Below are positions 1-64,000 of a stretch of DNA of 64,000 bases, piece by piece; positions within the stretch are counted from its first letter, which is position 1; every line of letters begins with the position of its first letter. Made by a program: the position numbers and the translations under genes. Location: the NCBI GenBank assembly GCA_964371045.1, contig CAYJMN010000015.1, positions 1,989-65,988 of the forward strand, written 5' to 3'. Origin of the DNA: an uncultured Chromatiales bacterium. Its GTDB lineage: Bacteria > Bacteroidota > Ignavibacteria > SZUA-365. The notes under the pieces are model-generated. The model was not told the origin of the DNA and did no database searches. It saw only the letters and a list, made by a program, of their open reading frames with translations.

Positions 1-716
1 AGAAAGATTTCGAAATCGTTGAACTGCGCGTGGATTTCCACCCGGACGCGATGCGCGCGAATCAGTTCGAGCAGCGCGATGAACGTGACGACAACCTGTA
101 TCCTTTCCTGCATCTCGCGCAGGATTTCAAGAAAATTGTATTTCCGGCGCTCGCCGAAGTGTTGTATGATCCAGGAGCCTTGCCCCTCGATAGACCACGG
201 TATGTTGACGACCTCGTGCACCGTCTTGACCGGGATGTTCGTCATGGCTTTCTGGAAGGCCTTGATGAGCTGATACATCGTCACATCTTCGAGCACCGCT
301 TCATCCTCGACCACGGCGGCTTTCCTGACATCGAATTTGAACAGGGAACGGAAGTGGCGCTCGCGCTGGTCCAGTTCGAGTTTCTGCAGATCCATGGCGC
401 TTTCCTTGTAGCGCTTGTATTCCAGGAGGCGCAGGGTGAGTTCGGCGCGCGGGTCGATCTCTTCCTCGCCTTCCTCCGCCGCGATCTGGGGCAGCAGCAT
501 CCGCGCCTTGATCTGCATGAGAGATGCGGCCATCACGATGAAATCGCCCGCGAGTTCCAGATCCAGCATCTGCATGACGCGGATATACGAGAGAAATTCC
601 TGTGTGATGTACGCTATGGGGATGTTGTAGATGTCCAGCTCGTCGCGCCTGATGAAAAACAGCAGGAGGTCGAGCGGACCCTCGAAATCCGGTATTCTGA
701 TCTTGAATCCGCTCAT
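1..716 (-). CDS. scpA: Segregation and condensation protein A (kleisin), 3' end runs off the window
   Basis: Manual translation from ATG at 716: MSGFKIRIPDFEGPLDLLLFFIRRDELDIYNIPIAYITQEFL...AASLMQIKARMLLP. The FEGPLDLLL motif is typical of ScpA. The ORF track missed it because there is no stop codon inside the window. Confidence 0.93.
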   Translation of the reverse strand, partial: MSGFKIRIPDFEGPLDLLLFFIRRDELDIYNIPIAYITQEFLSYIRVMQMLDLELAGDFIVMAASLMQIKARMLLPQIAAEEGEEEIDPRAELTLRLLEYKRYKESAMDLQKLELDQRERHFRSLFKFDVRKAAVVEDEAVLEDVTMYQLIKAFQKAMTNIPVKTVHEVVNIPWSIEGQGSWIIQHFGERRKYNFLEILREMQERIQVVVTFIALLELIRAHRVRVEIHAQFNDFEIF

Positions 717-718
717 GG

Positions 719-1711
719 TCAGCCCAGCTTCATAGCGGCGCGTACGGCCTGCATAGTTTCGGACGCGACAGCGCGGGCGCGCCGCTCTCCATCATGGAGA
801 ATGTCGAGCACCAGAGACGGATGTTGCTCGTACGCCTTGCGTCTCTCTATATGCGGAGCGAGGAAATCATCGATTCTCGCGGCGCAGCGTTTCTTGCAAT
901 CGACACAGCCAAGTGCACCCGATTCGCAACCGGAGCGAATATCGGTCACTTCGTCAGGATTGAATTTTTCGTGATACGTGTAGACGAGACATACATCTGG
1001 CCGACCCGGATCATTGCGCCGTACTTTCTGCGAATCGGTGGGCGCCTTGCGCAATTTTTCCCATACCTCTTCGGGTGAATCCTGCAGAAGCAGCGTGTTG
1101 CCTGCGGATTTGGACATTTTTTTATCCTTGCCGTCGAGACCGGGAAGGCGGCTGAACTTCGTCACCTTGTGGCTGGGTTCGGGAAAAATTTCGCCCCATT
1201 GCGCATTGAATCGACGGGCGATTTCCCTGGTGATTTCCACATGCGAAAGCTGATCCTCGCCAACAGGGACGAGATTCGCGCGGTACAGGAGAATATCCGC
1301 TGCTTGCAGCACCGGATAGCCAAGATGACCGTAGGTCACGTTTTCGATTTCGAGATCGCGTACCTGTTCCTTGATGGAGGGGTTCCGTTCGAGCCGATTT
1401 TTGGTGATGAGCATCGAGAAAATGAGATGCAGTTCCGTGTGTTCCTTCACCTGCGATTGCCGGAAAATGGGGCTCCGCACGGGATCGATGCCTCCAGCGA
1501 GCCAATCGATGACCATGTCGATCGTGTCCTGTGCGATGCCCGATGTGTCGAGCGTCGTCGTCAACACATGATAGTCGGCCACGAGATGGTAGTTGTTGTA
1601 CATATCCTGCAGGGAAACCCAATTTTCGAGCGCGCCGGCCCAGTGGCCCAGATGGAGCTTGCCCGTGGGACGCATGCCGCTGAGGATGGTATTTTGTGAA
1701 GAATCGGTCAT
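719..1711 (-). CDS. trpS: Tryptophan--tRNA ligase
   Basis: SGMRPTGKLHLGH (HIGH-type motif), YPVLQAADIL, VPVGEDQ and KMSKS motifs; 330 aa. Confidence 0.97.
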   Translation of the reverse strand: MTDSSQNTILSGMRPTGKLHLGHWAGALENWVSLQDMYNNYHLVADYHVLTTTLDTSGIAQDTIDMVIDWLAGGIDPVRSPIFRQSQVKEHTELHLIFSMLITKNRLERNPSIKEQVRDLEIENVTYGHLGYPVLQAADILLYRANLVPVGEDQLSHVEITREIARRFNAQWGEIFPEPSHKVTKFSRLPGLDGKDKKMSKSAGNTLLLQDSPEEVWEKLRKAPTDSQKVRRNDPGRPDVCLVYTYHEKFNPDEVTDIRSGCESGALGCVDCKKRCAARIDDFLAPHIERRKAYEQHPSLVLDILHDGERRARAVASETMQAVRAAMKLG

Positions 1712-1898
1712 TGCTTGGCAACATGTATCAAAATGAACAGACTATTAAGATACGGAACCTGAACGATGCGATGAAATGCCGGAAAATCGCATGTTGCGGG
1801 AAAGCGGATTCGACGGAATAGCATTGACAGGTCTTCGGGAGCCCGGGACGCCTCGCTCCCCGCGCGAATTATCGGGCCTCACCACGTGCGTCTCGCGT

Positions 1899-2444
1899 TC
1901 AGGCGAGGAAGAGATAGGGCTTCCAGGGTTCTTCGACCGAATGCAGGGATTGCAGAATAAAAGAAACGCGCGAGGGTCGGCGGGGCTTGCTGAGGAGCGT
2001 CATACCGCTCTTTTCCAGCGGACGGCTTCCTTTTTTGTTGTTGCACTGAATGCAGGCGGTGATGAGATTTTCCCAACTGTCGATGCCGCCCTTCGAACGT
2101 GGCATGATGTGGTCAACGGTAAGCTGCGTTGAGGCGGAGCCACAGTACTGGCAGCGGTGGCCATCGCGCCGGAGGATGTTCTTCCGCGAGAGCATGATGT
2201 TTTTATACGGCGCGCGGTGATATTTACCGAGTCGGATGATGCTGGGGAAGGGCCAGTTCGCCGAGATGGTGCGAATGGTACGGCGACGGTTTTCCTCCAC
2301 CATTTCAGCTTTTGACAAATAGAGCAGGACCACGGCTTTCTGGACGCTGCAGATACTGACCGGCTCGTAGCTTTGGTTGAGGACGAGTACGCGTCCGCTG
2401 ATGGCAGTACCGGATTTCGCGGGTTCTTCGAAGATATCCTCCAC
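1899..2444 (-). CDS. HNH endonuclease (McrA-like, Zn-binding)
   Basis: VLVLNQSYEP N-terminus, RRDGHRCQYCG, TVDHIMPRSKGG, WENLITACIQCNNKKG. Confidence 0.9.
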   Translation of the reverse strand: MEDIFEEPAKSGTAISGRVLVLNQSYEPVSICSVQKAVVLLYLSKAEMVEENRRRTIRTISANWPFPSIIRLGKYHRAPYKNIMLSRKNILRRDGHRCQYCGSASTQLTVDHIMPRSKGGIDSWENLITACIQCNNKKGSRPLEKSGMTLLSKPRRPSRVSFILQSLHSVEEPWKPYLFLA

Positions 2445-2508
2445 AATATTCGTAAAAAATACAAGCCGGCGCGGACAAATCCAATCCCAATACGCGTCCC
2501 CCGACGAA

Positions 2509-2599
2509 CGATGTACGATTTACGAATGACGATTGACGATTTGTAGCAATTACATCGCAAGTTCGTCAATCGTAAATCATTCAATCGTCAATCGTCATT
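2509..2599. repeat. Inverted arrays of heptamer tandem repeats (CGATTKA-like / CGTMAAT-like)
   Basis: Left arm cgatgta-cgattta-cgaatga-cgattga-cgatttg at 2509-2543; right arm cgtcaat-cgtaaat-...-cgtcaat-cgtcatt at 2564-2599. Confidence 0.8.
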
Positions 2600-4068
2600 C
2601 GGGGGCGGGTCTTGGTGGCGAGTTTGCGCATCTCGTCGAGTTCCTGGCGGGAGAAAAAGCCGGTGGCGCGGAGGAGGACGAAGAAGAGCGCGACGAGCAG
2701 CACTTTCCAGAGCAGCAAGGGCATGATGCTTGCAGCCGGGAACAGATACCAGAGCAATGCCGCAATGGTTAGGGAAAATGCGATACGAAGGAGGCGTGCG
2801 CTTTCCCACTCGATGGGATAAATCGATCGTCCCGTTACCCAGTACACCACCGCGATCGTAAAATAGGATGCAAAGGTGGCGATTGCCCCGCCGTACATGC
2901 CGAGGATGGGGATGAGCAGGAAGTTCGCGGCCACGTTGATCGCGGCGCCGGCCGCGGTTGTGTAGAGGATGATCATCGTACGTTTCTGTATGTACAGTCC
3001 GGCGTTCAACACCTGATCCATGCCCGCGAACACATAGCTGACGAGGATGATCGGCACAATGCCGAGGCCGCCCCAGAATTCAGGGGCGATGAGGCTGCGT
3101 CCTCCAGGGAGAGGCAGCCGGACGATATCCTCGATGAAAAGCGAGAGAACAAGGACGATGATCGAACCGAGCAGCACGAAATATGTCATTACACGTGCGA
3201 ATAACCGTTTCGCGCCGGGATCCTCCGTCAACTGGAGATAAAAGGGCTGCCAGGCGTAGCGGAAGATGCTCACCACCAACATCATGAAAATGCCGAGCTT
3301 GTAGGCCGCGCCATACACACCTACCGTCTCCGCGTCGGTGAGCAGCAGCAGGATCGGCTTGTCGATGATTTCGATGAGCATGATCGCGACGGCGCCCGGC
3401 ATCGTGGGGAGTCCGTATTTCAGCATTTGTCTCAACAGCGCGCGATCCACGCCACGCCGCGTTCTGCGGGTGATGACGGGAAGCAGCAGTAATGTACTGG
3501 ACGCCGATGCGATGACGCCCGACACGAACACCGACACGATGGACATGTGCAGCACGGCGATAAACAGCACGTTGAGCGAGACGTTCAGTACGATGGAAAC
3601 GAACTTGATCGTAGCGAAACTCCTGGCGCGGTTTTCCATTCGTAAGGCGGCGAACGGGATAGCGTTCACCGCGTCGAGCACGACTATCAGGATAGCGAGA
3701 GGCAGAATCGACTCCCACCCGACACGGTGTCCTATGAGGCCCTGCATATACGGAGTGAGAGGCAGCAACAGCGCGGCCAGCGCGATCCCCGCGAGGAGAA
3801 TGAAGAACAATGCTGCGCTGAAAATCCTGTCGCGCTCTTCACCCCTGGCGTTCGCAACGAAGCGCATGTATGCCGGCTCGAGCCCGAACGTGAACACTCC
3901 GTTCAGAAACGCTATGTACGCATACACCACAATGACGATCCCGTAGTCTCCTTTCAACAGCGTGTTGGTATAGAATGGCACGAGCAGAAACGTGATGAAG
4001 CGTCCCAAAATGTTGCTCACGCCGTAGATGGCGGAATCGGTGGTGAGTTTTTTCAGCAGTGCACGCAT
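2581..4068 (-). CDS. Oligosaccharide flippase / polysaccharide biosynthesis protein (Wzx/MOP family)
   Basis: About 12-14 hydrophobic segments; N-terminal SAIYGVSNILGRFITFLLVPFYT pattern and GAAIAT near the C-terminus. Confidence 0.88.
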   Translation of the reverse strand: MRALLKKLTTDSAIYGVSNILGRFITFLLVPFYTNTLLKGDYGIVIVVYAYIAFLNGVFTFGLEPAYMRFVANARGEERDRIFSAALFFILLAGIALAALLLPLTPYMQGLIGHRVGWESILPLAILIVVLDAVNAIPFAALRMENRARSFATIKFVSIVLNVSLNVLFIAVLHMSIVSVFVSGVIASASSTLLLLPVITRRTRRGVDRALLRQMLKYGLPTMPGAVAIMLIEIIDKPILLLLTDAETVGVYGAAYKLGIFMMLVVSIFRYAWQPFYLQLTEDPGAKRLFARVMTYFVLLGSIIVLVLSLFIEDIVRLPLPGGRSLIAPEFWGGLGIVPIILVSYVFAGMDQVLNAGLYIQKRTMIILYTTAAGAAINVAANFLLIPILGMYGGAIATFASYFTIAVVYWVTGRSIYPIEWESARLLRIAFSLTIAALLWYLFPAASIMPLLLWKVLLVALFFVLLRATGFFSRQELDEMRKLATKTRPRMTIDD

Positions 4069-4110
4069 GGAGCAACATCGAGAATTATATCGAGAAACTA
4101 AAAGGACTTT

Positions 4111-5088
4111 CGATTTTGGATTTACGATTTACGATTTTTAAGATTGACGATCACCCCCAGTGTTGTAACCGGCACTTCGCACGGCTGAAAACGCTCAGCT
4201 CGAAGACTCGCAATGTGTGCGTCAAATCGCAAAATCGTCAATCGTCGCCCTCGCCTCGCCGCGGCGAGCAAGTGCTCTCGAGTCTACATGTGCGTCACGG
4301 AACGAATCACTTCCGGAGGAATCTTCGACCTTCGAGACGCCGCTGACCCACGCTCTCGGAACAGCGAATGCTCGTACCGCAGCGGCCCTTGTTATGACAT
4401 CTTGTGGACCGTACCAACAAACACCGAGAAATCCGAACGCTGCTCCTTCGACTCCGTGCCCGTGAACGGCTGTGCATCTTCCACACATCTTGCTGCGGGC
4501 GCTTCGCTTCTTATGACATCTTGCCCGAATCGGCTTGAATACACTTGACCTCGTAAACTCACCCCCTCGATCCCGGCCTCTGTGTGTCTCGAACAACACA
4601 CCCCCCGGCCCCCTCTCTCACGAGAGAGGGGGAGGAAGAGGTGCAAATCAGTGTATATTTCACACATGCGAATTCATGTGCTGCGGTTACATGGAGCTAT
4701 TATCATGTCATCCATGAAATGGACTGGTGGGTACACTTCTTATGACATCTTGAAAGTACCTTGTCTCCTCGTGCGTTACGGAACGAATCATCCTTCGAGA
4801 CGCCGCCATCTGACACTCAATGCAATTACGAACGATCATACCGTGGCGGCCCTCAGGATGACGAGCTTGATAACGCGCGTCAGAAAACCTGATGTCATCC
4901 ACGAAATGGACCGGTGCGCAGCGCTGGTGGGCACACTCAGGATGACGATCTTTGATAGCTTTTTGAACCAATGTCACACTCGATATAAACCGGAGCGCAG
5001 CGAAGGTTACCCGACTCAGGGTGACGGGACTTGTTTACAACACCCTCAAATCGTAAATCCAAAATCGTAAATCGTAAATCGTAAATCC
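4111..5088. repeat. About 1 kb non-coding block bounded by inverted heptamer arrays and filled with degenerate REP-like units
   Basis: 4111-4137 cgattttggatttacgatttacgattt is complementary to the aaatcgt/aaatcca array at 5048-5088. Internal direct repeats lie at 4290-4309/4771-4790, 4329-4343/4792-4806 and 4392/4511/4740, with an 11-bp hairpin at 4609-4632. Confidence 0.75.
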
Positions 5089-5163
5089 TTGTGCCTGGCC
5101 GGTTTGTGAGCGGTTGCGGGTGATTGTACATTGCAGGATGTACAATCGTGAATATAAAAGGTT

Positions 5164-6093
5164 ATGAACATTCTAATTACCGGCGGTGCGGGATTCATCG
5201 GCTCATCGATCGCCGAGGCGTACAAGGCGCTCGGACATGAGATCGTCATCGTGGACAATCTGTCTACGGGCAAGCTGGAGAACGTACCGAGGGGAGCGGC
5301 GTTTTATCAGATGGATATTCGCGAAGATGGTTTCAGTGACATTGTTCGCGGGCACGCCATCGACATCATCAATCACCACGCGGCGCAAATCGACGTACGC
5401 AAGTCGGTGGAAGATCCGCGTTACGATCTGGAAGTGAATGTGCTCGGATCGCTGAACGTGATCGAAGCGGCGCTGGAAAACAATGTACGGCGTGTCATAT
5501 TCGCCTCGTCAGGCGGTGCGGGATACGGGGAGCAGGTATATTTTCCGGCGGATGAACAGCATCCCATCGCACCGTGCTCGCCTTACGGCATTACGAAAGT
5601 GACGGTCGAGCGCTACCTGTACTATTTCAACCAGGTGAAAAACCTCAATTATACCGTACTTCGTTACACCAACGTCTATGGCCCACGACAGAATCCGCAC
5701 GGCGAGGCGGGAGTTGTCGCGATTTTTTCTGACAAGCTCCTGCGGGGCAACAATCCCGTGATCAACGGCGACGGTGCGCAAACCCGCGATTACGTCTTCA
5801 TTGACGATGTGGTTCGCGCGAACGTCCACGCGCTCGCAATGGAGGACAGCGACACGCTCAACGTCTGCACCAACGTCGAGACCTCCGTCAACACGATTTT
5901 TCAGGTGCTTAATGCTACCGCAGGTTCGCCGGCGAAGGAAATTCATGTTCCCGCGAAGCACGGCGAACAGCTGCGGAGCGTGTGCAGCTACGAGCGGATT
6001 CGTTCACGTTTCGGTTGGGAGCCCGCCGTTTCCATTGAAACGGGATTGCAACGCACGATGGAGTGGTTCCGCGAGCGTTTCGAAGAAGAATAA
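5164..6093 (+). CDS. NAD-dependent epimerase/dehydratase (UDP-glucose 4-epimerase-like extended SDR)
   Basis: ILITGGAGFIGS Rossmann motif, HHAAQIDVRKSVEDP, SPYGITK (YxxxK), RYTNVYGPRQ. Confidence 0.92.
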   Translation: MNILITGGAGFIGSSIAEAYKALGHEIVIVDNLSTGKLENVPRGAAFYQMDIREDGFSDIVRGHAIDIINHHAAQIDVRKSVEDPRYDLEVNVLGSLNVIEAALENNVRRVIFASSGGAGYGEQVYFPADEQHPIAPCSPYGITKVTVERYLYYFNQVKNLNYTVLRYTNVYGPRQNPHGEAGVVAIFSDKLLRGNNPVINGDGAQTRDYVFIDDVVRANVHALAMEDSDTLNVCTNVETSVNTIFQVLNATAGSPAKEIHVPAKHGEQLRSVCSYERIRSRFGWEPAVSIETGLQRTMEWFRERFEEE

Positions 6094-6287
6094 CACCCGG
6101 CGGTCCGATAACCTGCGTCGCCTCCTCGCTGTCGCTTCGGGCGGTAGCCATGGTTTCGGGTCACATCCGGTTTATCCGATGGTGGCATACGCGACGCACC
6201 TTTTTGTTCTTGCCGCATTATCCGATACCGCTCCGCCAGTGAGTTAATCGGCGCCTTCACGTTCAGGTTTAAAATTCATCGCTCAGT

Positions 6288-6322
6288 GTGAATCATCCTC
6301 ACGAGACGTGAAATATATTCAC
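6288..6322. promoter_or_regulatory. Tandem GTGA-N7-TCAC palindromes, putative operator
   Basis: GTGA-atcatcc-TCAC at 6288-6302 and GTGA-aatatat-TCAC at 6308-6322, 20 bp apart and upstream of the 6452 gene. Confidence 0.45.
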
Positions 6323-6451
6323 TCCTTTGACGCGGCATCCCCAAAATACCCTGTAACTTCACAGTTGCGCATGGTGGTCAGTTTTGGCATGATTTATGAA
6401 GCAGTATTCATGCTCCAGCCCTGAGCGAACATTCAAAAACGGTGTCACCTT

Positions 6452-7219
6452 TTGTTCAGCACTTCCGAAACAGTCAAGGATCTCGAGACCATTGAAGGCC
6501 GTCGCCTTCTGCATGAATTTTTTCATGACCGGCGGGTGAAGAACACCATGGAATTGAAAACCCTGTTCGAATGCTGGAGAGTGTGCAGGCAAGCCACCAA
6601 TCTGCAGCTCAATGACGGACGCCGGATGCGTTTCGAAAGCAGTCTCGGTCTCAAGTTGGGTACGCGCGTTTTTTTCGAGGAAATTGTCAGTACCTACTAC
6701 TTCAATTCGATTCAGGGCCTCGTGTACTTCGGAGCGATGTTGGTATTGGTCGGAGTCGGATTGTATTTGAGCGGTTTCGATTTATTTTTCGCGCTTGGTG
6801 GGCTTGCGATCGAAGCGATCTTTTTGCTTTTGCTCGCCGTAGCGACATCGTTCAGCCGCAACGATGACGGCGGCACCCCGGCGACAGCCCTGGGATTGTC
6901 CGATACGCTGATTTCATCTATAAACAGTTCGATTCGCGACATGACAACGGCGGTGTCCGACCTGTTTCGCCTCATTTCCCAGACGGACATCCGTCAGGAC
7001 GTGCTGCTGACAAGGCTGACGGAAAACATCGCGAAAATCAACAACGAGAACGTGCGCAAGAATCTTGAAAAACTTGATCAGACCAATGCGATACTTCGCG
7101 AGCAAGCAGAGCTTTCCAACACCTTGCTGCAGAATCTTGTTCAGCAGCAGCAGCAGGCGACGCAACAGACGCGACGCATCCTGACGATCCTCGACGATCA
7201 GCAAGGGGCGAACGTATGA
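6452..7219 (+). CDS. GldL/PorL-like inner-membrane protein (copy 1); start uncertain (TTG 6452 or ATG 6548)
   Basis: TM hairpin GLVYFGAMLVLVGVGL...GGLAIEAIFLLLLA with intramembrane Glu121, then a long helical/coiled-coil tail. It resembles the GldL pattern YGMGAAVVIVGALF...GLLTEALIF (recalled from memory). Confidence 0.6.
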   Translation: MFSTSETVKDLETIEGRRLLHEFFHDRRVKNTMELKTLFECWRVCRQATNLQLNDGRRMRFESSLGLKLGTRVFFEEIVSTYYFNSIQGLVYFGAMLVLVGVGLYLSGFDLFFALGGLAIEAIFLLLLAVATSFSRNDDGGTPATALGLSDTLISSINSSIRDMTTAVSDLFRLISQTDIRQDVLLTRLTENIAKINNENVRKNLEKLDQTNAILREQAELSNTLLQNLVQQQQQATQQTRRILTILDDQQGANV

Positions 7220-7266
7220 GACTCCGGATCGATACTCGTAGCGATCACCGGTGGGGGCGTTGACGT

Positions 7267-8778
7267 GTGGCTCGCCGACATCGCATCGATATTTTCCTCA
7301 TCCTGTACCTTACGGCCATCGTGGGATTCGCGGTGGTTTCCAGAGAGCGTGAATTCGCGGATAAAGAGAGGACGTCCCGGTATGAACAGCTCCTTGCGAC
7401 GTTCATTCCTCGTCTCCCGGTTCGTCCTGAGCGCGATACGATTCGATGGTATGTAAGCGCGGATGACAACAGCGGCCTGGTTACGCTCACGGAGCAGCAT
7501 TTTGAAGCAAAAATTTTTGTTCACGATATAGATCCCGACGATCAGGTAACAATGACAGTGCATTCCATCATCCTCGACAGTCTGCTGACGGTGCCCGACC
7601 TTTTGAAGATCGGTGACCGTACGGGGTATGGAGAGCCGCACGAGCGCGTTGTGTACTTTCCACTGTGTGGTGAATTTCCCCGTACAGGGGTCTATACCAT
7701 CAACCTCCAAGCCCGTTCGGATCGCATTCGGCGATTGGGGCAAGGCATGATCGAGTACCGCGGCATTCAGTTCGACACCACTTCCATTCCATCCCACCTC
7801 GTGTCGTCGCTGGAAAGCTCCGTCGCCTCACTGACCGTGCTCGTGATCGATACCTCGATCGAGAAGCCAAAGACACTTGAGCCTCTGCTCATTCAAGCGC
7901 AGCGGGAACGCATTTCGTCTGCCATCGGCTTCGAGGAACAGAATCTCATCCGGGTCAATCTGGCCTGGTCAGAACCCACCGTGACGGTCGTGCGTGGCGG
8001 TGGGCGGCTTGTGCAGGCTACGCGGAGCGACAAGCTCCTTGAATACCGCTGGGTTGGCACCGTGACGGGATTCGCGGATACGGTGGTGGTGGAGGCGCGG
8101 CTGCGGCGCGAAGCGGGGGGTAAGGACATCAGCCGAACGCAATTCGTCGTTTCAGGAGTGACGCCATACCTTCTGGAGCAATTGCCGCGTACGCTGTACG
8201 CCGGCGAGGAATTTTCGATCAACATGCGTGTGCAGGGACTGGATCAGCCGGATCTGTATCGCTGGTCGTTGTTCGAAGAAGCCGGGCAGAACGATCTCCT
8301 TCTCAAAGCAAGTGGTAGTGGTCCGGTAGTGACCTACCGCATTCCCACGAGCTATGCCGGCAAGCGAATGGTGATCGAAACCCTGTATGAAGGCCGCAAG
8401 TATCGATTTCTTTCATTGAAAAAGCATGTTTCCGGTCCCTCGCGCTTGTCGCGGATGGTTGAGACGCCTCCGACGCAGATTGTCGCCATCGTTCCGCAGC
8501 GCGCACCGGCGAATGCCGCTTTCCGTTTTTCCGCATCGCGGTATTCCCAGCCCAGATTCATGGGCGAGCAGCCGGTCGACAAGATTTCGGATGTTTCCGT
8601 CGAAATGGAAGGCGCTGACGGTCGCGATCTGGAAGTCGGCGTTTCAATGATCCGCAAGGGAGAGTTTGAATTCGAGCTTATGAATATCGGCGAGATCGCC
8701 AGGGGCGGCGAGCGGGTAGCAATCACGATCCGTGCCGGCGACGCTCTATTTCTCCATTCCATGATTTTATTACGTTAG
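7267..8778 (+). CDS. GldM/PorM-like single-pass membrane protein with a large beta-rich periplasmic region (copy 1)
   Basis: Short basic N-terminus and one TM (RHRIDIFLILYLTAIVGF; R6...Y14), then about 470 aa of Ig-like beta segments. It is a clear paralog of the 9885 gene. Confidence 0.55.
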   Translation: MARRHRIDIFLILYLTAIVGFAVVSREREFADKERTSRYEQLLATFIPRLPVRPERDTIRWYVSADDNSGLVTLTEQHFEAKIFVHDIDPDDQVTMTVHSIILDSLLTVPDLLKIGDRTGYGEPHERVVYFPLCGEFPRTGVYTINLQARSDRIRRLGQGMIEYRGIQFDTTSIPSHLVSSLESSVASLTVLVIDTSIEKPKTLEPLLIQAQRERISSAIGFEEQNLIRVNLAWSEPTVTVVRGGGRLVQATRSDKLLEYRWVGTVTGFADTVVVEARLRREAGGKDISRTQFVVSGVTPYLLEQLPRTLYAGEEFSINMRVQGLDQPDLYRWSLFEEAGQNDLLLKASGSGPVVTYRIPTSYAGKRMVIETLYEGRKYRFLSLKKHVSGPSRLSRMVETPPTQIVAIVPQRAPANAAFRFSASRYSQPRFMGEQPVDKISDVSVEMEGADGRDLEVGVSMIRKGEFEFELMNIGEIARGGERVAITIRAGDALFLHSMILLR

Positions 8779-9005
8779 GACCCAACGGAGATGTCTGCCG
8801 GATTTGACACATATAGGAAGTTTGTGCGACCTTTAGATGATGTGGATGTTCAACGCATCCTTGAGCCGCTTTTCGTTGTAACGGGCTGCGGTTCAGGATC
8901 CGGTTTCCGCATTCATCGCATACTCCACGCGTTTACACATCAACAGATCGTTCCCGCACCCTCGCGGAGTGCGATTATACCATGTCTTGTTAGGAGGTTA
9001 TCCGT

Positions 9006-9848
9006 ATGAAGAGTAGTGGATTTCTTCGCCATCTTGTGCTTGGCGCCCTGCTGGTCGCCATGTTCTCGGCATTCGCCGCGCCAGTCTTGTACGCTCAGGA
9101 GGGCGGATCAGACATGATTTCGCTCGAGGAGATGAAAAACAAGCTGCGCGATGAAGGTAGAGGCCGCGATCTCAGTCAGCTTACCCATTCCGAATTGGAA
9201 CTGATCAAAAAATCACCAGGCGGGATGATTGGCAATCTTTTCAATACCGAGTATGTGTTCAAAATCGGTATCTCCACGTTCATCCTCAACCTGTTCGCGA
9301 TCATGCTCGTCACCTTCATTTCGTTTTTCGTCGTCGTGTTTTTCTTCACTCCCATAGGCATTTTTCTGTTCAGGGGCGGATTGCATGCGTTCGTGGGAGC
9401 GATCCTGAAATCGACGGGCCTGTCCACCAAGTTCGGCGACCATCTCATCAAGAAACCGAAGTACTGGCTGCAGAAGGAAAAGCGCGTACGTCAGGGATTC
9501 GCGATGTACATGCACAACGATTTTATTCCGGACTACAAGAACAACATCACCGCCATCGCCTTTATCGGAACCGCGTTCCTTATTCTCAACATCGGTCTCC
9601 GCGGTGTGAAATTCATGACGGCGCATGAGCCCAGCCTCATCGTTATCGCCATCCTCGTGGAAATCACCGTGCTTTTACTCCTCGGTATGACCACATGGTA
9701 CGAGAAGGAAGAGAAGGACGACGAAGCAGGCGCAGGCGCGGGACTTCCTGGAAAGCAGCTTTCTCTGGCCGAGGTCGAGCGCAAGCTTGATGCACTCAAG
9801 CAGGAACTCGAGTCAAGCGTTCGTACGGAAACAGGTCTTCGCCAGTAA
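9006..9848 (+). CDS. GldL/PorL-like membrane protein (copy 2) with a signal peptide and an extra TM segment
   Basis: Signal peptide ending VLYA-QE, a hydrophobic segment at about aa 88-122, a basic loop, the hairpin AIAFIGTAFLILNIGLR...IAILVEITVLLLLG (Glu219), and a short coiled-coil tail. Confidence 0.5.
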   Translation: MKSSGFLRHLVLGALLVAMFSAFAAPVLYAQEGGSDMISLEEMKNKLRDEGRGRDLSQLTHSELELIKKSPGGMIGNLFNTEYVFKIGISTFILNLFAIMLVTFISFFVVVFFFTPIGIFLFRGGLHAFVGAILKSTGLSTKFGDHLIKKPKYWLQKEKRVRQGFAMYMHNDFIPDYKNNITAIAFIGTAFLILNIGLRGVKFMTAHEPSLIVIAILVEITVLLLLGMTTWYEKEEKDDEAGAGAGLPGKQLSLAEVERKLDALKQELESSVRTETGLRQ

Positions 9849-9884
9849 GGGGCGCGAGACGATATCTTTCCAAGGAGAACAATT

Positions 9885-11489
9885 ATGGCAAGTTCAGGCG
9901 ATCATTATAAAAAATACCAGGTCTATTTCTTCCTGTATCTCGCCGTCATCTGCGAGCTGCTCATCATCATCGTGGAACGCGATGATGCCGAAGCGGAACT
10001 GATGGCGCAGCAGCGCGCACTGGAAGAAAAAAACCGCCGCATCATCCTCGAGCTGCTCAAGAATATGCCTGCGGTAGCCGCCGCGGGCGACAACCAGCTC
10101 AAGGTCAACGAAGAACGTAAATTCACCATCTCGGTCAAGGGTCTTGGCGATTCCGATGAAGTCACCACCCCACCCGAAGTGAAAGTCTATAAGGAAGGCC
10201 TCGAAGTACAGACGCTTCGCTACCCGGATCAGATTCAGGATTCCATCCGGCACGCCGCTACGGGAGAGCGCCTGTATCGCTTCACCTGGAAGGCCGAACT
10301 GGGCCCGGGTATCTTTGAATTGTGGGTGCAAGCGGGTACGAACCGCGTATCCTTGCAGCCGGACATCGAGGAAGGTAAAGGAAAAATAAAGGTCGGCTCG
10401 CTCGAGTTCACGCGCAAGGAAATCCGCAGCGCGCTCGATTCCGATCCCCAGATGGTTGGTGTACCCATTGAAGAGATTATCCGTCAGTCGGAAAATCTGA
10501 CTCCCGACAAGTTCGTGGTGGAGGTCGTTTCCGAAGAGTACGATCAACTCCAGATTCAGGCGGATCAGCTCGTGACCGCGGTAGGTTTCCCCAGCTTCAA
10601 CGAAATCAAGGTTCGCGGCACTACGGTCGACAAGATCTCCGGCATGCCCATCGTGGGCGGAGGTATTGCTCTTGATCCTTTGAATCGATCCAATCCGTAT
10701 TACAATACCGATCCCGAGCGCGGACGCTGGGTCTGGTCCGGCACGTTCAACGAAGCAGGCACACGCCGCATTACCGTTGAGGCGCGCGACAGACGCAACG
10801 CAGGCGCGAAGAGCGTATCGCGGCCGATCAGCTTCGACGTCATCGTTAAAAAACCGTACCTGAGCCGTAGAAGGCCGCCGGGTGCTTTCATCAACGAAGT
10901 ATTCGAGATGTATCTCAACGTCGCTGGTCTCGAGGACGTTGGAAGCTACACCTACGAGATCGCGCTGGATGGCAAGGAAGTCGAAAGCGGCTCAGGAAAC
11001 GTCATCAAGTATAAGGTGCCGAGTGACGCCATCGGAAAAGCGATGATTATCAAATCGAAATATCGCAACAGACCCTATCAGGTGCTGGTGGATTCCGCGG
11101 CGGAGAACCTGACCACATCCGAATTCGTGTTCAACGTATCGGCGCCGATCGACAGAATCGGGTCGCAATCCTTCGCGAACGGTGGCGAGTATCCCATCAA
11201 CAACGTCTTCCAGTTCGTCGCGGCCCGTTGCGGACGCTGCGTAGGTGGAAATATCCGGAATATTCAGCAATCCGACATTCGCATCGAAGCGGAATCCGAA
11301 GACGGCCAGGATCTGGTTGACGAAGTGCAGGTCATGCCCCGGACGAATCCCAATACCGGCATGGAGCAGGGAAGTCTCGTCAAATTCTTCCTGAAGGGCA
11401 AGGTCAAGCGTGATGGTACGGAAGCCACGATTACCATTAGGTATGGTACCGTGAACGAGAAGTACAATGTCATGTTGTACTCCGAATAA
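9885..11489 (+). CDS. GldM/PorM-like single-pass membrane protein (copy 2)
   Basis: MASSGDHYKKYQVYFFLYLAVICELLIIIVER (K10...Y18, LYL motif), a helical stalk, then Ig-like domains that align with the 7267 protein (PYL...P...F...V.GL...SGSG.V..Y..P...GK.M.I...Y..R.Y). Confidence 0.55.
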   Translation: MASSGDHYKKYQVYFFLYLAVICELLIIIVERDDAEAELMAQQRALEEKNRRIILELLKNMPAVAAAGDNQLKVNEERKFTISVKGLGDSDEVTTPPEVKVYKEGLEVQTLRYPDQIQDSIRHAATGERLYRFTWKAELGPGIFELWVQAGTNRVSLQPDIEEGKGKIKVGSLEFTRKEIRSALDSDPQMVGVPIEEIIRQSENLTPDKFVVEVVSEEYDQLQIQADQLVTAVGFPSFNEIKVRGTTVDKISGMPIVGGGIALDPLNRSNPYYNTDPERGRWVWSGTFNEAGTRRITVEARDRRNAGAKSVSRPISFDVIVKKPYLSRRRPPGAFINEVFEMYLNVAGLEDVGSYTYEIALDGKEVESGSGNVIKYKVPSDAIGKAMIIKSKYRNRPYQVLVDSAAENLTTSEFVFNVSAPIDRIGSQSFANGGEYPINNVFQFVAARCGRCVGGNIRNIQQSDIRIEAESEDGQDLVDEVQVMPRTNPNTGMEQGSLVKFFLKGKVKRDGTEATITIRYGTVNEKYNVMLYSE

Positions 11490-11555
11490 ACGGCGAATCG
11501 CATGACCACGATATTCGCGAAGTTGAACGACAAACCCGATAGCAGAGGATATTCC

Positions 11556-13601
11556 ATGAGCAAGCAACTCATTGTACGTGCCCTATTCGTCGTGGCACTC
11601 CTTGCAATGTTCACGCCGCCGCTTTTCGCCCAGGTGGACCGCGACGTCAAGGAGAAGCAGGGTGACCTGAAAGAGGAGTACAACGACGCCCAGGAGAAAA
11701 ACCAGATCATCCGGTCCGCCGCGCAGGACAAACCGCGCGCATCGACCGGCCGCCGTCGCACAAGCGCGACGACGGGTTATGACTATACGCAAGTGAAGGG
11801 TTTCGCCCTGAAACAGTTCTATGATCGTATCGATAAGGTGTTCGAGCGCGCCAACGACCTGGGATTGTTCGAGGAGGAATACCGTCTCGACGGTACCTTT
11901 GAAGTCGCGGGCCGCAAAGGTAAAGGCAGCACCCAGGTTCGCAAGATCGAAGTGTACTACGTTGAAGCGACGCCGGAGGAACAGGAAAACTACGGCATCG
12001 AACCTTTCCAGATCATCGAAGTGTACGTCGAGAAACTCGAGGTCCTGCCGCCGGAGGAAACCGGTACGGAAGACGCCGAGGACGGTGAAGGCTTCGGAGA
12101 TTTCGGCGGTTCAAGCGGTGAGCCCGTTGCGAAAGGCTTCACGGTTTCGGGTTCCGATCTGATGAGCGTCCTGCAGCTCGCCGACGAAGCGTTGTACGAC
12201 GACCTTCTCAGCAAGCGCAGCCAGTCCACTTCCATCGCTCTTCCCGAGCGTGGCGACTGGATGCCCGGCAAAGTCGGTCCCTTTATCGTGATGACGCAGC
12301 GAGAGCTGGAAACGACAACCAGCCGCTTCACGGATTTCTGGAGCACCCGCGATACGCTCGAGGGCTCTGTGCAGATTCCGCAGTTCGACGCGGCCGGCCC
12401 TTTCTACGAACAGTCTATTCCGGTATTTTTCCCGGAAATAACGAAACTGCGCATCCGCAATCCTGAAAACCGTCCGGTAAAAATCACGAACATTCAGTTC
12501 GTCGGTCCGAACGCGGACATGTTCGAGGTCAAGTCCAAGTTCCCGATTCAACTCACCGAGAAGAACGGGACTTTGGACAAAATCGACATCGAATACAATT
12601 TCCTCAGCGACACGAAATACGAGACGCGTGGGCAGATGTTGATCGATGCGAAGGAAGCGGGTCTGCAACAGTACGTGGATGTGATGGCCAATCCCGGCAT
12701 TCATCCGGCGGATTTCGTCACCCTCGACGCATCCCTGGACAAGATTTCGCTTCGATCGCCCGCCCGTTCAGGCTTTGCACCCAACTGGAGACTTTCCTAT
12801 ACGATCGGGAATGATGAGATCGGTCTTCCGCGGTGGTCAACCGGTATTTCTTCGCTTTCCATTGGATTCAAAAACCAGATGAGCGTAGGCGTCGTTCTGC
12901 CGATGAACATGATCGCACCGGATCTCCCGAGCCCGCTCGCGTTCAACAAGGGTCTGCTTTCATCCCCATCGGGATACAGTGCCTCCTTCGACTTCACGTT
13001 CGGTTTCCCGTTCTCGCTGGGAGGCAGCCTGTACGTCATCAACGATTTCGACGGCCAGGACGCGTACAGTCATCTCAAGGTGAGCAACGTCGGTCCGGAG
13101 TTTCAGGGCGACGCTGATTACCGCGGCGATTTCTTCCATCTATCGACCATCGCCCTGGTGTACTATCCCATCATGTTCAAGGACAAGGCCTTCAACGCCA
13201 ACATGGCCTTCCGTTTGAATATCGGTGGTGGTTACCTGAACGTCAGGCGCGATCATCTCGTTTCCGATTTCGAAGCGGAACAAGGGGTGATAAAACTCGA
13301 TCGGCAGTTCAAGCTCGAAGATGCGGGGACAATGGTGACGCTGGGCAAGCAGAAGGACTATTTCGACGTATATGTCCGCATGTCCTTCATCAATCTGAGT
13401 TCCACCAATCGTTACGGCCTTGGTCTTCAGTACTTCTCCGGTCGCATGATGACGGATGCCTTCCTCGAACTGACGAGCTGGCTTCGCGTCGAGGCGAAAT
13501 ATTCCTTCCTGCTTCGCACGAAGGAGGTGTGGGAGAGCGAGAACAGCTACTTCCTGATCACGCCCCGTCTGCGCATCGGGCTTCCTTCCATTTTTAATTG
13601 A
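11556..13601 (+). CDS. Secreted protein with an Ig-like (ASH/choice-of-anchor D-like) domain and a C-terminal beta-barrel
   Basis: RBS AGAGGA and ATG at 11556; signal peptide ending PLFA-Q; LRIRNPENRPVKITNIQFVG Ig-like strands; a C-terminal series of amphipathic beta strands. Confidence 0.6.
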   Translation: MSKQLIVRALFVVALLAMFTPPLFAQVDRDVKEKQGDLKEEYNDAQEKNQIIRSAAQDKPRASTGRRRTSATTGYDYTQVKGFALKQFYDRIDKVFERANDLGLFEEEYRLDGTFEVAGRKGKGSTQVRKIEVYYVEATPEEQENYGIEPFQIIEVYVEKLEVLPPEETGTEDAEDGEGFGDFGGSSGEPVAKGFTVSGSDLMSVLQLADEALYDDLLSKRSQSTSIALPERGDWMPGKVGPFIVMTQRELETTTSRFTDFWSTRDTLEGSVQIPQFDAAGPFYEQSIPVFFPEITKLRIRNPENRPVKITNIQFVGPNADMFEVKSKFPIQLTEKNGTLDKIDIEYNFLSDTKYETRGQMLIDAKEAGLQQYVDVMANPGIHPADFVTLDASLDKISLRSPARSGFAPNWRLSYTIGNDEIGLPRWSTGISSLSIGFKNQMSVGVVLPMNMIAPDLPSPLAFNKGLLSSPSGYSASFDFTFGFPFSLGGSLYVINDFDGQDAYSHLKVSNVGPEFQGDADYRGDFFHLSTIALVYYPIMFKDKAFNANMAFRLNIGGGYLNVRRDHLVSDFEAEQGVIKLDRQFKLEDAGTMVTLGKQKDYFDVYVRMSFINLSSTNRYGLGLQYFSGRMMTDAFLELTSWLRVEAKYSFLLRTKEVWESENSYFLITPRLRIGLPSIFN

Positions 13602-13615
13602 AAGGGGGCGGTATC

Positions 13616-15331
13616 ATGAAGAATGTTCCATTTTCAAGCACGGAAATACAAGGCATGCAGACGAAACACCGACTTCTCCCGTTCCTGGTTCTGGTCTTCA
13701 TCGCAGCGCTGGTCGCCCCTTCGTTTGTTCAGGCGCAAAGCTCCGGCGATGCGCTGACGAATGTAGAACAGATCCTGCGTTTCATGAAGAGCGCGAACTA
13801 TTCCGAGGATGACATGCTTCGGCGCATGGCATGGGGCGACAAGATCGTCACGGACATGGCATCCTACCGTCCCGGCGAAGACGACCGCCAGAACTATCTC
13901 CGCTTGCTCGACGTCGCCATCGACCATTACAAGGACGAGAACGATCGTCTCCGCGTACTTCTTCGCGCGTTGACCAGTCTCGATCCGCTCGTCAACAAGT
14001 ACTTCCCGCAGTGGATTATCCAGGACGAACCGACCATCCTCGAAGTCATGCGCAAGGTCCGCGACAACCGTGACGATCTTCGCGACGCCGAGGCGGTGAC
14101 GATCGCCGAACGTGTGCTTACCGGAAAAGCGCGCATGCGCATTATCCAGAGCCCGAAGGACGATCAGAACCTGATCGCCATTATTATCGAGAAAGCCCGA
14201 CCGCACGACGAGGAAAACCTGTCCGCCGGCTTCATGACGAACAAGGATAACAGCGACTTCGACGATTACCGCATCGTCGGCCGCCGCAATCTCCGCGAAG
14301 TCCTGACGCCCGACCTCTACGATTATGTCGTGCGCCGCGAGTCGTATGCGCATCTGGACGAAACCGGCGCCCTCAAACCGGCTCCGTATGTCGCCGAAGC
14401 CACCATCAGCATTCCTTTCGGTGGCGGATTTCTGTGGACGCTCGATGCGGACGAACGTGCGAGCGATGGCGTCGCATTGCAGCCATCGCGCATTCGCGCC
14501 GGTTTCGAACTGAAGATCGGCAACGATTGGGTCAACCTGCCTTTTCTCTATGGAGCGCAGTGGAACACCTTGTTCGTTTACGAACCTTCGAGCACCGAAC
14601 GCATCAAAATCGGCCCGTCCATCCCCTTCGGCTTTGGCGACATCACCGTGAAGGATGATTTCCCGGTCTTCCAGCCCCGCACCATCAACGGCACATGGGG
14701 CGCCGCCGGTGAATACTTCAAGCAGCTTTCCAACACCGCGGGTACTGTAGGTTCCGATGCCGACGGTATCGGCGCGGCCGCCTTTGTTTCCTTCGGGCTT
14801 CCCAAGCTTGGAAACAAAAAGATCACGGACGCCAACGGCACGATTATCAACGGCGAGGAGGTCAATCAGGTATATGACCCGAACGACCCCGGAAAGTCGT
14901 TCCTCATGAACCGATTCTATTATCTCGCTTCGACGGCCACGCTGTATTACTGGCGCGATCTGGGCTTTGCCCTGGATGGTTTGCGAATTGCGGCTGGTCT
15001 CGGTCACCAGAAGGTTATCGAGGCTCAGCGCCGCGATCCCGCTCTGTTCCCCGGTTCGGATCCGAACCTTATATTCGATTCCGTCCGCACGGTGGCTGAT
15101 CACACCACTCTTGACCTGTTCGCGCGACTGACCTACGATCACATGGGTAAAACCAGCTACGGTGTCGCCATGCAGTATTTCAACGGTGGCCTGATGGGTG
15201 AAGTATATCTGCACATCTTCTCATGGATGCGCGCGGAAGTAAAATACTCACGTGTCGTTTTCCGTGATGTGGAGAAGTGGGAACACGAAGAGATGATCGT
15301 TCCGGGTCTCAGATTCGGGTTCGCGTTCTGA
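13616..15331 (+). CDS. Outer-membrane beta-barrel protein with a helical N-terminal domain, paralog of the 11556 gene
   Basis: Signal peptide ending VQA-Q, about 13-14 amphipathic strands, and a C-terminal PGLRFGFAF (aromatic beta-signal). It shares IGND and the YG...QYF.G..M......SW.R.E.KYS segment with the 11556 protein. Confidence 0.65.
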   Translation: MKNVPFSSTEIQGMQTKHRLLPFLVLVFIAALVAPSFVQAQSSGDALTNVEQILRFMKSANYSEDDMLRRMAWGDKIVTDMASYRPGEDDRQNYLRLLDVAIDHYKDENDRLRVLLRALTSLDPLVNKYFPQWIIQDEPTILEVMRKVRDNRDDLRDAEAVTIAERVLTGKARMRIIQSPKDDQNLIAIIIEKARPHDEENLSAGFMTNKDNSDFDDYRIVGRRNLREVLTPDLYDYVVRRESYAHLDETGALKPAPYVAEATISIPFGGGFLWTLDADERASDGVALQPSRIRAGFELKIGNDWVNLPFLYGAQWNTLFVYEPSSTERIKIGPSIPFGFGDITVKDDFPVFQPRTINGTWGAAGEYFKQLSNTAGTVGSDADGIGAAAFVSFGLPKLGNKKITDANGTIINGEEVNQVYDPNDPGKSFLMNRFYYLASTATLYYWRDLGFALDGLRIAAGLGHQKVIEAQRRDPALFPGSDPNLIFDSVRTVADHTTLDLFARLTYDHMGKTSYGVAMQYFNGGLMGEVYLHIFSWMRAEVKYSRVVFRDVEKWEHEEMIVPGLRFGFAF

Positions 15332-15374
15332 TCGCGTTCGTGAAGCATCCTGATTCCATGACGAATTGACACCT

Positions 15375-15414
15375 GATGCAGGCGATGCGCGCAAGCCATC
15401 GCCTGCATCGTTTT
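15375..15414 (+). terminator. Intrinsic terminator-like hairpin
   Basis: 13-bp perfect stem gatgcaggcgatg / catcgcctgcatc with a 9-nt loop, followed by GTTTT. Confidence 0.65.
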
Positions 15415-15487
15415 ACGCATCGCCACCGCGCCGTTCAAGGCGCATGTTCTCCTCGACGGATGTTCACGGATATCGGCGGTTCAACAC

Positions 15488-16834
15488 ATGCTGCATGTGA
15501 TCACATCTCTACTGGCGCCGCTGCTGGTCATGATTCTGCTGCAACCAGCGATGCGGAATCCCTCCGCCGTACCCCTCGCGAACTCTGAAGCCGACAGCCT
15601 TCGCAAGCCAACCATCATTTCAGCACGTACCAAGGATCCGCAACGGGTCAACGTCTCGATACGGGCGGTGGATATCAGCCGCTATCCTGAAGCGAGCGTC
15701 ATTCTCGATGCCCGCGATACCGCCAACAACCATTTCGCTCATCTGGTGAAAAGCGACCTGGTGATACTTCAGGACGGACTGCCGGTGAAAATCGAGAGTC
15801 TCGACCGCATTTCCGCGGACAACAGTCTTCCGGTCGACATTGCGTTCATTATTGATCAGACAGGCAGCATGCAACAGGAAGTGAACGAGGTGAAGGCCAA
15901 TATCATCGAATTCACGCGCCGTCTCGCATCAAGAGGTGTGGATTACCGTCTTGCGCTGATCTCCTTCAGCGACCGTATCGAACGGTACCAGGATTTCACG
16001 GAAGATGTGAAGACGTTCATTTCATGGATCGATGGTGTGAAAGTGGGAGGAGGAGGGGACGACAATGAAAATGCGCTGGAAGGACTCTTCGAGGCCACGT
16101 CGTTCAAATTCAGGCAATCGGCGCAGCGCATTTTTATCCTCATCACCGATGCGATGTATCATCAGAAAGGCGAGAGAGGCGACGGGAAAACGGATTTCAC
16201 GACAGCGTCGATGATCGATTTTCTCGTCAAACAAAATATCAAGCTTTTTGCGATCACTCCGCCGCTGATGGACGAATACCGGCAGATGACCGAAACCACG
16301 AGAGGGAAACGGTTCAACATCATTGAAGATTTCAGTTCGATACTCGATGAGTTCAGCGAGAGTCTGACAAACCTGTACGCGGTCAGGTACAGGATTTCCG
16401 ATGAAGTACCACCCGAAAAAATTGATCTTGAAATCAGAAATATGAACAACGAGACCGTGCTGCGCGAATCGCATACGGTGCTCGAAGTCGATAAAAAATT
16501 CGTTCTGGATAATATTCTGTTCGATTTCAACCGCGCCACGTTCGACATGACGTACACCGACGATCTTGGCAGGATCATCGCCATGCTGAATATGTATCAG
16601 GGGATGCACATCGAAATTCGCGGACACACCGATTTTATCGGAAGCGACGAGTACAACGTCGCGCTCTCCGACGCCCGCGCCCGCGCGGTGAAGAAGTTTT
16701 TCTCGGATCGCGGCGTCAGCACGGATCGCATGACTACGCGCGGTATGGGGAAATCACAGCCTGTGGCGCCAAACGATACCGAACTGGGACGACGCCTCAA
16801 CCGCCGCACCGAGATCGTCATTACGCGCAAGTAA
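15488..16834 (+). CDS. vWA domain plus OmpA-like peptidoglycan-binding domain protein
   Basis: VDIAFIIDQTGSM (MIDAS), RIFILITDA; C-terminal NILFDFN...IEIRGHTD..GSDEYN..LS..RA..V...NRRTE. Confidence 0.9.
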   Translation: MLHVITSLLAPLLVMILLQPAMRNPSAVPLANSEADSLRKPTIISARTKDPQRVNVSIRAVDISRYPEASVILDARDTANNHFAHLVKSDLVILQDGLPVKIESLDRISADNSLPVDIAFIIDQTGSMQQEVNEVKANIIEFTRRLASRGVDYRLALISFSDRIERYQDFTEDVKTFISWIDGVKVGGGGDDNENALEGLFEATSFKFRQSAQRIFILITDAMYHQKGERGDGKTDFTTASMIDFLVKQNIKLFAITPPLMDEYRQMTETTRGKRFNIIEDFSSILDEFSESLTNLYAVRYRISDEVPPEKIDLEIRNMNNETVLRESHTVLEVDKKFVLDNILFDFNRATFDMTYTDDLGRIIAMLNMYQGMHIEIRGHTDFIGSDEYNVALSDARARAVKKFFSDRGVSTDRMTTRGMGKSQPVAPNDTELGRRLNRRTEIVITRK

Positions 16835-16866
16835 CCGCCGCCTGCGGTCGGATTTCCTTCCGCGTA

Positions 16867-17280
16867 CTACTCTCCCATGACTTTGACGATCAAGCGTTTG
16901 CGGCGTTTGCCGTCGAATTCAGCATAGTAGATCTGCTGCCACGGACCCAGATCGAGCTTTCCGCCGGTAACGGGCACGACGACTTCGTGATGCACGAGCA
17001 GACTTTTAAGATGCGCATCACCGTTGGTCTCTCCGGTTCGATGATGTCGGTACTCTTTGTTGAACGGCGCGAGATGTTCCAGCCAGTCGTCGATGTCGGC
17101 GATGAGGCCGTCTTCGGCATCGTTGACGTAGACGCCCGCGGTAATGTGCATTGCGGAAACGAGGATCATGCCCTCCGAAATTCCACTCTTTCGTAATGCT
17201 TCGTCCACTTCACGGGTGATGTTGATATATTCCCGTTTGTGACGTGTATTGAACCACAGGTATTCAGTTTGAAATTTCAC
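16867..17280 (-). CDS. yjbQ: YjbQ / UPF0047 family protein (secondary thiamine-phosphate synthase)
   Basis: [41 protein letters not shown]. The likely start is GTG at 17280 (137 aa), not 17490. Confidence 0.9.
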
Positions 17281-17293
17281 GGTCGGCTCCAGG

Positions 17294-19504
17294 ATGATGA
17301 ATAACGATCTCCCCGATGATAGTGGTGGCACGGAAAAAACGCAAGCGCCGTTGACGCTGGAAGGTACGCTGGACCGTGTGGTGTGGACCTCACCGGACGG
17401 CGTATTTATCGTTGGCCGCATCCGTGTCGAAGGCGAGCTGTTTCCGATAGGCATCGTCGGAGAAATGCTGTCTCCTGTGGTCGGCGACAATTATCTCCTT
17501 AGCGGCGGCTGGGAGGAGCATCAGAAATACGGCAAGCAATTCCGCTTCACCTCGTATGAACTGCTGTACCCGAGCACGACGGAGGGCATCGTGCGCTACC
17601 TCTCTTCAGGCCTGATTCGCGGATTGGGAAAATCCCTGGCCGGCCGAATTGTCGAACGCTTCGGGACCGATTCCATCCAGGTGATGAACGAGCACATCGA
17701 GCGCCTCCTTGAAATCGAGGGGATAGGAAGCAAGAAGCTTGAGGGCATCCGTAAGGCATGGGAGATGCAGAGGGGTGTACAGCACGTTATGCTGTTCCTC
17801 AAGGAGCACGGCATAAGCACCACGTTCGCCGTACGGATTTATAAAGCGTACGGACTGCACGCAGTACATGTCCTGCTGGAAGACCCCTACAGGTTGGTGC
17901 ACGACGTGGAAGGAATAGGCTTCGCCGTGGCCGACAGGATCGCGCGCGGCATGGGTATAGCGGCGGACGATCCCCGCAGGCTGCTCGCCGGCGTGGGCTT
18001 CGTCCTCCGTGAAGCTGCGAGGCGCGATGGACATAGTTGTATCCCGACAGCGGAGTTTATCCATCACGCTGCCGCTCTCCTGGAAGCCGAAAGCGACGAC
18101 GTCGGTATCGCGTTGCGACAGGCGTCGGAACAGGGACTGGTGATCCTGGAGGACAATGTGGTGTTCGTGCCGGAATTGTTCCATGCCGAACGTGTGGTGG
18201 CCGAAGAGATTCGCCGCGCCTTCGGTGAGCACTGGAACGGCATCGATCACCTCGGGCTGGACACGCTGCTAAGTTCCATCGAAGCCGCGCACAACCTGCG
18301 CTTCAACGCTCAACAGGTGGAGGCCATACACAAATGCCTTGCCGGTCCTCTTTGCATCGTGACGGGAGGCCCGGGTACCGGAAAAACGACAACCCTGCTC
18401 GGCATTCTCGAGGCGGCTGCCACGCTCGAGCTGCGTACCGCGGTCTGCGCTCCCACCGGACGCGCCGCGAAACGGATTACCGAGATGACCGGCGTTGAGG
18501 CGCGCACGATCCACAGAATGCTTGAGTACGATCCCAAGTCGGAGACGTTTCAGCGCGGAGAGGACAAGCCGCTTGAAGCGGATATTCTGGTTGTGGACGA
18601 GTTGTCGATGGTTGATCTTCCGTTAATGGCGGCGCTCCTGCGGGCAAGGCCGACCGGCTGTCGCATCGTGCTGGTTGGGGATGCCGACCAGTTACCCTCC
18701 GTCGGTCCGGGCACGGTGTTGCGGGATTTGCTAGCCTGCGGCGAGATCGATGTGGTTGTGTTGAAGCTGGTGTTCCGACAGCAAGCGCACAGCAGCATCA
18801 TTACGAACGCGCATCGTGTGCGCGACGGATTCATGCCTGTATTCGATACACGGCTTATAGACGGAGGCCAGACGTTTTTCCGCGAAGTAGGGCAGGGCGA
18901 GAACATCGCGCAGCTGATCCGCGATCTGGTCGCGGAACGCATCCCTCGCGAGCTGGATTGCGATCCGGTCCGGGACATCCAGGTTCTTTCGCCGATGTAC
19001 AATACATCCGCCGGGGTGACGAATCTGAACCATGTTCTCCAGAAAGCACTCAACGCGGGTGGTCGCGTGCTCATGCAGCGGGGCGACCGGGTGTTCCACA
19101 GCGGCGACAAAGTAATGCAGATCCGGAATGACTACGAAAAGGACGTGTACAATGGCGACATAGGCTACGTGCGGTCCTACGACGAAGACGAGCAGGTTCT
19201 GCGCGTGCTTTTCGATAATCGTACCGTGGAATATCCACCCGAGGACACTGACGATCTGGTACTGGCCTACGCGATCACCATTCACAAGAGTCAGGGCAGC
19301 GAGTATGATATCGTGATCGTTCCCATGGTGATGCAGCATCGCATCATGCTCAGGCGCACGTTGCTGTACACGGCCATGACACGGGCGCGGAGCATGCTGG
19401 TATTGCTCGGACAGAAAGCCGCACTTTCCCTTGCCGTGAACACAGTCCAGGAACAACTGCGATTCGGGCGGCTTCGCGAACGGCTGATCGCGGAACTCCG
19501 GTAA
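17294..19504 (+). CDS. recD2: ATP-dependent RecD2-like DNA helicase (start uncertain)
   Basis: N-terminal [11 protein letters not shown]/HhH region, [11 protein letters not shown], Walker [46 protein letters not shown]. Confidence 0.93.
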
Positions 19505-19689
19505 TTCGGAGGAACCGCATCGCCTATTCAGCGGAGGGCGAAGACGGTGGCGGTCACTATGAGACGGCATGAGGCACGTGACGTTCACCCCCGATTTTCG
19601 CCAATTTTCGCTTTTATCACAATTGGTTTTACGGGTCAAATTTAGTATTCTTCCATGTCATTCGCCGTTGAACCAACACCGCCTCATAT

Positions 19690-20589
19690 ATGCGGGAGGC
19701 ACAGCCCGGCATTACGAGAGCACTGGATATGTTCAAGAATAAACGTCCGTTCAGTCTGGATACAATAAAACTGTCGAACCCTCAAAGAGTAGCGGTCGGC
19801 AAGTTGCTCGCGATGCAGAAGAACAAGTACAAAAAGCTTCTGCACGAAGCGCATGAGCGTATGCATATCATCGCGGACCTTGCAACGAATGTTGAATTCT
19901 GGTACAACGTCAACGGTATTTTCGAATACGTCAGTCCCTCCAGCGCAACCGTGTTGGGATATGCTCCCGAAGCATTTCTCAATGAGGGTCTCAAGCTCGA
20001 AACGATCGTCCCTCCCGAAGAGAAAGAGAGATTCCGCAAGGACAAGTCGCGCGCGTTGGCCGGCGAATCGGGCTCCGACGTCGAATATCCCTTTATCGCC
20101 ATGGACGGCGCCACACACTGGATGCTCATGACCTGGAGTCCCGTAACGACGCGTCGGGGCAAGCATATCGGCGTACGTATCAGCCTGCGCGACATCACCG
20201 AATACAAGCAGTGCCAGCATTTTTCACGCGCTTACGAACAGTTGATGCTGACGATTTCAGACGAACTGGAAAGCGTGGCGATTTTTTCCGTTACACCTGA
20301 AGGCGCCGTCAAAACGTGGAATCGCACCGCTGCGGCATTATTCGGATACGACAAGAGCGAAATGCCGGGAGTGGATTTTATCACGCTGTTCAGCACCGTG
20401 GTCGATCTCGAAAAGGAACTCCCCGATTTCACGACCTTCACATGCGATACGAAGCTTGAACGCAAGATGACCTTCCGGAAGAAGAACGGTATGGACTTCG
20501 TCGGCCGGATCACGTTCTGCGCCTTATGCGATCACACGGGGACGCTGCATCAGGTAACATGCCTGTTGCCGACGTCCGCCGGAAGCTAA
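19690..20589 (+). CDS. Tandem PAS-PAS protein with no output domain
   Basis: EYVSPSSATVLGYAPEAF...SLRDITEYK (PAS1) and VKTWNRTAAALFGY...FRKKNG (PAS2). It stops directly after PAS2. Confidence 0.8.
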   Translation: MREAQPGITRALDMFKNKRPFSLDTIKLSNPQRVAVGKLLAMQKNKYKKLLHEAHERMHIIADLATNVEFWYNVNGIFEYVSPSSATVLGYAPEAFLNEGLKLETIVPPEEKERFRKDKSRALAGESGSDVEYPFIAMDGATHWMLMTWSPVTTRRGKHIGVRISLRDITEYKQCQHFSRAYEQLMLTISDELESVAIFSVTPEGAVKTWNRTAAALFGYDKSEMPGVDFITLFSTVVDLEKELPDFTTFTCDTKLERKMTFRKKNGMDFVGRITFCALCDHTGTLHQVTCLLPTSAGS

Positions 20590-20805
20590 CCTCGCGGGCT
20601 CGGACCGTTTCGCAAGCTTGCGAACGATCAAGGACGCTCTTCCCGACCGTAACACCGGTAATCCCGGCACGCATTTCGGTCCGTTTTCACGGAATATACC
20701 CTGCGACCGATCCGCACCCGGAAATCCCGAAACCTGAACGCCGCGCCGGAGATTATCTCCACATTCCATGCAGCGACGCCGCGCTCCGCCGCGGCAACGA
20801 ACATC

Positions 20806-22080
20806 ATGACCAACACCTTCGCACCATACATCAACCGCAGTTTGCGGTCAGGCTCGAAACCACATAAAAGTACGCTCGGCAACGGTATGCGCCTCGTTAC
20901 CGAGGAAGTGCCGGGTATACACTCCCTGTCGATCGGGGTCTGGATCAACACCGGCAGCCGCGATGAAGATCCCGCCGTAAACGGGATTTCTCATTTTATC
21001 GAACACATGGTATTCAAGGGTACCAAACACAGGCGCACGCATCACATCGCGCAATATCTCGAATCCGTCGGCGGCTATCTCAACGCTTATACCACCAAGG
21101 ACGGCACCTGCTATTACGCGCGCGTTCTGCAGCCGCATCTTGGCCGCGCTGTGAATCTGCTTGCGGATCTCATGATCAACGCCACGCTTCCCGAGCGTGA
21201 AATCGAAAAAGAAAAACAAGTCATTATCGAAGAAATGCGGGGCGCCGACGATGATCCCGAGGATCTGATCCACGATCGCTTCGAAGAGTTGTTGTATGGC
21301 GCGCATCCGCTCGGTCAGCCTGTCATCGGTCGGGAGGCCACGGTCCGCGCGCTCAACAGGGAAACGATTCAGCATTTTATCGGCGAGCATTATATCGCCG
21401 AAAACCTGGTGGTGACCGCTGCCGGGTCGGTCAATCATGATGAACTTCTCGACATGTGCGAGCGGGAATTCGCTTCCCTTCCAAGGGGAACCGCCGTCCG
21501 TCGGCGCAAACCGGGACGCATCCGCGGGGGAGAGAATCAGTGCGCGCGCGCGGTGCAGCAGTCGCACATCGTTATCGGAAACATCGCGGACGGGTACGCA
21601 CGCGATACGCGCATGGCTCTGCAGGTGTTCAGCGCCTTGTTGGGTGAGGGAATGAGCAGTCGGCTGTTTCAGCGGATACGCGAGAGGCACGGGTACGCGT
21701 ACAACGTGTACTCGTTCGTGAATTCCTATATCGATGTTTCGACGCTCGGTGTGTATCTCGGCGTCGAGCAGGGCAGGGAGCAGCGCGCGCGGGAACTCGT
21801 GCTTCGTGAATTGGAGGATCTGGCCGTGCGTCCGGTCTCCGTAAGAGAACTGAATCGCGCACGCGAGCAGGTGATTGGCGGGATGTTGCTCGGTCTCGAA
21901 AGCATGAGTTCGCGCATGACCAGACTTGGCCGCGACGAAATCGGACTGGGCCGCGACCTGCCGCTGGAGAAACTGCTGCAGGGCATGCGGGAACTCACAC
22001 CCGAAGATATTCAGATCCAGGGAGCGGCCTTGCTCAACGGCGAAGGTCTCTCGACGGCCATTGTCCATCCCCAGGCCTGA
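20806..22080 (+). CDS. M16 family (pitrilysin/MPP-like) zinc peptidase
   Basis: GISHFIEHMVFKGT (HxxEH), LNAYTTKDGTCYY, SSRLFQRIRE. Confidence 0.93.
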   Translation: MTNTFAPYINRSLRSGSKPHKSTLGNGMRLVTEEVPGIHSLSIGVWINTGSRDEDPAVNGISHFIEHMVFKGTKHRRTHHIAQYLESVGGYLNAYTTKDGTCYYARVLQPHLGRAVNLLADLMINATLPEREIEKEKQVIIEEMRGADDDPEDLIHDRFEELLYGAHPLGQPVIGREATVRALNRETIQHFIGEHYIAENLVVTAAGSVNHDELLDMCEREFASLPRGTAVRRRKPGRIRGGENQCARAVQQSHIVIGNIADGYARDTRMALQVFSALLGEGMSSRLFQRIRERHGYAYNVYSFVNSYIDVSTLGVYLGVEQGREQRARELVLRELEDLAVRPVSVRELNRAREQVIGGMLLGLESMSSRMTRLGRDEIGLGRDLPLEKLLQGMRELTPEDIQIQGAALLNGEGLSTAIVHPQA

Positions 22081-22257
22081 TCCGCCGCCGTACTCCATCT
22101 ATTCGATCGCGGACGAATAGTCCATATCCAATTTTGCGAATTGGGGGCTGTCTCGTTACATTTGACAGGATAACGCGCCTCCGCCCGTTCAGCGATCCGC
22201 AGGCAGGACCCCGCCGGTATGGCAATGGATGTTTCAGTCACCGACAGCGACCCTCTC

Positions 22258-23469
22258 ATGAAATCCGCACCTCAGCTCTCCCGCCGCGCCTCCATCATGC
22301 CGGCATCGCCTATCAGGAAGCTCGTTCCGCTCGGCGACGAGGCGAAGCAACGCGGCACGCACGTGTATCACCTCAATATCGGTCAGCCCGACATCGAAAC
22401 CCCCGTCGAATTTTACGACGCGGTCCGAAGCTATCGGGAGAAAGTGATCGCTTACGGTAATTCCCAGGGAATCCGTGTGTTTATCGAAAGTTTGCAGCAC
22501 TATTATCAAACGCTGAACATCCCGTTGCGGTACGACGACATTCTGATCACCACTGGGGGATCGGAAGCGATCATGTTCTCGATGATGGCCATCGCCGAAC
22601 CGGGTGACGAAATCATTGTGTTTGAACCGTTCTATACCAATTACAACGGCTTCGCGATTATGGCCGGAGTCACTCTGACGCCCGTCGCAACGTCGGTCGA
22701 AGACGGATTCCACCTCCCTTCCATGAAGGAAATCGAGCGCCACATCACTCCGCGCACACGCGGCATAGTAATCTGCAATCCGAACAATCCGACCGGAACC
22801 GTACTGCGCGACGACGAATTGTCCATGATTCGCGATCTCGCGTTGAAGCACAACATCTACGTGCTTTCGGATGAGGTGTACCGCGAATTCGTTTATGAAG
22901 GACGCGCCATGAGCGTACTCGAACTCGAAGGCCTGGAAGATCACGCCATCGTGATGGACAGCCTGTCGAAACGGTACAGCTTGTGCGGTGGACGCATGGG
23001 CTGCGTCATAAGCCGCAACCGCCGTTTCATGGACGTGATGCTGCGTTTTGGCCAGGCGCGGCTTTGCACCGCGACGCTCGAGCAAATCGGTTCGGCCGCG
23101 CTCGTCGCGGAAGGAGCGAAGTACTTCGATTCCTTTATCGCCGAGTATCGCGATCGGCGCGATGCGACCTACGAGGAACTGCTCAAGATCCCCGGCGTGC
23201 TGTGCCGGAAACCGAGCGGAGCATTTTACATCATGGCGCAATTTCCCGTGGACGACATCGAGAAATTCGCTTCGTGGATGCTGACCGATTTCAGCGACGG
23301 CAACGAAACGACGATGATCGCACCGGGTCCCGGCTTCTACGCGACGACAGGACGGGGCATAAACGAAGCGCGCCTCGCCTACGTACTCAATGCTCCGTCT
23401 TGCCAGCGGGCTGTCGAGCTTATCGGAAAAGGCATCGTTGAGTTTTCACGACTGTACAGAAAGGACTGA
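22258..23469 (+). CDS. PLP-dependent aminotransferase class I/II (aspartate aminotransferase-like)
   Basis: LNIGQPD, PFYTNY, ICNPNNPTG, SDEVYREF, DSLSKRYSLCGGRMG (PLP lysine). Confidence 0.92.
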   Translation: MKSAPQLSRRASIMPASPIRKLVPLGDEAKQRGTHVYHLNIGQPDIETPVEFYDAVRSYREKVIAYGNSQGIRVFIESLQHYYQTLNIPLRYDDILITTGGSEAIMFSMMAIAEPGDEIIVFEPFYTNYNGFAIMAGVTLTPVATSVEDGFHLPSMKEIERHITPRTRGIVICNPNNPTGTVLRDDELSMIRDLALKHNIYVLSDEVYREFVYEGRAMSVLELEGLEDHAIVMDSLSKRYSLCGGRMGCVISRNRRFMDVMLRFGQARLCTATLEQIGSAALVAEGAKYFDSFIAEYRDRRDATYEELLKIPGVLCRKPSGAFYIMAQFPVDDIEKFASWMLTDFSDGNETTMIAPGPGFYATTGRGINEARLAYVLNAPSCQRAVELIGKGIVEFSRLYRKD

Positions 23470-23478
23470 TCGCCCGAC

Positions 23479-25182
23479 ATGATAACCATCACGATCGACG
23501 GCAAGGAAATTCAGACCGATCCTTCGAAAACCCTCATCGAAGCGGCGTTCGAAAACGGTATTTACGTCCCGCATTTCTGCTGGCATCCCGGATTGTCCAT
23601 CTCCGGCAATTGCCGGATGTGTCTTGTGGAAGTCGAGAAGATGCCGAAGCAGGTCATCGCCTGTTCGACCCGGTGCATGGAAGGCATGGTGGTCCATGTC
23701 AATTCGGAGAAAGCCATCCAGGCACGCGAGGCGGTGATGGAATTCATCCTGATCAACCATCCGCTCGATTGTCCCATCTGCGATGAAGCGGGCGAGTGCA
23801 AATTGCAGGACTACGCCTACAAGTACTCCGTTGGCGAGAGCCGCTTTGACGAAGAGAAAGAGCACAAGCCCAAACGCATCAGACTGGGACCGAATGTCAT
23901 GTTCGATTCGGAGCGCTGTATCTCATGTTCCCGCTGCATCCGATTCTGCGAGGATATCGTCGGGTACCCGCAACTCACCTTCGTAGAACGGGGCGATCGC
24001 GTCACTATCGAGACCTTCCCCGGCAAATCGCTGGATAATCCTTATTCGATGAACGTCATCGACATCTGCCCGGTCGGCGCCTTGACCAGCGTGGATTTCC
24101 GTTTCAAGTCGCGGGTATGGGATATGTCGGACACCGCCACCATCTGTACCGGATGCGCGCGCGGCTGCAACGCGGATATGTGGGTGCGGCAGAATACCAT
24201 CCTGCGCCTTACGCCGCGTGAGAATCAGGAAGTGAACAATTTCTGGATGTGCGACGCCGGACGCCTGGAGAGCTGGCGTCATGTGAACGCCGACACCCGC
24301 ATTGACCAGCCTCTTCTGCGCAAGGACGGCGTGTTGTCGCCTGTGGATTGGGATGAAGCCTTCGCTTCCGTCGCTTCCGAATTGAAGGCCTTCCGCGGTG
24401 AGCAGGTCGCCGTTATCGCTTCCGGGTTCGAAACCTGTGAAGATAATTTCGTCGTCGCGCGCTTTGCCCGTGAAGTGCTGCGCACACCTTACCTCGATCT
24501 CGTGCCTCATACCGTTGCGGGGGACCAGGACGAATTCCTCGTTCGCGAAGACAAGACACCCAACAGCACCGGCGCACGGTTGGTCGGGATCCAACCGAAA
24601 GACGAGGCGCATGGATTGCACGGCATCATAGGCGGACTGCGGACCGGACACATCAAGGCGGTGGTCATCGCGGATTGGCGGGCATCGACGTACCCGGGAT
24701 TGCTCGATGCGTTGGCGAAGGCGCAGTACGTCGTCGCTGCCGCGAGCAACAGTTCGAAGATTACGGAACTCGCAGCCGCGGTGCTTCCCGCGGCGACCTT
24801 TGCCGAGGTGCTCGGCACCATGGTGAATTTCGAAGGGCAGGTGCAGCTCATTCGTCCGGCAGTCGCGACCGCCGAGAACGAGCGCTGGGCGGGAGGACTG
24901 GCGATGAGCCGTCTGGATAAGTTCGGCAGCGAATTCGATCGCTGGGGACGCAGCAAGCGCTACGACGCCCGTACCGGATCCCGGATCTTTTCAAACCTGG
25001 CGATGTTGCTTGGATCGAAATGGAAAAACGATCATCCCGAAGATATTTTCGATGAAATGGCCAACACCATCGAAGCCTTCAAGGGACTCGATTACGAACG
25101 CATCGGCCGCTGGGGCAAACGGCTTCGCGGCGAAGCGCCCGGGCATCTGCTCCCGTACATTTACAGTGATGTCCATCCCTGA
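23479..25182 (+). CDS. nuoG: NADH-quinone oxidoreductase subunit G (short form, 567 aa)
   Basis: HFCWHPGLSISGNCRMCLVE, HPLDCPICDEAGEC, CISCSRCIRFC...CPVGAL and CTGCARGC...CDAGR Fe-S motifs. Confidence 0.92.
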   Translation: MITITIDGKEIQTDPSKTLIEAAFENGIYVPHFCWHPGLSISGNCRMCLVEVEKMPKQVIACSTRCMEGMVVHVNSEKAIQAREAVMEFILINHPLDCPICDEAGECKLQDYAYKYSVGESRFDEEKEHKPKRIRLGPNVMFDSERCISCSRCIRFCEDIVGYPQLTFVERGDRVTIETFPGKSLDNPYSMNVIDICPVGALTSVDFRFKSRVWDMSDTATICTGCARGCNADMWVRQNTILRLTPRENQEVNNFWMCDAGRLESWRHVNADTRIDQPLLRKDGVLSPVDWDEAFASVASELKAFRGEQVAVIASGFETCEDNFVVARFAREVLRTPYLDLVPHTVAGDQDEFLVREDKTPNSTGARLVGIQPKDEAHGLHGIIGGLRTGHIKAVVIADWRASTYPGLLDALAKAQYVVAAASNSSKITELAAAVLPAATFAEVLGTMVNFEGQVQLIRPAVATAENERWAGGLAMSRLDKFGSEFDRWGRSKRYDARTGSRIFSNLAMLLGSKWKNDHPEDIFDEMANTIEAFKGLDYERIGRWGKRLRGEAPGHLLPYIYSDVHP

Positions 25183-25200
25183 CCCAAGAATCGGAGAATC

Positions 25201-26226
25201 ATGGACTTGATCGACATCCTCATCACCCTAGCCAAGATTGTCATAGTCTTCGGCGTCGTGCTTGTGACCGTTGCCGAGCTTGTGTATACGGAGCGAAAAA
25301 TCAGCGCCTGGATACAAAACAGGATCGGTCCCAATCGCGTCGGCTGGCACGGGCTCCTTCAACCATACGCGGATGTGATCAAGCTGCTGCTCAAGGAGGA
25401 TATTATTCCCGCCGCCGCCAATCGCTTCATTCACACCCTCGCTCCCGTGATATCGATCGGCGTGGCGTTCAGCACGTTAGCAGTGGTGCCGTTCGCGGGA
25501 CAGAAGTTTACGTTGTTCGAACGCGAGATTTCGCTCGTGATCGCCGACGTCAACATCGGCATTTTGTACATCCTCGCGCTGACGTCCATGGGTGTGTACG
25601 GCCTGACGCTGAGCGGTTGGTCGTCGAACAACAAGTACTCGCTCCTTGGCGGTTTGCGCTCCTCCGCGCAGATGATCAGCTACGAGCTTTCCATGGGCCT
25701 CAGCGTTATCGGCGTCATACTCATCGCGGGATCGCTGCAACTGACGGAGATCGTGGCTGCGCAATCGGGCTGGAAATGGAACATCGTGCTTCAGCCCGTG
25801 GGCTTCATCACGTTTCTCGTCGCGTCCTTCGCGGAAACAAATCGCACGCCTTTCGATCTACCCGAGGCGGAGCCCGAACTGGTGGGCGGCTACCATACCG
25901 AATACAGCAGTTTCAAATTTGCACTGTTTTTCCTCGCCGAGTACGCGAACATGATCACCGCGAGCGCCGTCATCACGACGCTGTATCTTGGCGGCTGGCA
26001 GGTTCCGTACCTGGAGCTGTTGAATCTTCCGGTCTGGGCCAACATCGCGGCGCAGGTTCTCGCATTCGCGTTCAAGGTCGCCTGTCTGCTGTTCGTGTTC
26101 CAGTGGGTGCGGTGGAGCGTGCCCCGTTTCCGTTACGATCAGTTGATGAATCTCGGCTGGAAGGTCATGCTACCGATCGCCCTGCTGAACGTCGTGGTCA
26201 CCGCCGCCGTCATGTTGTTGATGTAA
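25201..26226 (+). CDS. nuoH: NADH-quinone oxidoreductase subunit H
   Basis: ERKISAWIQNRIGPNRVG, SNNKYSLLGGLRSSAQMISYE, AETNRTPFDLPEAE, PRFRYDQLM. Confidence 0.97.
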   Translation: MDLIDILITLAKIVIVFGVVLVTVAELVYTERKISAWIQNRIGPNRVGWHGLLQPYADVIKLLLKEDIIPAAANRFIHTLAPVISIGVAFSTLAVVPFAGQKFTLFEREISLVIADVNIGILYILALTSMGVYGLTLSGWSSNNKYSLLGGLRSSAQMISYELSMGLSVIGVILIAGSLQLTEIVAAQSGWKWNIVLQPVGFITFLVASFAETNRTPFDLPEAEPELVGGYHTEYSSFKFALFFLAEYANMITASAVITTLYLGGWQVPYLELLNLPVWANIAAQVLAFAFKVACLLFVFQWVRWSVPRFRYDQLMNLGWKVMLPIALLNVVVTAAVMLLM

Positions 26227-26251
26227 AACGAATCGATCGGAAAGGACTTTC

Positions 26252-26749
26252 ATGTCGACACAACCCGGCAATAAATACGAGATGACGTTCTGGGAAAAAA
26301 TCTACATCCCCGAGATTCTGAAGGGGATGAGGGTGACCCTGGAACAGATGCTGAAAAAGAAGGACACGCGTGAATATCCCGAGGAGAAGTGGGTCCCGCC
26401 TCCATCGTTCCGGGGAGCGCCCGTGCTGGTGCTCGAGGAGAATGGCACGGAGCGCTGCGTCGCCTGCGGCTTGTGTTCACGCGTCTGTCCCGCGCTCGCG
26501 ATCGAGGTGCAGGCCGCGGAGACGGAACAGGAGAAGGAGCGCTACCCGGAGCTGTTCGAGATCAACATGCTGCGCTGCATCTTCTGCGGATTCTGCGAAG
26601 AGGTTTGCCCGGAGGAAGCGATCGTCATGAGTCCGCGTTACGAAATGGTGTTCACGGAATACGCGGACGCTCTCTTCGGCAAAGACAAACTCCTCACTCC
26701 CGTTGAGGAATTGCGACCCCGGCTCGAATATTTACGGGCGCACAGGTAG
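26252..26749 (+). CDS. nuoI: NADH-quinone oxidoreductase subunit I
   Basis: EYPEEK, CVACGLCSRVCP and CIFCGFCEEVCP (two 4Fe-4S motifs). Confidence 0.96.
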   Translation: MSTQPGNKYEMTFWEKIYIPEILKGMRVTLEQMLKKKDTREYPEEKWVPPPSFRGAPVLVLEENGTERCVACGLCSRVCPALAIEVQAAETEQEKERYPELFEINMLRCIFCGFCEEVCPEEAIVMSPRYEMVFTEYADALFGKDKLLTPVEELRPRLEYLRAHR

Positions 26750-26751
26750 CG

Positions 26752-28530
26752 TTGGCCTCCCGCGGAACCATATCGCACAGGCGCCGCCTGACAGTGCTAT
26801 CGTCCCTTCTCGGGGCGATAGTGTTTTTACCGGGCTGTCTCTCGTTGATCGCAACGGTGCGCGTTCCCGCGGATGTGCCGCTGGATCATGAATTCTCCGT
26901 GGTCGTAGACGGATCCGTCGTGGGTCACGGCGGAGGTATCGCCGCGCTTGTGGTGCAGTATCCAGAGGAATTCGAACTTGTGGGCGCGTATTATGCAGGC
27001 GATATGGCCAAGCGCGCACTGCGGCGCCACACCATCATCGGGAAGAGGTTCAAAGCCGAAGCCGGACAAGTCGTCGCAGCGCTGGCCGATTCTCTTCCGC
27101 CATCGCGTTTCAACGACGCGGCGCTGCGGGTATTTCTTCGGTTCGTTCCGAAGAAAACCGGGTCTTTCACTCTTAAGTTTGCGTGCGGGGTCGTCGCGGA
27201 GGACCGCGGCCGACTCGCATGGAAAACCACCGATCCAACCGGCATCCTCGATTTCGCGGATATCGCGGACGAACGCTACACTCGGCCGGTGCGCGTGCTG
27301 TATCCGGAACGGAACGGCACCGCCTCGATCGCTCTCTCGGGGAAGCGCGAGTACCTGCTGTTTCCCGACAGCGGATTATTTCAACTGTCGCTCTCCCGCG
27401 ATTTTTCCGTCGAGAGTTGGTGCCGAACCGTGTCGACGGAGGTTCCGCTGCTCAGTACGCGGAGCGACGATTTTCACGGTGCGCATCCTTTCGATCTGTC
27501 CGTCAACGCATGGGGTGAGGCCGAACTGCGATGCGCAGACGGTCGGAGGACATATCGAAGCGGCAGGGGAACGTTCATCGCGGATGGAATCTGGCATCAT
27601 CTGGCGGCAAGTTATTGCGCCGACAGTCTCCGCTACGAATTGTTCATCGACGGAGTCCCGGCGGACACGCTGTATCTCCCCGCGTCGATGAGGGAAGTGA
27701 CGGCCGGAGAACTTCTTCTCGGAACCACGCGGGCGCGCCGGCAATTCGCTGAAGCGGAGTTCGACGAACTGCGTCTCTGGGAGAATTGCCGGAACGAGCA
27801 AGAGGTCGATTACTACAAGGATCTGCCGCTCAGCGGATACGAATCCAATCTTTACGCCTTGTTTTCCTTCGATGCCGGCAGCGACGGAATGATCCCCGGG
27901 CTGTCGCAGATCGAGGGCCTTGTCGCATACGCGTACAATCGTCCGCGGCTCGTGGTCTCCACCACGCCGCTGCGGCTTGAACTCCTGGCGTTCAACGCGG
28001 CGATGATGGACGATTCGGTACGGATGAACTGGGAAACCTACGACGAAAGCAAAGTGCGGATTTACGAAGTGGAGAAGCGGACCGAGTCCGGACGCTACAG
28101 CGTGTTTCAACAGATCCAGCCGGAGAGGAATCCCTCACGGCACCAGGTATACATGGTGGCGGATTCGTGGGACGGAAAGATGATCGCGTACTACAGGTTG
28201 CGGAAAATCAATATGGACGGCACGGTGATATTTTCCGCGGAGACACCGATCGGCACGGAGAGTCTTTTGAATTTTACGCTTGAGGACAACAGCCCCAATC
28301 CATTTACGGACAGCACCGTGATCGGATACACGATTTCGAAGCGCACCAGGGTGGATCTCGCGGTATACGACATGATGGGCCGCGAGGTGAGCGTGCTTGT
28401 GGCCGAACGTCAGGAGCCGGGGACGCACAGCGCGACCTTTGTTGCGGGCGATTTGCCGGGCGGCATGTATTTTTATAAAATGCGCACCGGCTCTGGTTCT
28501 CAAACAAAAAAGATGTATCTTGCGCGGTGA
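26752..28530 (+). CDS. LamG-like jellyroll protein with T9SS type A C-terminal sorting domain
   Basis: FSVESW...DGIWHHLAASY...LFIDG...FDELRLW (LamG); NSPNPFTDSTVIGY...YDMMGREV...GMYFYKM...KKMYLAR (CTD). Confidence 0.85.
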   Translation: MASRGTISHRRRLTVLSSLLGAIVFLPGCLSLIATVRVPADVPLDHEFSVVVDGSVVGHGGGIAALVVQYPEEFELVGAYYAGDMAKRALRRHTIIGKRFKAEAGQVVAALADSLPPSRFNDAALRVFLRFVPKKTGSFTLKFACGVVAEDRGRLAWKTTDPTGILDFADIADERYTRPVRVLYPERNGTASIALSGKREYLLFPDSGLFQLSLSRDFSVESWCRTVSTEVPLLSTRSDDFHGAHPFDLSVNAWGEAELRCADGRRTYRSGRGTFIADGIWHHLAASYCADSLRYELFIDGVPADTLYLPASMREVTAGELLLGTTRARRQFAEAEFDELRLWENCRNEQEVDYYKDLPLSGYESNLYALFSFDAGSDGMIPGLSQIEGLVAYAYNRPRLVVSTTPLRLELLAFNAAMMDDSVRMNWETYDESKVRIYEVEKRTESGRYSVFQQIQPERNPSRHQVYMVADSWDGKMIAYYRLRKINMDGTVIFSAETPIGTESLLNFTLEDNSPNPFTDSTVIGYTISKRTRVDLAVYDMMGREVSVLVAERQEPGTHSATFVAGDLPGGMYFYKMRTGSGSQTKKMYLAR

Positions 28531-28595
28531 TAAAACCGGGAAATCGCGCGTCGCGAACGTGCATCCGGGCAGGAATCAGGACTCGGATTGTTCGC

Positions 28596-28624
28596 TTGAC
28601 ATTAGCGCCATCCTTGTTTAGATT
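28596..28624 (+). promoter_or_regulatory. Sigma-70-type promoter candidate
   Basis: TTGACA (28596-28601), a 17-bp spacer and TAGATT (28619-28624), upstream of the 28832 gene. Confidence 0.5.
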
Positions 28625-28831
28625 GTCATTATCTTTAATGTGAGAAGAAGATTATCAACGGTTAAAGAACCAGACGCATCCGGGATAGATTGACCTGTCG
28701 CAGTTTCACGGTCGACAAACAGTGTGTCACAATGGATCCCCCCACTGCTCACTTATCTCCACATTCACTACAGACAATACATGAACCATATCATCACTTT
28801 TTTTTATTCCCCAACTGCTAGGAGGTATTTC

Positions 28832-31800
28832 ATGAGGAAGTTGACTCTTCTTTCTGTGGTATTTCTGCTCGGCACTCTGCTTGCGCAGGTGGGGTACGCC
28901 AACGGTACTTACAAGTACACGAGCAAACCCCATCTTCCGGTTGTGAGCGCTCAGACCACGCTGGATGCGATTTACGTTCCCGTGAACGTTCCGGTCGCGG
29001 ATGTGCGTGTGGCTCTGTACATCAAGGCCGTGATGTACTCCTCACTTCGTATCACGCTCACTTCACCGCGTGGCAGGCAGGTTGTGCTCAAACAGGAAAG
29101 CGCCAGCACTACAACTCCGCTGTACGGCTCGCTCGGCGCGCCCAACTCCCTCGTCCTGTTTATCCAGGGCGGCAATCCGTTAGGCGCACAGCCCAACAAC
29201 ATTCCGATCAATCCGGCAACCCCGCTCGCATCGCTCAATGGCGATCTTTCCAGCGGGTACTGGACTCTGCGCGTCGTGGACGAGCGCAATCCGAATGCCG
29301 TTCTTCCTCAGGAGGGTTTCCTCGAGCAATGGCAGCTTCTTTTCAATCGCCAGGTGGTTGAACCGGTACAGCCGTTCAATCCCCCGATCAACTATCTCAA
29401 ACCTGGCGGTGCGACATTGTACGGCCAGCTCAACGGTTCGGCCGCCTCCTCGACGAACCCGTACCGTGCGCAAATTCCGAACGAACAGTTTGGCGCGTTG
29501 CTGTGCAATCCCGCCCCCAACGATCCCAATGTGGTCATGGGTCTCAACGGCGACGCTTTCCCGATCGCGATTACCGGTCATCCCGGCGCGCTCATCGGGA
29601 CCGTAGCCAATGGGTATCCCACCGGACGCTTCCGTATCACCATTACCGTCGAAACGCAGTATTTCCCCGGTTCGCCCTATCTTCCCGGCCTGACCGAGGA
29701 CATCGCCATTTATTTCGGCAAGGTTCCGGATGCACTGTACACGCCGCCGCTTCCCGCACCGCCGGCGCCGCCCAGTCCTGCGTTCCAGGCTAAAACCCCC
29801 TCCGGTTGGCCGACAGGCGCCGGTACCGTCAATACGCTTCAGGGCGGATCCAGCGGTCTGTGGGGCGGCATCCGTCTCACCAACTGTCTGTCCCCCGTTC
29901 CAGGCGTCGATGATGGCGGGTATGATCGCGTCACTTTCGATGATTACGCGTTCGATCAGATCGCGAACAATTTGCCCGCCGGTCCCAGCGGTGGTTTCGC
30001 AGGCAACTACAAGCCGCTTCAGCCGCTGAGTTCCCTCAATGGACTCCCGGTTGATGGTCTGTATTACGTGTCGGTCTACGATTGCTTTGGTGACGCCCAG
30101 GCCGGATTCGGACACATCCGCATCACCTATCTGAACCTTGAATACATCGTCGGCGGCGGCGAGATTTCCGATCCTGTCCGCCATCAGGGCTTTGTGAACA
30201 CGCTTCTTGGCGTTCCCATACCGGGCACCATCACTGGTGCGCCGCTTGGATATCTCACTGATGTGGTCGGCCCCGTGCCTCCGTATCATGAGAATGCCAA
30301 GGATCAGGATCCCATCCTCGTGTTCTGGGCCACACAGAAAATGTATCCGAAGGATGCCGTGGGTACCGAGCGTATCCAGGCTGTCAATCGCAGCAACGTG
30401 GCTGTTCCCGCCGCCACGCATTATCATGGTCCGTATGCCTATCCGGGTGCACTGGACACGAATCCGGCTGTCGCAGGTTCTCTTGTGAATGCCGACGTGC
30501 TGGTCATTCCCAATGGCGACTACAGACTTCGCCTCAACATGATCCAGCCGCGTTACGACGACGATTTGACGGATAATGAATTCAACTCCAAGGAAATCAA
30601 CGTCAATCCCATATCCCTGTCGTATTACGGCGATCAAATTCCCTTCTGGAACAAATTCGTTGATCCCGCGCGAGCAAATTTGACCGCGTCGTTCAACATC
30701 ACTCCGGGAACCGGTGTGTCCCAGTCCTTCACATTGTTCAAATACCCGAGCACGCGCGTCACCAGCGTCGATTACAAGTTCGACGGACAGACGGTGGCAA
30801 ACCCGCGCGGCAACGTCCGTATCTCGGTATGGCGCGTAAACGGCGTGACCGGGTACACCGGGGCGCCCGCCACACTCGCGGCGCGTTCGCTCACGGTTGG
30901 TGTCAATGCCTATGTGGGTCTCGGCAACTGGCGTACCTTCCCGATCTATCCGGTTGACGGCAACGGCAATCCCGATGTCAACGCCGGGGGATCGGTTGCT
31001 CTCACACCGGGCACCTACGTGTTCTGCCTCGATAATGTGGACGCAACGAATGTCGTCGCGATTTATCCGTACAGCTACAGTGTGATTCCGTCACTGGACG
31101 ACAGGAACTGGAGTTATCTCTTCGGCGACAATTTCGGTCCTCTCGGTCCGTTCAATCCGCTTGGCACTCGTATGGGTTATTACAACGGTACCGTTGGCAA
31201 TCCCCCGACCTTCGCGTGGGGTGCCACCACCGGCGACAACATGTCCAACTGCACATTGCCGATGCGCGTGAACATGGCCGAACTCAACGATTTCGGTGTG
31301 AATTTCGTCCGTTTCTCGAGCCAGACCTCGCCGACGGAAGCGGTAACCATCGGTATGCCTGTGACGCCCTCCGTGAACGTTTCGTCATATTCGTCGCAGG
31401 GCGGGTTGATGAAAGATTTCAATATCTATCTGGGCATTTACGACGCAGGCAACAATCTTCTGTACAGCGACATGGTCAACGTAGCCAACGCGCCGTATTT
31501 CGGCATCGGCGGCTACCAGACCCTGACTGTCAACATGGATACCTGGACGCCGATGACCGGTGGCGAGTTCACCATCAAGGCGTACTTCACACGTAATCCC
31601 GACGATCAGAATCCGATCAACGACAGGATCGAATACGTGGTGTGGTTCCAGAATCAGCCGGTGATCGCATTCGACAACGATGTGGATCGCAAGCTGCTCA
31701 ACGATGCGGTGGACAACATCCGCTCCATCGGTCAGGAACCGACGCTCGTCGATCTGAGCCAGTCCAATCTGAAAGCATTCCAGACCAGCACGATTTACTT

Positions 31801-32584
31801 CGTCGGCGCATTGAATACCGATGCGCAGGCGCAGTTGTCCGATGCGATCGCCCGCGGTAATGACGTTGCGTTCGTTTACGATCGCAGCGCGAAGCTGGGT
31901 CCGACGATTCGGAATATCGATCGCCTCTACGGCATCGAACGTGCTCGTCCGGTCGATTACGCCAACGTCAACGTTGCTGCAACGATCACCGCGATCGGCG
32001 AAAGCGACGAAGGCGTGCGCGGAATCGAGGTTCCGGAATTCACTTCCAAGGAAGAGTTGCTCAAGTACATCGCCTCTCAGGAAATGAAGCCCGACGTTCC
32101 CGCAGCGACCTCGATGCGCAAGAACGGCGAGCCCAACTCCGCATTCACGAACTCCCTGCCGATCGCGCTCCGCTCGAATTACGGCCAGGTGCGTTTCCTG
32201 AGTGATGAGAGAGGCAGCATCGGCATCATCTACACCATCCCTGCAAACCGCAGGGCTGGTACGATCATCGCCGACAAGGTGCTGCCGGGTGCGTTCGCCC
32301 TCGAGCAGAACTATCCGAATCCGTTCAACCCGACGACGGCTGTTTCCTACACGCTGCCCGAAGCCAGTGTCGTGACGCTCCGCGTTCTCGACCTGCTCGG
32401 TCGTGAAGTTGCTGTTCTCGTCAGCGAGAGCCAGAATGCAGGCACGTATACCGTCAGCTTCAAGGGTCTCGATAAGAACGGCAAGGAACTGACCTCCGGT
32501 ACGTATCTCTATCGTCTCGAAGCAGCCCCGTCCAACGGCGGTGCGATGTTCACGAGCACGAAAAAGATGCTTCTCTCCAAGTAA
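28832..32584 (+). CDS. Large T9SS-secreted protein with two proprotein-convertase P-domain-like repeats, CARDB-like segments and a FlgD-Ig/CTD
   Basis: GGAGG RBS and ATG at 28832; signal peptide; LRITLTSPRG...LASLNGDLSSGYWTLRVVD and LSSLNGLPVDGLYYVSVYD; NPDDQNPINDR; QNYPNPFNPTT...TKKMLLSK. Confidence 0.82.
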   Translation: MRKLTLLSVVFLLGTLLAQVGYANGTYKYTSKPHLPVVSAQTTLDAIYVPVNVPVADVRVALYIKAVMYSSLRITLTSPRGRQVVLKQESASTTTPLYGSLGAPNSLVLFIQGGNPLGAQPNNIPINPATPLASLNGDLSSGYWTLRVVDERNPNAVLPQEGFLEQWQLLFNRQVVEPVQPFNPPINYLKPGGATLYGQLNGSAASSTNPYRAQIPNEQFGALLCNPAPNDPNVVMGLNGDAFPIAITGHPGALIGTVANGYPTGRFRITITVETQYFPGSPYLPGLTEDIAIYFGKVPDALYTPPLPAPPAPPSPAFQAKTPSGWPTGAGTVNTLQGGSSGLWGGIRLTNCLSPVPGVDDGGYDRVTFDDYAFDQIANNLPAGPSGGFAGNYKPLQPLSSLNGLPVDGLYYVSVYDCFGDAQAGFGHIRITYLNLEYIVGGGEISDPVRHQGFVNTLLGVPIPGTITGAPLGYLTDVVGPVPPYHENAKDQDPILVFWATQKMYPKDAVGTERIQAVNRSNVAVPAATHYHGPYAYPGALDTNPAVAGSLVNADVLVIPNGDYRLRLNMIQPRYDDDLTDNEFNSKEINVNPISLSYYGDQIPFWNKFVDPARANLTASFNITPGTGVSQSFTLFKYPSTRVTSVDYKFDGQTVANPRGNVRISVWRVNGVTGYTGAPATLAARSLTVGVNAYVGLGNWRTFPIYPVDGNGNPDVNAGGSVALTPGTYVFCLDNVDATNVVAIYPYSYSVIPSLDDRNWSYLFGDNFGPLGPFNPLGTRMGYYNGTVGNPPTFAWGATTGDNMSNCTLPMRVNMAELNDFGVNFVRFSSQTSPTEAVTIGMPVTPSVNVSSYSSQGGLMKDFNIYLGIYDAGNNLLYSDMVNVANAPYFGIGGYQTLTVNMDTWTPMTGGEFTIKAYFTRNPDDQNPINDRIEYVVWFQNQPVIAFDNDVDRKLLNDAVDNIRSIGQEPTLVDLSQSNLKAFQTSTIYFVGALNTDAQAQLSDAIARGNDVAFVYDRSAKLGPTIRNIDRLYGIERARPVDYANVNVAATITAIGESDEGVRGIEVPEFTSKEELLKYIASQEMKPDVPAATSMRKNGEPNSAFTNSLPIALRSNYGQVRFLSDERGSIGIIYTIPANRRAGTIIADKVLPGAFALEQNYPNPFNPTTAVSYTLPEASVVTLRVLDLLGREVAVLVSESQNAGTYTVSFKGLDKNGKELTSGTYLYRLEAAPSNGGAMFTSTKKMLLSK

Positions 32585-32616
32585 GCGCTGGTTTCCACGC
32601 CGAAAGGATAATTTCG

Positions 32617-32656
32617 GAAACGGGCGTCCCTTTTCAGGGGCGCCCGTTTCATTTTG
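32617..32656 (+). terminator. Rho-independent terminator
   Basis: gaaacgggcgtccc-ttttca-ggggcgcccgtttc followed by ATTTTG, just after the 28832 gene. Confidence 0.8.
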
Positions 32657-32733
32657 CGTGAACGAGCCCGCTCGGAAGTTTCCGCTGGAATTCGTATACT
32701 TCCCTTCTGTTCAATCAAGCATCGAGTGTTATC

Positions 32734-33957
32734 ATGCGTTCCGGAATCCTGTATGCTATCGTCGCCTTACTGTTCGCAGGAACCTTGCAGACCGTCGCGC
32801 AACAGGATACCTGCCAGCCGCGCATGTACTACAACCCCGCGGCGCCGACGGTGGTTTTTCTCGCACCGATGCCTACTCCGTGGTTCGGCATCCGCATGTC
32901 CACTGAATGGGTATCTACGGTCGACAGCGCGTATTTCGGATTCGGAATCAATCGACCGATACCAAGCACCAAACGCGATACGCTCGAGGTCCGTGTCCTG
33001 GGCAATACTCTGCCTTCTCTTACGGTTCTGGATCTCGTCGATTTTTTAATCGTCCCTAATCTCAGCGGACAGTTTGCCGACGGGTATTATATCGCGGAAT
33101 TTTTCTTTGATTCACCTTCCGCGATGATTAATCCGCCCTCCGATTTCTGGCTGAGCTGGCGGCTCAAGGGTCCCGTCACGGACCAGGCCCGGATTATGGT
33201 CAAGAAACCTGCGATCGAGCCGCTGCGCTCGGTGATCATCAATCCAAACGGGAGCACGACGCTTGCGACCAACTTCATGCGGACGCAACTTGGACTCACG
33301 GCAACCGATTCAGTGGATTTCGTGGCCGAGGCGCGGCTGTGCTATCCATTCGGTACGCCGGTGGAACTCACCTCGCTGCATGCCGTGTGGCGGAACAGCA
33401 TGGTCTCGCTCAACTGGGAAACGGCCACGGAAACGAACAATTACGGCTTTGAAGTTCTCCGTCAAATTCCTTCCGATCAGGGCATGGTGAAGTTGTGGGA
33501 GCGCCTGGCATTCGTCCAGGGCAACGGTACCAGCGTTCAGCCGCATTCATACCAATTCACCGATCCCGCTCCGGAAACAGCCGCTGACGCCGAGGGAGTG
33601 ATTCGCTACAAGCTGCGTCAGCTTGACTATGACGGCGCCTCTGAAATGTCTCATATCGTGGAAGCGCACATGATCACGACGGAACCGGGATTCCTGCTCT
33701 ATCAGAGCTATCCGAATCCGGTTTCGATGCGCGATGGCTCCGCGGTGTTTGCCTTCAGCCTGCCGAATGAGCAGCATGCCCGTCTGGAAGTGTGCGATCC
33801 GCTGGGCAGAGTCGTGTTGGCACCGCTGGATGGCGTGTATGGAGCCGGAAGGCACGCTCTGGAAGCTTCTCTATCCGCTCTTCGACCCGGTACATGGTTC
33901 TACAGACTGCGCACAGACAGCGGCGTACTCGTTCGCAGGATGATTGTCACGGATTAG
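32734..33957 (+). CDS. T9SS-secreted protein (unknown N-domain, PVEL Ig/FN3-like domain, CTD)
   Basis: Signal peptide; TPVELTSL...LNWETATETNNYGFEV; QSYPNP...WFYRLRT...RRMIV. Confidence 0.82.
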   Translation: MRSGILYAIVALLFAGTLQTVAQQDTCQPRMYYNPAAPTVVFLAPMPTPWFGIRMSTEWVSTVDSAYFGFGINRPIPSTKRDTLEVRVLGNTLPSLTVLDLVDFLIVPNLSGQFADGYYIAEFFFDSPSAMINPPSDFWLSWRLKGPVTDQARIMVKKPAIEPLRSVIINPNGSTTLATNFMRTQLGLTATDSVDFVAEARLCYPFGTPVELTSLHAVWRNSMVSLNWETATETNNYGFEVLRQIPSDQGMVKLWERLAFVQGNGTSVQPHSYQFTDPAPETAADAEGVIRYKLRQLDYDGASEMSHIVEAHMITTEPGFLLYQSYPNPVSMRDGSAVFAFSLPNEQHARLEVCDPLGRVVLAPLDGVYGAGRHALEASLSALRPGTWFYRLRTDSGVLVRRMIVTD

Positions 33958-33976
33958 CCGCGCCACGGTGGCGGCG

Positions 33977-35803
33977 ATGACCCCCGCAGGCAAGAAATCC
34001 AGGCGGCCCGCAAGATCAGGCCGTGTTGCGATATTCATCGGAGCGATCCTGCTTATCGCACTGGCATCGCGTCTGCTGTTCCTGTCGACGCTCTCGGATA
34101 CCCCGTTTTTCTCCAGACATTTTTCCGACTCGAAGATTTACGTCGATCTTGCCCATCGCTTTCTTTCCGGAGAGGGAAGCGGACGCGCGTGGTTCATGTC
34201 GCCGCTGTATCCTTGGATCTTGTCCCTCGTGATGCGGCTCACAGGCGATTTCGAACTCTGGATTCGCGTTCTGCAGGTGGTGCTGGGCTGTGTTACCGTG
34301 TTTCTGGTCTGGCGGATCGGTACTCTGCTCTTTGATCGATGGACGGGTCTCGTCGCCGCGCTGCTCACAGCCGTATCCATTCAGCTCGTGTACTATGACA
34401 GCTTTATTCTCATGGATTCGCTGCTGACATGTTTCACGACGGCAGGTCTGTATTTTCTTCTCATGGCGGCGATACATGAGAGGCCGCGGGATTGGATACT
34501 GTCGGGCATAATCTTCGGGCTCGCCGTCGTAAGTCGAAGTTCGATTATCGCGTTCCTGCCCATGGTGTGGATCGCGTGGATGTTTCGCGCGAAGGATGGT
34601 CCAATCAATTTTCGGGGACCGGCGATCTGGTCGGTCTCGTTGCTTGTCATTCTCCTGCCCACCGCTATACACAACTATTCCGCGGAAGGAATTTTTCAAC
34701 CCGTAACCTCTTCATTCGGCTTTAATCTTTATGCCGGAAATAACGAGGGATCCGCCGGGCTGTACCATCTGCCCGACCCCGTCGACCTTTACACGGATCC
34801 GAATGGACATGGATACACGGAACGTATGACGGGGAAGGAATTAAATTCCGCGGAAGTATCCTCCTGGTGGCGCGACAAGGCGCTGAAGTGGATCTCGTCA
34901 CATCCCGGTGATGCCGCGCTACTATTTCTGCGGAAGATCCTGCTCGTGTTTCATCCCGGAGACATCGACCAAATCGGTCTGAGTATGGAGTTTTTCGAAC
35001 AGCGCTACGGGCCGATTCCTGCATTGCCGTTGATCGCGTTTCCGCTCATCCTGATTCTGGCCGGTGTGGGATTCGCGACAGGGAAAGGGAAACCCGACTG
35101 GCCACTCAGTCTGTTTGTCCTTTCCTATGCGCTGTCGACGGCCGTGTTTTTTGTGAGCGGCCGACTGCGGCTTCCCTTGCTCCCGATACTCCACGTGTAT
35201 GCGGCGGCAGGTGGTACCGCCCTCGTGGTCATGATGCGCGAGAAGGCAACGGTTGGAAGATGGCTGTCCATCGGCCTGAGCCTCGGGGCGACCGTGCTTG
35301 TCCTCCTCGTCCAGCCGGCGGTCGATCAGCGTTTCGAGCAGGAATATCTGAAGCTGGGACAGGTTGCGTTCGAGACCGGCGATTATCCGGAAGCCGCGAG
35401 CATGTTCACGCAATCGCTGGAAGAACGCCCCACACTCGATGGCCACATTAATCTCGGAAACGCGTATGCGGCGCAAGGTAAGTTTCCCGATGCTTCGACC
35501 GCATACCGTCAGGCGCTGGCGCTGGATTCGACCTCCGCTCTCGCCTGGTTCAATTACGGCAATATGTGGATGCAGCGCAGCGATGCGCCCCGGGCGCATG
35601 CCTGCTGGACCCGTGCGGTACGGTTCAATCCCCGCCTCGCCGCCGCCCGCAGAAATCTTGGCATCCTTTTCATGCAAGCTGGACGCCTTGCCGATGCCGA
35701 GGCGCAGTTCGTCGCATATCTCGCTATTGAGCGCGATCCGGAAATGCGCGCGGTGGTCCAGCATGACCTGAATACGATTCGACGGATGCTGGGGTCGCAA
35801 TAG
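33977..35803 (+). CDS. GT-C fold (family 39/ArnT/PMT-like) glycosyltransferase with C-terminal TPR repeats
   Basis: FMSPLYPWILS, many TM segments, SGRLRLP, then TPRs (HINLGNAYAAQG, WFNYGN, RRNLGILF). Confidence 0.82.
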   Translation: MTPAGKKSRRPARSGRVAIFIGAILLIALASRLLFLSTLSDTPFFSRHFSDSKIYVDLAHRFLSGEGSGRAWFMSPLYPWILSLVMRLTGDFELWIRVLQVVLGCVTVFLVWRIGTLLFDRWTGLVAALLTAVSIQLVYYDSFILMDSLLTCFTTAGLYFLLMAAIHERPRDWILSGIIFGLAVVSRSSIIAFLPMVWIAWMFRAKDGPINFRGPAIWSVSLLVILLPTAIHNYSAEGIFQPVTSSFGFNLYAGNNEGSAGLYHLPDPVDLYTDPNGHGYTERMTGKELNSAEVSSWWRDKALKWISSHPGDAALLFLRKILLVFHPGDIDQIGLSMEFFEQRYGPIPALPLIAFPLILILAGVGFATGKGKPDWPLSLFVLSYALSTAVFFVSGRLRLPLLPILHVYAAAGGTALVVMMREKATVGRWLSIGLSLGATVLVLLVQPAVDQRFEQEYLKLGQVAFETGDYPEAASMFTQSLEERPTLDGHINLGNAYAAQGKFPDASTAYRQALALDSTSALAWFNYGNMWMQRSDAPRAHACWTRAVRFNPRLAAARRNLGILFMQAGRLADAEAQFVAYLAIERDPEMRAVVQHDLNTIRRMLGSQ

Positions 35804-36039
35804 TCATAACGGGGACTCACAATCCTGAATTGCGGATGTTGCGATTTGTGGATTGACGAACGACATTGCGTTCGCCTCGCCAAAACCATTGCGCGGACGC
35901 GACGATCGAAAAGAGTCGCAAGCGGCCCAGGCGGGAGGGATGAAGAAGTCGGGCCGTTCCCGATTCTCCTTCCCGGGTCCCGATTTTGGATTGCGGAATT
36001 ACAACGCGGGATTTCCACGAAATACACGAAAGGGAACAG

Positions 36040-36071
36040 AAACGAAACAGCCCCGCTGATGGCAGGGCTGT
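36040..36071 (-). terminator. Terminator-like hairpin downstream of the CBS gene
   Basis: acagccc / gggctgt stem followed on the minus strand by TTCGTTT. Confidence 0.5.
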
Positions 36072-36096
36072 GCTTTTCTGTTCAAGCTCGGAGTGT

Positions 36097-36648
36097 TCAG
36101 AGCGATTCTTTTTCCAGCAGATCCTCGTTCACGGAAGGCGCCGGTTCGTCTTCGTGAATCGCCAGGCGATGAGGCGGGAGATTCAGAACTTCGTCGGCGA
36201 AATGCTGCACGAGATACGACACGATATCCTTTACGGAAACGATGCCCGTAGGTTCGAACAGATCGTTGACGATGGGGATGTGTCTGTAGCCGCCAAGATC
36301 CATGAAATTCAAGGCATAGGCAATGGTGTCGTCTTCGTTGAGCGCCTGCGGATTGATTGTCATGATCTCGCTCAGCGGTGTGCTGCGCAGGTCGAAATTC
36401 GAGCCGACGATTTTTTTCAGAACGTCGCGCTCAGTGAAAACGCCGAGCAGTTTCCTGTGACTGACCACGAGTACGCAACCGATACGGCGCGTTTGCATGA
36501 GCTGTATGGCGTCAGCCACAGATGTGTCGATCGACGCCGTGACGGCCGGTTTCATCAGACTCCTGAGAGGGCGTCGAAGGTCACTGACCTCGAGTGCGGG
36601 GATGGTGTGTTCCTCTTGTTCCGCTTGGTAATCCGAACTGTTGTCCAT
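36097..36648 (-). CDS. CBS domain protein
   Basis: Paired CBS motifs: IGCVLVV...LLGVFTERDVL and YRHIPIV...GIVSVKDIV. Confidence 0.9.
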   Translation of the reverse strand: MDNSSDYQAEQEEHTIPALEVSDLRRPLRSLMKPAVTASIDTSVADAIQLMQTRRIGCVLVVSHRKLLGVFTERDVLKKIVGSNFDLRSTPLSEIMTINPQALNEDDTIAYALNFMDLGGYRHIPIVNDLFEPTGIVSVKDIVSYLVQHFADEVLNLPPHRLAIHEDEPAPSVNEDLLEKESL

Positions 36649-36671
36649 GGTGTACCGTTCCTGGCGTGGTG

Positions 36672-38210
36672 TTATTCAAGGGGGCCGAGTGTATCTTCAA
36701 CGTCCGATAAAATAGCATTTTTTTCCACCAGCTGCGCAATCGACACGAGGTCGTCGTGCAGGAAGCGGTCCTCCGCGAGGTGCGGCACAGCCGAACGGAT
36801 ACGGTCGTGCGCGTTTTTGCTGCCTTTCCCGGGAATGAGTGGCTTGTGGAAATCCAGTGCCTGCGCGGCGGTCATGAATTCAATGGCGTTCACCTGTTCC
36901 AGATTGCGCATGATCTGCCAGGCCTTGCGCGCGCCGATGGCGCCCATGCTGTTATGATCTTCCTGGTTCGCGGACGTCGGGATGGAATCCACGCTGGCGG
37001 GGTGAGCAAGCACCTTGTTCTCGGATACCAGCGCGGCGGCGGTGTATTGGGCGATCATCAGTCCGGAATGCAGTCCACCTTTTTCAGTGAGGAAACGGGG
37101 GAGGCCGCTCAGTTTTCCGTTGACCATACGCTCGACCCTGCGTTCCGAGATATTCGCGAGTTCCGCCATCGCGATGCCGAGAAAATCCGCCGCGAGAGCA
37201 ACCGGCTGGCCGTGGAAATTGCCGCCTTCGATAAGACGCTCTGATTCGGCAAATATGAGGGGATTATCCGTTGCCGAGTTTATCTCGCGAAGCAGTACTT
37301 GCCCAACGTACCCGATCGCATCCCGCGAGGCGCCGTGCACCTGCGGCATGCAGCGAAGCGAATAGCTGTCTTGCACGACATCGTGGTCATGCAGATGCGA
37401 TGCGCGGATTTCACTGCCTTCCAGGATGCGCAGAATATTGCGGGCGACGGCCTGCTGACCGGGATGGGGACGGACCGCATGCAGCAGCGGATCACAGGCA
37501 TTGGTCGTCCCGAGCAGCGCTTCCAGCGACATGGAACCGGCTATGTCCACCTGCCGCATCAGCGATTGCGCGCGCGATGTAGTAAAGGTCAGGTAGGCGG
37601 TCATCATTTGCGTGCCGTTGATGAGCGCAAGCCCTTCCTTCGCCGCCAGGATCACCGGGGTCAGTCCTGCGCGCTGCAATGCCTCTCCACTCGCCTCCGT
37701 GCCGCCATCCGCGCGCCAGCATCTGGCCAGGCCCATCATGCCGGTGACGAGATGCGCGAGCTGCACGAGATCGCCACTCGAGCCGACGGAGCCTTGCGAA
37801 GGGAGCACCGGCACGATGTCCTTGTTCAGCATGTCCAGCAGTAGTTGCACCGTGCTGACGCGGATGCCGGAGAAGCCTTTCGCAAGTGCGTTGGCGCGCA
37901 ACAGCATGAGAATGCGCGTGATATGTTTGGGGATGGGATCGCCGCACCCCACAGCGTGGCTGAGGATCAGGTTTCGCTGCAGCTCTTCGAGCGAATCCGC
38001 CCCGATGTGCACGTTGCTGAATTCCCCGAATCCTGTTGTGATGCCGTACATGATGCGATTGTCGCGGACCCATTGCTCCACCAGTTCGCGTACGGCTTCC
38101 ATACGCGGCAGGGCCTCCGGAGAAAGCGCGACAAGAACCTCGCGGTTCGCGACGGTGATAACGTCATCGAGGGTGAGGGAATTACCGTCAAGAAAAAGTG
38201 TTGCGCTCAT
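36672..38210 (-). CDS. hutH: Histidine ammonia-lyase
   Basis: YGITTGFG, NLILSHAVG, GSVGSSGDL (MIO triad), KEGLALINGT, QDSYSLRC, GGNFHGQP, QEDHNSMG. Confidence 0.93.
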   Translation of the reverse strand: MSATLFLDGNSLTLDDVITVANREVLVALSPEALPRMEAVRELVEQWVRDNRIMYGITTGFGEFSNVHIGADSLEELQRNLILSHAVGCGDPIPKHITRILMLLRANALAKGFSGIRVSTVQLLLDMLNKDIVPVLPSQGSVGSSGDLVQLAHLVTGMMGLARCWRADGGTEASGEALQRAGLTPVILAAKEGLALINGTQMMTAYLTFTTSRAQSLMRQVDIAGSMSLEALLGTTNACDPLLHAVRPHPGQQAVARNILRILEGSEIRASHLHDHDVVQDSYSLRCMPQVHGASRDAIGYVGQVLLREINSATDNPLIFAESERLIEGGNFHGQPVALAADFLGIAMAELANISERRVERMVNGKLSGLPRFLTEKGGLHSGLMIAQYTAAALVSENKVLAHPASVDSIPTSANQEDHNSMGAIGARKAWQIMRNLEQVNAIEFMTAAQALDFHKPLIPGKGSKNAHDRIRSAVPHLAEDRFLHDDLVSIAQLVEKNAILSDVEDTLGPLE

Positions 38211-38250
38211 AGTTGCAGAGAAGAATGTCCAAAAGAAACATAACTGTAAA

Positions 38251-38592
38251 ATGTACCGCGAAACGCCACCTCTTTCAACGTCTCGTGCCGAAAAATATTT
38301 TCAACTGCGCAAAGTAGCGGGGCCGGAAAACCGCAGCGACTACTCTATGTTCGATCCGGACCTGTTCTATCGCAATCATCTCCGCACTATGCAGACCGCG
38401 CGCAGCGACCGCGAGGTCGCCGAACGCTACCTTCGCGGCATGCATGACTCCGATGCGCCCGCGCTGGAAGGAATGCGCCGCAACCTGAGGAACATGCACG
38501 CATTCTACACCCGGATGGAGAGTTTTTTCAGCGATTTCAGCGCCTTGTGGCTCGAAGATAAGCAGCGCAGAGATAACGATCGAACGACCTGA
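38251..38592 (+). pseudogene. Possible N-terminally truncated GbsR/MarR-like regulator
   Basis: Reads KVAGPENRSDYSMFDPD...RRNLRNMHAFYTRMESFF, resembling the wing and C-terminal helices of GbsR-type regulators. No full HTH can be seen upstream. Confidence 0.4.
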
Positions 38593-38914
38593 TTCGACGA
38601 GGCAACAGCTATGCGACACGAACACATCCCGGAACCGTCCTCCACGTCCCGGGAGAACCATACCGGATACCTTCTTCGATGATAAAGTCTGCGCTCATCG
38701 CGGCGGTACCATCGCCACCGTGGAGAGGTCTCGGAAATACTTCAGGGAGCAATCGGCTGCGGTTCACGACAGACCGCCGCAGCACCGCGGCGAGAGCGCG
38801 ACCGGGGGCGCATCGTAAAGGATGCCGCGAAAGGTCCGATTCGTCTTGTCTCTCCAGTAAAAGGCCCGTAGATTTGATTTATTGCTTGCATCCACCATCA
38901 CCTGGAGTACTGTC

Positions 38915-39682
38915 ATGAAGCTTCGCCTGTTGTCCCTGCTGCTCGTTCCCGCCCTGCTCCTCATCGCATGTTCAAACGATGACGATTCTACTCCGAACAC
39001 TCCCAACTATTCTATCACGATCTCCGGTGTGGTCCCTATTTCAGGGCCCGCAGGCGCGATCATTACGATCAAAGGTTCGAATTTCGGAACCAATGTATCC
39101 GAAATGCATATCCAATTCGGATCGGTGAGCGTTACGGCGATATCGCTTACGGACACGGAGATGAAGTTCAAGGTTCCCGCTGAACTCCCAAAGGGCGCCA
39201 CGACCATCGATCTGCAGCGCGTCACAGGAAAAAAGATGTCGATACAGTTCACCGTCGAAGATCCTATCGTCGGAATCTGGACTTCCGAAGGAGCGACCAA
39301 CATCGCTCCCCGGTTTTACGACGCACCGTTCAACATTCGCAAAATTACCGCATCGTTCAAGGCGGATGGATCTTACCTGGTCGTCCAGACCGACAGCAAC
39401 AACACCTCCCATACCGTGACAGGGATTTACGTCGCGATGACAGGCACCGCGCCTGCGCCCAACGATAAAATTCGTCTGATCACGGTCACGCAGGGAACTC
39501 CCACCGCGTTGATAGAGGAAGGGATTTACGAAGTGACTGTCGGCGACAGCGAGATCTCGATGCAGTACGAAGTCGTGCGGACAGAACCGCCGGTCGCGGG
39601 AGTTTCGAAGCCTACGGCCGAAGCGGGATTTGGCAGCAGCATGCCCGGTCAGGTCAACGTGCAGAGATTCGTGAAAAAGTAG
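38915..39682 (+). CDS. Lipoprotein with an IPT/TIG domain and a lipocalin-like C-terminal domain
   Basis: Lipobox LLIAC; PISGPAGAIITIKGSNFG (IPT); IVGIWTS...FKADGSY. Confidence 0.82.
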   Translation: MKLRLLSLLLVPALLLIACSNDDDSTPNTPNYSITISGVVPISGPAGAIITIKGSNFGTNVSEMHIQFGSVSVTAISLTDTEMKFKVPAELPKGATTIDLQRVTGKKMSIQFTVEDPIVGIWTSEGATNIAPRFYDAPFNIRKITASFKADGSYLVVQTDSNNTSHTVTGIYVAMTGTAPAPNDKIRLITVTQGTPTALIEEGIYEVTVGDSEISMQYEVVRTEPPVAGVSKPTAEAGFGSSMPGQVNVQRFVKK

Positions 39683-39731
39683 TTTCAAAAAGCGCAACGG
39701 ACGGCCGGATTGCGATCCGCCTCACTCAGGT

Positions 39732-39927
39732 ATGCAGCGTGGCAGATCGCAAGCCGCAGCCCCCGTCATCACGATTTTCCGTCGTTGGGTGAGCTTGATG
39801 AAATGACCATGTGTTCTTTTCCCTGCCCTTTGATCGGTGCCGTATCCCTTGTTCGGGATACATGCTTCAGCTTGAGCGGCCCGACAACGTCAACGAGGCC
39901 ATCGCGACCTTCGTCGGAGCGCAGTGA
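39732..39927 (+). pseudogene. Frameshifted remnant of an alpha/beta-hydrolase C-terminus
   Basis: Three frames give APVITIF, LGELDEMT and IPCSGYMLQLERPDNVNEAIATF-stop, matching the PVLVIxGExD...IPxxGHxxxLERPxxVNxAI pattern. Confidence 0.5.
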
Positions 39928-40519
39928 AGCGCATTGCGCCGCCGATGCGTTCAATCGGCGGACTCGAATGAAATCGTGAACCCAGCAGCAAGCTGGCTAA
40001 CAGCGCAAGCACGCCGGCCTGCGCCAAAACCAGCCACAGAGGGAGCACGTCGATAACCATCCCCGCAGGCGTGAACCACATCCAATCCCATTCCCGCGGC
40101 AGCGCGCGCATCGTCAATCCGTAGTACATCAAATCGCAGGTCCCTCCCCACCACAACAGCAAGGAGGCCGCGGCTGCGCGTCCTCCGGCGCTGAACCACA
40201 CCATTGCCGTCAAAACGGTTTGAAACGTCACCTGGAGTATCCTGTACGCGTTCAGAGACGCGGCGTAGGCGGGACTGAGGGCGGGTAGTTCCTTCAATGT
40301 GTCCGTCGCGGTGGAATCCGTCATCACAAGGAAATCGTAGCCGAACACATCATACATGGAGAAAGCGCACAACCAGACCACCACCGCGCTATAGCGGCGA
40401 AGAACCGGATCTCTGGCGATGAACAGGAGGAAGAGAAACACCGCCGCGACAAGCCCCGCATATCCCGTGCAGGTGCGGGTAAAAAGCAGCTCCGCGATGT
40501 TATATAACGAAAGCTCCAT
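39890..40519 (-). CDS. Hypothetical multi-pass membrane protein
   Basis: About 4-5 hydrophobic segments; WWGGTCDLMYY and WDWMWFTPAG motifs. The C-terminal tail may be read-through. Confidence 0.6.
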   Translation of the reverse strand: MELSLYNIAELLFTRTCTGYAGLVAAVFLFLLFIARDPVLRRYSAVVVWLCAFSMYDVFGYDFLVMTDSTATDTLKELPALSPAYAASLNAYRILQVTFQTVLTAMVWFSAGGRAAAASLLLWWGGTCDLMYYGLTMRALPREWDWMWFTPAGMVIDVLPLWLVLAQAGVLALLASLLLGSRFHSSPPIERIGGAMRFTALRRRSRWPR

Positions 40520-40525
40520 CCCGAA

Positions 40526-41164
40526 TCAGGATTGCCGCGGATCCTTGAACAGCCAGGGCTTGAACACGCGCGTCATCATCGGCATGACCGCATAGGTCAT
40601 GAGCAACACCATCACCGCGGCAATGATCATGATGCGGGTCCACATCGGGAGAAAATAGAGCAGCCATAACAACAGCGGCTGCAGGATCAGGACCAGGGGA
40701 AACAACGCGAGCCAGGTGACGACCGCCATCTTGATCCGGGGCGGAGCGTCATACTCGGGAAGATCCTCTAGTGAAAACCAGTACTCAAGACCCGAGAGAC
40801 GATGGATGTGCGTCTCGCCGACGATCAGATCCTGCACGCGCTGAACCCAGCGATGCCGGATTACCGAGGTCTCCCAGTCCTCCAGATGTTGGTAGGTGTC
40901 GAAGCGGAAAATGATGATGTATTCCGGACGCGATTTGCTCGCGGGGCGAATGATGTTGGTGCCGAGATGCCCGGGGAAACGCATCGCGTCACCTCCAACG
41001 CCTTTCAGCCACAGCTCGAATTGCTCCTCCATCCCTGGCTTCGCCGTGCGTCGGATAACGGCCGTGACCGGTCCCTCGCTCTGTGCGATTGCGGGATCGA
41101 CGCCGCCATCGTTGCGCGATGGCAGTGGAGCTTCGGGGATCGCCGGTCCTCTGGTGTCTTTCAT
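40526..41164 (-). CDS. Antibiotic biosynthesis monooxygenase (ABM)-like domain with two C-terminal TM helices
   Basis: PVTAVIRRTAKPGMEEQFELW, FPGHLG, FRFDTYQHLEDWETS, GLEYWF, PPRIKMAVVTW. The likely start is ATG at 41164. Confidence 0.85.
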   Translation of the reverse strand: MKDTRGPAIPEAPLPSRNDGGVDPAIAQSEGPVTAVIRRTAKPGMEEQFELWLKGVGGDAMRFPGHLGTNIIRPASKSRPEYIIIFRFDTYQHLEDWETSVIRHRWVQRVQDLIVGETHIHRLSGLEYWFSLEDLPEYDAPPRIKMAVVTWLALFPLVLILQPLLLWLLYFLPMWTRIMIIAAVMVLLMTYAVMPMMTRVFKPWLFKDPRQS

Positions 41165-41191
41165 ATCGAGATAATATACCATTCGAATGCA

Positions 41192-41270
41192 GGAATCGGG
41201 AATCGGGAATTGAGGGAAGAGGAAATTCAAGAATGGAACGCAAAGCCGCAAAGATGCAAAGGCGCAAAGG
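41192..41270. repeat. Short tandem repeats (heptamer then octamer)
   Basis: ggaatcg-ggaatcg-ggaattg at 41192-41212; cgcaaagc-cgcaaaga-tgcaaagg-cgcaaagg at 41239-41270. Confidence 0.7.
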
Positions 41271-41382
41271 GAGTTTTTCGAAGGGAATTCCCGATACTCA
41301 GCTCGGATTATCACATAGCGTCTCTGTTGTCTGCTGGTCTCCGTATTCACCCTTCACCTTTCCGCTCCCTTTTCAAGTGTGC

Positions 41383-43305
41383 TCATTTAACCACCAAAAA
41401 CGCCCTGTGAAAAACCTGCGGTCCATCGTGCAGGCGGGCGATGTACAGGCCGGTTGTAGCGCGGTGGCCAAAGGTATCGAGACCGTTCCAGGTAATGTCG
41501 GTGCGGCCGGAGGCTGTGGACCCGGGAAACGAAGCAACCGTGCGACCGAGAGCATCGACGATCTGAAGCCTTGTGGAGGTCGTGGTAGTGGAGAGCTCAA
41601 ACTGCAATCCGCTGCCTGTCTGTGCGAAGGGTTGAGGAAAAACGTTCAGGATTCCGTGCATCCCGCCCACGCCAGGCTGCGCCGCCGAAGACAGGGGCGA
41701 AGAAAGCTGAAACGTAATCACCGCCGGCGATGCTGGACCGAAATGGAGCGTGTTGCTCGCGAAAAGAGTATCGCCTTCGGTGTACATCGAGCCGCCATTG
41801 TTGAGGTTGCGATCGAAGCGCGGCCAGTTCGAGGACGTCAGCACCACCCGGATGCGATGTCCCGATAAAAACGTATGCGCGATATCCGGAAGTGTGATAC
41901 CTGTGGTGTACGGAACTCCCGGTGTGAGCGCCGACTCGGAACGCGTCCCGTCGCGGAAACGCATGCGTCGTATTCCGTCGCTCAGAATAATGGATCGACC
42001 GTCGGGGTGCACATCGCAGAGCCTGACGGCGATGTCGGTGTCCGTGCGATCCGATGAAAGCGTCACCGCGACTTCGACAGGACCAGCGGTCACGACCGGC
42101 GTTGTCAGTTCGCTGGATGTGAACAGTCGGGCGTCTTCGCGGGACTCAACTGCGTCGGAAATATCCAGCGGACCTGGCTTCGCGGACGCGTCGAAGGGAT
42201 TGAATCGCGCCGCACCGATCGACGGCGATGGATCGCGTGGGTCATACCTCAGCGAGAGTGCGCCATCGGTGGCGGGTGCTTCGGGATGCAGAGTCCCGCT
42301 TGAATGCAGATGGAGCGCGAAGGGGATGCGTGATCGCAGGTCCCAGCCATCAAGCGACTTCCACGAATCTTCACCCATTTGATAGTACCGCACCGCGGGG
42401 AGCAGCGGCCAGCCGTTCTTGGCGCCGAGAAGATGGTAGGCGAAAAACTGGAGCGCGGCGTCATAAAAATACCTGGCGGCGTTCGGGAAACTCAAATCAC
42501 CCTGCTCCTCGAGATCGACCTCGCTGTGCGACCAGGGCCCCATGATCATCTTGTGCGAGTTACGCACCGGCTCCGCGCTGCGCTCCCGGAGGTCGGCGAA
42601 GGCCCTGAGCACGGCTGCGGGATAGTGATCGAACCACCCGCTGCACATCAGCAGCGGTACGGCGATGTCTTCAGGATAGTCCGTCTGCGTTTTCACGAAA
42701 TCCCAATAGGTGTTCTCGACTGGCCGGGCTGTGATGGTTCCTGGTGGATAAAACCCCAACCTTTCCAATGTCCCTGTATGTTCGTAACGCAGAACACCGT
42801 GGAAATAATAATCGCTGTACTCGGTTCTGTAATCGATGATGGACGGTGCGGCGCACACGAGATGCGGCGGATGATGACGCGCGGTCTGGAACTGTATCGC
42901 TCCGAGCGCCGAGCCCCCGTACGTACCTACCTTGCCGTTGCACCATGCCTGCGTGGCGATCCATTCCACGATGTCGTAGCCGTCAAGTCCTCGGTCATAT
43001 CCCGCCACGGCGGCATCCTTTGAAGCATAAAATCCGCGCCAGTCCACGAACACGTAATGATAGGAATTTGTATCAAGAGGAAAAGTGGATTCCTTTCTGC
43101 CGAGGCTGAAGCGGTACAGCAGCTTGTTGTACGGGGTTTGTATGAGAATGACGGGTTTCGCCGCGGCGCCGTCCCCGATGTAGAGGTCCGCTTTGAGGGC
43201 GTTGCCATCCCTGACTGGAATATCCGTTTCGGTGAACTGGAGCTGCGCCCTGATGGGAGATGCGAGAAGCAGCATGATCGCGAGTACCGGAAGCCGTCGT
43301 TTCAT
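41383..43305 (-). CDS. CocE/NonD family serine hydrolase with T9SS CTD
   Basis: ILIQTPYNK, GTYGGSALG, GWFDHY, GPWSH, SSNWPRFDRNLN; CTD VFPQPF...IVDALGR...GLYIARL. The likely start is ATG at 43305. Confidence 0.9.
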   Translation of the reverse strand: MKRRLPVLAIMLLLASPIRAQLQFTETDIPVRDGNALKADLYIGDGAAAKPVILIQTPYNKLLYRFSLGRKESTFPLDTNSYHYVFVDWRGFYASKDAAVAGYDRGLDGYDIVEWIATQAWCNGKVGTYGGSALGAIQFQTARHHPPHLVCAAPSIIDYRTEYSDYYFHGVLRYEHTGTLERLGFYPPGTITARPVENTYWDFVKTQTDYPEDIAVPLLMCSGWFDHYPAAVLRAFADLRERSAEPVRNSHKMIMGPWSHSEVDLEEQGDLSFPNAARYFYDAALQFFAYHLLGAKNGWPLLPAVRYYQMGEDSWKSLDGWDLRSRIPFALHLHSSGTLHPEAPATDGALSLRYDPRDPSPSIGAARFNPFDASAKPGPLDISDAVESREDARLFTSSELTTPVVTAGPVEVAVTLSSDRTDTDIAVRLCDVHPDGRSIILSDGIRRMRFRDGTRSESALTPGVPYTTGITLPDIAHTFLSGHRIRVVLTSSNWPRFDRNLNNGGSMYTEGDTLFASNTLHFGPASPAVITFQLSSPLSSAAQPGVGGMHGILNVFPQPFAQTGSGLQFELSTTTTSTRLQIVDALGRTVASFPGSTASGRTDITWNGLDTFGHRATTGLYIARLHDGPQVFHRAFLVVK

Positions 43306-43372
43306 AGCGTTGCAAGCAAAGTGAGACAGATCGCGTTTGACAACCTGCGAGCGCTGACGGTTTAGTTCTGCG

Positions 43373-44224
43373 TCACTCCGGAGAAACACTGAGTATCCCG
43401 CCTTTCCTGAGCATGGGGTAATGAACGTAGGCTGGGCCGAGTTCGCTCGCGTCCGCCGCAAGGCTGTTGAGCAGCGCCAAGGGAATCTGATGCCGCTTGG
43501 GCAGAATATACGCAAGGATTTCGTAGCGTCCGGTTTTGAGGGTCCCTGCCGGTATGATGAGCATCAGCGAACGCGTGTAGGGAACGATCCCGAGCTTCAC
43601 ATAGTCGGTGATTTCAATACCGGTTACGACGGTTTTAAGCACGCGGGCTTCACCGGTGACGAGGTTGTGCAGAACGATGGGGCCCTCGACGCCATTCAAT
43701 GAGCGAGGGAAGTACACTTCAGCAGTTTCGCCGTTGGATCGCAGCCGCACCGTCATGCTGATTGTTCGCGGTGAATCGGCTTCGATGCGATCACGGCTGA
43801 GAATCGTCTCGATTGAGAACAGCTCCTGCATGAACATCGGGGAACGGAGTATGCCATTTTCGTCGATCGACTCTGTGGGAAGCGAGAAAGCGCCGTTCTT
43901 GACAGCGGTGCGGATAACAGCCGTGCGGTAATTTCCGAGGAATGCGTAGAGATTGAATGTGCCGCTTACCCCGCCAGTGGTGGACTGCGATATGGCCGGT
44001 GGAAGCGTGAGCACGAAGCGTCCGTCCTCGGCGCTCCGCGTGGCCGTACCGAATCCTTCAAGCCAGAGATACACGCCGGAATGATCGCCCTGATTACTGA
44101 GCGTCACGCTGCCGGAGAGGCGGCGATGCGATCCGCTGACAGGAGCATCGCTTTCGAACGGATTGTCCGTGCACGCCGGGATCGTGCATACAACAAATGC
44201 GATCGCCGAAAAAACCCGCATCAT
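43373..44224 (-). CDS. Putative lipoprotein with a carboxypeptidase-regulatory-like beta domain
   Basis: Signal ending IPAC-TDNP; LSGSVTLSNQGDHSGVYLWL...DGRFVL. Confidence 0.7.
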   Translation of the reverse strand: MMRVFSAIAFVVCTIPACTDNPFESDAPVSGSHRRLSGSVTLSNQGDHSGVYLWLEGFGTATRSAEDGRFVLTLPPAISQSTTGGVSGTFNLYAFLGNYRTAVIRTAVKNGAFSLPTESIDENGILRSPMFMQELFSIETILSRDRIEADSPRTISMTVRLRSNGETAEVYFPRSLNGVEGPIVLHNLVTGEARVLKTVVTGIEITDYVKLGIVPYTRSLMLIIPAGTLKTGRYEILAYILPKRHQIPLALLNSLAADASELGPAYVHYPMLRKGGILSVSPE

Positions 44225-44246
44225 GGAGATTCGAAGTTGTCGAGTG

Positions 44247-46517
44247 TTAATATTGCGCGCCGATCGTGACATAGTATCTCCTGTCGCGCAGTGCCAACCC
44301 GGAAAGCAGCAGGTCGCTGTCGTTCAGTATGTTGCGCAGACTGATGTTGAAGAAGGCGCCGACGCCGCCGAAGGTAAATGACGATCCGGCATGGATATCG
44401 ATATTCCGGAATGACGGCAACGACGCCTCCGCGAAGTCCCCGTTCGAAAGCCGCAATATGCCGATCTGCTCTCCTTCCTGAAACGCAAGTATGCGGAAGG
44501 AATATCCGGCGTGACTGATCGACACCGCCATGGTGAATTTCGTCTCCGATCTGAACGGGAACGCGGAGAGATCGGATATGAAATACCGCGACAACCCGAT
44601 CTCCGCAAGCACCCGCTTCCCGGAAAAATAAACGCACGCGGTTCCCTCCAGGCCTGTGATGGAGGCTTCGTCGACATTATCGTAGAGAGTGACGGGAATT
44701 CCGGGCGTGCCGATGCTTCGTATCTTGTTGGTATAGTTATTCTGGAACAACCCGGCGTCGATTTCCCATCCCGAAATCAACGTACCTCTGAACGAGCGCG
44801 TGACGGACATCCCCAACTCCACACTCCGATTTGTTTCCGCTTCCAACGTCCACCCGACGATGCCGGTATCAAGGAGCGCCGGAACGTTCGCCTGCTGGGA
44901 CAGCGTCGGAAACCTGACGTTGTTGCCGTAACTCATGAACATGTCAAGGAGGATGTCATCCTGAATGCCGGACAGACTTACGGCGAATTTGAACACGGAA
45001 TGTGACCAGTCGCGCGACGTGGGCAGCGGAGCATCGGCGCTGCCTTCGCGGAGAAGGACATCGGAAAGGCCGTCGCGCGCGATATCGTGCCGCACGGCTA
45101 CGTCGAAATCGAAGGACCGCAGAAAAGGCGATCCCGTTTCCCCATGCAGCTTCCCCACGGCCGCGATCGCATGCTGCGAACGATTCATGGTGAACGCCTC
45201 GAAACCGAGCGGCTGCTCAAGCACATTGCGCTGCACATCGCTCAACGCAAGCGTGCTCCGTGCGAATTGATACGACAGCAGCAACTCGCTCCCTCCAAAT
45301 TCCCAGAGCCTCTCCGCGCGTGCCCGCACGGTGTTGTCGTCCGAATCCCGCGCGATGGAATGCGTCCCGGCGTCGAGTCGTACATCGCGATCCAGTCTGC
45401 TCCACCCGGCGGCGACGAACACGTTGTCCACACCCGCGACGGTGCCACGATACTGAGCACCGGCAATGCTCGATGCCGTGGCGAGCGATTCCGCGTCGCG
45501 TTCATTCACATATTCCGCGCCGACAGATCGGAAGTTCAATCGCAGCTTTCCCGCCGAGCCTTCTCCTGAAGGAACGTCGAATCCGAGGTATGCCGAATGA
45601 TTGAGGAAGGTGTTCAGGAGCTTGTCTTCAGGTACGTCATCGAAGGCCCGCTTCGTCGCTCCGTTTCGCACGCTATAGCTGCCGTTCCACCGGCCGAACC
45701 TCCGATACAGTTGAACGCCCCACGTTCCGGCGTCCCAGGAGCCGATCTGCTGCTGGACTCGAATCGTATACGGGCGCTCCTCCCTTGGTACGATGTTGAT
45801 GACGCCTGAGAATGCATCGGAACCGTACAATGTGGTGTTGCTCCCCTTGATCAATTCGAAACGTTCGATATCGGCAAGATCGATCAAGGAAAGATCGAAG
45901 CTGTTGTCGCTGCTTTCGTTGATCTTCATGCCGTCGTACAGCACGATGACGTCGTCGGGATTGCCTCCGCGCATGGAAAGGGTCTTCCGCCCGCTGAACT
46001 CCTCGTCGACCTGAATTGCGTGGTTGTTTTGCAGGAGGTCGCCGGCATCGGTGAAACCTCGCCCTTCGAAATCCCGTGCCTCGATGTTGGTGACGGAAAG
46101 CTGGATGTCGCGAGCGGCGATCCCCTCGGGACGCCGGCCCGAGATCTCTGCCGTTTGGAGGGGAATGATTCGGGGTTCGAGCAGCACTGTGGGTTTGCCG
46201 CGAAGTTCGCCGATGCTCAACTGCACCTGGTCATACGAGACGTGGCGAAAGGTGATGAGCTGGTCGTCAGCGGCTTCGGGAATCAGCAATACGAATCGTC
46301 CCGCCGCATCGGTTGTGGCGCCGCCGCGGTTCTCCACGGAAATATTGACGTCACCAATGGGCTGCCGTGTATTGTTGTCCAGCACTGTACCGCTTATTCT
46401 GACCGTCTGTGCAGACAGCATGGGCGCGACGATGAGCATAAGCAGCACGTGCGCGATGCGGAGCCCAATCCGCCGTGATAACGCGCCTGTCCCCTTGCTT
46501 GTCGATTGCCGCCTCAT
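44247..46517 (-). CDS. TonB-dependent receptor with an N-terminal carboxypeptidase-regulatory-like domain
   Basis: ISGTVLDNNTRQPI; plug MRGG...VLYDG...IERFELIKGSNTTLYGSDAFSGVINI; C-terminal RNILN...RRYYVTIGAQY. Confidence 0.9.
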   Translation of the reverse strand: MRRQSTSKGTGALSRRIGLRIAHVLLMLIVAPMLSAQTVRISGTVLDNNTRQPIGDVNISVENRGGATTDAAGRFVLLIPEAADDQLITFRHVSYDQVQLSIGELRGKPTVLLEPRIIPLQTAEISGRRPEGIAARDIQLSVTNIEARDFEGRGFTDAGDLLQNNHAIQVDEEFSGRKTLSMRGGNPDDVIVLYDGMKINESSDNSFDLSLIDLADIERFELIKGSNTTLYGSDAFSGVINIVPREERPYTIRVQQQIGSWDAGTWGVQLYRRFGRWNGSYSVRNGATKRAFDDVPEDKLLNTFLNHSAYLGFDVPSGEGSAGKLRLNFRSVGAEYVNERDAESLATASSIAGAQYRGTVAGVDNVFVAAGWSRLDRDVRLDAGTHSIARDSDDNTVRARAERLWEFGGSELLLSYQFARSTLALSDVQRNVLEQPLGFEAFTMNRSQHAIAAVGKLHGETGSPFLRSFDFDVAVRHDIARDGLSDVLLREGSADAPLPTSRDWSHSVFKFAVSLSGIQDDILLDMFMSYGNNVRFPTLSQQANVPALLDTGIVGWTLEAETNRSVELGMSVTRSFRGTLISGWEIDAGLFQNNYTNKIRSIGTPGIPVTLYDNVDEASITGLEGTACVYFSGKRVLAEIGLSRYFISDLSAFPFRSETKFTMAVSISHAGYSFRILAFQEGEQIGILRLSNGDFAEASLPSFRNIDIHAGSSFTFGGVGAFFNISLRNILNDSDLLLSGLALRDRRYYVTIGAQY

Positions 46518-46679
46518 GCCTGGCTTTCCTCATGTCATTAATCGCGGAGTGTCGGCTGTCTGCTTCGCCTCAAGGTACGGTGCTTGCCGATCCACGTAGT
46601 TGATCACCATTCAATATAGACACCAATTATGCAATATGGTTTCGAAAATACGTACGCGGATTTTCGCGGAAATCAAATG

Positions 46680-46932
46680 CGTACGCGGATTTTCGCGGAT
46701 CAAGGCGGATTAGTGCGGATAAGAGTTTTTAAGGGTGGGTGCCGCTAACGCCATGCGTTCCGTGAGGCACCCTGTTTTGGGCTGCCCTGTCTTGTCGTCG
46801 CGTTTGTCTCCTGATGCGGTGCGGTCGATCCGTCAGATTCCTCGAAAATCGCCGCAAACCTGTGTCAAGCGCACCAATATAAAAAGCTCTTATCTGTGAA
46901 CATCCGCCTTGATCCGCGAAAATCTGCGTACG
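46680..46932. mobile_element. MITE-like element with about 51-bp imperfect terminal inverted repeats of 9-nt periodicity
   Basis: 46680-46730 against the reverse complement of 46881-46932 matches at 30 of the first 31 nt (cgtacgc[g/a]gattttcgcggatcaaggcggat). The core is non-coding, and an extra partial left copy lies at 46651-46670. Confidence 0.55.
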
Positions 46933-46950
46933 AATTCATTCGCGCTGTGT

Positions 46951-49233
46951 TTACCGCATAACGCTGAAAGGCCGTGAGATTTTCCTTCCTTCGGTTTCAA
47001 GTACCAGGAAGTACACCCCGGGATTCAGTGAGCGTGTATCGAATGTCTCGGTATGGAAACCCTGCGCGCGGCGTTCATTGGTCACGGTGGAAACGACTCT
47101 GCCCGCGGCATCCACGACAGTGATGCGGACATGCGATGATTTGCTCAGGGCAAATGGAATGTGGGCCGCCCCTGATGCGGGATTCGGATAACTTTGCAGC
47201 AGATCGAATTCGAGAATCGTACCCGCAAGATCATTCACCGCGACCGGATCGAGCGTACCTTCACCCTGCAGAGTGACGTACAGCGTACCGGCCGTACCAC
47301 TGAAGGTCAGTACGAGACGCGCCTCCCGGAACCCGACTGCGGACGGAGTGAACGTGACGGGAATCGGAATCTTTCCCATCGAGGAGATTGAAACGGGAAG
47401 CGTCAACAGCCCGATCCCGAAATCTCCGGCATGTGTACCTTCGATGGAGGCGGTCAGCAGTTGAACCGACGAAGGGAAACCATTCAGGATCTCGACATTC
47501 CGTTCCCTCTGTTTCGTGATCTGCACGATGCCGAACACCAGAGGCTCGACAAGGGCTTTCACCGCCTGTCGCGTTGCACGTACGACGATGGATTGTTGCG
47601 CGACCTTGGTGCAATTCGCGTTGGACACGGTGCAGCGTACGGTGTATATCCCCGTAGCCATATACCGATGCGAGGCTTGAGCCGTCGTCGCCGTGCCTCC
47701 GTCGCCGAAATTCCAGCTGAATCCGCTGGCGTCGGGTGAAATCGCGCTGCACGTCAGTGTCGGATCTTCGTCGAAATACAGGGTGTCCGCGGAAACTTGC
47801 AGTTGTACCGTCAGCTCGGGCACTACGAGGGTACTCATTTGCGCCCATCCGGCGCCAACGAAATTTTCGTTGAGCAGAGAAACGGTAAACGGTCCCTCCG
47901 CGGTTGGAGTGATCACCGCCTGCGTTCCGGAAGCGAACCACAGCGGATGCGTCGCATCGAAAGGTGGTCCCTGTGCGCGAACCGCTGTCGTGTCGCCACT
48001 GAACCAGTGCAGGAGTCCAGGCAACGTTCCGCTCGATTGCAGTGTCATGCTCGATCCCACGCATGCGGCGAGTTTGGGGAGAATGGCCGGCGTGGGAACA
48101 GGTGGAATGGACGTGATAATGGAGGTTTTGGGATCGCCGACGACGACCGCCATCCACGAAATCGTGGGATTCGCCATGTAATAACTTTCCGCGAGATTGT
48201 ATCCGCGCGTGTAGCGATCGAAAAGATAATTCACCCAGGTCAGCGCCACGGTGTACGGTTCGAACACGTACCCGCTGACGCCGATGCAGCCTTCGGCGAT
48301 CAGATCCGCGATGCGCGACTGACCCGCCTCCTGCCCGGGAATGAAATTGCGTGCCGACGTGGAAACATAGGTTTCGGCGAGTGAGCCGGGAGTCCAGGTG
48401 AACAGCGGCCGCGCGGATTGCGTGTAGTGGTGGTCGTAGTGATCGTTCGATCCCCAACTACCATAGCCGATTACATTGCGCTGATTTGTCACGAAAATCG
48501 AATCCCTGTTCAGCAGCACATTCCATCCGCGCGAGGTCATCAGGTTGCCCGCGAGTTCCAGATTGTTGTCATAAGGATCAAGTTGAATAGGTTTGGGATC
48601 GCGATCGAACACGAACAGCGCGCTGTCCTTATCCACTAATGTGAAAGGACCGCTTCGGTCGATAAGTGAGAAGACGTCTTCTTTGGTCAAGCCGATGAGC
48701 CGTGTCGTCAGGTACAGGTCGTACGTCGTTGGCGGATTGGAGAAAGGAACGATGTTTTTCCGACCGTATGGTTCGTCCCTCCTGAAATAGGCATGGACCC
48801 GAACGGTGGTCGGTGTGGGAAAAAGCGAATTCAGTCCGATATGCGTGGCGTAGCTCCCGAGAATCAGCATGATTTCCGCATCGAACGAAGCGTTTTCCCA
48901 TACATCCGCGGCGCTGACACGCAACGGCACGCCTTTCGTCGTCACGAAATAGTTGATGCTGTCCCTGAGTCCGGTCTGTATGAGATACGCCTCGATCTGC
49001 GCGCGGATTGGCGCGAACTCGGCTGTCGTGATCGTCTCCTTGGCGGGGGCGTCGATATGAATGATGTTGCGAATCGGTACATTACGCTTTGCCGCGAAAT
49101 ACGCGCCGATCGCCGTGGAATTGGTGTCGTTGTCGTTGATGATAAGGGCGACGTCGTTGTAGTTCACCGGCGCCTGGGCATAAGCCATCGCGGTCGCGCA
49201 AATGAGAGCGAGTAACATGGCGCAATATTTCAT
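46951..49233 (-). CDS. TIGR03790-like protein with PKD, ASH/choice-of-anchor D and T9SS CTD
   Basis: VALIINDND, YFAAKRNVP, INYFVTTKGVPLR, GYGSWGSND, GSLAETYVST, GYVFEPY; FSWNFGDGGT (PKD); QSYPNP...GVYFL (CTD). Confidence 0.8.
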   Translation of the reverse strand: MKYCAMLLALICATAMAYAQAPVNYNDVALIINDNDTNSTAIGAYFAAKRNVPIRNIIHIDAPAKETITTAEFAPIRAQIEAYLIQTGLRDSINYFVTTKGVPLRVSAADVWENASFDAEIMLILGSYATHIGLNSLFPTPTTVRVHAYFRRDEPYGRKNIVPFSNPPTTYDLYLTTRLIGLTKEDVFSLIDRSGPFTLVDKDSALFVFDRDPKPIQLDPYDNNLELAGNLMTSRGWNVLLNRDSIFVTNQRNVIGYGSWGSNDHYDHHYTQSARPLFTWTPGSLAETYVSTSARNFIPGQEAGQSRIADLIAEGCIGVSGYVFEPYTVALTWVNYLFDRYTRGYNLAESYYMANPTISWMAVVVGDPKTSIITSIPPVPTPAILPKLAACVGSSMTLQSSGTLPGLLHWFSGDTTAVRAQGPPFDATHPLWFASGTQAVITPTAEGPFTVSLLNENFVGAGWAQMSTLVVPELTVQLQVSADTLYFDEDPTLTCSAISPDASGFSWNFGDGGTATTAQASHRYMATGIYTVRCTVSNANCTKVAQQSIVVRATRQAVKALVEPLVFGIVQITKQRERNVEILNGFPSSVQLLTASIEGTHAGDFGIGLLTLPVSISSMGKIPIPVTFTPSAVGFREARLVLTFSGTAGTLYVTLQGEGTLDPVAVNDLAGTILEFDLLQSYPNPASGAAHIPFALSKSSHVRITVVDAAGRVVSTVTNERRAQGFHTETFDTRSLNPGVYFLVLETEGRKISRPFSVMR

Positions 49234-49393
49234 TGAGAATACTCCTTGTGGGTGGTCGGCGATGGACCCGGAATCATACTGATGGTTGTGGATGGAAAAC
49301 TCCGCAACATGTCACATGGAAATTACGAAGGAGCGCGGCCACGGACAAACGTTTTACCTGCCCGGATCATTAACATTCGATGAATATTTTTTT

Positions 49394-50650
49394 ATGATAC
49401 AACGACCTTCACATACATTCCCGCGCCGCGTTCTTCTCGCCGCACTGCTGCTGTTTCTGTTGCCGCAGCTCCGCCTCGGCGCGCAGCCGCATGACACCGG
49501 ACCCGATCCCTGCGGCCATCAGTTGATGAAATCCGGCGACGCGGCAAACCCGCTCGTCTGGAGCTACGGTCTGGACGCGCTTGTCTCCGACTTGCAGCAG
49601 TGGTCCATCAGTCCGTTCATGTCCATCGACGTTATCGGACGCAGCGTTCGCGGACTGCCGCTCTATCATGTCGTGCTCACCAATCCTGCTTCGTCGGTGA
49701 AAAAGAAGCGCATCTGGATTCACGCCCGCACGCATCCGATCGAATCGGAGTCATCCTGGGTCGCGCGTGCGATCGTCAATGAGCTTGTTTCCGGGTCGGC
49801 TCTGGCGACCTCGATACTCGATAATTGCATCGTCCATATCCTGCCAATGCTCAATCCCGACGGTGTGCAATTGCAATATCCGCGCGAAAACGCGAACCAC
49901 ATCGATATCGAAAGCAACTGGAGCGCGGCGCAGCCTGAAGCCGAGGTCGTGGCGCTCAGAAGGCATCTGGAGCTATTGATGCGGACCGCCTCTCCCATTG
50001 ATGTGGCGCTCAATCTTCACTCCGCGTTTCAGTGCCGCCGTTACTTCGTCTATCACGATCCGGCGGGTACTTCGGAATTGTTCTCCACCCTCGAGCGGCG
50101 GTTTATCGACATGGTGCGGGCGCGTTTCCCGGGAGGAATCGAACCCTACGACTACTTCGTCACCTGGACGGCCGGTACACCCGACCGTTATCCCGAGAGC
50201 TGGTTCTGGCTCAACCACGCCGAGCGCGTCATGGCGCTGACGTATGAGGACATGAATTGCGCCACATCCGGCGAATATGAGCGAACGGCCAGGGCTCTCC
50301 TCGGAGGCGCCATGGAGTACATAGGCTCCGTCACGCCTGTGCATGCGTCGGACGCCGCCGATCCTATCCACCTTCCGTCGGTGGCGGCCGTGTATCCTCA
50401 GCCCTTCTCCGCCGTTTCGCATGCACGCCTCCACGTGGCGGTACGCATGCCGGAATCCGGCGCCACTGTGCGCGTCGATGTGCTCGATGCGCTCGGACGC
50501 ATCGTCTCCCGTCTCTGGGATGGCCACATGTCCGGCAGCCATATTCTCCTCGTCGCCGCCGCTGATCTCGCCCCCGGTGTGCATTTCATACGCATGGACG
50601 CGGGCGGCACGCTCCACGTGAAGCCCTTCCAGGTACTCAGTAATGGATAA
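49394..50650 (+). CDS. M14 family zinc carboxypeptidase with T9SS CTD
   Basis: HARTHPIE (HxxE), MLNPDG, LNLHS, LTYE; VYPQPF...VLDALGR...GVHFIRM. Confidence 0.85.
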   Translation: MIQRPSHTFPRRVLLAALLLFLLPQLRLGAQPHDTGPDPCGHQLMKSGDAANPLVWSYGLDALVSDLQQWSISPFMSIDVIGRSVRGLPLYHVVLTNPASSVKKKRIWIHARTHPIESESSWVARAIVNELVSGSALATSILDNCIVHILPMLNPDGVQLQYPRENANHIDIESNWSAAQPEAEVVALRRHLELLMRTASPIDVALNLHSAFQCRRYFVYHDPAGTSELFSTLERRFIDMVRARFPGGIEPYDYFVTWTAGTPDRYPESWFWLNHAERVMALTYEDMNCATSGEYERTARALLGGAMEYIGSVTPVHASDAADPIHLPSVAAVYPQPFSAVSHARLHVAVRMPESGATVRVDVLDALGRIVSRLWDGHMSGSHILLVAAADLAPGVHFIRMDAGGTLHVKPFQVLSNG

Positions 50651-50813
50651 TTGATAATTGACAATTTAATGAACAATTGACAATTGAAATCGTCAATCGC
50701 AGATCCACAAATCGTCCCGCCTTCGCTTTCGCGTACCGACGCGTGTGCCATTTACCGTTAATGCTTCGGCGGGCGTTCCGCAATCGTCAATCCAAAATCG
50801 TCAATCCACAATC
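50647..50813. repeat. Heptamer tandem-repeat clusters between convergent genes
   Basis: ataattg x2, acaattt, acaattg x2, aaatcgt, caatcgc at 50647-50700; caatcgt-caatcca-aaatcgt-caatcca at 50781-50813. Confidence 0.75.
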
Positions 50814-50814
50814 T

Positions 50815-52938
50815 TCATTTCCGTACCACGAAACCAGTAGCGCCGACTTCTCCGTTCCTCTCGACGATGAGAAACAACACGCCGGCGGGCAGCGTGCGTG
50901 CGGCGAGGGGGAGGACAAGCGTTCCCTTGTCGATCCATCCTGTGAATACGCTGCCGTGCTCGCGTCCAAGCAGATCGCGAATCCTGACGTCGACCATGCC
51001 GGCTTCGGGCGCTTCGAGCGTGATCGTGCTGTGGTCCGTCACGGGATTGGGATGTACGCGAACGTCGAGAGGAGAGGTAAGACGCAATCCCTCCGGGTGA
51101 CGGCACGATGTATTGATGCACACGAGGCCGTCACGTCCAGCCACTGCGAGCGGGTATTCGCCGGGTACGCCTGCGTTGCCCTCGCCGCGCTCGAACACGA
51201 CATCCAGACAAACCTGTTGTGCGCCATCCGCGGTCAGTTCGAACACCGCCAGCGTCCCTGTGTCGCGCAATGGCGCGGCACTGCTCGCACGCCAGGCGAT
51301 GCGTCCGGGAATCGGCTCCGTCGCCGTCAGTGTCGCCGCGGCGGGAAGCGCGCTCCCGCGAAACACGACGCCGTCATAACGCAGCTCCGGTGTCGCGAAG
51401 GTGAACTCGCCTTCGACGACGTACAGCGCCGAAAACTCCGGCAGTGAGTCCAGAAACAGTTCCAGCGTGCCCTGGCGCCCGGGATTCAGCATGAGCGCGG
51501 GGCGCGTGAATCCCATCGCGATCGATTCCTGCACTCCCGCCGCACTGACAGGCAGGACGGGCGCCAGACCGCAGGGAGCGACGATGCGGAGGCTGTCCAG
51601 CAGTGGTCCGGCGGAACCCGGCCGTACGCTGATGCGCACCGCCACGCTGTCGCCGGGTGCGATGAAAAATGGACGCCCTGCGGGACCGCTGAGCGTGACG
51701 CCGGGAGACGAAAGGAGGAGATCGCTTACCTCGGCTTCGACCATGCCTGTGTTTTTTAAAAAGACCACGGTATCCCGTAACGATCCGACGGGCTGAGGCG
51801 GGAACGACAGGGCGGGTATGCTCCACGCCAGACGCTGCGTGAATGCGGAAACGCGCAACGTGTCGTATACCGTTTCGCCGCCGTCGGAATCGAGGCGCAG
51901 CACGGCCTGCCACACTCCCTCGCCGGGAAGCGAAAAACGCAGTGGAAGCCTGACGTTACCGCGCCAGGGCAGGACGGAAGGAACAGGGTTGCTGGGCAGT
52001 GTGATAATACCGGGAGTGGCTGAAGTCAGCGCAATCGCGGTAATGGTCAGGTCGCCGCCGAAATCATGTTCGTTGGTTACGGTAAGGAATGTGTCAATGG
52101 TGACGGGGTCGCAGATGCGAAGCGGACCGAACTCCGTGCGCATCCTTGATGGCATGGCCACACGGATCTCGTCGAGGGCATGCTCGTTGAATGCCGCTCC
52201 GCACGCTGCCGAAAATCCGAGGAAGCCGTCGAAGGGATCGAGTCCGGCGGGAGTGTGCGACAGCCGCTGTACGCCGTCGATCCATACGATGATCGTGCCC
52301 GCCCGGAGACGGATATGGAACGTATGCGTACGCCCGTCTTCAATTGTCGGTACCGCAAGCAGCTCCGAGATCAGGTGGTTGCTGCTCACGTCCTTGATAA
52401 CCGCGACGTGCTCGTGATTCGGATCTCCGAGTTCCGGGTTTTGATAGGTATCCAACTCGACGCCGTATCCCAGGCTGCCGTTGAAACCGAGCGTCCCGCC
52501 TCCGGTCTCCGGGTAGTCGTCCACGGGTCCGAAAATAAACACCATACCGTCGCCACCGCCGGAATTCGCGGGTGAATTCACGCCGAAAGAAGCGCGGAAC
52601 GATGCGTCGAAGGAGGCGATATGGAGCGGGCGCCGGAGCAGAATGCGGCCCGTCCGTGAAGGTTGCGCCGGAACCAGGATCATCCTGCCTGTCGCCGCGT
52701 CGTGCGAGGTCGCGCTGCCGGTGCGGTAGCGCGCGCTGAGGAAGTTCGAGAAATCGTCCTGCCACACATCCTGCCGCCAGGGCAGCGCCACCTGAGCCCT
52801 CAACGGGAGCGCAGCCGCGACGAGCGCGAAAACAAGAAAAAGAAATCGGATATCAAGAGAAAATCGCGTCGAGCACCTGATCGGTATCCGAGAGATTTTC
52901 GAAGATGTAATCCGGCTTCTCGACTGACAAACGTTCAT
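50815..52938 (-). CDS. L-type (legume) lectin domain protein with ASH Ig domains, a cohesin-like domain and T9SS CTD; start uncertain
   Basis: GGGDGMVF, YGVELDTYQN, DGRTHTFHI, FLGFSAACG (L-lectin); VFLKNTG; VHPNPVTD...DLLGRE. Confidence 0.8.
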   Translation of the reverse strand: MNVCQSRSRITSSKISRIPIRCSTRFSLDIRFLFLVFALVAAALPLRAQVALPWRQDVWQDDFSNFLSARYRTGSATSHDAATGRMILVPAQPSRTGRILLRRPLHIASFDASFRASFGVNSPANSGGGDGMVFIFGPVDDYPETGGGTLGFNGSLGYGVELDTYQNPELGDPNHEHVAVIKDVSSNHLISELLAVPTIEDGRTHTFHIRLRAGTIIVWIDGVQRLSHTPAGLDPFDGFLGFSAACGAAFNEHALDEIRVAMPSRMRTEFGPLRICDPVTIDTFLTVTNEHDFGGDLTITAIALTSATPGIITLPSNPVPSVLPWRGNVRLPLRFSLPGEGVWQAVLRLDSDGGETVYDTLRVSAFTQRLAWSIPALSFPPQPVGSLRDTVVFLKNTGMVEAEVSDLLLSSPGVTLSGPAGRPFFIAPGDSVAVRISVRPGSAGPLLDSLRIVAPCGLAPVLPVSAAGVQESIAMGFTRPALMLNPGRQGTLELFLDSLPEFSALYVVEGEFTFATPELRYDGVVFRGSALPAAATLTATEPIPGRIAWRASSAAPLRDTGTLAVFELTADGAQQVCLDVVFERGEGNAGVPGEYPLAVAGRDGLVCINTSCRHPEGLRLTSPLDVRVHPNPVTDHSTITLEAPEAGMVDVRIRDLLGREHGSVFTGWIDKGTLVLPLAARTLPAGVLFLIVERNGEVGATGFVVRK

Positions 52939-53554
52939 GGCTGTATCCTCCTGTCGCAACCGCTATCGTTCGCACATTCATGTGCCGTCCGCAATCGATG
53001 TCATGGGGAGTATCGCCGATGATGACGATCTCTTTCGCCCTGAATACGACGCCGAGCTTGTCGTATGCACGCTTTTTTGCGATTTCAGGCAGTTCGTGGC
53101 GGTGAAACGCATCGCTGCCGAAGGCGCCGAAGGAGAAATACCGCAGCAGATCAGGGGGAGCGAGCTTGATCCTGGCCCCGCGCAACATATTGCCGGTGAG
53201 CAGGGCGCTCGTCGACGCTTCCTCGGCTTCGAGTGCGGTCAAAAGCTCCCGCACGCCAGGCAGGACGGTGATGTTCTGTGCGTTCAAGCGGCTTTCGAGC
53301 AGCTCGAAAAAACGATCGAAGAGCTGATCCTTCAATCGATCGGTGTCCTGCTCCGAAACGCCAGCGATAGAGCATACTTCGCGATAGATCTGCTGATCGG
53401 TTTTGCCCGCGAAATCGTAGGAGAGCACTCCGACCGTGGCGCCGAAGAGTTCGGTGAATGCCTCACCAAAGGTACGCTTCGCGATTCCATCCGTGGAAAT
53501 CAGGGTGCCGTCGATATCGAAAAGTACTAGCCGTAAAAATTGCTGGTGAATCAT
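52853..53554 (-). CDS. HAD superfamily hydrolase (phosphoglycolate phosphatase-like)
   Basis: VLFDIDGTL, LLTGN, IIGDTPHDIDCG, AVATG. Confidence 0.92.
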   Translation of the reverse strand: MIHQQFLRLVLFDIDGTLISTDGIAKRTFGEAFTELFGATVGVLSYDFAGKTDQQIYREVCSIAGVSEQDTDRLKDQLFDRFFELLESRLNAQNITVLPGVRELLTALEAEEASTSALLTGNMLRGARIKLAPPDLLRYFSFGAFGSDAFHRHELPEIAKKRAYDKLGVVFRAKEIVIIGDTPHDIDCGRHMNVRTIAVATGGYSHERLSVEKPDYIFENLSDTDQVLDAIFS

Positions 53555-54354
53555 TTGTCCTCAGGTCGTGGCACTGCTCTTGAAAGTACGAAATCCATCA
53601 GTCGCGGAAAATGGGTCCCCACGAATGCGAACAATTTCCCTTCCATGGACACGACCACTTCGCGACGTCGATATTTCACGCAAGCGGCAATGGCGCGGGC
53701 GACGCGTTCCGGTGGGCTCACAGGTATCTGCCTGCGACGTTTCTGCGGAACGGAGTACGTCATGTTCTCGAAAAACGGGGTGTCGGTTCTGGCGGGACAG
53801 ACGACGCCGATATGCACGTCGTATGGACGGGCCTCCAGCCGCAGCGACTCCGCGTAGCCCTGGAGGGCGAATTTACTCGCACAGTATGCGGCGTTGAAGG
53901 GAATTGCTCGCTTGCCGATTGTCGACGAAATGAGAACGATGCTCCCGCCGCGGCGTTCGATCATGGCCGGCAGCACGGCGTGGACCGTGGCCAGCGCGCC
54001 GTCGATGTTCGTGCGCAGCAGCTTTGAAATATCCTCCCACCGGGACATCCACACCGGACCGTACTGTCCGATTCCGGCATTAACCACGGCGACTGTGGGA
54101 GGGCGGGCTTCGATAAAAGGGGTGAGAATCGAAATGTACTCCTGTCCGAGTGAGACGTCCGTCCGCACGATGCCGCAGTCCGCGCCGAAGTCGCGACGAA
54201 GTTCCGAGGCGAGATCCCGGAGCTTGTCGATGTTCCGGGCGACGAGCAGGCAATCATAGCCGTTCCGGGCGAATAATCTCGCGGTGGCGAGTCCGATACC
54301 CGATGTCGCCCCGGTGATGAGCACTGTTTCGCGATGCGATTCCGGCTTGAGCAT
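53551..54354 (-). CDS. Short-chain dehydrogenase/reductase
   Basis: LITGATSGIG, VNAGIG, ISSTIG, YCASK, VCPARTDT. Confidence 0.93.
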   Translation of the reverse strand: MLKPESHRETVLITGATSGIGLATARLFARNGYDCLLVARNIDKLRDLASELRRDFGADCGIVRTDVSLGQEYISILTPFIEARPPTVAVVNAGIGQYGPVWMSRWEDISKLLRTNIDGALATVHAVLPAMIERRGGSIVLISSTIGKRAIPFNAAYCASKFALQGYAESLRLEARPYDVHIGVVCPARTDTPFFENMTYSVPQKRRRQIPVSPPERVARAIAACVKYRRREVVVSMEGKLFAFVGTHFPRLMDFVLSRAVPRPEDK

Positions 54355-54515
54355 GGTATCTCGGTTATGGGGGAGGAGGTTCCGGGAACGGCGTGCGCGG
54401 CTGTTCTGCATTCGCGTTATTTGCGAATCAATGCTGAAATGTATAAAATTCCATGATTATGTCATTTCCTTGAAAGGAATCCTCCGGTATAACGGATCCA
54501 TATTGCTACAAGGCT

Positions 54516-55919
54516 ATGAGCGAAAATAAGGACATACTTATCGTCGATGACGAAGAAATGATGGGGCTCGTGCTTTCGGGCGTGTTCGAGGACTCTGGCT
54601 ACATCGTCAGAACCGCGACAACGGGCGAGGAAGCGCTGCGCATGCTGAGCGAACGACTGCCGAACGTCCTGTTGATGGACATCATCATGCCCGGACTCAG
54701 TGGACTTGATGTGCTCCGGCGCATCAAGAGCGTGGATGACGGTATCCCCGTCATTCTCATGACCGCGATGGCTGGCGTGGCAGGTGCTGTCGAGGCCATG
54801 CGGAGCGGAGCTTTCGACTACATCGCGAAACCCTTCCGCAACGAGGATCTCGTGAGGATCGTCGATCGCGCTGTGATGGAGAGGCGGGAAAGGAAGGCCG
54901 TCACCGAACACAACAGGGAACCGCAGGGCGACCGCGATCCGATTCTCTATGAAATGGGGACGAGCGAAGTGATCGTGGAACTCGCTTCCCGGACGCGTCG
55001 CGTCGCGAAGAGCAATTTCGATGTGCTCATCACCGGTGAAACGGGATCGGGCAAGGAACTCATCGCCCGTTCGATTCACTCCATGAGCAGCAGAACGGAC
55101 AAGCCCTTCATTCCTCTCGACTGTGGCGCGATCCCTGAATCCCTGCTCGAAAGCGAATTGTTTGGTCATGAGGAAGGCGCGTTCACCGATGCGCGATCGC
55201 AGAAGAAAGGCAAGTTCGAGATAGCGAACGGCGGAACCATTTTCCTCGATGAAGTGCCCAACATGTCATGGGCTTCGCAGGCGAAGCTGCTGCGCGCATT
55301 GCAGGACCGCATTATTTTCCGTGTCGGCGGTTCAAAACCAATCAGCATCGACGTGCGCGTCATTGCGGCAAGCAATACCGACCTCAATGCGATCATCGAA
55401 AGGAAGGAATTTCGCGCCGATTTGTTTTACCGTCTGCGTGAATTTTCCATTCACGTTCCGGCGCTGCGCGAACGCCGCGGCGACATTCCCTTTCTGATCG
55501 ACAAATTCATTCATCAGACGAATCTCGAACTCGAGAAAAATGTCACTGGCTGCACATCCGCAGCGCTCGATCTGCTACTGATGTACGAATGGCCGGGGAA
55601 CGTCCGCCAGCTCCGTTCCACCATTCGCAGCGCCGTGCTGCAAGCGACCGATGTTGTCGATATCGAGCATCTCGAGTTCATGGAAGTGCAGGGAAGTGTT
55701 GGCGCGTCCACGCATCTTGAAGGTCTGGACATGGGCAACGGCGCTCCGTTGAAGGATCACGTCAAGAAACACATCGCACAGATCGAGCGGCAGATTATCC
55801 ATGAGACGTTGAAGGCGACCCGATGGAACAAGGCGAAGGCAGCACGCATCCTTCAGATCGCATACAACACCTTGCTTTCCAAAATCACCGAATACGATCT
55901 TCAAAATCCAAACGGCTGA
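54516..55919 (+). CDS. Sigma-54-dependent response regulator (NtrC family)
   Basis: REC (IVDDE, LMDIIMP); AAA+ ITGETGSGKE, ESELFGHEEGAFTDA, FLDEV, RADLFYRL, WPGNVRQL; Fis-type HTH. Confidence 0.95.
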   Translation: MSENKDILIVDDEEMMGLVLSGVFEDSGYIVRTATTGEEALRMLSERLPNVLLMDIIMPGLSGLDVLRRIKSVDDGIPVILMTAMAGVAGAVEAMRSGAFDYIAKPFRNEDLVRIVDRAVMERRERKAVTEHNREPQGDRDPILYEMGTSEVIVELASRTRRVAKSNFDVLITGETGSGKELIARSIHSMSSRTDKPFIPLDCGAIPESLLESELFGHEEGAFTDARSQKKGKFEIANGGTIFLDEVPNMSWASQAKLLRALQDRIIFRVGGSKPISIDVRVIAASNTDLNAIIERKEFRADLFYRLREFSIHVPALRERRGDIPFLIDKFIHQTNLELEKNVTGCTSAALDLLLMYEWPGNVRQLRSTIRSAVLQATDVVDIEHLEFMEVQGSVGASTHLEGLDMGNGAPLKDHVKKHIAQIERQIIHETLKATRWNKAKAARILQIAYNTLLSKITEYDLQNPNG

Positions 55920-55976
55920 CCCCGCCTCTTCCGTTATAACGGCGGCGGCGCGATAACGACCACAACAGGATGTAGC

Positions 55977-58900
55977 ATGGGCGAGAACGTGGTGTATTCC
56001 GTTCTACTCTTCGAGGACGACGCGGATCATGCGAAGCTGACGACGGCTACGCTGACTGCGGACGCTCTCCGCGACTGGCGTGTCGTCAACGTCGACAGCC
56101 TCGCCGACGGTCTCGATATCCTGCGTGGCGAGCACTGGGACTGCGTACTGCTCGATCTGAATATCCGTGACAGCAACGGACTCGAGACGTTTCACGCGGT
56201 GGCGAACGTCTCCGGTAGCATCCCTGTCATCATTCACTCCGGCGTTCGCGACACCGAACTTGCTCTCGAGGCCGTCCGGGCGGGAGCGCAGGATTACATC
56301 ATCAAGGATGTCGGTTCACGCGAGCACCTGGTTCGCAGCATGCTCTATGCGATAGAGCGAAAGCAACTGCTTCTTGAACTCGAGCACGCACGCGACAGTC
56401 TGGAGAAGCACAATCGCGATCTTTCCGGGGCCCGCGAAGAACTCCGTCAGGAGCGCGATCTCTTCATCGCGGGGCCGGTGGTGGTGTTCAAACGTCACGC
56501 AGACGGCGATATGGGAGTGGTGTACGTATCGCGCAATGTGCTGCGCTTCGGATACCGGCCGGACGAATTCACCTCGGGTGCGCGCAGCTACGAATCGATC
56601 CTCCATCCCGATGATTTGGAGAGAGTCAACGCGACGATCCGGGAGCGTCTCCATTCCGGCGCCGGGATGATCGAGCAGGAATACCGCATCCTCGATGCCC
56701 TCGGCGAAACGGCCTGGCTGAACGATGTCACGCGCGTCACCGTCGATGCTGACGCGAACGCGCTGCTCCAATCCTATATCGTCGACATCAGCGCGCGCAG
56801 AAGGGTGGAACATAGCCTCAGCGCCACCGAACTAAGGCTCACTTCCATTCTGAGCGGCATCAATGAAGCGGTGTATGAAATTGATGGAGATGGGGTGCTC
56901 ACCTTTATTTCGCCTGTTGTCTCAAGACTTCTCGGTTACGAACCTGCGGAAATCACGGGCCGGCCTTTCGCGGATCTGATCGTCGAGGAACAGCGCGCCC
57001 ACATGCGCGAGATCCTGTTGGATCTCTCGCGCAAGCAGATGGAGCCCTGCGAATTCATGATGCGATCCAGGAACGGTGATATTCGTTTCGTCAATGTTTC
57101 CTGCGGAAGTCGGTTCGTGATTGGCGAGGACAGCCGTATCGTCGGGATTCTCTCTGACGTGACCGAACACCGGATGATGAGCAGCCTGGTTCACAGCGCG
57201 AGGGAGGAAACCCAGCAGTATCTTGACATCGCGGAAGTCGTGTTTCTGTCGCTCGATACGAACGGCATCGTAACGTTGATCAATAAAAAAGGTTGTGACA
57301 TCCTTGGATATTCAGAGCACCAGTTGATCGGGCGCGACTGGTTTGACATGTGCATCCCCGAGAATGACCGGGAGGCATTGCGCGGAACGATGCTGAAAGT
57401 GTTACAGGGGGGAGCGGATAACGCGGAGATCTATGAGAATCCTGTTCTGACCAGAACCGGCGAAGAGCGAACTATCCGTTGGCATAACTCAATGCTTCGG
57501 GATGCATCAGGTATGGTGACTGGAGTACTGAGTTCAGGCGAGGATGTCACGGAGCAGCGTGAGATAGAAGCGGCGATGCGCGGCTCCCGCGAACTCCTCG
57601 ACCTTGCACTCTGGGGTGGCGACCTCGGTGCATGGGAGTGGGATATCGCGAAGGACGCGGTGATCCTGAATGATCGGGCCGCGACTATGCTGGGCTATGA
57701 CGCCAGCAACCTCCCTTCCTACACGACCATGCGGCTTGAACTCGTTCCGCAGGAGGACGTCCACCGGCTCCAGTCGGAAATGGAACTCCACCTCGAAGGC
57801 AAAACGCCTTTTTATCAGGCCGAGACCTGGATGATCTGCAAGAATGGAGAATGGAAATGGGTGCTTGAACGCGGCAAGGTGGTGCAGAGATCAGGCAATG
57901 GATCGCCGCTTCGCGTAGCGGGTACCCTCCTTGATTTGACGGAACGAAAATATGCCGAGATCGCCATCGAGGATAGCGAAAAGAAGTTCCGTCTTCTCGC
58001 TGAAAACTCCTCTGACATCATTTGGACCAGTGACACCGATTGGAACCTGACATTCGTCAGCCCTAGCATAGAATACATCGCGGGGTACACAAGCGAGGAA
58101 TTTCTTGGCAGAAATATGCGCGAGTCGTATCTCGGGATCGATTTCGAGCAGCTTACCGAGGCCTTCGACATTCATCTCGCGGCGCTGCGAGAGGGAGAGA
58201 CCGTCGAGCGCAGCCTGCGTCTGGAGTTGCGTCTTCTGCGAAACAACGCCGAACCGCTTTGGGTCGAGGTCGTCGCGATACCGATTTTCGACCGTCTGGG
58301 AAAATTGCTGTCCATCCACGGAAATACACGCGACATTAACAAGCGGAAGATAACGCAGATCGCTCTGCAGGAGAGCGAGGAGAAATATCGTCTGCTCGTC
58401 GAGAATCAGACCGATCTGGTGGTGAAGATCGATCTTGACGGGCGTTTCCTCTTTGTCAGTCCGTCGTATTGTCGGACGTTCGGTAAAACGGAGGCCGAAC
58501 TCCTTAACAATACGTTCATCCCCGTCGTGCACGAAGAGGACCGCGCCTCGACGCTTGACGCGATGAAAACCATTCTCTTGCCGCCCCATGTCGCATACGT
58601 CGAGCAGCGGGCGTTGACTGTCGAGGGCTGGCGCTGGCTGGCCTGGTCCGAAACCGCGGTGATTGATGACAATGGTTCCATCACGGCGATTGTCGGACTG
58701 GGGCGTGACATCACGGAACGCAAGATGGCGGAATTCGCGCTTATCGACAGCGAAAAACGCCTGCGCACGGTTATTTCCAATCTTCCCGTCATTTTGTTTT
58801 CGCTCGACGCGTCCGGGGTGTTCACGCTTTCTGAAGGACGCGGCCTCGATGCGTTGGGACTACAGCCCGGGGAAGTCGTCGGCAAGCACGTTACCGAAAT

Positions 58901-60953
58901 CTACGGCGACAACGCGGTGGTTCTAAGCAATATCCGCGAGGTACTCAAGGGCGAGAGTCTCGCCTCCATCACGGAGGTGGAGGACAAACAATTCCAGACA
59001 TGGTATTCACCCATTTTCGACATGCATGGCGCCGTACAGCAGGTGATCGGTGTCGCAGTCGATATCACCGAGCGGGTGCGTACGCAGCGGGAGCTGGACC
59101 GTCACCGGAATCATCTCGAGGAACTCGTCGAGGCCCGCACGCTCGAACTCGAGCGCGCCAATGAACGCCTGCGGCGTTTCCGTTTCGCGCTCGACAGCGC
59201 GGCGGATAATCTTTATATCATCGATCCCGCCAATCTCACCATTGTGGATCTGAACGACAGCGCCGCCGCCGCGCTCGGCTACAGCCGCGAGGAATTGCTG
59301 ACCATGAGCCTGATCGACATCGTGCCGACCGGCGAAAGACAGAGCATCCTCTTCACTATAGCCGAGGTGCGCGAAGGACGACAATCCGCGGGCACCCTCG
59401 AGACGCACTTCCTTCGCAAGGCGGACAGTACGTTTTCCGCCGAAATGCTCATACGGGAGTTCAGCACCGAGGGCGCTTCGCTGCTGATCGCGACGGTGCG
59501 CGATATCACCAGACGAATCGAGGACGAACGCGCGCTTCGCGAATCGGAGGCCAAGTATCGTAATGTTCTGGAAAACGCGAGCGAGGGTATACTCGTCGTG
59601 CAGGACTTGTTGGTGAAGTTTTTCAACGACAAGGTTCTTGACCTGACGGGCCTTCCCGCCGAGAAACTTTCGAATTTGTCGATTCTTGAATTCATTCATC
59701 CGGAAGATTACAATATTATCCGAAAGTACTACGGTGCCCGTGTGCGAGGCGAGGCGGTACCGGATGGGTACAATGTGCGGATGTTCGACAGCAACGGGAC
59801 GATCAAATGGATGGAGGTACGCGACGTCGTCATAACCTGGGAGGGACAGCCGGCGACGCTCAGTTTTTTCAACGATATCACAGCCAAAAAGGAGAGCGAG
59901 GAGTACATTCATTTCCAGGCTTCGTTGCTCCGAATCGTCCGTAACTCCGTCATTGCTTTGGATGCCAACGGCCGCGTCATGTATTGGAATCTCTTCGCAG
60001 AGCAGATGTACGGATTGAAGGCGGAGGAAGTCATGGGCCGCAGGGCGGAGGAATTGCCGCCGTTTGGCAAGGTCTTCGCAGAGCAGGTGCTCCCACAGCT
60101 CCGCGCCAAGGGATCGTGGGAGGGAGAGGCCGAGCGTCGCAATAGCGACGGCGGAATTCTGCCCGTCGACTCGCGCTGGAACACGATCGAGATCGACGGC
60201 AAGATCCAGGGCTACGTCGGTGTCGGCATCGATCTCACCGACAGGAAAAAACTCGAACGAGAGCTTCTTCAATCCCAGAAACTGGCCTCGCTCGGTATTT
60301 TATCCGAAGGAATCGCGCACGAACTGCGGAATCCGCTCGGATATGCATCCTCCGCCGCGCAGCTGCTTCTGACGAAGAACGATCTTCCGGAGGCGCAGCG
60401 CAGGAAATACGGGGAAGTCATCTATAACGGGGTCGAGAAGGCGAATAAAATCATCGAAAATCTCCTTCTCATCGGCAAACCCAAAGGGCAGCTGATGAAG
60501 GCGAATATCGATCTCAGGGAGCCGATCGCCGAAGCGCAGTCGATGCTGTCCGCGCATCCGATGGCGGTCAATATCTCGCTCGACATCGATCTTCCCGCCG
60601 GGATGGCGGTGGTTTTCGGCAACAGAGAGATGCTGGTGCAGCTCTTCTACAATTTATTCACCAACGCTTTGAATGCTCTCAACGGCGAAGGTCTCCTGCG
60701 AGTCTGCGGAAGCCGACAGGGGGACGATATTCATATTCGCGTCAGCGATACCGGACCGGGCATACCCGAGGAGATCGCCGAGAGCATTTTCGATCCGTTC
60801 TTCACCGCATCCCGGAGCGACAAGGGGATTGGTCTGGGACTCACGCTCTGTTATTTCATCGTCGACGACCACGACGGCTCGATCGAGATCCTCTCCGACC
60901 AAATCGAGGGCGAAGAGGGTGCCGTTTTCCTCCTCACCTTCCCGGCAGTCTGA
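55977..60953 (+). CDS. Hybrid sensor histidine kinase: N-terminal REC, ten PAS/PAC domains, HisKA and HATPase
   Basis: LLFEDD...LLDLN (REC); ten PAC ends of DITER type; AHELRNPL, LFTNALNA, DTGPGIP, FDPFFT, GIGLGL. Confidence 0.93.
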   Translation: MGENVVYSVLLFEDDADHAKLTTATLTADALRDWRVVNVDSLADGLDILRGEHWDCVLLDLNIRDSNGLETFHAVANVSGSIPVIIHSGVRDTELALEAVRAGAQDYIIKDVGSREHLVRSMLYAIERKQLLLELEHARDSLEKHNRDLSGAREELRQERDLFIAGPVVVFKRHADGDMGVVYVSRNVLRFGYRPDEFTSGARSYESILHPDDLERVNATIRERLHSGAGMIEQEYRILDALGETAWLNDVTRVTVDADANALLQSYIVDISARRRVEHSLSATELRLTSILSGINEAVYEIDGDGVLTFISPVVSRLLGYEPAEITGRPFADLIVEEQRAHMREILLDLSRKQMEPCEFMMRSRNGDIRFVNVSCGSRFVIGEDSRIVGILSDVTEHRMMSSLVHSAREETQQYLDIAEVVFLSLDTNGIVTLINKKGCDILGYSEHQLIGRDWFDMCIPENDREALRGTMLKVLQGGADNAEIYENPVLTRTGEERTIRWHNSMLRDASGMVTGVLSSGEDVTEQREIEAAMRGSRELLDLALWGGDLGAWEWDIAKDAVILNDRAATMLGYDASNLPSYTTMRLELVPQEDVHRLQSEMELHLEGKTPFYQAETWMICKNGEWKWVLERGKVVQRSGNGSPLRVAGTLLDLTERKYAEIAIEDSEKKFRLLAENSSDIIWTSDTDWNLTFVSPSIEYIAGYTSEEFLGRNMRESYLGIDFEQLTEAFDIHLAALREGETVERSLRLELRLLRNNAEPLWVEVVAIPIFDRLGKLLSIHGNTRDINKRKITQIALQESEEKYRLLVENQTDLVVKIDLDGRFLFVSPSYCRTFGKTEAELLNNTFIPVVHEEDRASTLDAMKTILLPPHVAYVEQRALTVEGWRWLAWSETAVIDDNGSITAIVGLGRDITERKMAEFALIDSEKRLRTVISNLPVILFSLDASGVFTLSEGRGLDALGLQPGEVVGKHVTEIYGDNAVVLSNIREVLKGESLASITEVEDKQFQTWYSPIFDMHGAVQQVIGVAVDITERVRTQRELDRHRNHLEELVEARTLELERANERLRRFRFALDSAADNLYIIDPANLTIVDLNDSAAAALGYSREELLTMSLIDIVPTGERQSILFTIAEVREGRQSAGTLETHFLRKADSTFSAEMLIREFSTEGASLLIATVRDITRRIEDERALRESEAKYRNVLENASEGILVVQDLLVKFFNDKVLDLTGLPAEKLSNLSILEFIHPEDYNIIRKYYGARVRGEAVPDGYNVRMFDSNGTIKWMEVRDVVITWEGQPATLSFFNDITAKKESEEYIHFQASLLRIVRNSVIALDANGRVMYWNLFAEQMYGLKAEEVMGRRAEELPPFGKVFAEQVLPQLRAKGSWEGEAERRNSDGGILPVDSRWNTIEIDGKIQGYVGVGIDLTDRKKLERELLQSQKLASLGILSEGIAHELRNPLGYASSAAQLLLTKNDLPEAQRRKYGEVIYNGVEKANKIIENLLLIGKPKGQLMKANIDLREPIAEAQSMLSAHPMAVNISLDIDLPAGMAVVFGNREMLVQLFYNLFTNALNALNGEGLLRVCGSRQGDDIHIRVSDTGPGIPEEIAESIFDPFFTASRSDKGIGLGLTLCYFIVDDHDGSIEILSDQIEGEEGAVFLLTFPAV

Positions 60954-61629
60954 GGATTTTGGAGAGCGGATTTGGAGAGGAAACGAGGGAAATCAAAAAC
61001 ATTGTGGACCAGTGCACCCGTTGGTACGCAATGCTTTGCGCTGCGGAGATCCAGACCCTTCGTACACGCATGGATGCCGGCCCGGCGCATGCGCATCGAC
61101 GATTGATCATGTGCACCGATAATTCCTGAACGAACAAAACAGCGCCGCGGAATCTTCCTGATTGGACCACGCTCATCGATCTGATCCGAATGGATATCTG
61201 TCTGCATACGCTCCCTGAAGACGCATCGACAGGATGAAGCCCCGGAAACTCGAAAACGGGCTCGCGTATGTTGGTATGTACGCGTCATTGGGCCAAACTC
61301 GAGGGACGCGACGGGTTGCGTCCGCATACCGCGATTCCTCGCCCCGGCACCCAATCCCCAATCCGCAATCAGAACTTCCACACACCGCGAATTCTCGCGC
61401 TTGGCACATAAATGGGGAAATCATGAAACAGCGTGGGCTCCATCACAGATGGCACGGCAGAAAATAGGATGCAAGGTATCCGAATTGAAACCGGGCTGGT
61501 TTTTCGTTCCCCTCCTCTTGCCGCCATGTTCCCTATCCCGGTCACGGAAAGGCGTCCTGCAACCTGATCGATCGATCATCGGACATTCGCGAAAAAAAAC
61601 GTTTCCGGATTTTATTCAATCCACTCCCT

Positions 61630-61699
61630 ATGCAGTGCGATGCATAGGTGCGCAACGGGTTGCATATCAATCCGGTGCGAGAACGGCCGCGCACTGCAT
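61630..61699. promoter_or_regulatory. Candidate upstream activator sequence (inverted repeats)
   Basis: atgcagtgcg (61630-61639) and its exact reverse complement cgcactgcat (61690-61699), with nested tatgca/tgcata and gcaac/gttgc palindromes. Confidence 0.4.
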
Positions 61700-61764
61700 T
61701 GAGATACAGGATATACCATATCAACATTAATCAAATAGAGATCGCATAAAAAGTATAAGTGTCA

Positions 61765-61777
61765 TAACACATTGATA
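61765..61777 (-). promoter_or_regulatory. IHF consensus site
   Basis: The minus strand reads TATCAATGTGTTA, matching WATCAANNNNTTR, in an AT-rich tract. Confidence 0.45.
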
Positions 61778-61838
61778 AATAAGAAGATACAGCGAGTGTG
61801 CCGAAAGTCTAATCAAGAAGAGGTCTCAATAAAAAACT

Positions 61839-61854
61839 TTGGCATGGTTCGTGC
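61839..61854 (+). promoter_or_regulatory. Sigma-54 (-24/-12) promoter
   Basis: TTGGCATGGTTCGTGC has exact GG-N10-GC spacing, 50 bp upstream of the 61905 ATG (RBS GAGGAG at 61894-61899). Confidence 0.6.
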
Positions 61855-61904
61855 GGCTTGGTGGCCAGTTGAGCCTTTACACGAATCCATCTTGAGGAGT
61901 TACT

Positions 61905-63737
61905 ATGTCGACAACGAGACTTCGCGTATCATCCGCCTTGCTTGCAGCAGGGCTATTTGTTTTTCTTTTCGGGAGCAGTAACGCTTTCGCAGCCACCAAA
62001 ACGTGGACCGGCGGCAACAGTACCTGGGAGACAGCCGGGAACTGGAGTCCCAGCGGTGTCCCGGGCGCCGGAGATGACGTTGTCATCCCGGGTGGTCTCG
62101 GCGCCCAGATCAGTTACACTGGCGCCAAGTCGGTTTTGAGTATGTCTATCACCGGTACAGTGGTTCTGGTCAGCAACGATCTTATAACTGTGACTGGATC
62201 GCTCGTTGTCGGAAGCGCTTCAGGTTCCGCCGTCGGGACTTTGCTGCTTCAATATGTGAACAGCAGCGGCGGATTGATGCTCGATGTGAATGGTTCGCTC
62301 GTTATGCAGTATGCCGGATCCACCATTCAAAACTCACAGGTCGTCAATCGCGATATCACTATTCAGCTTGACGGTACCATGTTCATGGTGGATGTGACCT
62401 GTTATGTCGGAAACGTGGGAGGCGGAGCGAGCATCTTCACGACGATGAACAGCAGCAGTGCGCTGTTGAGCGCGGTACGTTTCGAGAGCGATCTCAATTT
62501 GCCCACCGGTCTGCTTCTCGGCAATAACGACCTTTATCTGGGTCTCTATGCGGATCTCTTCACCCCGAATGCATCCGAAGGTATTACCGGGAATTTCGTC
62601 GAGACCTCAGGCACCAATTCTACTCCCGCAGGTACATTGCGCAAACAGTTTTCCGCGGTTGGCGATGAATTCTATTTTCCTTTGGGTCCAGCCGGTGGAA
62701 GAATGAGCCCGATTACGTTTAAAGTGGTCTCTCCTACTCAACCCTCCGCTTTTTCCGGTGGCACTCCCTGGCCGCATATCTCCGTCCGCTGTGTGCTCAA
62801 CTCCGGCGGTCAAGGTGGACATCCCGAAAACCAGCAGCAGCAGAAAGTATGGGTGCATTGGCCGGTGCAAGGTTACGGCCTGGCCTGTCCTGGCATCCAC
62901 TGGGCGGGACTGATGAAGTTCCATAACGCGTATCGCAGTGGAAGTGCGAATGATCTCTTTTCAGCACGTTATACAGATAACTATGAGGATGTCGGCGCTG
63001 GAGGCGGCTGGGTCCTTACCGGCAGCGTGCAGGTGTTTAACACGACCGGTGATATTCGCTCCGTCCCGTTCGGACCCTGGCTCTCCCCCTACACAACACC
63101 CGGAATGCCTTGCTGGGGTGATTTCACCGTCGGTCAGGGAACTCAGGGCAGCGATCCCATCCCCGTCGAACTCACCTCCTTCGCCGCACGGTTCGTGCGC
63201 AACAATGTGCAGCTGAACTGGCAGACCGCCACCGAGCTGAATAATTACGGTTTCGCGATCGAGCGCTCGTTCGACGGCAGGCTCTGGGATGAGATCGACT
63301 TCGTGGAAGGCACAGGCAATTCCTTCAGCCCCAAGTCCTACACCTACACCGATATCCTCGACGACGAGTTGCGCCGCATTCCTCAGTTCGCGTATCGTCT
63401 GCGTCAGATCGATCGCGACGGGGCCACCGATTACTCGGATATCGTGTTCGTGAAAACGGGCGTTGCCCCGGTCAGTGTCGAGTTGTACAGCGCTTATCCT
63501 AATCCTTTCAATCCGAGCACTACGATCAGCTTTTCCGTCCGTGAGTCCATGCCCGTCACCATGAAGATATTCAACCTCTATGGTCAGGAAGTGGTCACCC
63601 TGCTTGAAAATGCTGAAACCGAGTCTGGGTTCCATACGGTCGGCTTCAACGGCGACAATCTTCCGAGCGGTTCCTATATGGTGGTGCTCAGTGCGGGCGG
63701 TACGCGCCAACAGCAGCGCCTGGTCTTGAACAAGTAA
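61905..63737 (+). CDS. T9SS-secreted protein (beta-helix/adhesin-like N-terminus, PVEL domain, CTD)
   Basis: Signal peptide; TWTGG...WETAGNWSPSGVPGAGDDVVIP; IPVELTSF...LNWQTATELNNYGF; AYPNPFNPSTTISF...GSYMVVL. Confidence 0.85.
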   Translation: MSTTRLRVSSALLAAGLFVFLFGSSNAFAATKTWTGGNSTWETAGNWSPSGVPGAGDDVVIPGGLGAQISYTGAKSVLSMSITGTVVLVSNDLITVTGSLVVGSASGSAVGTLLLQYVNSSGGLMLDVNGSLVMQYAGSTIQNSQVVNRDITIQLDGTMFMVDVTCYVGNVGGGASIFTTMNSSSALLSAVRFESDLNLPTGLLLGNNDLYLGLYADLFTPNASEGITGNFVETSGTNSTPAGTLRKQFSAVGDEFYFPLGPAGGRMSPITFKVVSPTQPSAFSGGTPWPHISVRCVLNSGGQGGHPENQQQQKVWVHWPVQGYGLACPGIHWAGLMKFHNAYRSGSANDLFSARYTDNYEDVGAGGGWVLTGSVQVFNTTGDIRSVPFGPWLSPYTTPGMPCWGDFTVGQGTQGSDPIPVELTSFAARFVRNNVQLNWQTATELNNYGFAIERSFDGRLWDEIDFVEGTGNSFSPKSYTYTDILDDELRRIPQFAYRLRQIDRDGATDYSDIVFVKTGVAPVSVELYSAYPNPFNPSTTISFSVRESMPVTMKIFNLYGQEVVTLLENAETESGFHTVGFNGDNLPSGSYMVVLSAGGTRQQQRLVLNK

Positions 63738-63752
63738 CATTCGACGAAACGG

Positions 63753-63784
63753 CTCCGGCCGGGGGGGCGGTCCCCCGGCCGGAG
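63753..63784. terminator. GC-rich hairpin after the 61905 gene
   Basis: ctccggccggggg / cccccggccggag 13-bp stem, with no U-tract on the plus strand. Confidence 0.45.
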
Positions 63785-63814
63785 AACCATAAAAGGATCG
63801 GAAGGTAGAAGAGC

Positions 63815-64000
63815 ATGTTCACGGATGCATACGAAAACAAGATCGATAAGCGAATTCGAGGAATGGAAATCCCGTTCTCATTTTCCAGAAGATCGTATCC
63901 CCTGAATCCCTGCGCGACGGTGACGTTCACGTTGGAGGAGACCCAGGAAATCACATTAAAAATTTACGACTCCTATGGTCGAGTGATTCATACGCTGTAC
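63815..64000 (+). CDS. Partial ORF consisting of a T9SS-CTD/FlgD-Ig-like domain, with no signal peptide
   Basis: Manual translation: MFTDAYENKIDKRIRGMEIPFSFSRRSYPLNPCATVTFTLEETQEITLKIYDSYGRVIHTLY..., open to the window end. Confidence 0.55.
   Translation, partial: MFTDAYENKIDKRIRGMEIPFSFSRRSYPLNPCATVTFTLEETQEITLKIYDSYGRVIHTLY

Follow-up and report, generated by a model that had tools for sequence, protein, structure and literature searches.

L1 and M1, adjacent membrane-protein genes of an uncultured Bacteroidota lineage, as a possible divergent GldL/GldM-like module

Two adjacent membrane-protein genes of an uncultured member of the Bacteroidota, both unannotated and here called L1 and M1, raise the question of whether they encode an ion-driven motor akin to GldL/GldM. 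A preliminary description of the window (the whole stretch of 64,000 nucleotides analysed) had proposed that the ion-coupling chemistry is retained despite very low overall similarity, pointing to Y92 and E121 of L1 and to R6, D8 and Y14 of M1. Translation recovers all five residues at the positions read there. In the L1 product, GLVYFGAMLVLVG holds Y92 (codon 6725-6727) and GGLAIEAIF holds E121 (codon 6812-6814); the M1 product begins with V/M-ARRHRIDIFLILYLT, which holds R6, D8 and Y14. The features of the locus are listed in table 1. An Rfam scan of positions 4000-9100 gave no match, and a literature search found no account of the L1/M1 family. The homologues of L1 (n=88) are all labelled hypothetical and have no Pfam domains. 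The copy of L1 in the sequence collection has 223 aa, 32 residues fewer than the ORF in the window, and several homologues have an ATG at the position of the window's TTG start.

Table 1. Features of the L1/M1 locus, in window coordinates
Feature	Position	Strand	Description
Wzx-like flippase, upstream neighbour	2581-4068	-	orthologues in relatives carry Polysacc_synt
NAD-dependent sugar epimerase, upstream neighbour	5164-6093	+	Pfam match
L1 gene	6452..7219	+	255 aa, TTG start; from ORF, AF2 model and homologues
L1 N-terminal domain, ~83 residues	6452..6700	+	predicted cytoplasmic; without counterpart in canonical GldL
L1 TM helix 1 (aa 84-106)	6701..6769	+	invariant V91-Y92; conserved stripe N85-G89-Y92-A95-L99-L106
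L1 TM helix 2 (aa 111-133)	6782..6850	+	E121; conserved stripe E121/A122-L125-A129-T132
Most conserved L1 stretch (aa 164-190)	6941..7021	+	MTxAVSDLFRLISQTDIRQDVLLTRLTE; run of invariant columns; predicted cytoplasmic
M1 gene	7267..8778	+	503 aa, GTG start; N-terminal membrane helix, then four beta-sandwich domains
M1 N-terminus and TM helix (aa 1-24)	7267..7340	+	R6 7282-7284, D8 7288-7290, Y14 7306-7308
L2	9006..9848	+	280 aa; hairpin paralogous to that of L1; further hydrophobic segments at the N-terminus; E219 (codon 9660-9662) invariant
M2	9885..11489	+	534 aa; paralogue of M1; TM KKYQVYFFLYLAVICELLIIIVERDD with K10, Y18 and invariant intramembrane E24 (codon 9954-9956)
X and Y	11502..15331	+	X 699 aa, Y 577 aa; signal-peptide-like N-terminus in each
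VWA and OmpA-like peptidoglycan-binding protein	15488..16834	+	last cluster gene; Pfam OmpA E 4e-19, VWA E 8e-13

L1 is predicted to consist of a cytoplasmic N-terminal domain, a two-helix membrane hairpin and a long cytoplasmic helix. The AF2 model (pLDDT 71.7) has helices at residues 84-106, 111-133 and 151-253. A short, uncharged loop joins the first two, with basic flanks, and by the positive-inside rule both ends of the modelled hairpin would face the cytoplasm. The N-terminal extension of ~85 residues had been noted earlier as missing from canonical GldL (the first helix of Fj GldL starts near residue 9), and it is real: most homologues are 255 aa long and their alignment starts at residue 1, and this part has many invariant residues. 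Conservation among orthologues spans the whole domain, for instance at E15, G16, R17, H25, R27, W42 and D55, and also at R57, G70, T71, R72, E76 and E77. AF2 gives it a small alpha/beta fold with low confidence. It has no Pfam match, and a PilZ-like identity was dropped because no Pfam profile matched.

The preliminary description had named a homologue alignment as the check on the motor-type residues. In the alignment of L1 relatives, Y92 is present in 87 of 87, and Glu stands at position 121 in 83 of 88 (94%), the others having Gln (three), Thr (one) or Val (one); three genomes with another residue at 121 (two with Gln, one with Thr) retain the entire cluster. Conservation in both helices has a 100-degree periodicity, and both residues lie on the conserved faces, Y92 at 42 degrees and E121 at 28 degrees from the centre. 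Conservation of the two residues is greater than expected for passive membrane helices. The most conserved stretch of L1, residues 164-190, is part of the long helix 151-253 in the AF2 model.

M1 is probably a single-pass protein with ~450 periplasmic residues, an orientation suggested by its charge distribution and the missing signal peptide. Its AF2 model (pLDDT 84.8) has a helix at residues 2-46 followed by strands at ~50-195, 209-295, 300-400 and 403-503, with no helical domain after the first helix. Foldseek with this model returned Ig, cadherin and titin arrays of a generic kind, and neither GldM nor PorM was among the top 50 matches. Generic PKD/Ig matches also dominate a Pfam scan of 52 members of the M family, in which GldM_3rd matches weakly in two members (E 0.0015) and GldM_2nd in one unique member (E 0.06). 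As these matches are rare and weak, and PKD/Ig is commoner, they are not counted as support for GldM. Among 23 diverse M1-type sequences, position 6 is Arg in 18, Gln in three, Lys in one and Ser in one; position 8 is Asp in 12, Glu in seven, Asn in three and His in one, hence acidic in 19; and position 14 is Tyr in 18 and Phe in five (~20%). Each of R6, D8 and Y14 is ~80% conserved among M1 relatives, less than F10, F11, L15 and F21. R6 lies within a generic polybasic (positive-inside) N-terminus, and distant M-like proteins have no Arg at its spacing. The N-terminal half of the M helix is conserved on every side, which matches the expectation for an enclosed axle.

The two genes that follow, L2 and M2, are paralogues of L1 and M1. 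L1 and L2 match by BLASTP with E 7e-4 and their hairpins by hhalign with 82% probability (E 1e-5), while M1 and M2 match over their full length (BLASTP E 1e-23) and at their N-termini (hhalign probability 95.5%, E 1.4e-8). The L2 hairpin is nearly invariant across 19 orthologues, and its buried Glu is invariant in 19/19 distinct hairpin sequences recovered; the M2 helix is likewise nearly invariant between genomes. Judged by identity across genomes, L1/M1 is the faster-evolving of the two paralogous pairs, with 30-61% for M1 and 47-81% for L1 versus 57-88% for M2 and 50-81% for L2 (42% for L2 and 45% for M2 at one outlier locus, L004). L2 has Phe at the Y92 position and a minimal L has Leu there, and D8 of M1 aligns with Gln in M2. 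The Glu of L and the Tyr of M correspond to the two residues invariant in GldLM and are retained in L2/M2 as well as in two distant systems with a single L/M pair; both distant L-like proteins carry a buried carboxylate. One distant lineage has a single L/M pair, of the L2/M2 type, together with X, Y and OmpA/VWA. The L of locus L029 has extra N-terminal hydrophobic segments, as L2 does, and a Wza-like exporter adjoins one distant L/M pair.

The seven genes keep the order L1-M1-L2-M2-X-Y-OmpA/VWA at every locus that is long enough, in ~20 species genomes, and the flippase and epimerase genes adjoin the cluster in ~20 genomes. The complete 5.24 Mb genome GCA_027493955.1 also has this cluster. 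In relatives, L1 and M1 are separated by 6 nt or overlap by 4 nt. Relatives of L1 were found in just 22 of 185,579 species genomes, and L1/M1 is kept in every genome with the cluster. This is a conserved cell-envelope cluster limited to a small group of uncultured Bacteroidota. X and Y have a C-terminal module in common (E 2e-14) and no Pfam or NCBIfam match, and the last residue of Y is aromatic; they are presumed to be outer-membrane partners. No GldK or GldN profile matched among the cluster neighbours, where X, Y and VWA-OmpA are found instead. The cluster looks like an envelope-spanning machine. The window also encodes secretion cargo with Por_Secre_tail domains.

Kinship of L1/M1 with GldLM is weakly supported, and homology is not established. 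The residue numbers given for GldL (Y13, E49) and GldM (R9, Y17) agree with the sequences of PDB 6YS8, and the spacing of eight residues from Arg to Tyr is, as had been claimed, the same in M1 and GldM: M1 has R6-x7-Y14-L15 and M2 has K10-x7-Y18-L19, versus R9-x7-Y17 in RQKMINLMYLV of GldM. According to the GldLM preprint, E49 and Y17 are invariant and Y13 and R9 highly conserved; the GldL of 7SAX has Ile at the Y13 position. E121 aligns with E49 by both hhalign and HMMER, and in the profile alignments Y92 and Y13 stand one position apart. L1, M1, L2 and M2 had no Pfam or NCBIfam match at E<=1. Residues 1-62 of Fj GldL, used as a positive control, match GldL_N (PF22827) with E 1.4e-20; the 47-residue N-terminus of Fj GldM matched no GldM profile, so the GldM models have no positive control.

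When the L hairpin profile was compared with 177,635 PDB sequences, GldL (7SAX) was the sole or top match, over both helices and Glu on Glu, with E 1.6 for the L1-only profile and E 0.18 for a profile of L1, L2 and the distant sequences; the hhalign probability of L against GldL is 8-15%. Five real GldL/PorL hairpins all score above segment-shuffled decoys (Fisher combined p ~3e-4), a signal due mostly to a single one of these sequences. For the M helix, hhalign gives the same register as in GldM without significance (P 0.08-0.14), and the shuffle test gives p 0.12-0.37. With the M1 profile, an exhaustive HMMER search of 1.84 billion representatives returned 62 proteins, none like canonical GldM, and a profile search with the L1 alignment returned 89 proteins, none of which provides a link to GldL. 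Against the PDB, the full-length L1 profile gave coiled-coil noise only, and the profiles of the M1/M2 N-termini, full L2 and the L2 hairpin gave nothing or one spurious match each; Foldseek with the L1 model gave no significant match.

[quoted passage not shown] In both systems the L gene precedes the M gene, and the hosts belong to the same phylum. GldL has, like L1, a two-helix hairpin, a helical C-terminal region in the cytoplasm and a helix-2 Glu within G-[LF]-x-x-E-A; GldM/PorM is, like M1, a single-pass protein of ~500 aa, with basic-x7-Tyr-Leu in the helix and an elongated periplasmic part made of several domains. In contrast, L1 has its 85-residue N-terminal domain, and its periplasmic loop of ~4-5 residues (S-G-F-D), in which only G108 is conserved, lacks the invariant K27 and H30 of the GldL loop that contacts D1 of GldM. 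M1 has four beta-sandwich domains, whereas GldM/PorM has the helical D1 and three Ig-like domains. Unlike gldK-L-M-N, the cluster has two unrelated secreted proteins and VWA-OmpA, with no neighbours like GldK or GldN; the module is duplicated, and E121 and Y14 are not invariant.

With a likelihood that we place a little short of even, L1/M1 is a divergent GldL/GldM-like ion-driven inner-membrane module of an uncharacterised envelope-spanning machine. This tentative reading draws on an architecture and adjacency that match gldL-gldM, on the invariant Y92 and the nearly invariant E121 on conserved helix faces, on the persistence of the L Glu and the M Tyr in L2/M2 and the distant pairs, on GldL as the top PDB match of the L hairpin together with the decoy test, on the resemblance of M1 to GldM/PorM in length and in its elongated periplasmic part, and on a conserved cluster order that ends in a peptidoglycan-binding OmpA-like protein. 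By analogy with GldLM, several L1 hairpins would encircle a pair of M1 helices as a ring around an axle, and the four Ig-like domains of M1 would span the periplasm. Protonation and deprotonation of the buried E121 could then move the M1 helices, along a path lined by Y14 of M1 and Y92 of L1, with R6 or adjacent arginines as a possible ion-pair partner. M1 would transmit torque or a conformational change to the outer-membrane partners. Of the claim that ion coupling is retained, one part stands: the residues are present, the L1 pair is highly conserved, and the L Glu and M Tyr recur in L2/M2. The coupling chemistry itself is unsupported, given Gln, Thr or Val at 121 in 5/88 relatives, Phe at Y14 in ~20%, the polybasic setting of R6, the Phe (L2) and Leu (minimal L) at the Y92 position, and the offset of Y92 from GldL Y13.

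L1/M1 could instead serve as a static membrane anchor or scaffold that holds an Ig-domain protein spanning the periplasm, its conserved Glu and Tyr only stabilising helix packing with no ion flow. Such an anchor would agree with the generic PKD/Ig folds of the M periplasmic domains, with the uncharged residue at 121 in 5/88 relatives in which the cluster is still kept, and with the result that no motor family showed significant homology. However, a carboxylate invariant in 19 L2 hairpins and in both distant L-like proteins would be costly if purely structural, the near invariance of the M2 helix is a constraint far above the need of an anchor, and GldL is the hairpin's top PDB match; we consider the anchor unlikely. 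Those same nearly invariant L2/M2 helices, set beside the variation at E121 of L1 and at Y14 and D8 of M1, would also fit a division in which L2/M2 is the working module and L1/M1 a relaxed duplicate (regulatory, assembly or degenerate) with partly vestigial motor residues. The lower identities of L1/M1 across genomes, the extra N-terminal domain found in L1 alone and the distant lineage that has a single L2/M2-type pair with X, Y and OmpA/VWA agree with it. This is nevertheless improbable, for every cluster-bearing genome retains L1/M1, and the invariance of Y92 and of L1 residues 164-190 indicates strong purifying selection.

Equally improbable is a motor in the style of MotAB, ExbBD or TolQR, in which the proton-carrying carboxylate would sit on the single-pass subunit (D8 at the cytoplasmic start of the M1 helix, E24 of M2) and the L Glu would be accessory. 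The 5:2 motors (MotAB, ExbBD, TolQR, AglRQS, ZorAB) also pair a multi-helix with a single-pass subunit and have a carboxylate at or within the helix of the latter. In TolR, ExbD and MotB an Asp directly precedes the hydrophobic helix, as does D8 in M1, a position that is acidic in 19/23 M1-type sequences; M2 has its invariant mid-membrane Glu, and genomes with Gln or Thr at L1 121 retain D8. By eye, the extra hydrophobic segments of L2 and of the L029 L resemble the topology of MotA or ExbB, and the OmpA-like peptidoglycan binder at the end of the cluster recalls Pal and MotB. However, D8 is replaced by Gln in M2 and by Asn in three M1-type sequences, and no L/M profile matched ExbB, TolQ, MotA, ExbD, TolR or MotB in the PDB at E<=10. 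The 5:2 motors also differ in having no sequence or profile match to the cluster proteins; L1 has only two helices, and M1 has Ig-like arrays in place of their small periplasmic or OmpA-like domain. At the level of concept, the Glt/Nfs system of Myxococcus, driven by AglRQS, may offer a parallel, in which a motor in the inner membrane is coupled to proteins of the periplasm and the outer membrane. The parallel may extend to an association with polysaccharide genes, represented here by the flippase, the epimerase and the Wza-like exporter beside a distant pair.

It is possible, although somewhat unlikely, that the whole cluster is an unrecognised ion-driven envelope-spanning machine, in which the two-TM L1/M1 and the multi-TM L2/M2, with carboxylates on both subunits, drive X, Y and the VWA-OmpA anchor. 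Its role might be surface glycan export, movement or, as the lineage has T9SS cargo, an alternative power source for the T9SS. Only a handful of ion-driven membrane motor families have been described (Mot, Exb/Tol, Agl, Gld/Por and Zor), and to our knowledge GldLM has so far been viewed as one family bound to type 9 secretion. If L1/M1 is indeed GldLM-like, a remote and duplicated family with other periplasmic and outer-membrane partners would widen this motor class and would supply natural variants of the proposed proton path, with Gln in place of Glu, Phe in place of Tyr, and a carboxylate shifted onto the axle helix. The GldLM-like reading predicts a 5:2 stoichiometry, null phenotypes for E121 and E219 mutants and a function that suffers when the proton-motive force is lost, and it would point to an uncharacterised energised outer-membrane process in uncultured Bacteroidota.

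The interval 6452-7340 contains the entire L1 ORF and the first 24 codons of M1, the adjacent membrane-protein gene. A preliminary description had compared both with GldL and GldM, the proton-driven motor of type 9 secretion (T9SS) and gliding. The residues it named are found in the translated ORFs at the positions claimed: Y92 lies in GLVYFGAMLVLVG and E121 in GGLAIEAIF of L1, and R6, D8 and Y14 in the M1 N-terminus, (V/M)ARRHRIDIFLILYLT. The reference residues used for the comparison (GldL Y13/E49 and GldM R9/Y17) agree with the sequences of PDB 6YS8. The N-terminal extension ascribed to L1 is genuine, as most of 82 homologues have 255 aa and align from residue 1. Several of these have ATG in place of the window's TTG, and many positions within the first 85 residues are invariant; the collection's own copy of L1 has 223 aa, 32 residues fewer than the ORF. 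The first helix of Flavobacterium (Fj) GldL begins near residue 9, whereas that of L1 follows the extension of ~85 residues. The AF2 model of L1 (pLDDT 71.7) has four parts, and the model of M1 (pLDDT 84.8) consists of a helix at 2-46 followed by four beta-sandwich domains.

Features of the L/M cluster and its surroundings (window positions unless residues are stated)
Feature	Position	Strand	Description
Flippase-epimerase gap	4069-5163		~1.1 kb
Repeat arrays	4102-4138 and 5048-5090		(GATTTAC)n, a 7-nt unit arrayed in inverted orientation at the two bounds of the gap
L1	6452-7219		ORF, 255 aa, TTG start
L1 part 1	N-terminal		small alpha/beta domain, low confidence (AF2)
L1 part 2	residues 84-106 and 111-133		helices, membrane hairpin (AF2)
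L1 part 3			linker, disordered (AF2)
L1 part 4	residues 151-253		helix (AF2)
M1	7267-8778		ORF, 503 aa, GTG start
M1-L2 gap	8779-9005
Small ORF	8791-9009		72 aa, probably not a gene
L2	9006-9848		L1 homologue in hairpin (hhalign probability 82%, E 1e-5)
M2	9885-11489		full-length M1 paralogue (BLASTP E 1e-23)
X, Y	11502-15331		secreted proteins
Por_Secre_tail protein	26752-28530	+	T9SS sorting; above Pfam cut-off
Por_Secre_tail, weak	28724-32584	+
Por_Secre_tail protein	46951-49233	-	above Pfam cut-off
Por_Secre_tail protein	61905-63737	+	above Pfam cut-off

Among homologues the two L1 residues are highly conserved. Y92 is present in 87/87 L1-family proteins (from 88 retrieved), and position 121 is Glu in 83 of the 88, Gln in three, Thr in one and Val in one. 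Among 23 diverse M1-type sequences the three M1 positions vary (R18/Q3/K1/S1 at R6, D12/E7/N3/H1 at D8 and Y18/F5 at Y14), and F10, F11, L15 and F21 are better conserved than any of them. R6 belongs to a cluster of four or five basic residues in a row, a pattern that any N-in anchor would show at its cytoplasmic end, and GldM R9 is probably a topogenic signal (10.1101/2020.05.11.089193). Pairing within genomes revealed no compensating L1-M1 changes: genomes with Q121 or T121 keep M1 R, D and Y, and those with F14 keep E121. The most conserved part of L1 is the cytoplasmic stretch 164-190, not the hairpin. Positional entropy peaks at a 100-degree period in both L1 helices, indicating one conserved face per helix; Y92 and E121 lie 42 and 28 degrees from the face centres, which argues indirectly that both would face protein, not lipid.

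The order flippase (minus strand), epimerase, L1, M1, L2, M2, X, Y and OmpA/VWA is the same in all loci that are long enough to reveal it; the layout, conservation, paralogy and synteny of L and M are direct observations. A C-terminal module of ~150 residues is common to X and Y (E 2e-14), neither of which gave a family match; the last residue of Y is aromatic, as in outer-membrane proteins. The M1-L2 gap recurs in relatives (roughly 145-370 nt, most often 240-280), and a promoter or regulatory element separating both pairs is possible there. In one relative (L004 12433-13929), whose L1 has Gln121, M1 and L2 are separated by an additional M2-like gene (498 aa). Of the 185,579 species-representative genomes scanned, only 22 yielded L1 relatives; all of these are MAGs, labelled Bacteroidota, Ignavibacteria or Chlorobiota together with a few others that are probably mislabelled. 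Four cluster-bearing MAGs (L013, L021, L023, L025) are titled Chromatiales or Ectothiorhodospiraceae; Bacteroidota is indicated by both gene content and similarity, so these labels are probably wrong. One distant lineage has a single-pair system of L (235 aa), M (551 aa), X, Y and OmpA/VWA. In another context (L031 77-4716, GCA_016218065.1), the L protein is minimal (183 aa) and, as in GldL, its N-terminus is short; it adjoins a 459-aa M-like protein, and an 806-aa Wza-type Poly_export/SLBB polysaccharide exporter is encoded immediately downstream of the two, which suggests that some members work with polysaccharide export.

Judged by family models, L1, M1, L2 and M2 are not GldLM: Pfam and NCBIfam gave no match at E<=1 for any of the four, and in a positive control Pfam GldL_N detected Fj GldL (E 1e-20). 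An exhaustive HMMER search of 1.84 billion representatives gave 62 M1-profile matches in total, too few for the large canonical GldM family to be among them. GldM has a helical D1 domain, which the M1 model lacks, and Foldseek with this model returned titin, cadherins and other Ig arrays, and no GldM or PorM. Pfam matches in M-family members are mostly weak PKD, GldM_2nd and GldM_3rd being rare and weak. Similarity of the M helix to GldM is not significant (hhalign P 0.08-0.14, shuffle p 0.12-0.37); the best of these alignments preserve an R/K-x7-Y register. Of the sequence comparisons, only those with the L hairpin gave a positive signal. The 59-column L1 hairpin profile, run against the full set of 177,635 PDB sequences (E<=10), returned one protein, Sphingobacterium GldL (7SAX, E 1.6), aligned over both helices with Glu on Glu, and this remained the top match (E 0.18) with a broader profile including L2 and two distant L types. 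The hhalign probability of the L hairpin against GldL is 8-15%. Against segment-preserving shuffles, five GldL/PorL hairpins gave p values of 0.25, 0.10, 0.19, 0.03 and 0.0006 (Fisher combined p ~3e-4, the five sequences not being independent). G94-A95 of L1 align on G16-A17 of GldL, so that Y92 falls one residue after Y13. The signal is suggestive of remote relatedness to GldL or of convergence, and is not proof.

In GldLM, an R9-E49 salt bridge is bracketed by both tyrosines (10.1101/2020.05.11.089193). The interpretation given in the preliminary description is partly supported. The most likely reading, held with slightly less than even confidence, is that L1/M1 form a GldLM-like ion-driven module, for which we infer assembly, proton coupling and rotation. 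L hairpins would surround the M helices, the buried L Glu would cycle protons along a path lined by the M Tyr, and movement would be transmitted through the Ig-like array of M to outer-membrane partners. The Glu of L helix 2 and the Tyr of the M helix persist through L1/M1, L2/M2 and both distant contexts, unlike the Tyr of L helix 1 and the Arg eight residues before the M Tyr. This pattern mirrors GldLM, E49 and Y17 being the invariant pair there and Y13 and R9 only highly conserved (10.1101/2020.05.11.089193).

Three rival explanations remain. L/M could be a passive scaffold. Mot/Tol-style chemistry would instead place the carboxylate on the single-pass subunit, as M1 D8 or M2 E24. In M2 the membrane helix, HYKKYQVYFFLYLAVICELLIIIVERD, hardly varies between genomes and is homologous to that of M1 (probability 95.5%), R6, D8 and Y14 corresponding to K10, Q12 and Y18; E24 is an additional invariant Glu, located mid-membrane. 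L1/M1 could also be a relaxed duplicate, perhaps regulatory, of a working L2/M2. The L2 hairpin is nearly invariant, including E219, and has Phe in place of Y92; of the two pairs, L2/M2 carries the stronger motor-like signature. In the genomes with the cluster, conservation of M2, L2, X, Y and OmpA/VWA exceeds that of L1 and, by a wide margin, that of M1.

At least three proteins in the window have C-terminal T9SS sorting domains, so the organism has T9SS cargo and hence such a secretion system; no canonical T9SS core gene lies within the 64-kb window. The flippase-epimerase gap, ~160 nt in relatives, also contains direct repeats ~470 nt apart; it gave no Rfam match and resembles a non-autonomous insertion, MITE-like or otherwise. 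A link between the cluster and surface polysaccharide is hinted at by the conserved flippase and epimerase genes and by the Wza-like neighbour of the distant pair. The L/M family is unannotated, and would be best described as a variant belonging with GldLM, the 5:2-motor kind.

Follow-up and report, generated by a model that had tools for sequence, protein, structure and literature searches.

A conserved tandem pair of predicted outer-membrane beta-barrels from a family without database annotation, encoded in a candidate trans-envelope gene cluster

Gene content of the locus

In the window (the whole stretch of DNA analysed, 64,000 nucleotides), two adjacent plus-strand genes, here called B1 and B2, follow four genes for inner-membrane proteins (L1, M1, L2 and M2) and precede a gene encoding a VWA-OmpA protein. 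The features are as follows, with the basis of each assignment in brackets.

6452..7219, plus strand: L1, inner-membrane protein, small and polytopic, whose invariant Glu is read as lying within the membrane (sequence; no family match)
7267..8778, plus strand: M1, single-pass (bitopic) protein with a putative TM helix in its hydrophobic N-terminal segment and a large, presumably periplasmic part (no family or PDB match)
9006..9848, plus strand: L2, paralogue of L1 (sequence comparison)
9885..11489, plus strand: M2, paralogue of M1 (BLASTP E 1e-23)
11556..13601, plus strand: B1 gene, 681 aa, with signal peptide, conserved N-terminal segment, alpha/beta domain, Ig-like domain and C-terminal barrel (ORF, orthologues, AF2 model)
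11556..11633, plus strand: predicted B1 Sec signal peptide, MSKQLIVRALFVVALLAMFTPPLFAQ (read from sequence; conserved in orthologues; predicted helix at residues 2-18)
12048..12125, plus strand: B1 acidic, glycine-rich loop (~aa 165-190) within the alpha/beta domain, predicted disordered (translation; pLDDT <50 for residues 169-186)
12417..12695, plus strand: B1 Ig-like beta-sandwich (~aa 288-380), presumed periplasmic (DSSP strands 290-378; Foldseek)
12711..13598, plus strand: B1 barrel domain (~aa 386-681), 13-15 predicted strands, end ...RIGLPSIFN (AF2; family profile A3, E 1e-98)
13602..13615, plus strand: 14-nt spacer separating the stop of B1 from the ATG of B2, with an SD-like aaggggg motif (sequence)
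13616..15331, plus strand: B2 gene, 571 aa from ATG 13616 (558 aa from ATG 13655), with signal peptide, helical domain, small beta/alpha region and 14-strand barrel (ORF, orthologues, AF2)
13763..14122, plus strand: B2 helical N-terminal domain (aa 37-156, 558-aa numbering), presumed periplasmic (AF2 DSSP helices, pLDDT ~73-85)
14393..15328, plus strand: B2 barrel domain (aa 247-558), 14 predicted strands, beta-signal-like GFAF C-terminus (AF2; profile A3, E 7e-89)
15375..15414, plus strand: 13-bp hairpin without mismatches, then GTTTT, in the interval from B2 to the VWA-OmpA gene, possibly a partial terminator (read from sequence)
15488..16834, plus strand: VWA-OmpA, with VWA and OmpA-like peptidoglycan-binding domains, conserved partner of the pair (Pfam OmpA 4e-19, VWA 8e-13)

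An SD-like agagga lies upstream of the B1 ATG at 11556. The stop codon of B1 ends at 13601 and the ATG of B2 begins at 13616, leaving the 14 nt between the genes that the preliminary description had given. For B2, the start at 13616 was favoured over the alternative at 13655 because the residues encoded between them are kept in orthologues. The B1 orthologues shared 43-82% identity, and the genome holds only these two copies of the barrel family.

B1 and B2 are paralogues with different N-terminal domains

The paralogy of B1 and B2, previously proposed from strand-by-strand similarity, was supported by BLASTP (E 2e-14, 29% identity across 156 C-terminal residues) and by a profile-profile comparison of 44 B1 with 38 B2 orthologues (99% probability, E 9e-18, 211 columns), and every peptide pair quoted at that time was located in the translations. 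With distant members included, the alignment extended to the IGND strand region as well.

Both proteins carry a predicted Sec signal peptide. The hydrophobic N-termini end in ..FAQ in B1 and ..VQAQ in B2 and, judged by eye, are conserved in orthologues and distant members; a signal-peptide-like N-terminus was present in all family members inspected except one short gene. Further along B1, a conserved helix and a disordered stretch are followed by the alpha/beta domain with its acidic loop (EETGTEDAEDGEGFGDFGG) and then by the Ig-like sandwich, for which Foldseek returned the Caf1M chaperone and ciliary central-apparatus proteins. The AF2 models thereby reproduced the contrast drawn earlier between an acidic region plus an Ig-like domain in B1 and a helical domain in B2.

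The C-terminal domains are predicted to be outer-membrane barrels

DSSP assignment of the AF2 models gave 14 strands in B2 (residues 247-557 of the 558-aa form) and 13-15 in B1 (residues 388-676), matching the earlier count of about 13-14; that the strands close into a barrel is presumed for both. The strand patterns, predicted independently for the two proteins, coincided on the alignment, where 12 strands lined up over the stretch that begins at IGND and runs to the C-terminus; N-terminal to these, two more strands were found in B2 and two short candidates in B1. The above-threshold Foldseek matches of the barrel parts in the PDB were, with few exceptions, outer-membrane barrels, including TbuX, OmpG, FadL, TodX, CymD and PorV for B2 and OmpU, OmpF and AlgE for B1; probabilities reached 0.99-1.0, but TM-scores were at most 0.45. 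Hydrophobicity alternates in most strands, and the barrels are 14% aromatic and contain no Cys. An F-x-F C-terminus was present in 38/38 B2 orthologues and most distant members terminate in F, whereas B1 in the order of the window deviates, ending in ..PSIFN with F penultimate and no terminal aromatic residue. As modelled, B1 and B2 both resemble genuine outer-membrane barrels, with about 14 strands each, and both are presumed to be located in the outer membrane.

The models are of moderate confidence (pLDDT 71-77, with a mean of 77 for B1, and pTM ~0.5), which would also fit soluble beta-rich periplasmic or secreted proteins that had been mis-modelled, and a 526-aa antisense ORF at 13634-15214 could in principle mark the true coding strand. 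This explanation is highly improbable, since dozens of MAGs encode orthologues of the plus-strand proteins, with identities down to 43-54% and motifs kept up to the final residue, and the signal peptide, the C-terminal F-x-F, the alternating strands and the Foldseek matches to outer-membrane proteins argue against non-barrels.

The barrels define a family without database annotation

The preliminary description had recognised no family motif, and the searches led to the same result: B1 and B2 had no match in Pfam or NCBIfam at E<=1, neither was matched by the NCBIfam GldK or GldN models, and a PDB sequence search with the barrel gave nothing at E<=10. The barrel profile matched 258 clusters at 50% identity, all confined to one uncultured Bacteroidota class, that of the window. 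Among 87 diverse family members, Pfam detected no domain other than one PDZ, and the Toluene_X (PF03349) and PorP_SprF (PF11751) profiles matched neither B1 and B2 nor these 87 relatives. The sole PF11751 match in the genome was its PorV/PorQ protein, and hhalign between the barrel family (A3) and the family of this protein (A6) gave 1.5% probability. By these comparisons, the B1/B2 barrels define a family without annotation in the databases and belong to no characterised one.

These searches also bear on whether B1 and B2 are FadL-like or porin-like channels for import or export of a substrate, with the periplasmic domains serving as plugs or adaptors and with TonB-dependent-like energisation. 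The best Foldseek matches, to FadL-family proteins (TbuX, TodX, FadL, CymD) and OmpG for B2 and to porins and AlgE for B1, are in keeping with such a role, but the TM-scores are low, no Toluene_X, porin or TonB-plug Pfam match was found in B1, B2 or the 87 relatives, and the neighbourhoods hold no conserved transporter, binding-protein or catabolic genes. A substrate channel is therefore considered very doubtful.

The pair is ancient and sits in a conserved neighbourhood

B1 and B2 were adjacent in 29/30 genomes of the window's order. In the phylum sample, 11/151 genomes had barrel matches, nearly all as adjacent pairs and all in the same class. The barrel tree sorted genes by position in the pair, with 3-4 label changes against ~12 for shuffled labels, a value reached in 0/500 shuffles. 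The barrel duplication is ancient, older than that of L and M, and lineages with a single L/M pair nonetheless keep both barrels. Taken together, these two points indicate that the scheme of one barrel per M1/M2 stalk (B1-M1, B2-M2) does not hold in general.

Neighbourhoods were read in about 10 families of one class and in four metagenome contigs of unknown lineage. The pair followed an M-like single-pass inner-membrane protein in every one, the VWA-OmpA gene lay downstream wherever the sequence extended far enough, and the order M-like, barrel, barrel, VWA-OmpA was repeated in distant clusters. This gene order and the co-retention suggest a B1-B2 heterodimer, although the pattern would look no different if each barrel had a role of its own. 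Within the module, L carries an invariant Glu (E121) within a hydrophobic helix, and M continues for ~480 further residues, presumed periplasmic, after its N-terminal hydrophobic segment.

Type IX secretion genes in the host and related genomes

Type IX secretion is considered to depend on the GldLM motor and the GldKN ring. The genome carries SprA, a PorV/PorQ protein and at least 150 TIGR04183 type IX cargo tails, and phmmer with canonical GldL, GldM and GldN retrieved nothing from it. GldM was found neither in 41 relatives nor in the same-class genomes of the 151-genome phylum sample, while the same model matched 38 genomes of other classes in that sample as a positive control. Similarly, GldN, and GldK above the cut-off (TIGR03523, TIGR03525), were detected in none of 11 class genomes and in 5/5 controls. 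For Melioribacter and Ignavibacterium, only PorV, SprA and Plug were noted (PMC11705866), which makes what powers their T9SS a question.

The preliminary description had placed the barrels, as partners of the M1/M2 stalks, in the position of the GldK/GldN ring. In this explanation the pair would sit at the outer-membrane end of the power train for type IX secretion or gliding, and L/M would be a very divergent or analogous GldL/GldM motor. The gene content of the host favours it, as do the pairing of the barrels within a conserved L/M and VWA-OmpA cluster and the fact that the barrel family co-occurred with GldM in none of the 151 genomes; however, this non-co-occurrence mirrors class-level distributions and thus counts as one event. 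L and M had no Pfam or NCBIfam match, their profiles retrieved neither GldL/GldM nor PorL/PorM chains from the PDB at E<=10, and hhalign gave 0.65% probability for L against canonical GldL and 0.2% for M against GldM. The only stretch aligned between L and GldL was the glutamate-bearing helix, which may be taken in favour of a distant or analogous motor. Since L and M have no detectable homology to GldL/GldM, the word stalks is an analogy, and since no relationship between them and a known motor could be detected, the word energised is an assumption.

The distribution of the cluster also weighs against this role. SprA was present in 37/37 class genomes tested, and at least 20 of these had no barrel-profile match; among the SprA-positive, barrel-lacking class genomes, a full-length VWA-OmpA orthologue was found in 0/18 tested. 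The cluster therefore does not track T9SS and is not a universal substitute for the GldK/N ring in the class. In addition, the barrels share no fold with GldK and GldN, which are not barrels. We regard the proposed ring replacement as unlikely.

A heteromeric outer-membrane platform is the favoured explanation

The explanation that we favour, with modest confidence, is that B1 and B2 are anciently duplicated members, with about 14 strands each, of a family without annotation, which act together as the heteromeric outer-membrane platform of an undescribed trans-envelope module. Both proteins would be exported by Sec and inserted in the outer membrane, with N-terminal domains of ~385 aa (B1) and ~245 aa (B2) projecting into the periplasm. 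Together, most likely as a heteromeric platform, they would serve the conserved module, and one or more inner-membrane M proteins may dock, through the part that reaches into the periplasm, onto the periplasmic domains of the barrels. M would in turn be coupled to the small L, whose invariant glutamate sits in a hydrophobic segment interpreted as a membrane helix. The periplasmic domains of the barrels may also contact VWA-OmpA, which would anchor the assembly to peptidoglycan.

The same architecture could instead serve Tol-Pal-like envelope integrity, with the barrels and VWA-OmpA tethering the outer membrane to peptidoglycan and L/M positioning or energising the tether, for example at division sites. 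The module covers the inner membrane, the periplasm, peptidoglycan (through the OmpA domain) and the outer membrane, and it is single-copy and conserved across the order; a genome survey found no pal genes in Bacteroidetes and proposed other tethers such as PorE (PMC12204202). Nevertheless, this role is considered quite improbable, as no TolB-like or TPR partner was found and the cluster is missing in many same-class genomes, which would be surprising for a core envelope function that had not been replaced there.

A bolder extension of the favoured platform, rated as improbable, is that L, M, B1, B2 and VWA-OmpA form a hitherto unrecognised ion-driven trans-envelope machine, in which the B1/B2 heteromer would be the outer-membrane rotor or gate. 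It would power type IX secretion or surface gliding in Ignavibacteria-type lineages, which carry SprA/PorV and hundreds of CTD cargo proteins and lack GldKLMN, and would take the place of the entire GldKLMN core without being homologous to it. It has been noted in print, and is unexplained, that Ignavibacteria-type bacteria encode the translocon SprA, PorV and a great many cargo proteins while lacking GldLM/GldKN (PMC11705866). A sizeable and wholly unannotated family that comes as an ancient tandem pair, within a module of the inner membrane, peptidoglycan and outer membrane, is a concrete candidate for this question.

Comparison with known systems

GldK is a lipoprotein with the FGE fold, whereas GldN is periplasmic. 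Like the T9SS PorK/PorN (GldK/GldN) ring with PorP, PorG and PorE, B1 and B2 are encoded directly after L/M-type inner-membrane genes, with a presumed site under or in the outer membrane, with an OmpA-family peptidoglycan binder (PorE in T9SS, VWA-OmpA here) and in a host with SprA, PorV and many CTD cargo proteins. Unlike that ring, the cluster is missing in many SprA-positive relatives, and GldK, GldN and PorP_SprF have no sequence match to B1 or B2.

The PorV/FadL-type size suggested earlier held for the strand count, as the 14 predicted strands are shared with PorV/PorQ and FadL/TodX/TbuX, and TbuX (E 7e-4) and PorV (chain 8gl6_F, E 1.5e-2) were among the best Foldseek matches of B2. Membership in that group did not follow, with TM-scores of 0.25-0.38 and no family profile match. 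The N-terminus here is a folded, presumably periplasmic domain of 245-385 aa, unlike the intra-barrel hatch of PorV/FadL barrels, and the host genome already has a bona fide PorV/PorQ protein apart from B1 and B2.

The likeness to GltA/GltB of Myxococcus xanthus is functional and architectural only, and no homology is claimed. GltA and GltB are likewise two outer-membrane beta-barrels from one gene cluster, which stabilise each other in a motor-coupled platform; with GltH, GltK, GltC and the VWA adhesin CglB, they constitute the outer-membrane end of the Agl-Glt gliding machine, which is driven by an inner-membrane motor (PMC9946355). Both systems include a VWA-domain protein and barrels with N-terminal periplasmic extensions, which in Glt are thought to receive force. 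The Glt barrels are smaller with unstructured N-termini, whereas B1 and B2 have large folded N-domains; the present VWA protein has an OmpA domain for peptidoglycan binding and probably resides in the periplasm, unlike the surface lipoprotein adhesin of Glt; and the inner-membrane partners are not TolQR-like by the tests run. Should the link to type IX secretion fail, B1 and B2 would still represent a new kind of two-barrel outer-membrane platform, with GltA/GltB as its sole close analogue.

Organization of the cluster

The adjacent genes B1 and B2, both predicted to encode outer-membrane barrels, are located in a compact plus-strand cluster of seven genes:

6452-7219, plus strand: L1, small polytopic inner-membrane protein
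7267-8778, plus strand: M1, single-pass protein with a presumed periplasmic part
9006-9848, plus strand: L2, small polytopic inner-membrane protein
9885-11489, plus strand: M2, single-pass protein with a presumed periplasmic part
11556-13601, plus strand: B1, predicted outer-membrane barrel
13616-15331, plus strand: B2, predicted outer-membrane barrel
15488-16834, plus strand: VWA-OmpA, VWA domain and OmpA-like peptidoglycan-binding domain

The stop codon of B1 ends at 13601 and is followed by 14 nt containing aaggggg and then by the ATG of B2 at 13616, so the 14-bp gap given in the preliminary description is correct. The start of B2 was taken as 13616 because the residues encoded between this position and an alternative start at 13655 are conserved across orthologues. 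Between B2 and VWA-OmpA, a perfect 13-bp hairpin stem (GATGCAGGCGATG / CATCGCCTGCATC) followed by GTTTT was found at 15375-15414, which, judging from the sequence, could be an internal attenuator setting the ratio of barrel to anchor. Antisense to B2, an open frame of 526 aa is present on the minus strand (13634-15214). Conservation is seen for the plus-strand protein, and the antisense frame is therefore probably a compositional by-product. The sequencing runs containing the stretch are of DNA only (sediment and soil metagenomes).

Paralogy and age of the barrel pair

All peptide pairs of B1 and B2 on which paralogy had been proposed were found in the translations, and the relationship was confirmed by BLASTP (E 2e-14, final 156 residues) and by profile-profile alignment of 44 B1 with 38 B2 orthologues (99% probability, E 9e-18, 211 columns). 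When distant members were added in a joint alignment, the likeness reached back to the IGND strand, and the motifs IGND..LPFW, KLG..P, RKLNGTxG, FYY, YGxxxQYF, and WLRxExKYS..RDxExWE were common to both proteins.

The two genes lie side by side in 29 of 30 genomes of the order to which the window belongs, and the source genome carries exactly two copies of the barrel family, B1 and B2. With a barrel profile built from 47 sequences (alignment A3, threshold E<=1e-3), 11 genomes were matched in a sample of 151 genomes from the phylum, all of them in the class of the window, and nearly all matches were two adjacent genes. The order M-like gene, barrel, barrel, VWA-OmpA recurs in other families of the class and in metagenome contigs with distant members; in every neighbourhood read, a single-pass M-like protein of the inner membrane precedes the barrel pair, and VWA-OmpA follows it wherever the sequence extends that far.

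In a maximum-likelihood tree of the barrel domains, first-position genes were split from second-position genes, and the position labels required 3-4 changes compared with about 12 after shuffling; none of 500 shuffles reached so low a value. Because the tree separates the positions, the barrel duplication dates far back, with both copies retained in order. Several lineages combine a single L/M pair with two barrels; the barrel duplication is therefore older than the L/M duplication in the window and independent of it. For the same reasons, a scheme of one barrel per stalk (B1 with M1, B2 with M2) was rejected as a general rule.

Variants of this arrangement were also observed. Two same-class genomes each contain two separate barrel pairs (G183, contigs C4 and C40; G035, contigs C20 and C78), which suggests duplication of the whole module in some lineages. 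A metagenome contig (L048:1844-6542) carries three tandem barrel-family genes, of which the first two are, by their position in the tree, a recent duplication and the third is truncated at the contig end. In a distant cluster (L047:4523-6925), a gene encoding 800 aa precedes the barrel pair and no separate small L-like gene was called upstream; the product is a possible L-M fusion, or else unrelated. Six public MAG records with the Bacteroidota-type cluster (L013, L018-L020, L022, and L030) are titled 'uncultured Chromatiales' or 'Ectothiorhodospiraceae', and the taxonomy given to these third-party assemblies appears mistaken.

Predicted structure of B1 and B2

AF2 models were built on the orthologue alignments (mean pLDDT 77 for B1 and 71 for B2). 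In the B1 model, a signal helix is followed by a conserved helix with a disordered stretch, then by an alpha/beta domain whose acidic loop is disordered, an Ig-like sandwich, and, between about 388 and 676, long antiparallel strands. The B2 model starts with a signal helix and a helical domain (37-156), which are followed by a small beta/alpha region and 14 strands (247-557). The different N-terminal domains previously noted, acidic and Ig-like in B1 and helical in B2, are thus reproduced in the models. On alignment, the strand patterns match, 12 strands being in register between IGND and the C-terminus; N-terminal of these, B2 has two further strands, and B1 has two short candidates (388-392 and 396-400). 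Hydrophobicity alternates in most barrel strands, about 14% of residues are aromatic, and cysteine is absent. A C-terminal F-x-F is present in every B2 orthologue, most distant family members end in F, and B1 in the order of the window ends in ..PSIFN.

In Foldseek searches against the PDB, nearly every match to the barrel parts was an outer-membrane barrel, with low TM-scores (<=0.45): TbuX, FhaC, OmpG, CymD, FadL, TodX, and PorV for B2, and OmpU, OmpF, and AlgE for B1. For the Ig-like domain of B1, the matches were the Caf1M chaperone and proteins of the ciliary central apparatus. The models therefore support the outer-membrane barrel fold class for both proteins, with the exact strand number and the closure of the barrel provisional given the low TM-scores.

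One stretch of B1 (residues ~56-82, window 11721-11801) is predicted to be disordered, with pLDDT <50, yet is almost invariant in the 44 orthologues, reading ..DK....RRR.S.TTGYDYTQVKG. By analogy, it could be a linear docking motif of the TonB-box kind.

An unannotated protein family

When the seven cluster proteins were scanned against Pfam and NCBIfam, the VWA and OmpA domains of VWA-OmpA were the only ones recognized; L1, M1, L2, M2, B1, and B2 gave no match even at E<=1, consistent with the orphan status first proposed for the barrels. Sequence searches of the PDB with profiles of B1, B2, the joint barrel domain, M, and L returned nothing relevant, and the A3 barrel profile had no match there at E<=10. 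The same profile gave 258 clusters at 50% identity; in every full-length match listed the barrel is C-terminal, preceded by variable N-terminal parts of about 140-450 residues. No Pfam domain was found in 87 diverse family members, save one PDZ. Membership in PorV/PorQ or PorP was ruled out by this Pfam result, and hhalign with the PorV/PorQ family alignment of the genome itself gave a probability of only 1.5%. By sequence criteria, the B1/B2 barrel is a new, unannotated protein family.

Relationship to type IX secretion

The source genome encodes SprA, one PorV/PorQ protein, and no fewer than 150 proteins bearing the C-terminal sorting domain TIGR04183. Relatives of the PorV/PorQ protein at 53-57% identity are named Melioribacteraceae and Ignavibacterium, and the class of the window is therefore probably Ignavibacteria. 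GldM (TIGR03517) had no match in 41 relatives, and the same model matched 38 genomes of the phylum sample, all from other classes, which served as positive control. GldN, and GldK above cut-off, were missing from 11 class genomes but found in 5/5 control Bacteroidota, and phmmer with canonical GldL, GldM, and GldN from these controls found nothing in the source genome. These absences agree with a statement in the literature that the T9SS proteins of Melioribacter and Ignavibacterium are limited to PorV, SprA, and Plug (PMC11705866).

The preliminary description had proposed the barrels as a heterodimeric outer-membrane partner for the M1/M2 stalks, in place of the GldK/N ring. All 37 class genomes tested for SprA have it, yet 20 or more of these gave no barrel match, and a full-length VWA-OmpA orthologue was found in 0/18 SprA-positive, barrel-negative class genomes tested; the cluster therefore does not follow the translocon. 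By sequence and profile, kinship of L/M to GldL/GldM was ruled out: the L and M profiles retrieved no GldL/GldM or PorL/PorM chain from the PDB, and hhalign against canonical GldL and GldM gave <1% probability, the sole stretch aligned being the glutamate-bearing helix of L. Elsewhere in the source genome, a distant L2 paralogue of 366 aa (G000 contig C113:13774-14874; L049:5775-6875; phmmer E 8e-8, no Pfam match) lies directly upstream of an AAA_16/STAND-like ATPase, and this locus was rejected as a second motor-like locus since neither M nor barrel genes adjoin it. Replacement of the GldK/N ring by the barrel pair, a reading by analogy, is compatible with the data and is unproven; we consider it unlikely, because the distribution is patchy and motor homology is lacking. 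The noted gap, namely the driver of T9SS in Ignavibacteria-type bacteria, becomes directly testable.

Proposed function and comparison with known systems

B1 and B2 descend from an ancient duplication and are kept as an adjacent pair; each has a signal peptide, predicted barrel strands, and a beta-signal-like end. They are probably partners of a trans-envelope module. Both barrels would be inserted in the outer membrane, and their N-terminal domains, ~385 residues in B1 and ~245 in B2, would extend into the periplasm. Together they would form a heteromeric platform that docks the periplasmic end of M and VWA-OmpA, the latter tying the platform to the cell wall. The conserved acidic loop of B1 is, speculatively, a candidate ligand for the metal-binding (MIDAS) site of the VWA domain. 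L/M may deliver energy, and the output could be secretion, adhesin movement, or envelope tethering.

A Tol-like reading of the module competes with this platform and is supported by a 2025 survey, in which VWA proteins occur beside TolQR-like motors and PorE is discussed as a Bacteroidetes tether between outer membrane and peptidoglycan (PMC12204202). For the paired platform, the closest working analogue is the Glt outer-membrane platform of Myxococcus, where the GltA and GltB barrels stabilise each other and a VWA protein is part of the motor-coupled trans-envelope machine (PMC9946355). As an object, B1/B2 would belong to a kind already known, the platform of two outer-membrane barrels in an envelope machine.
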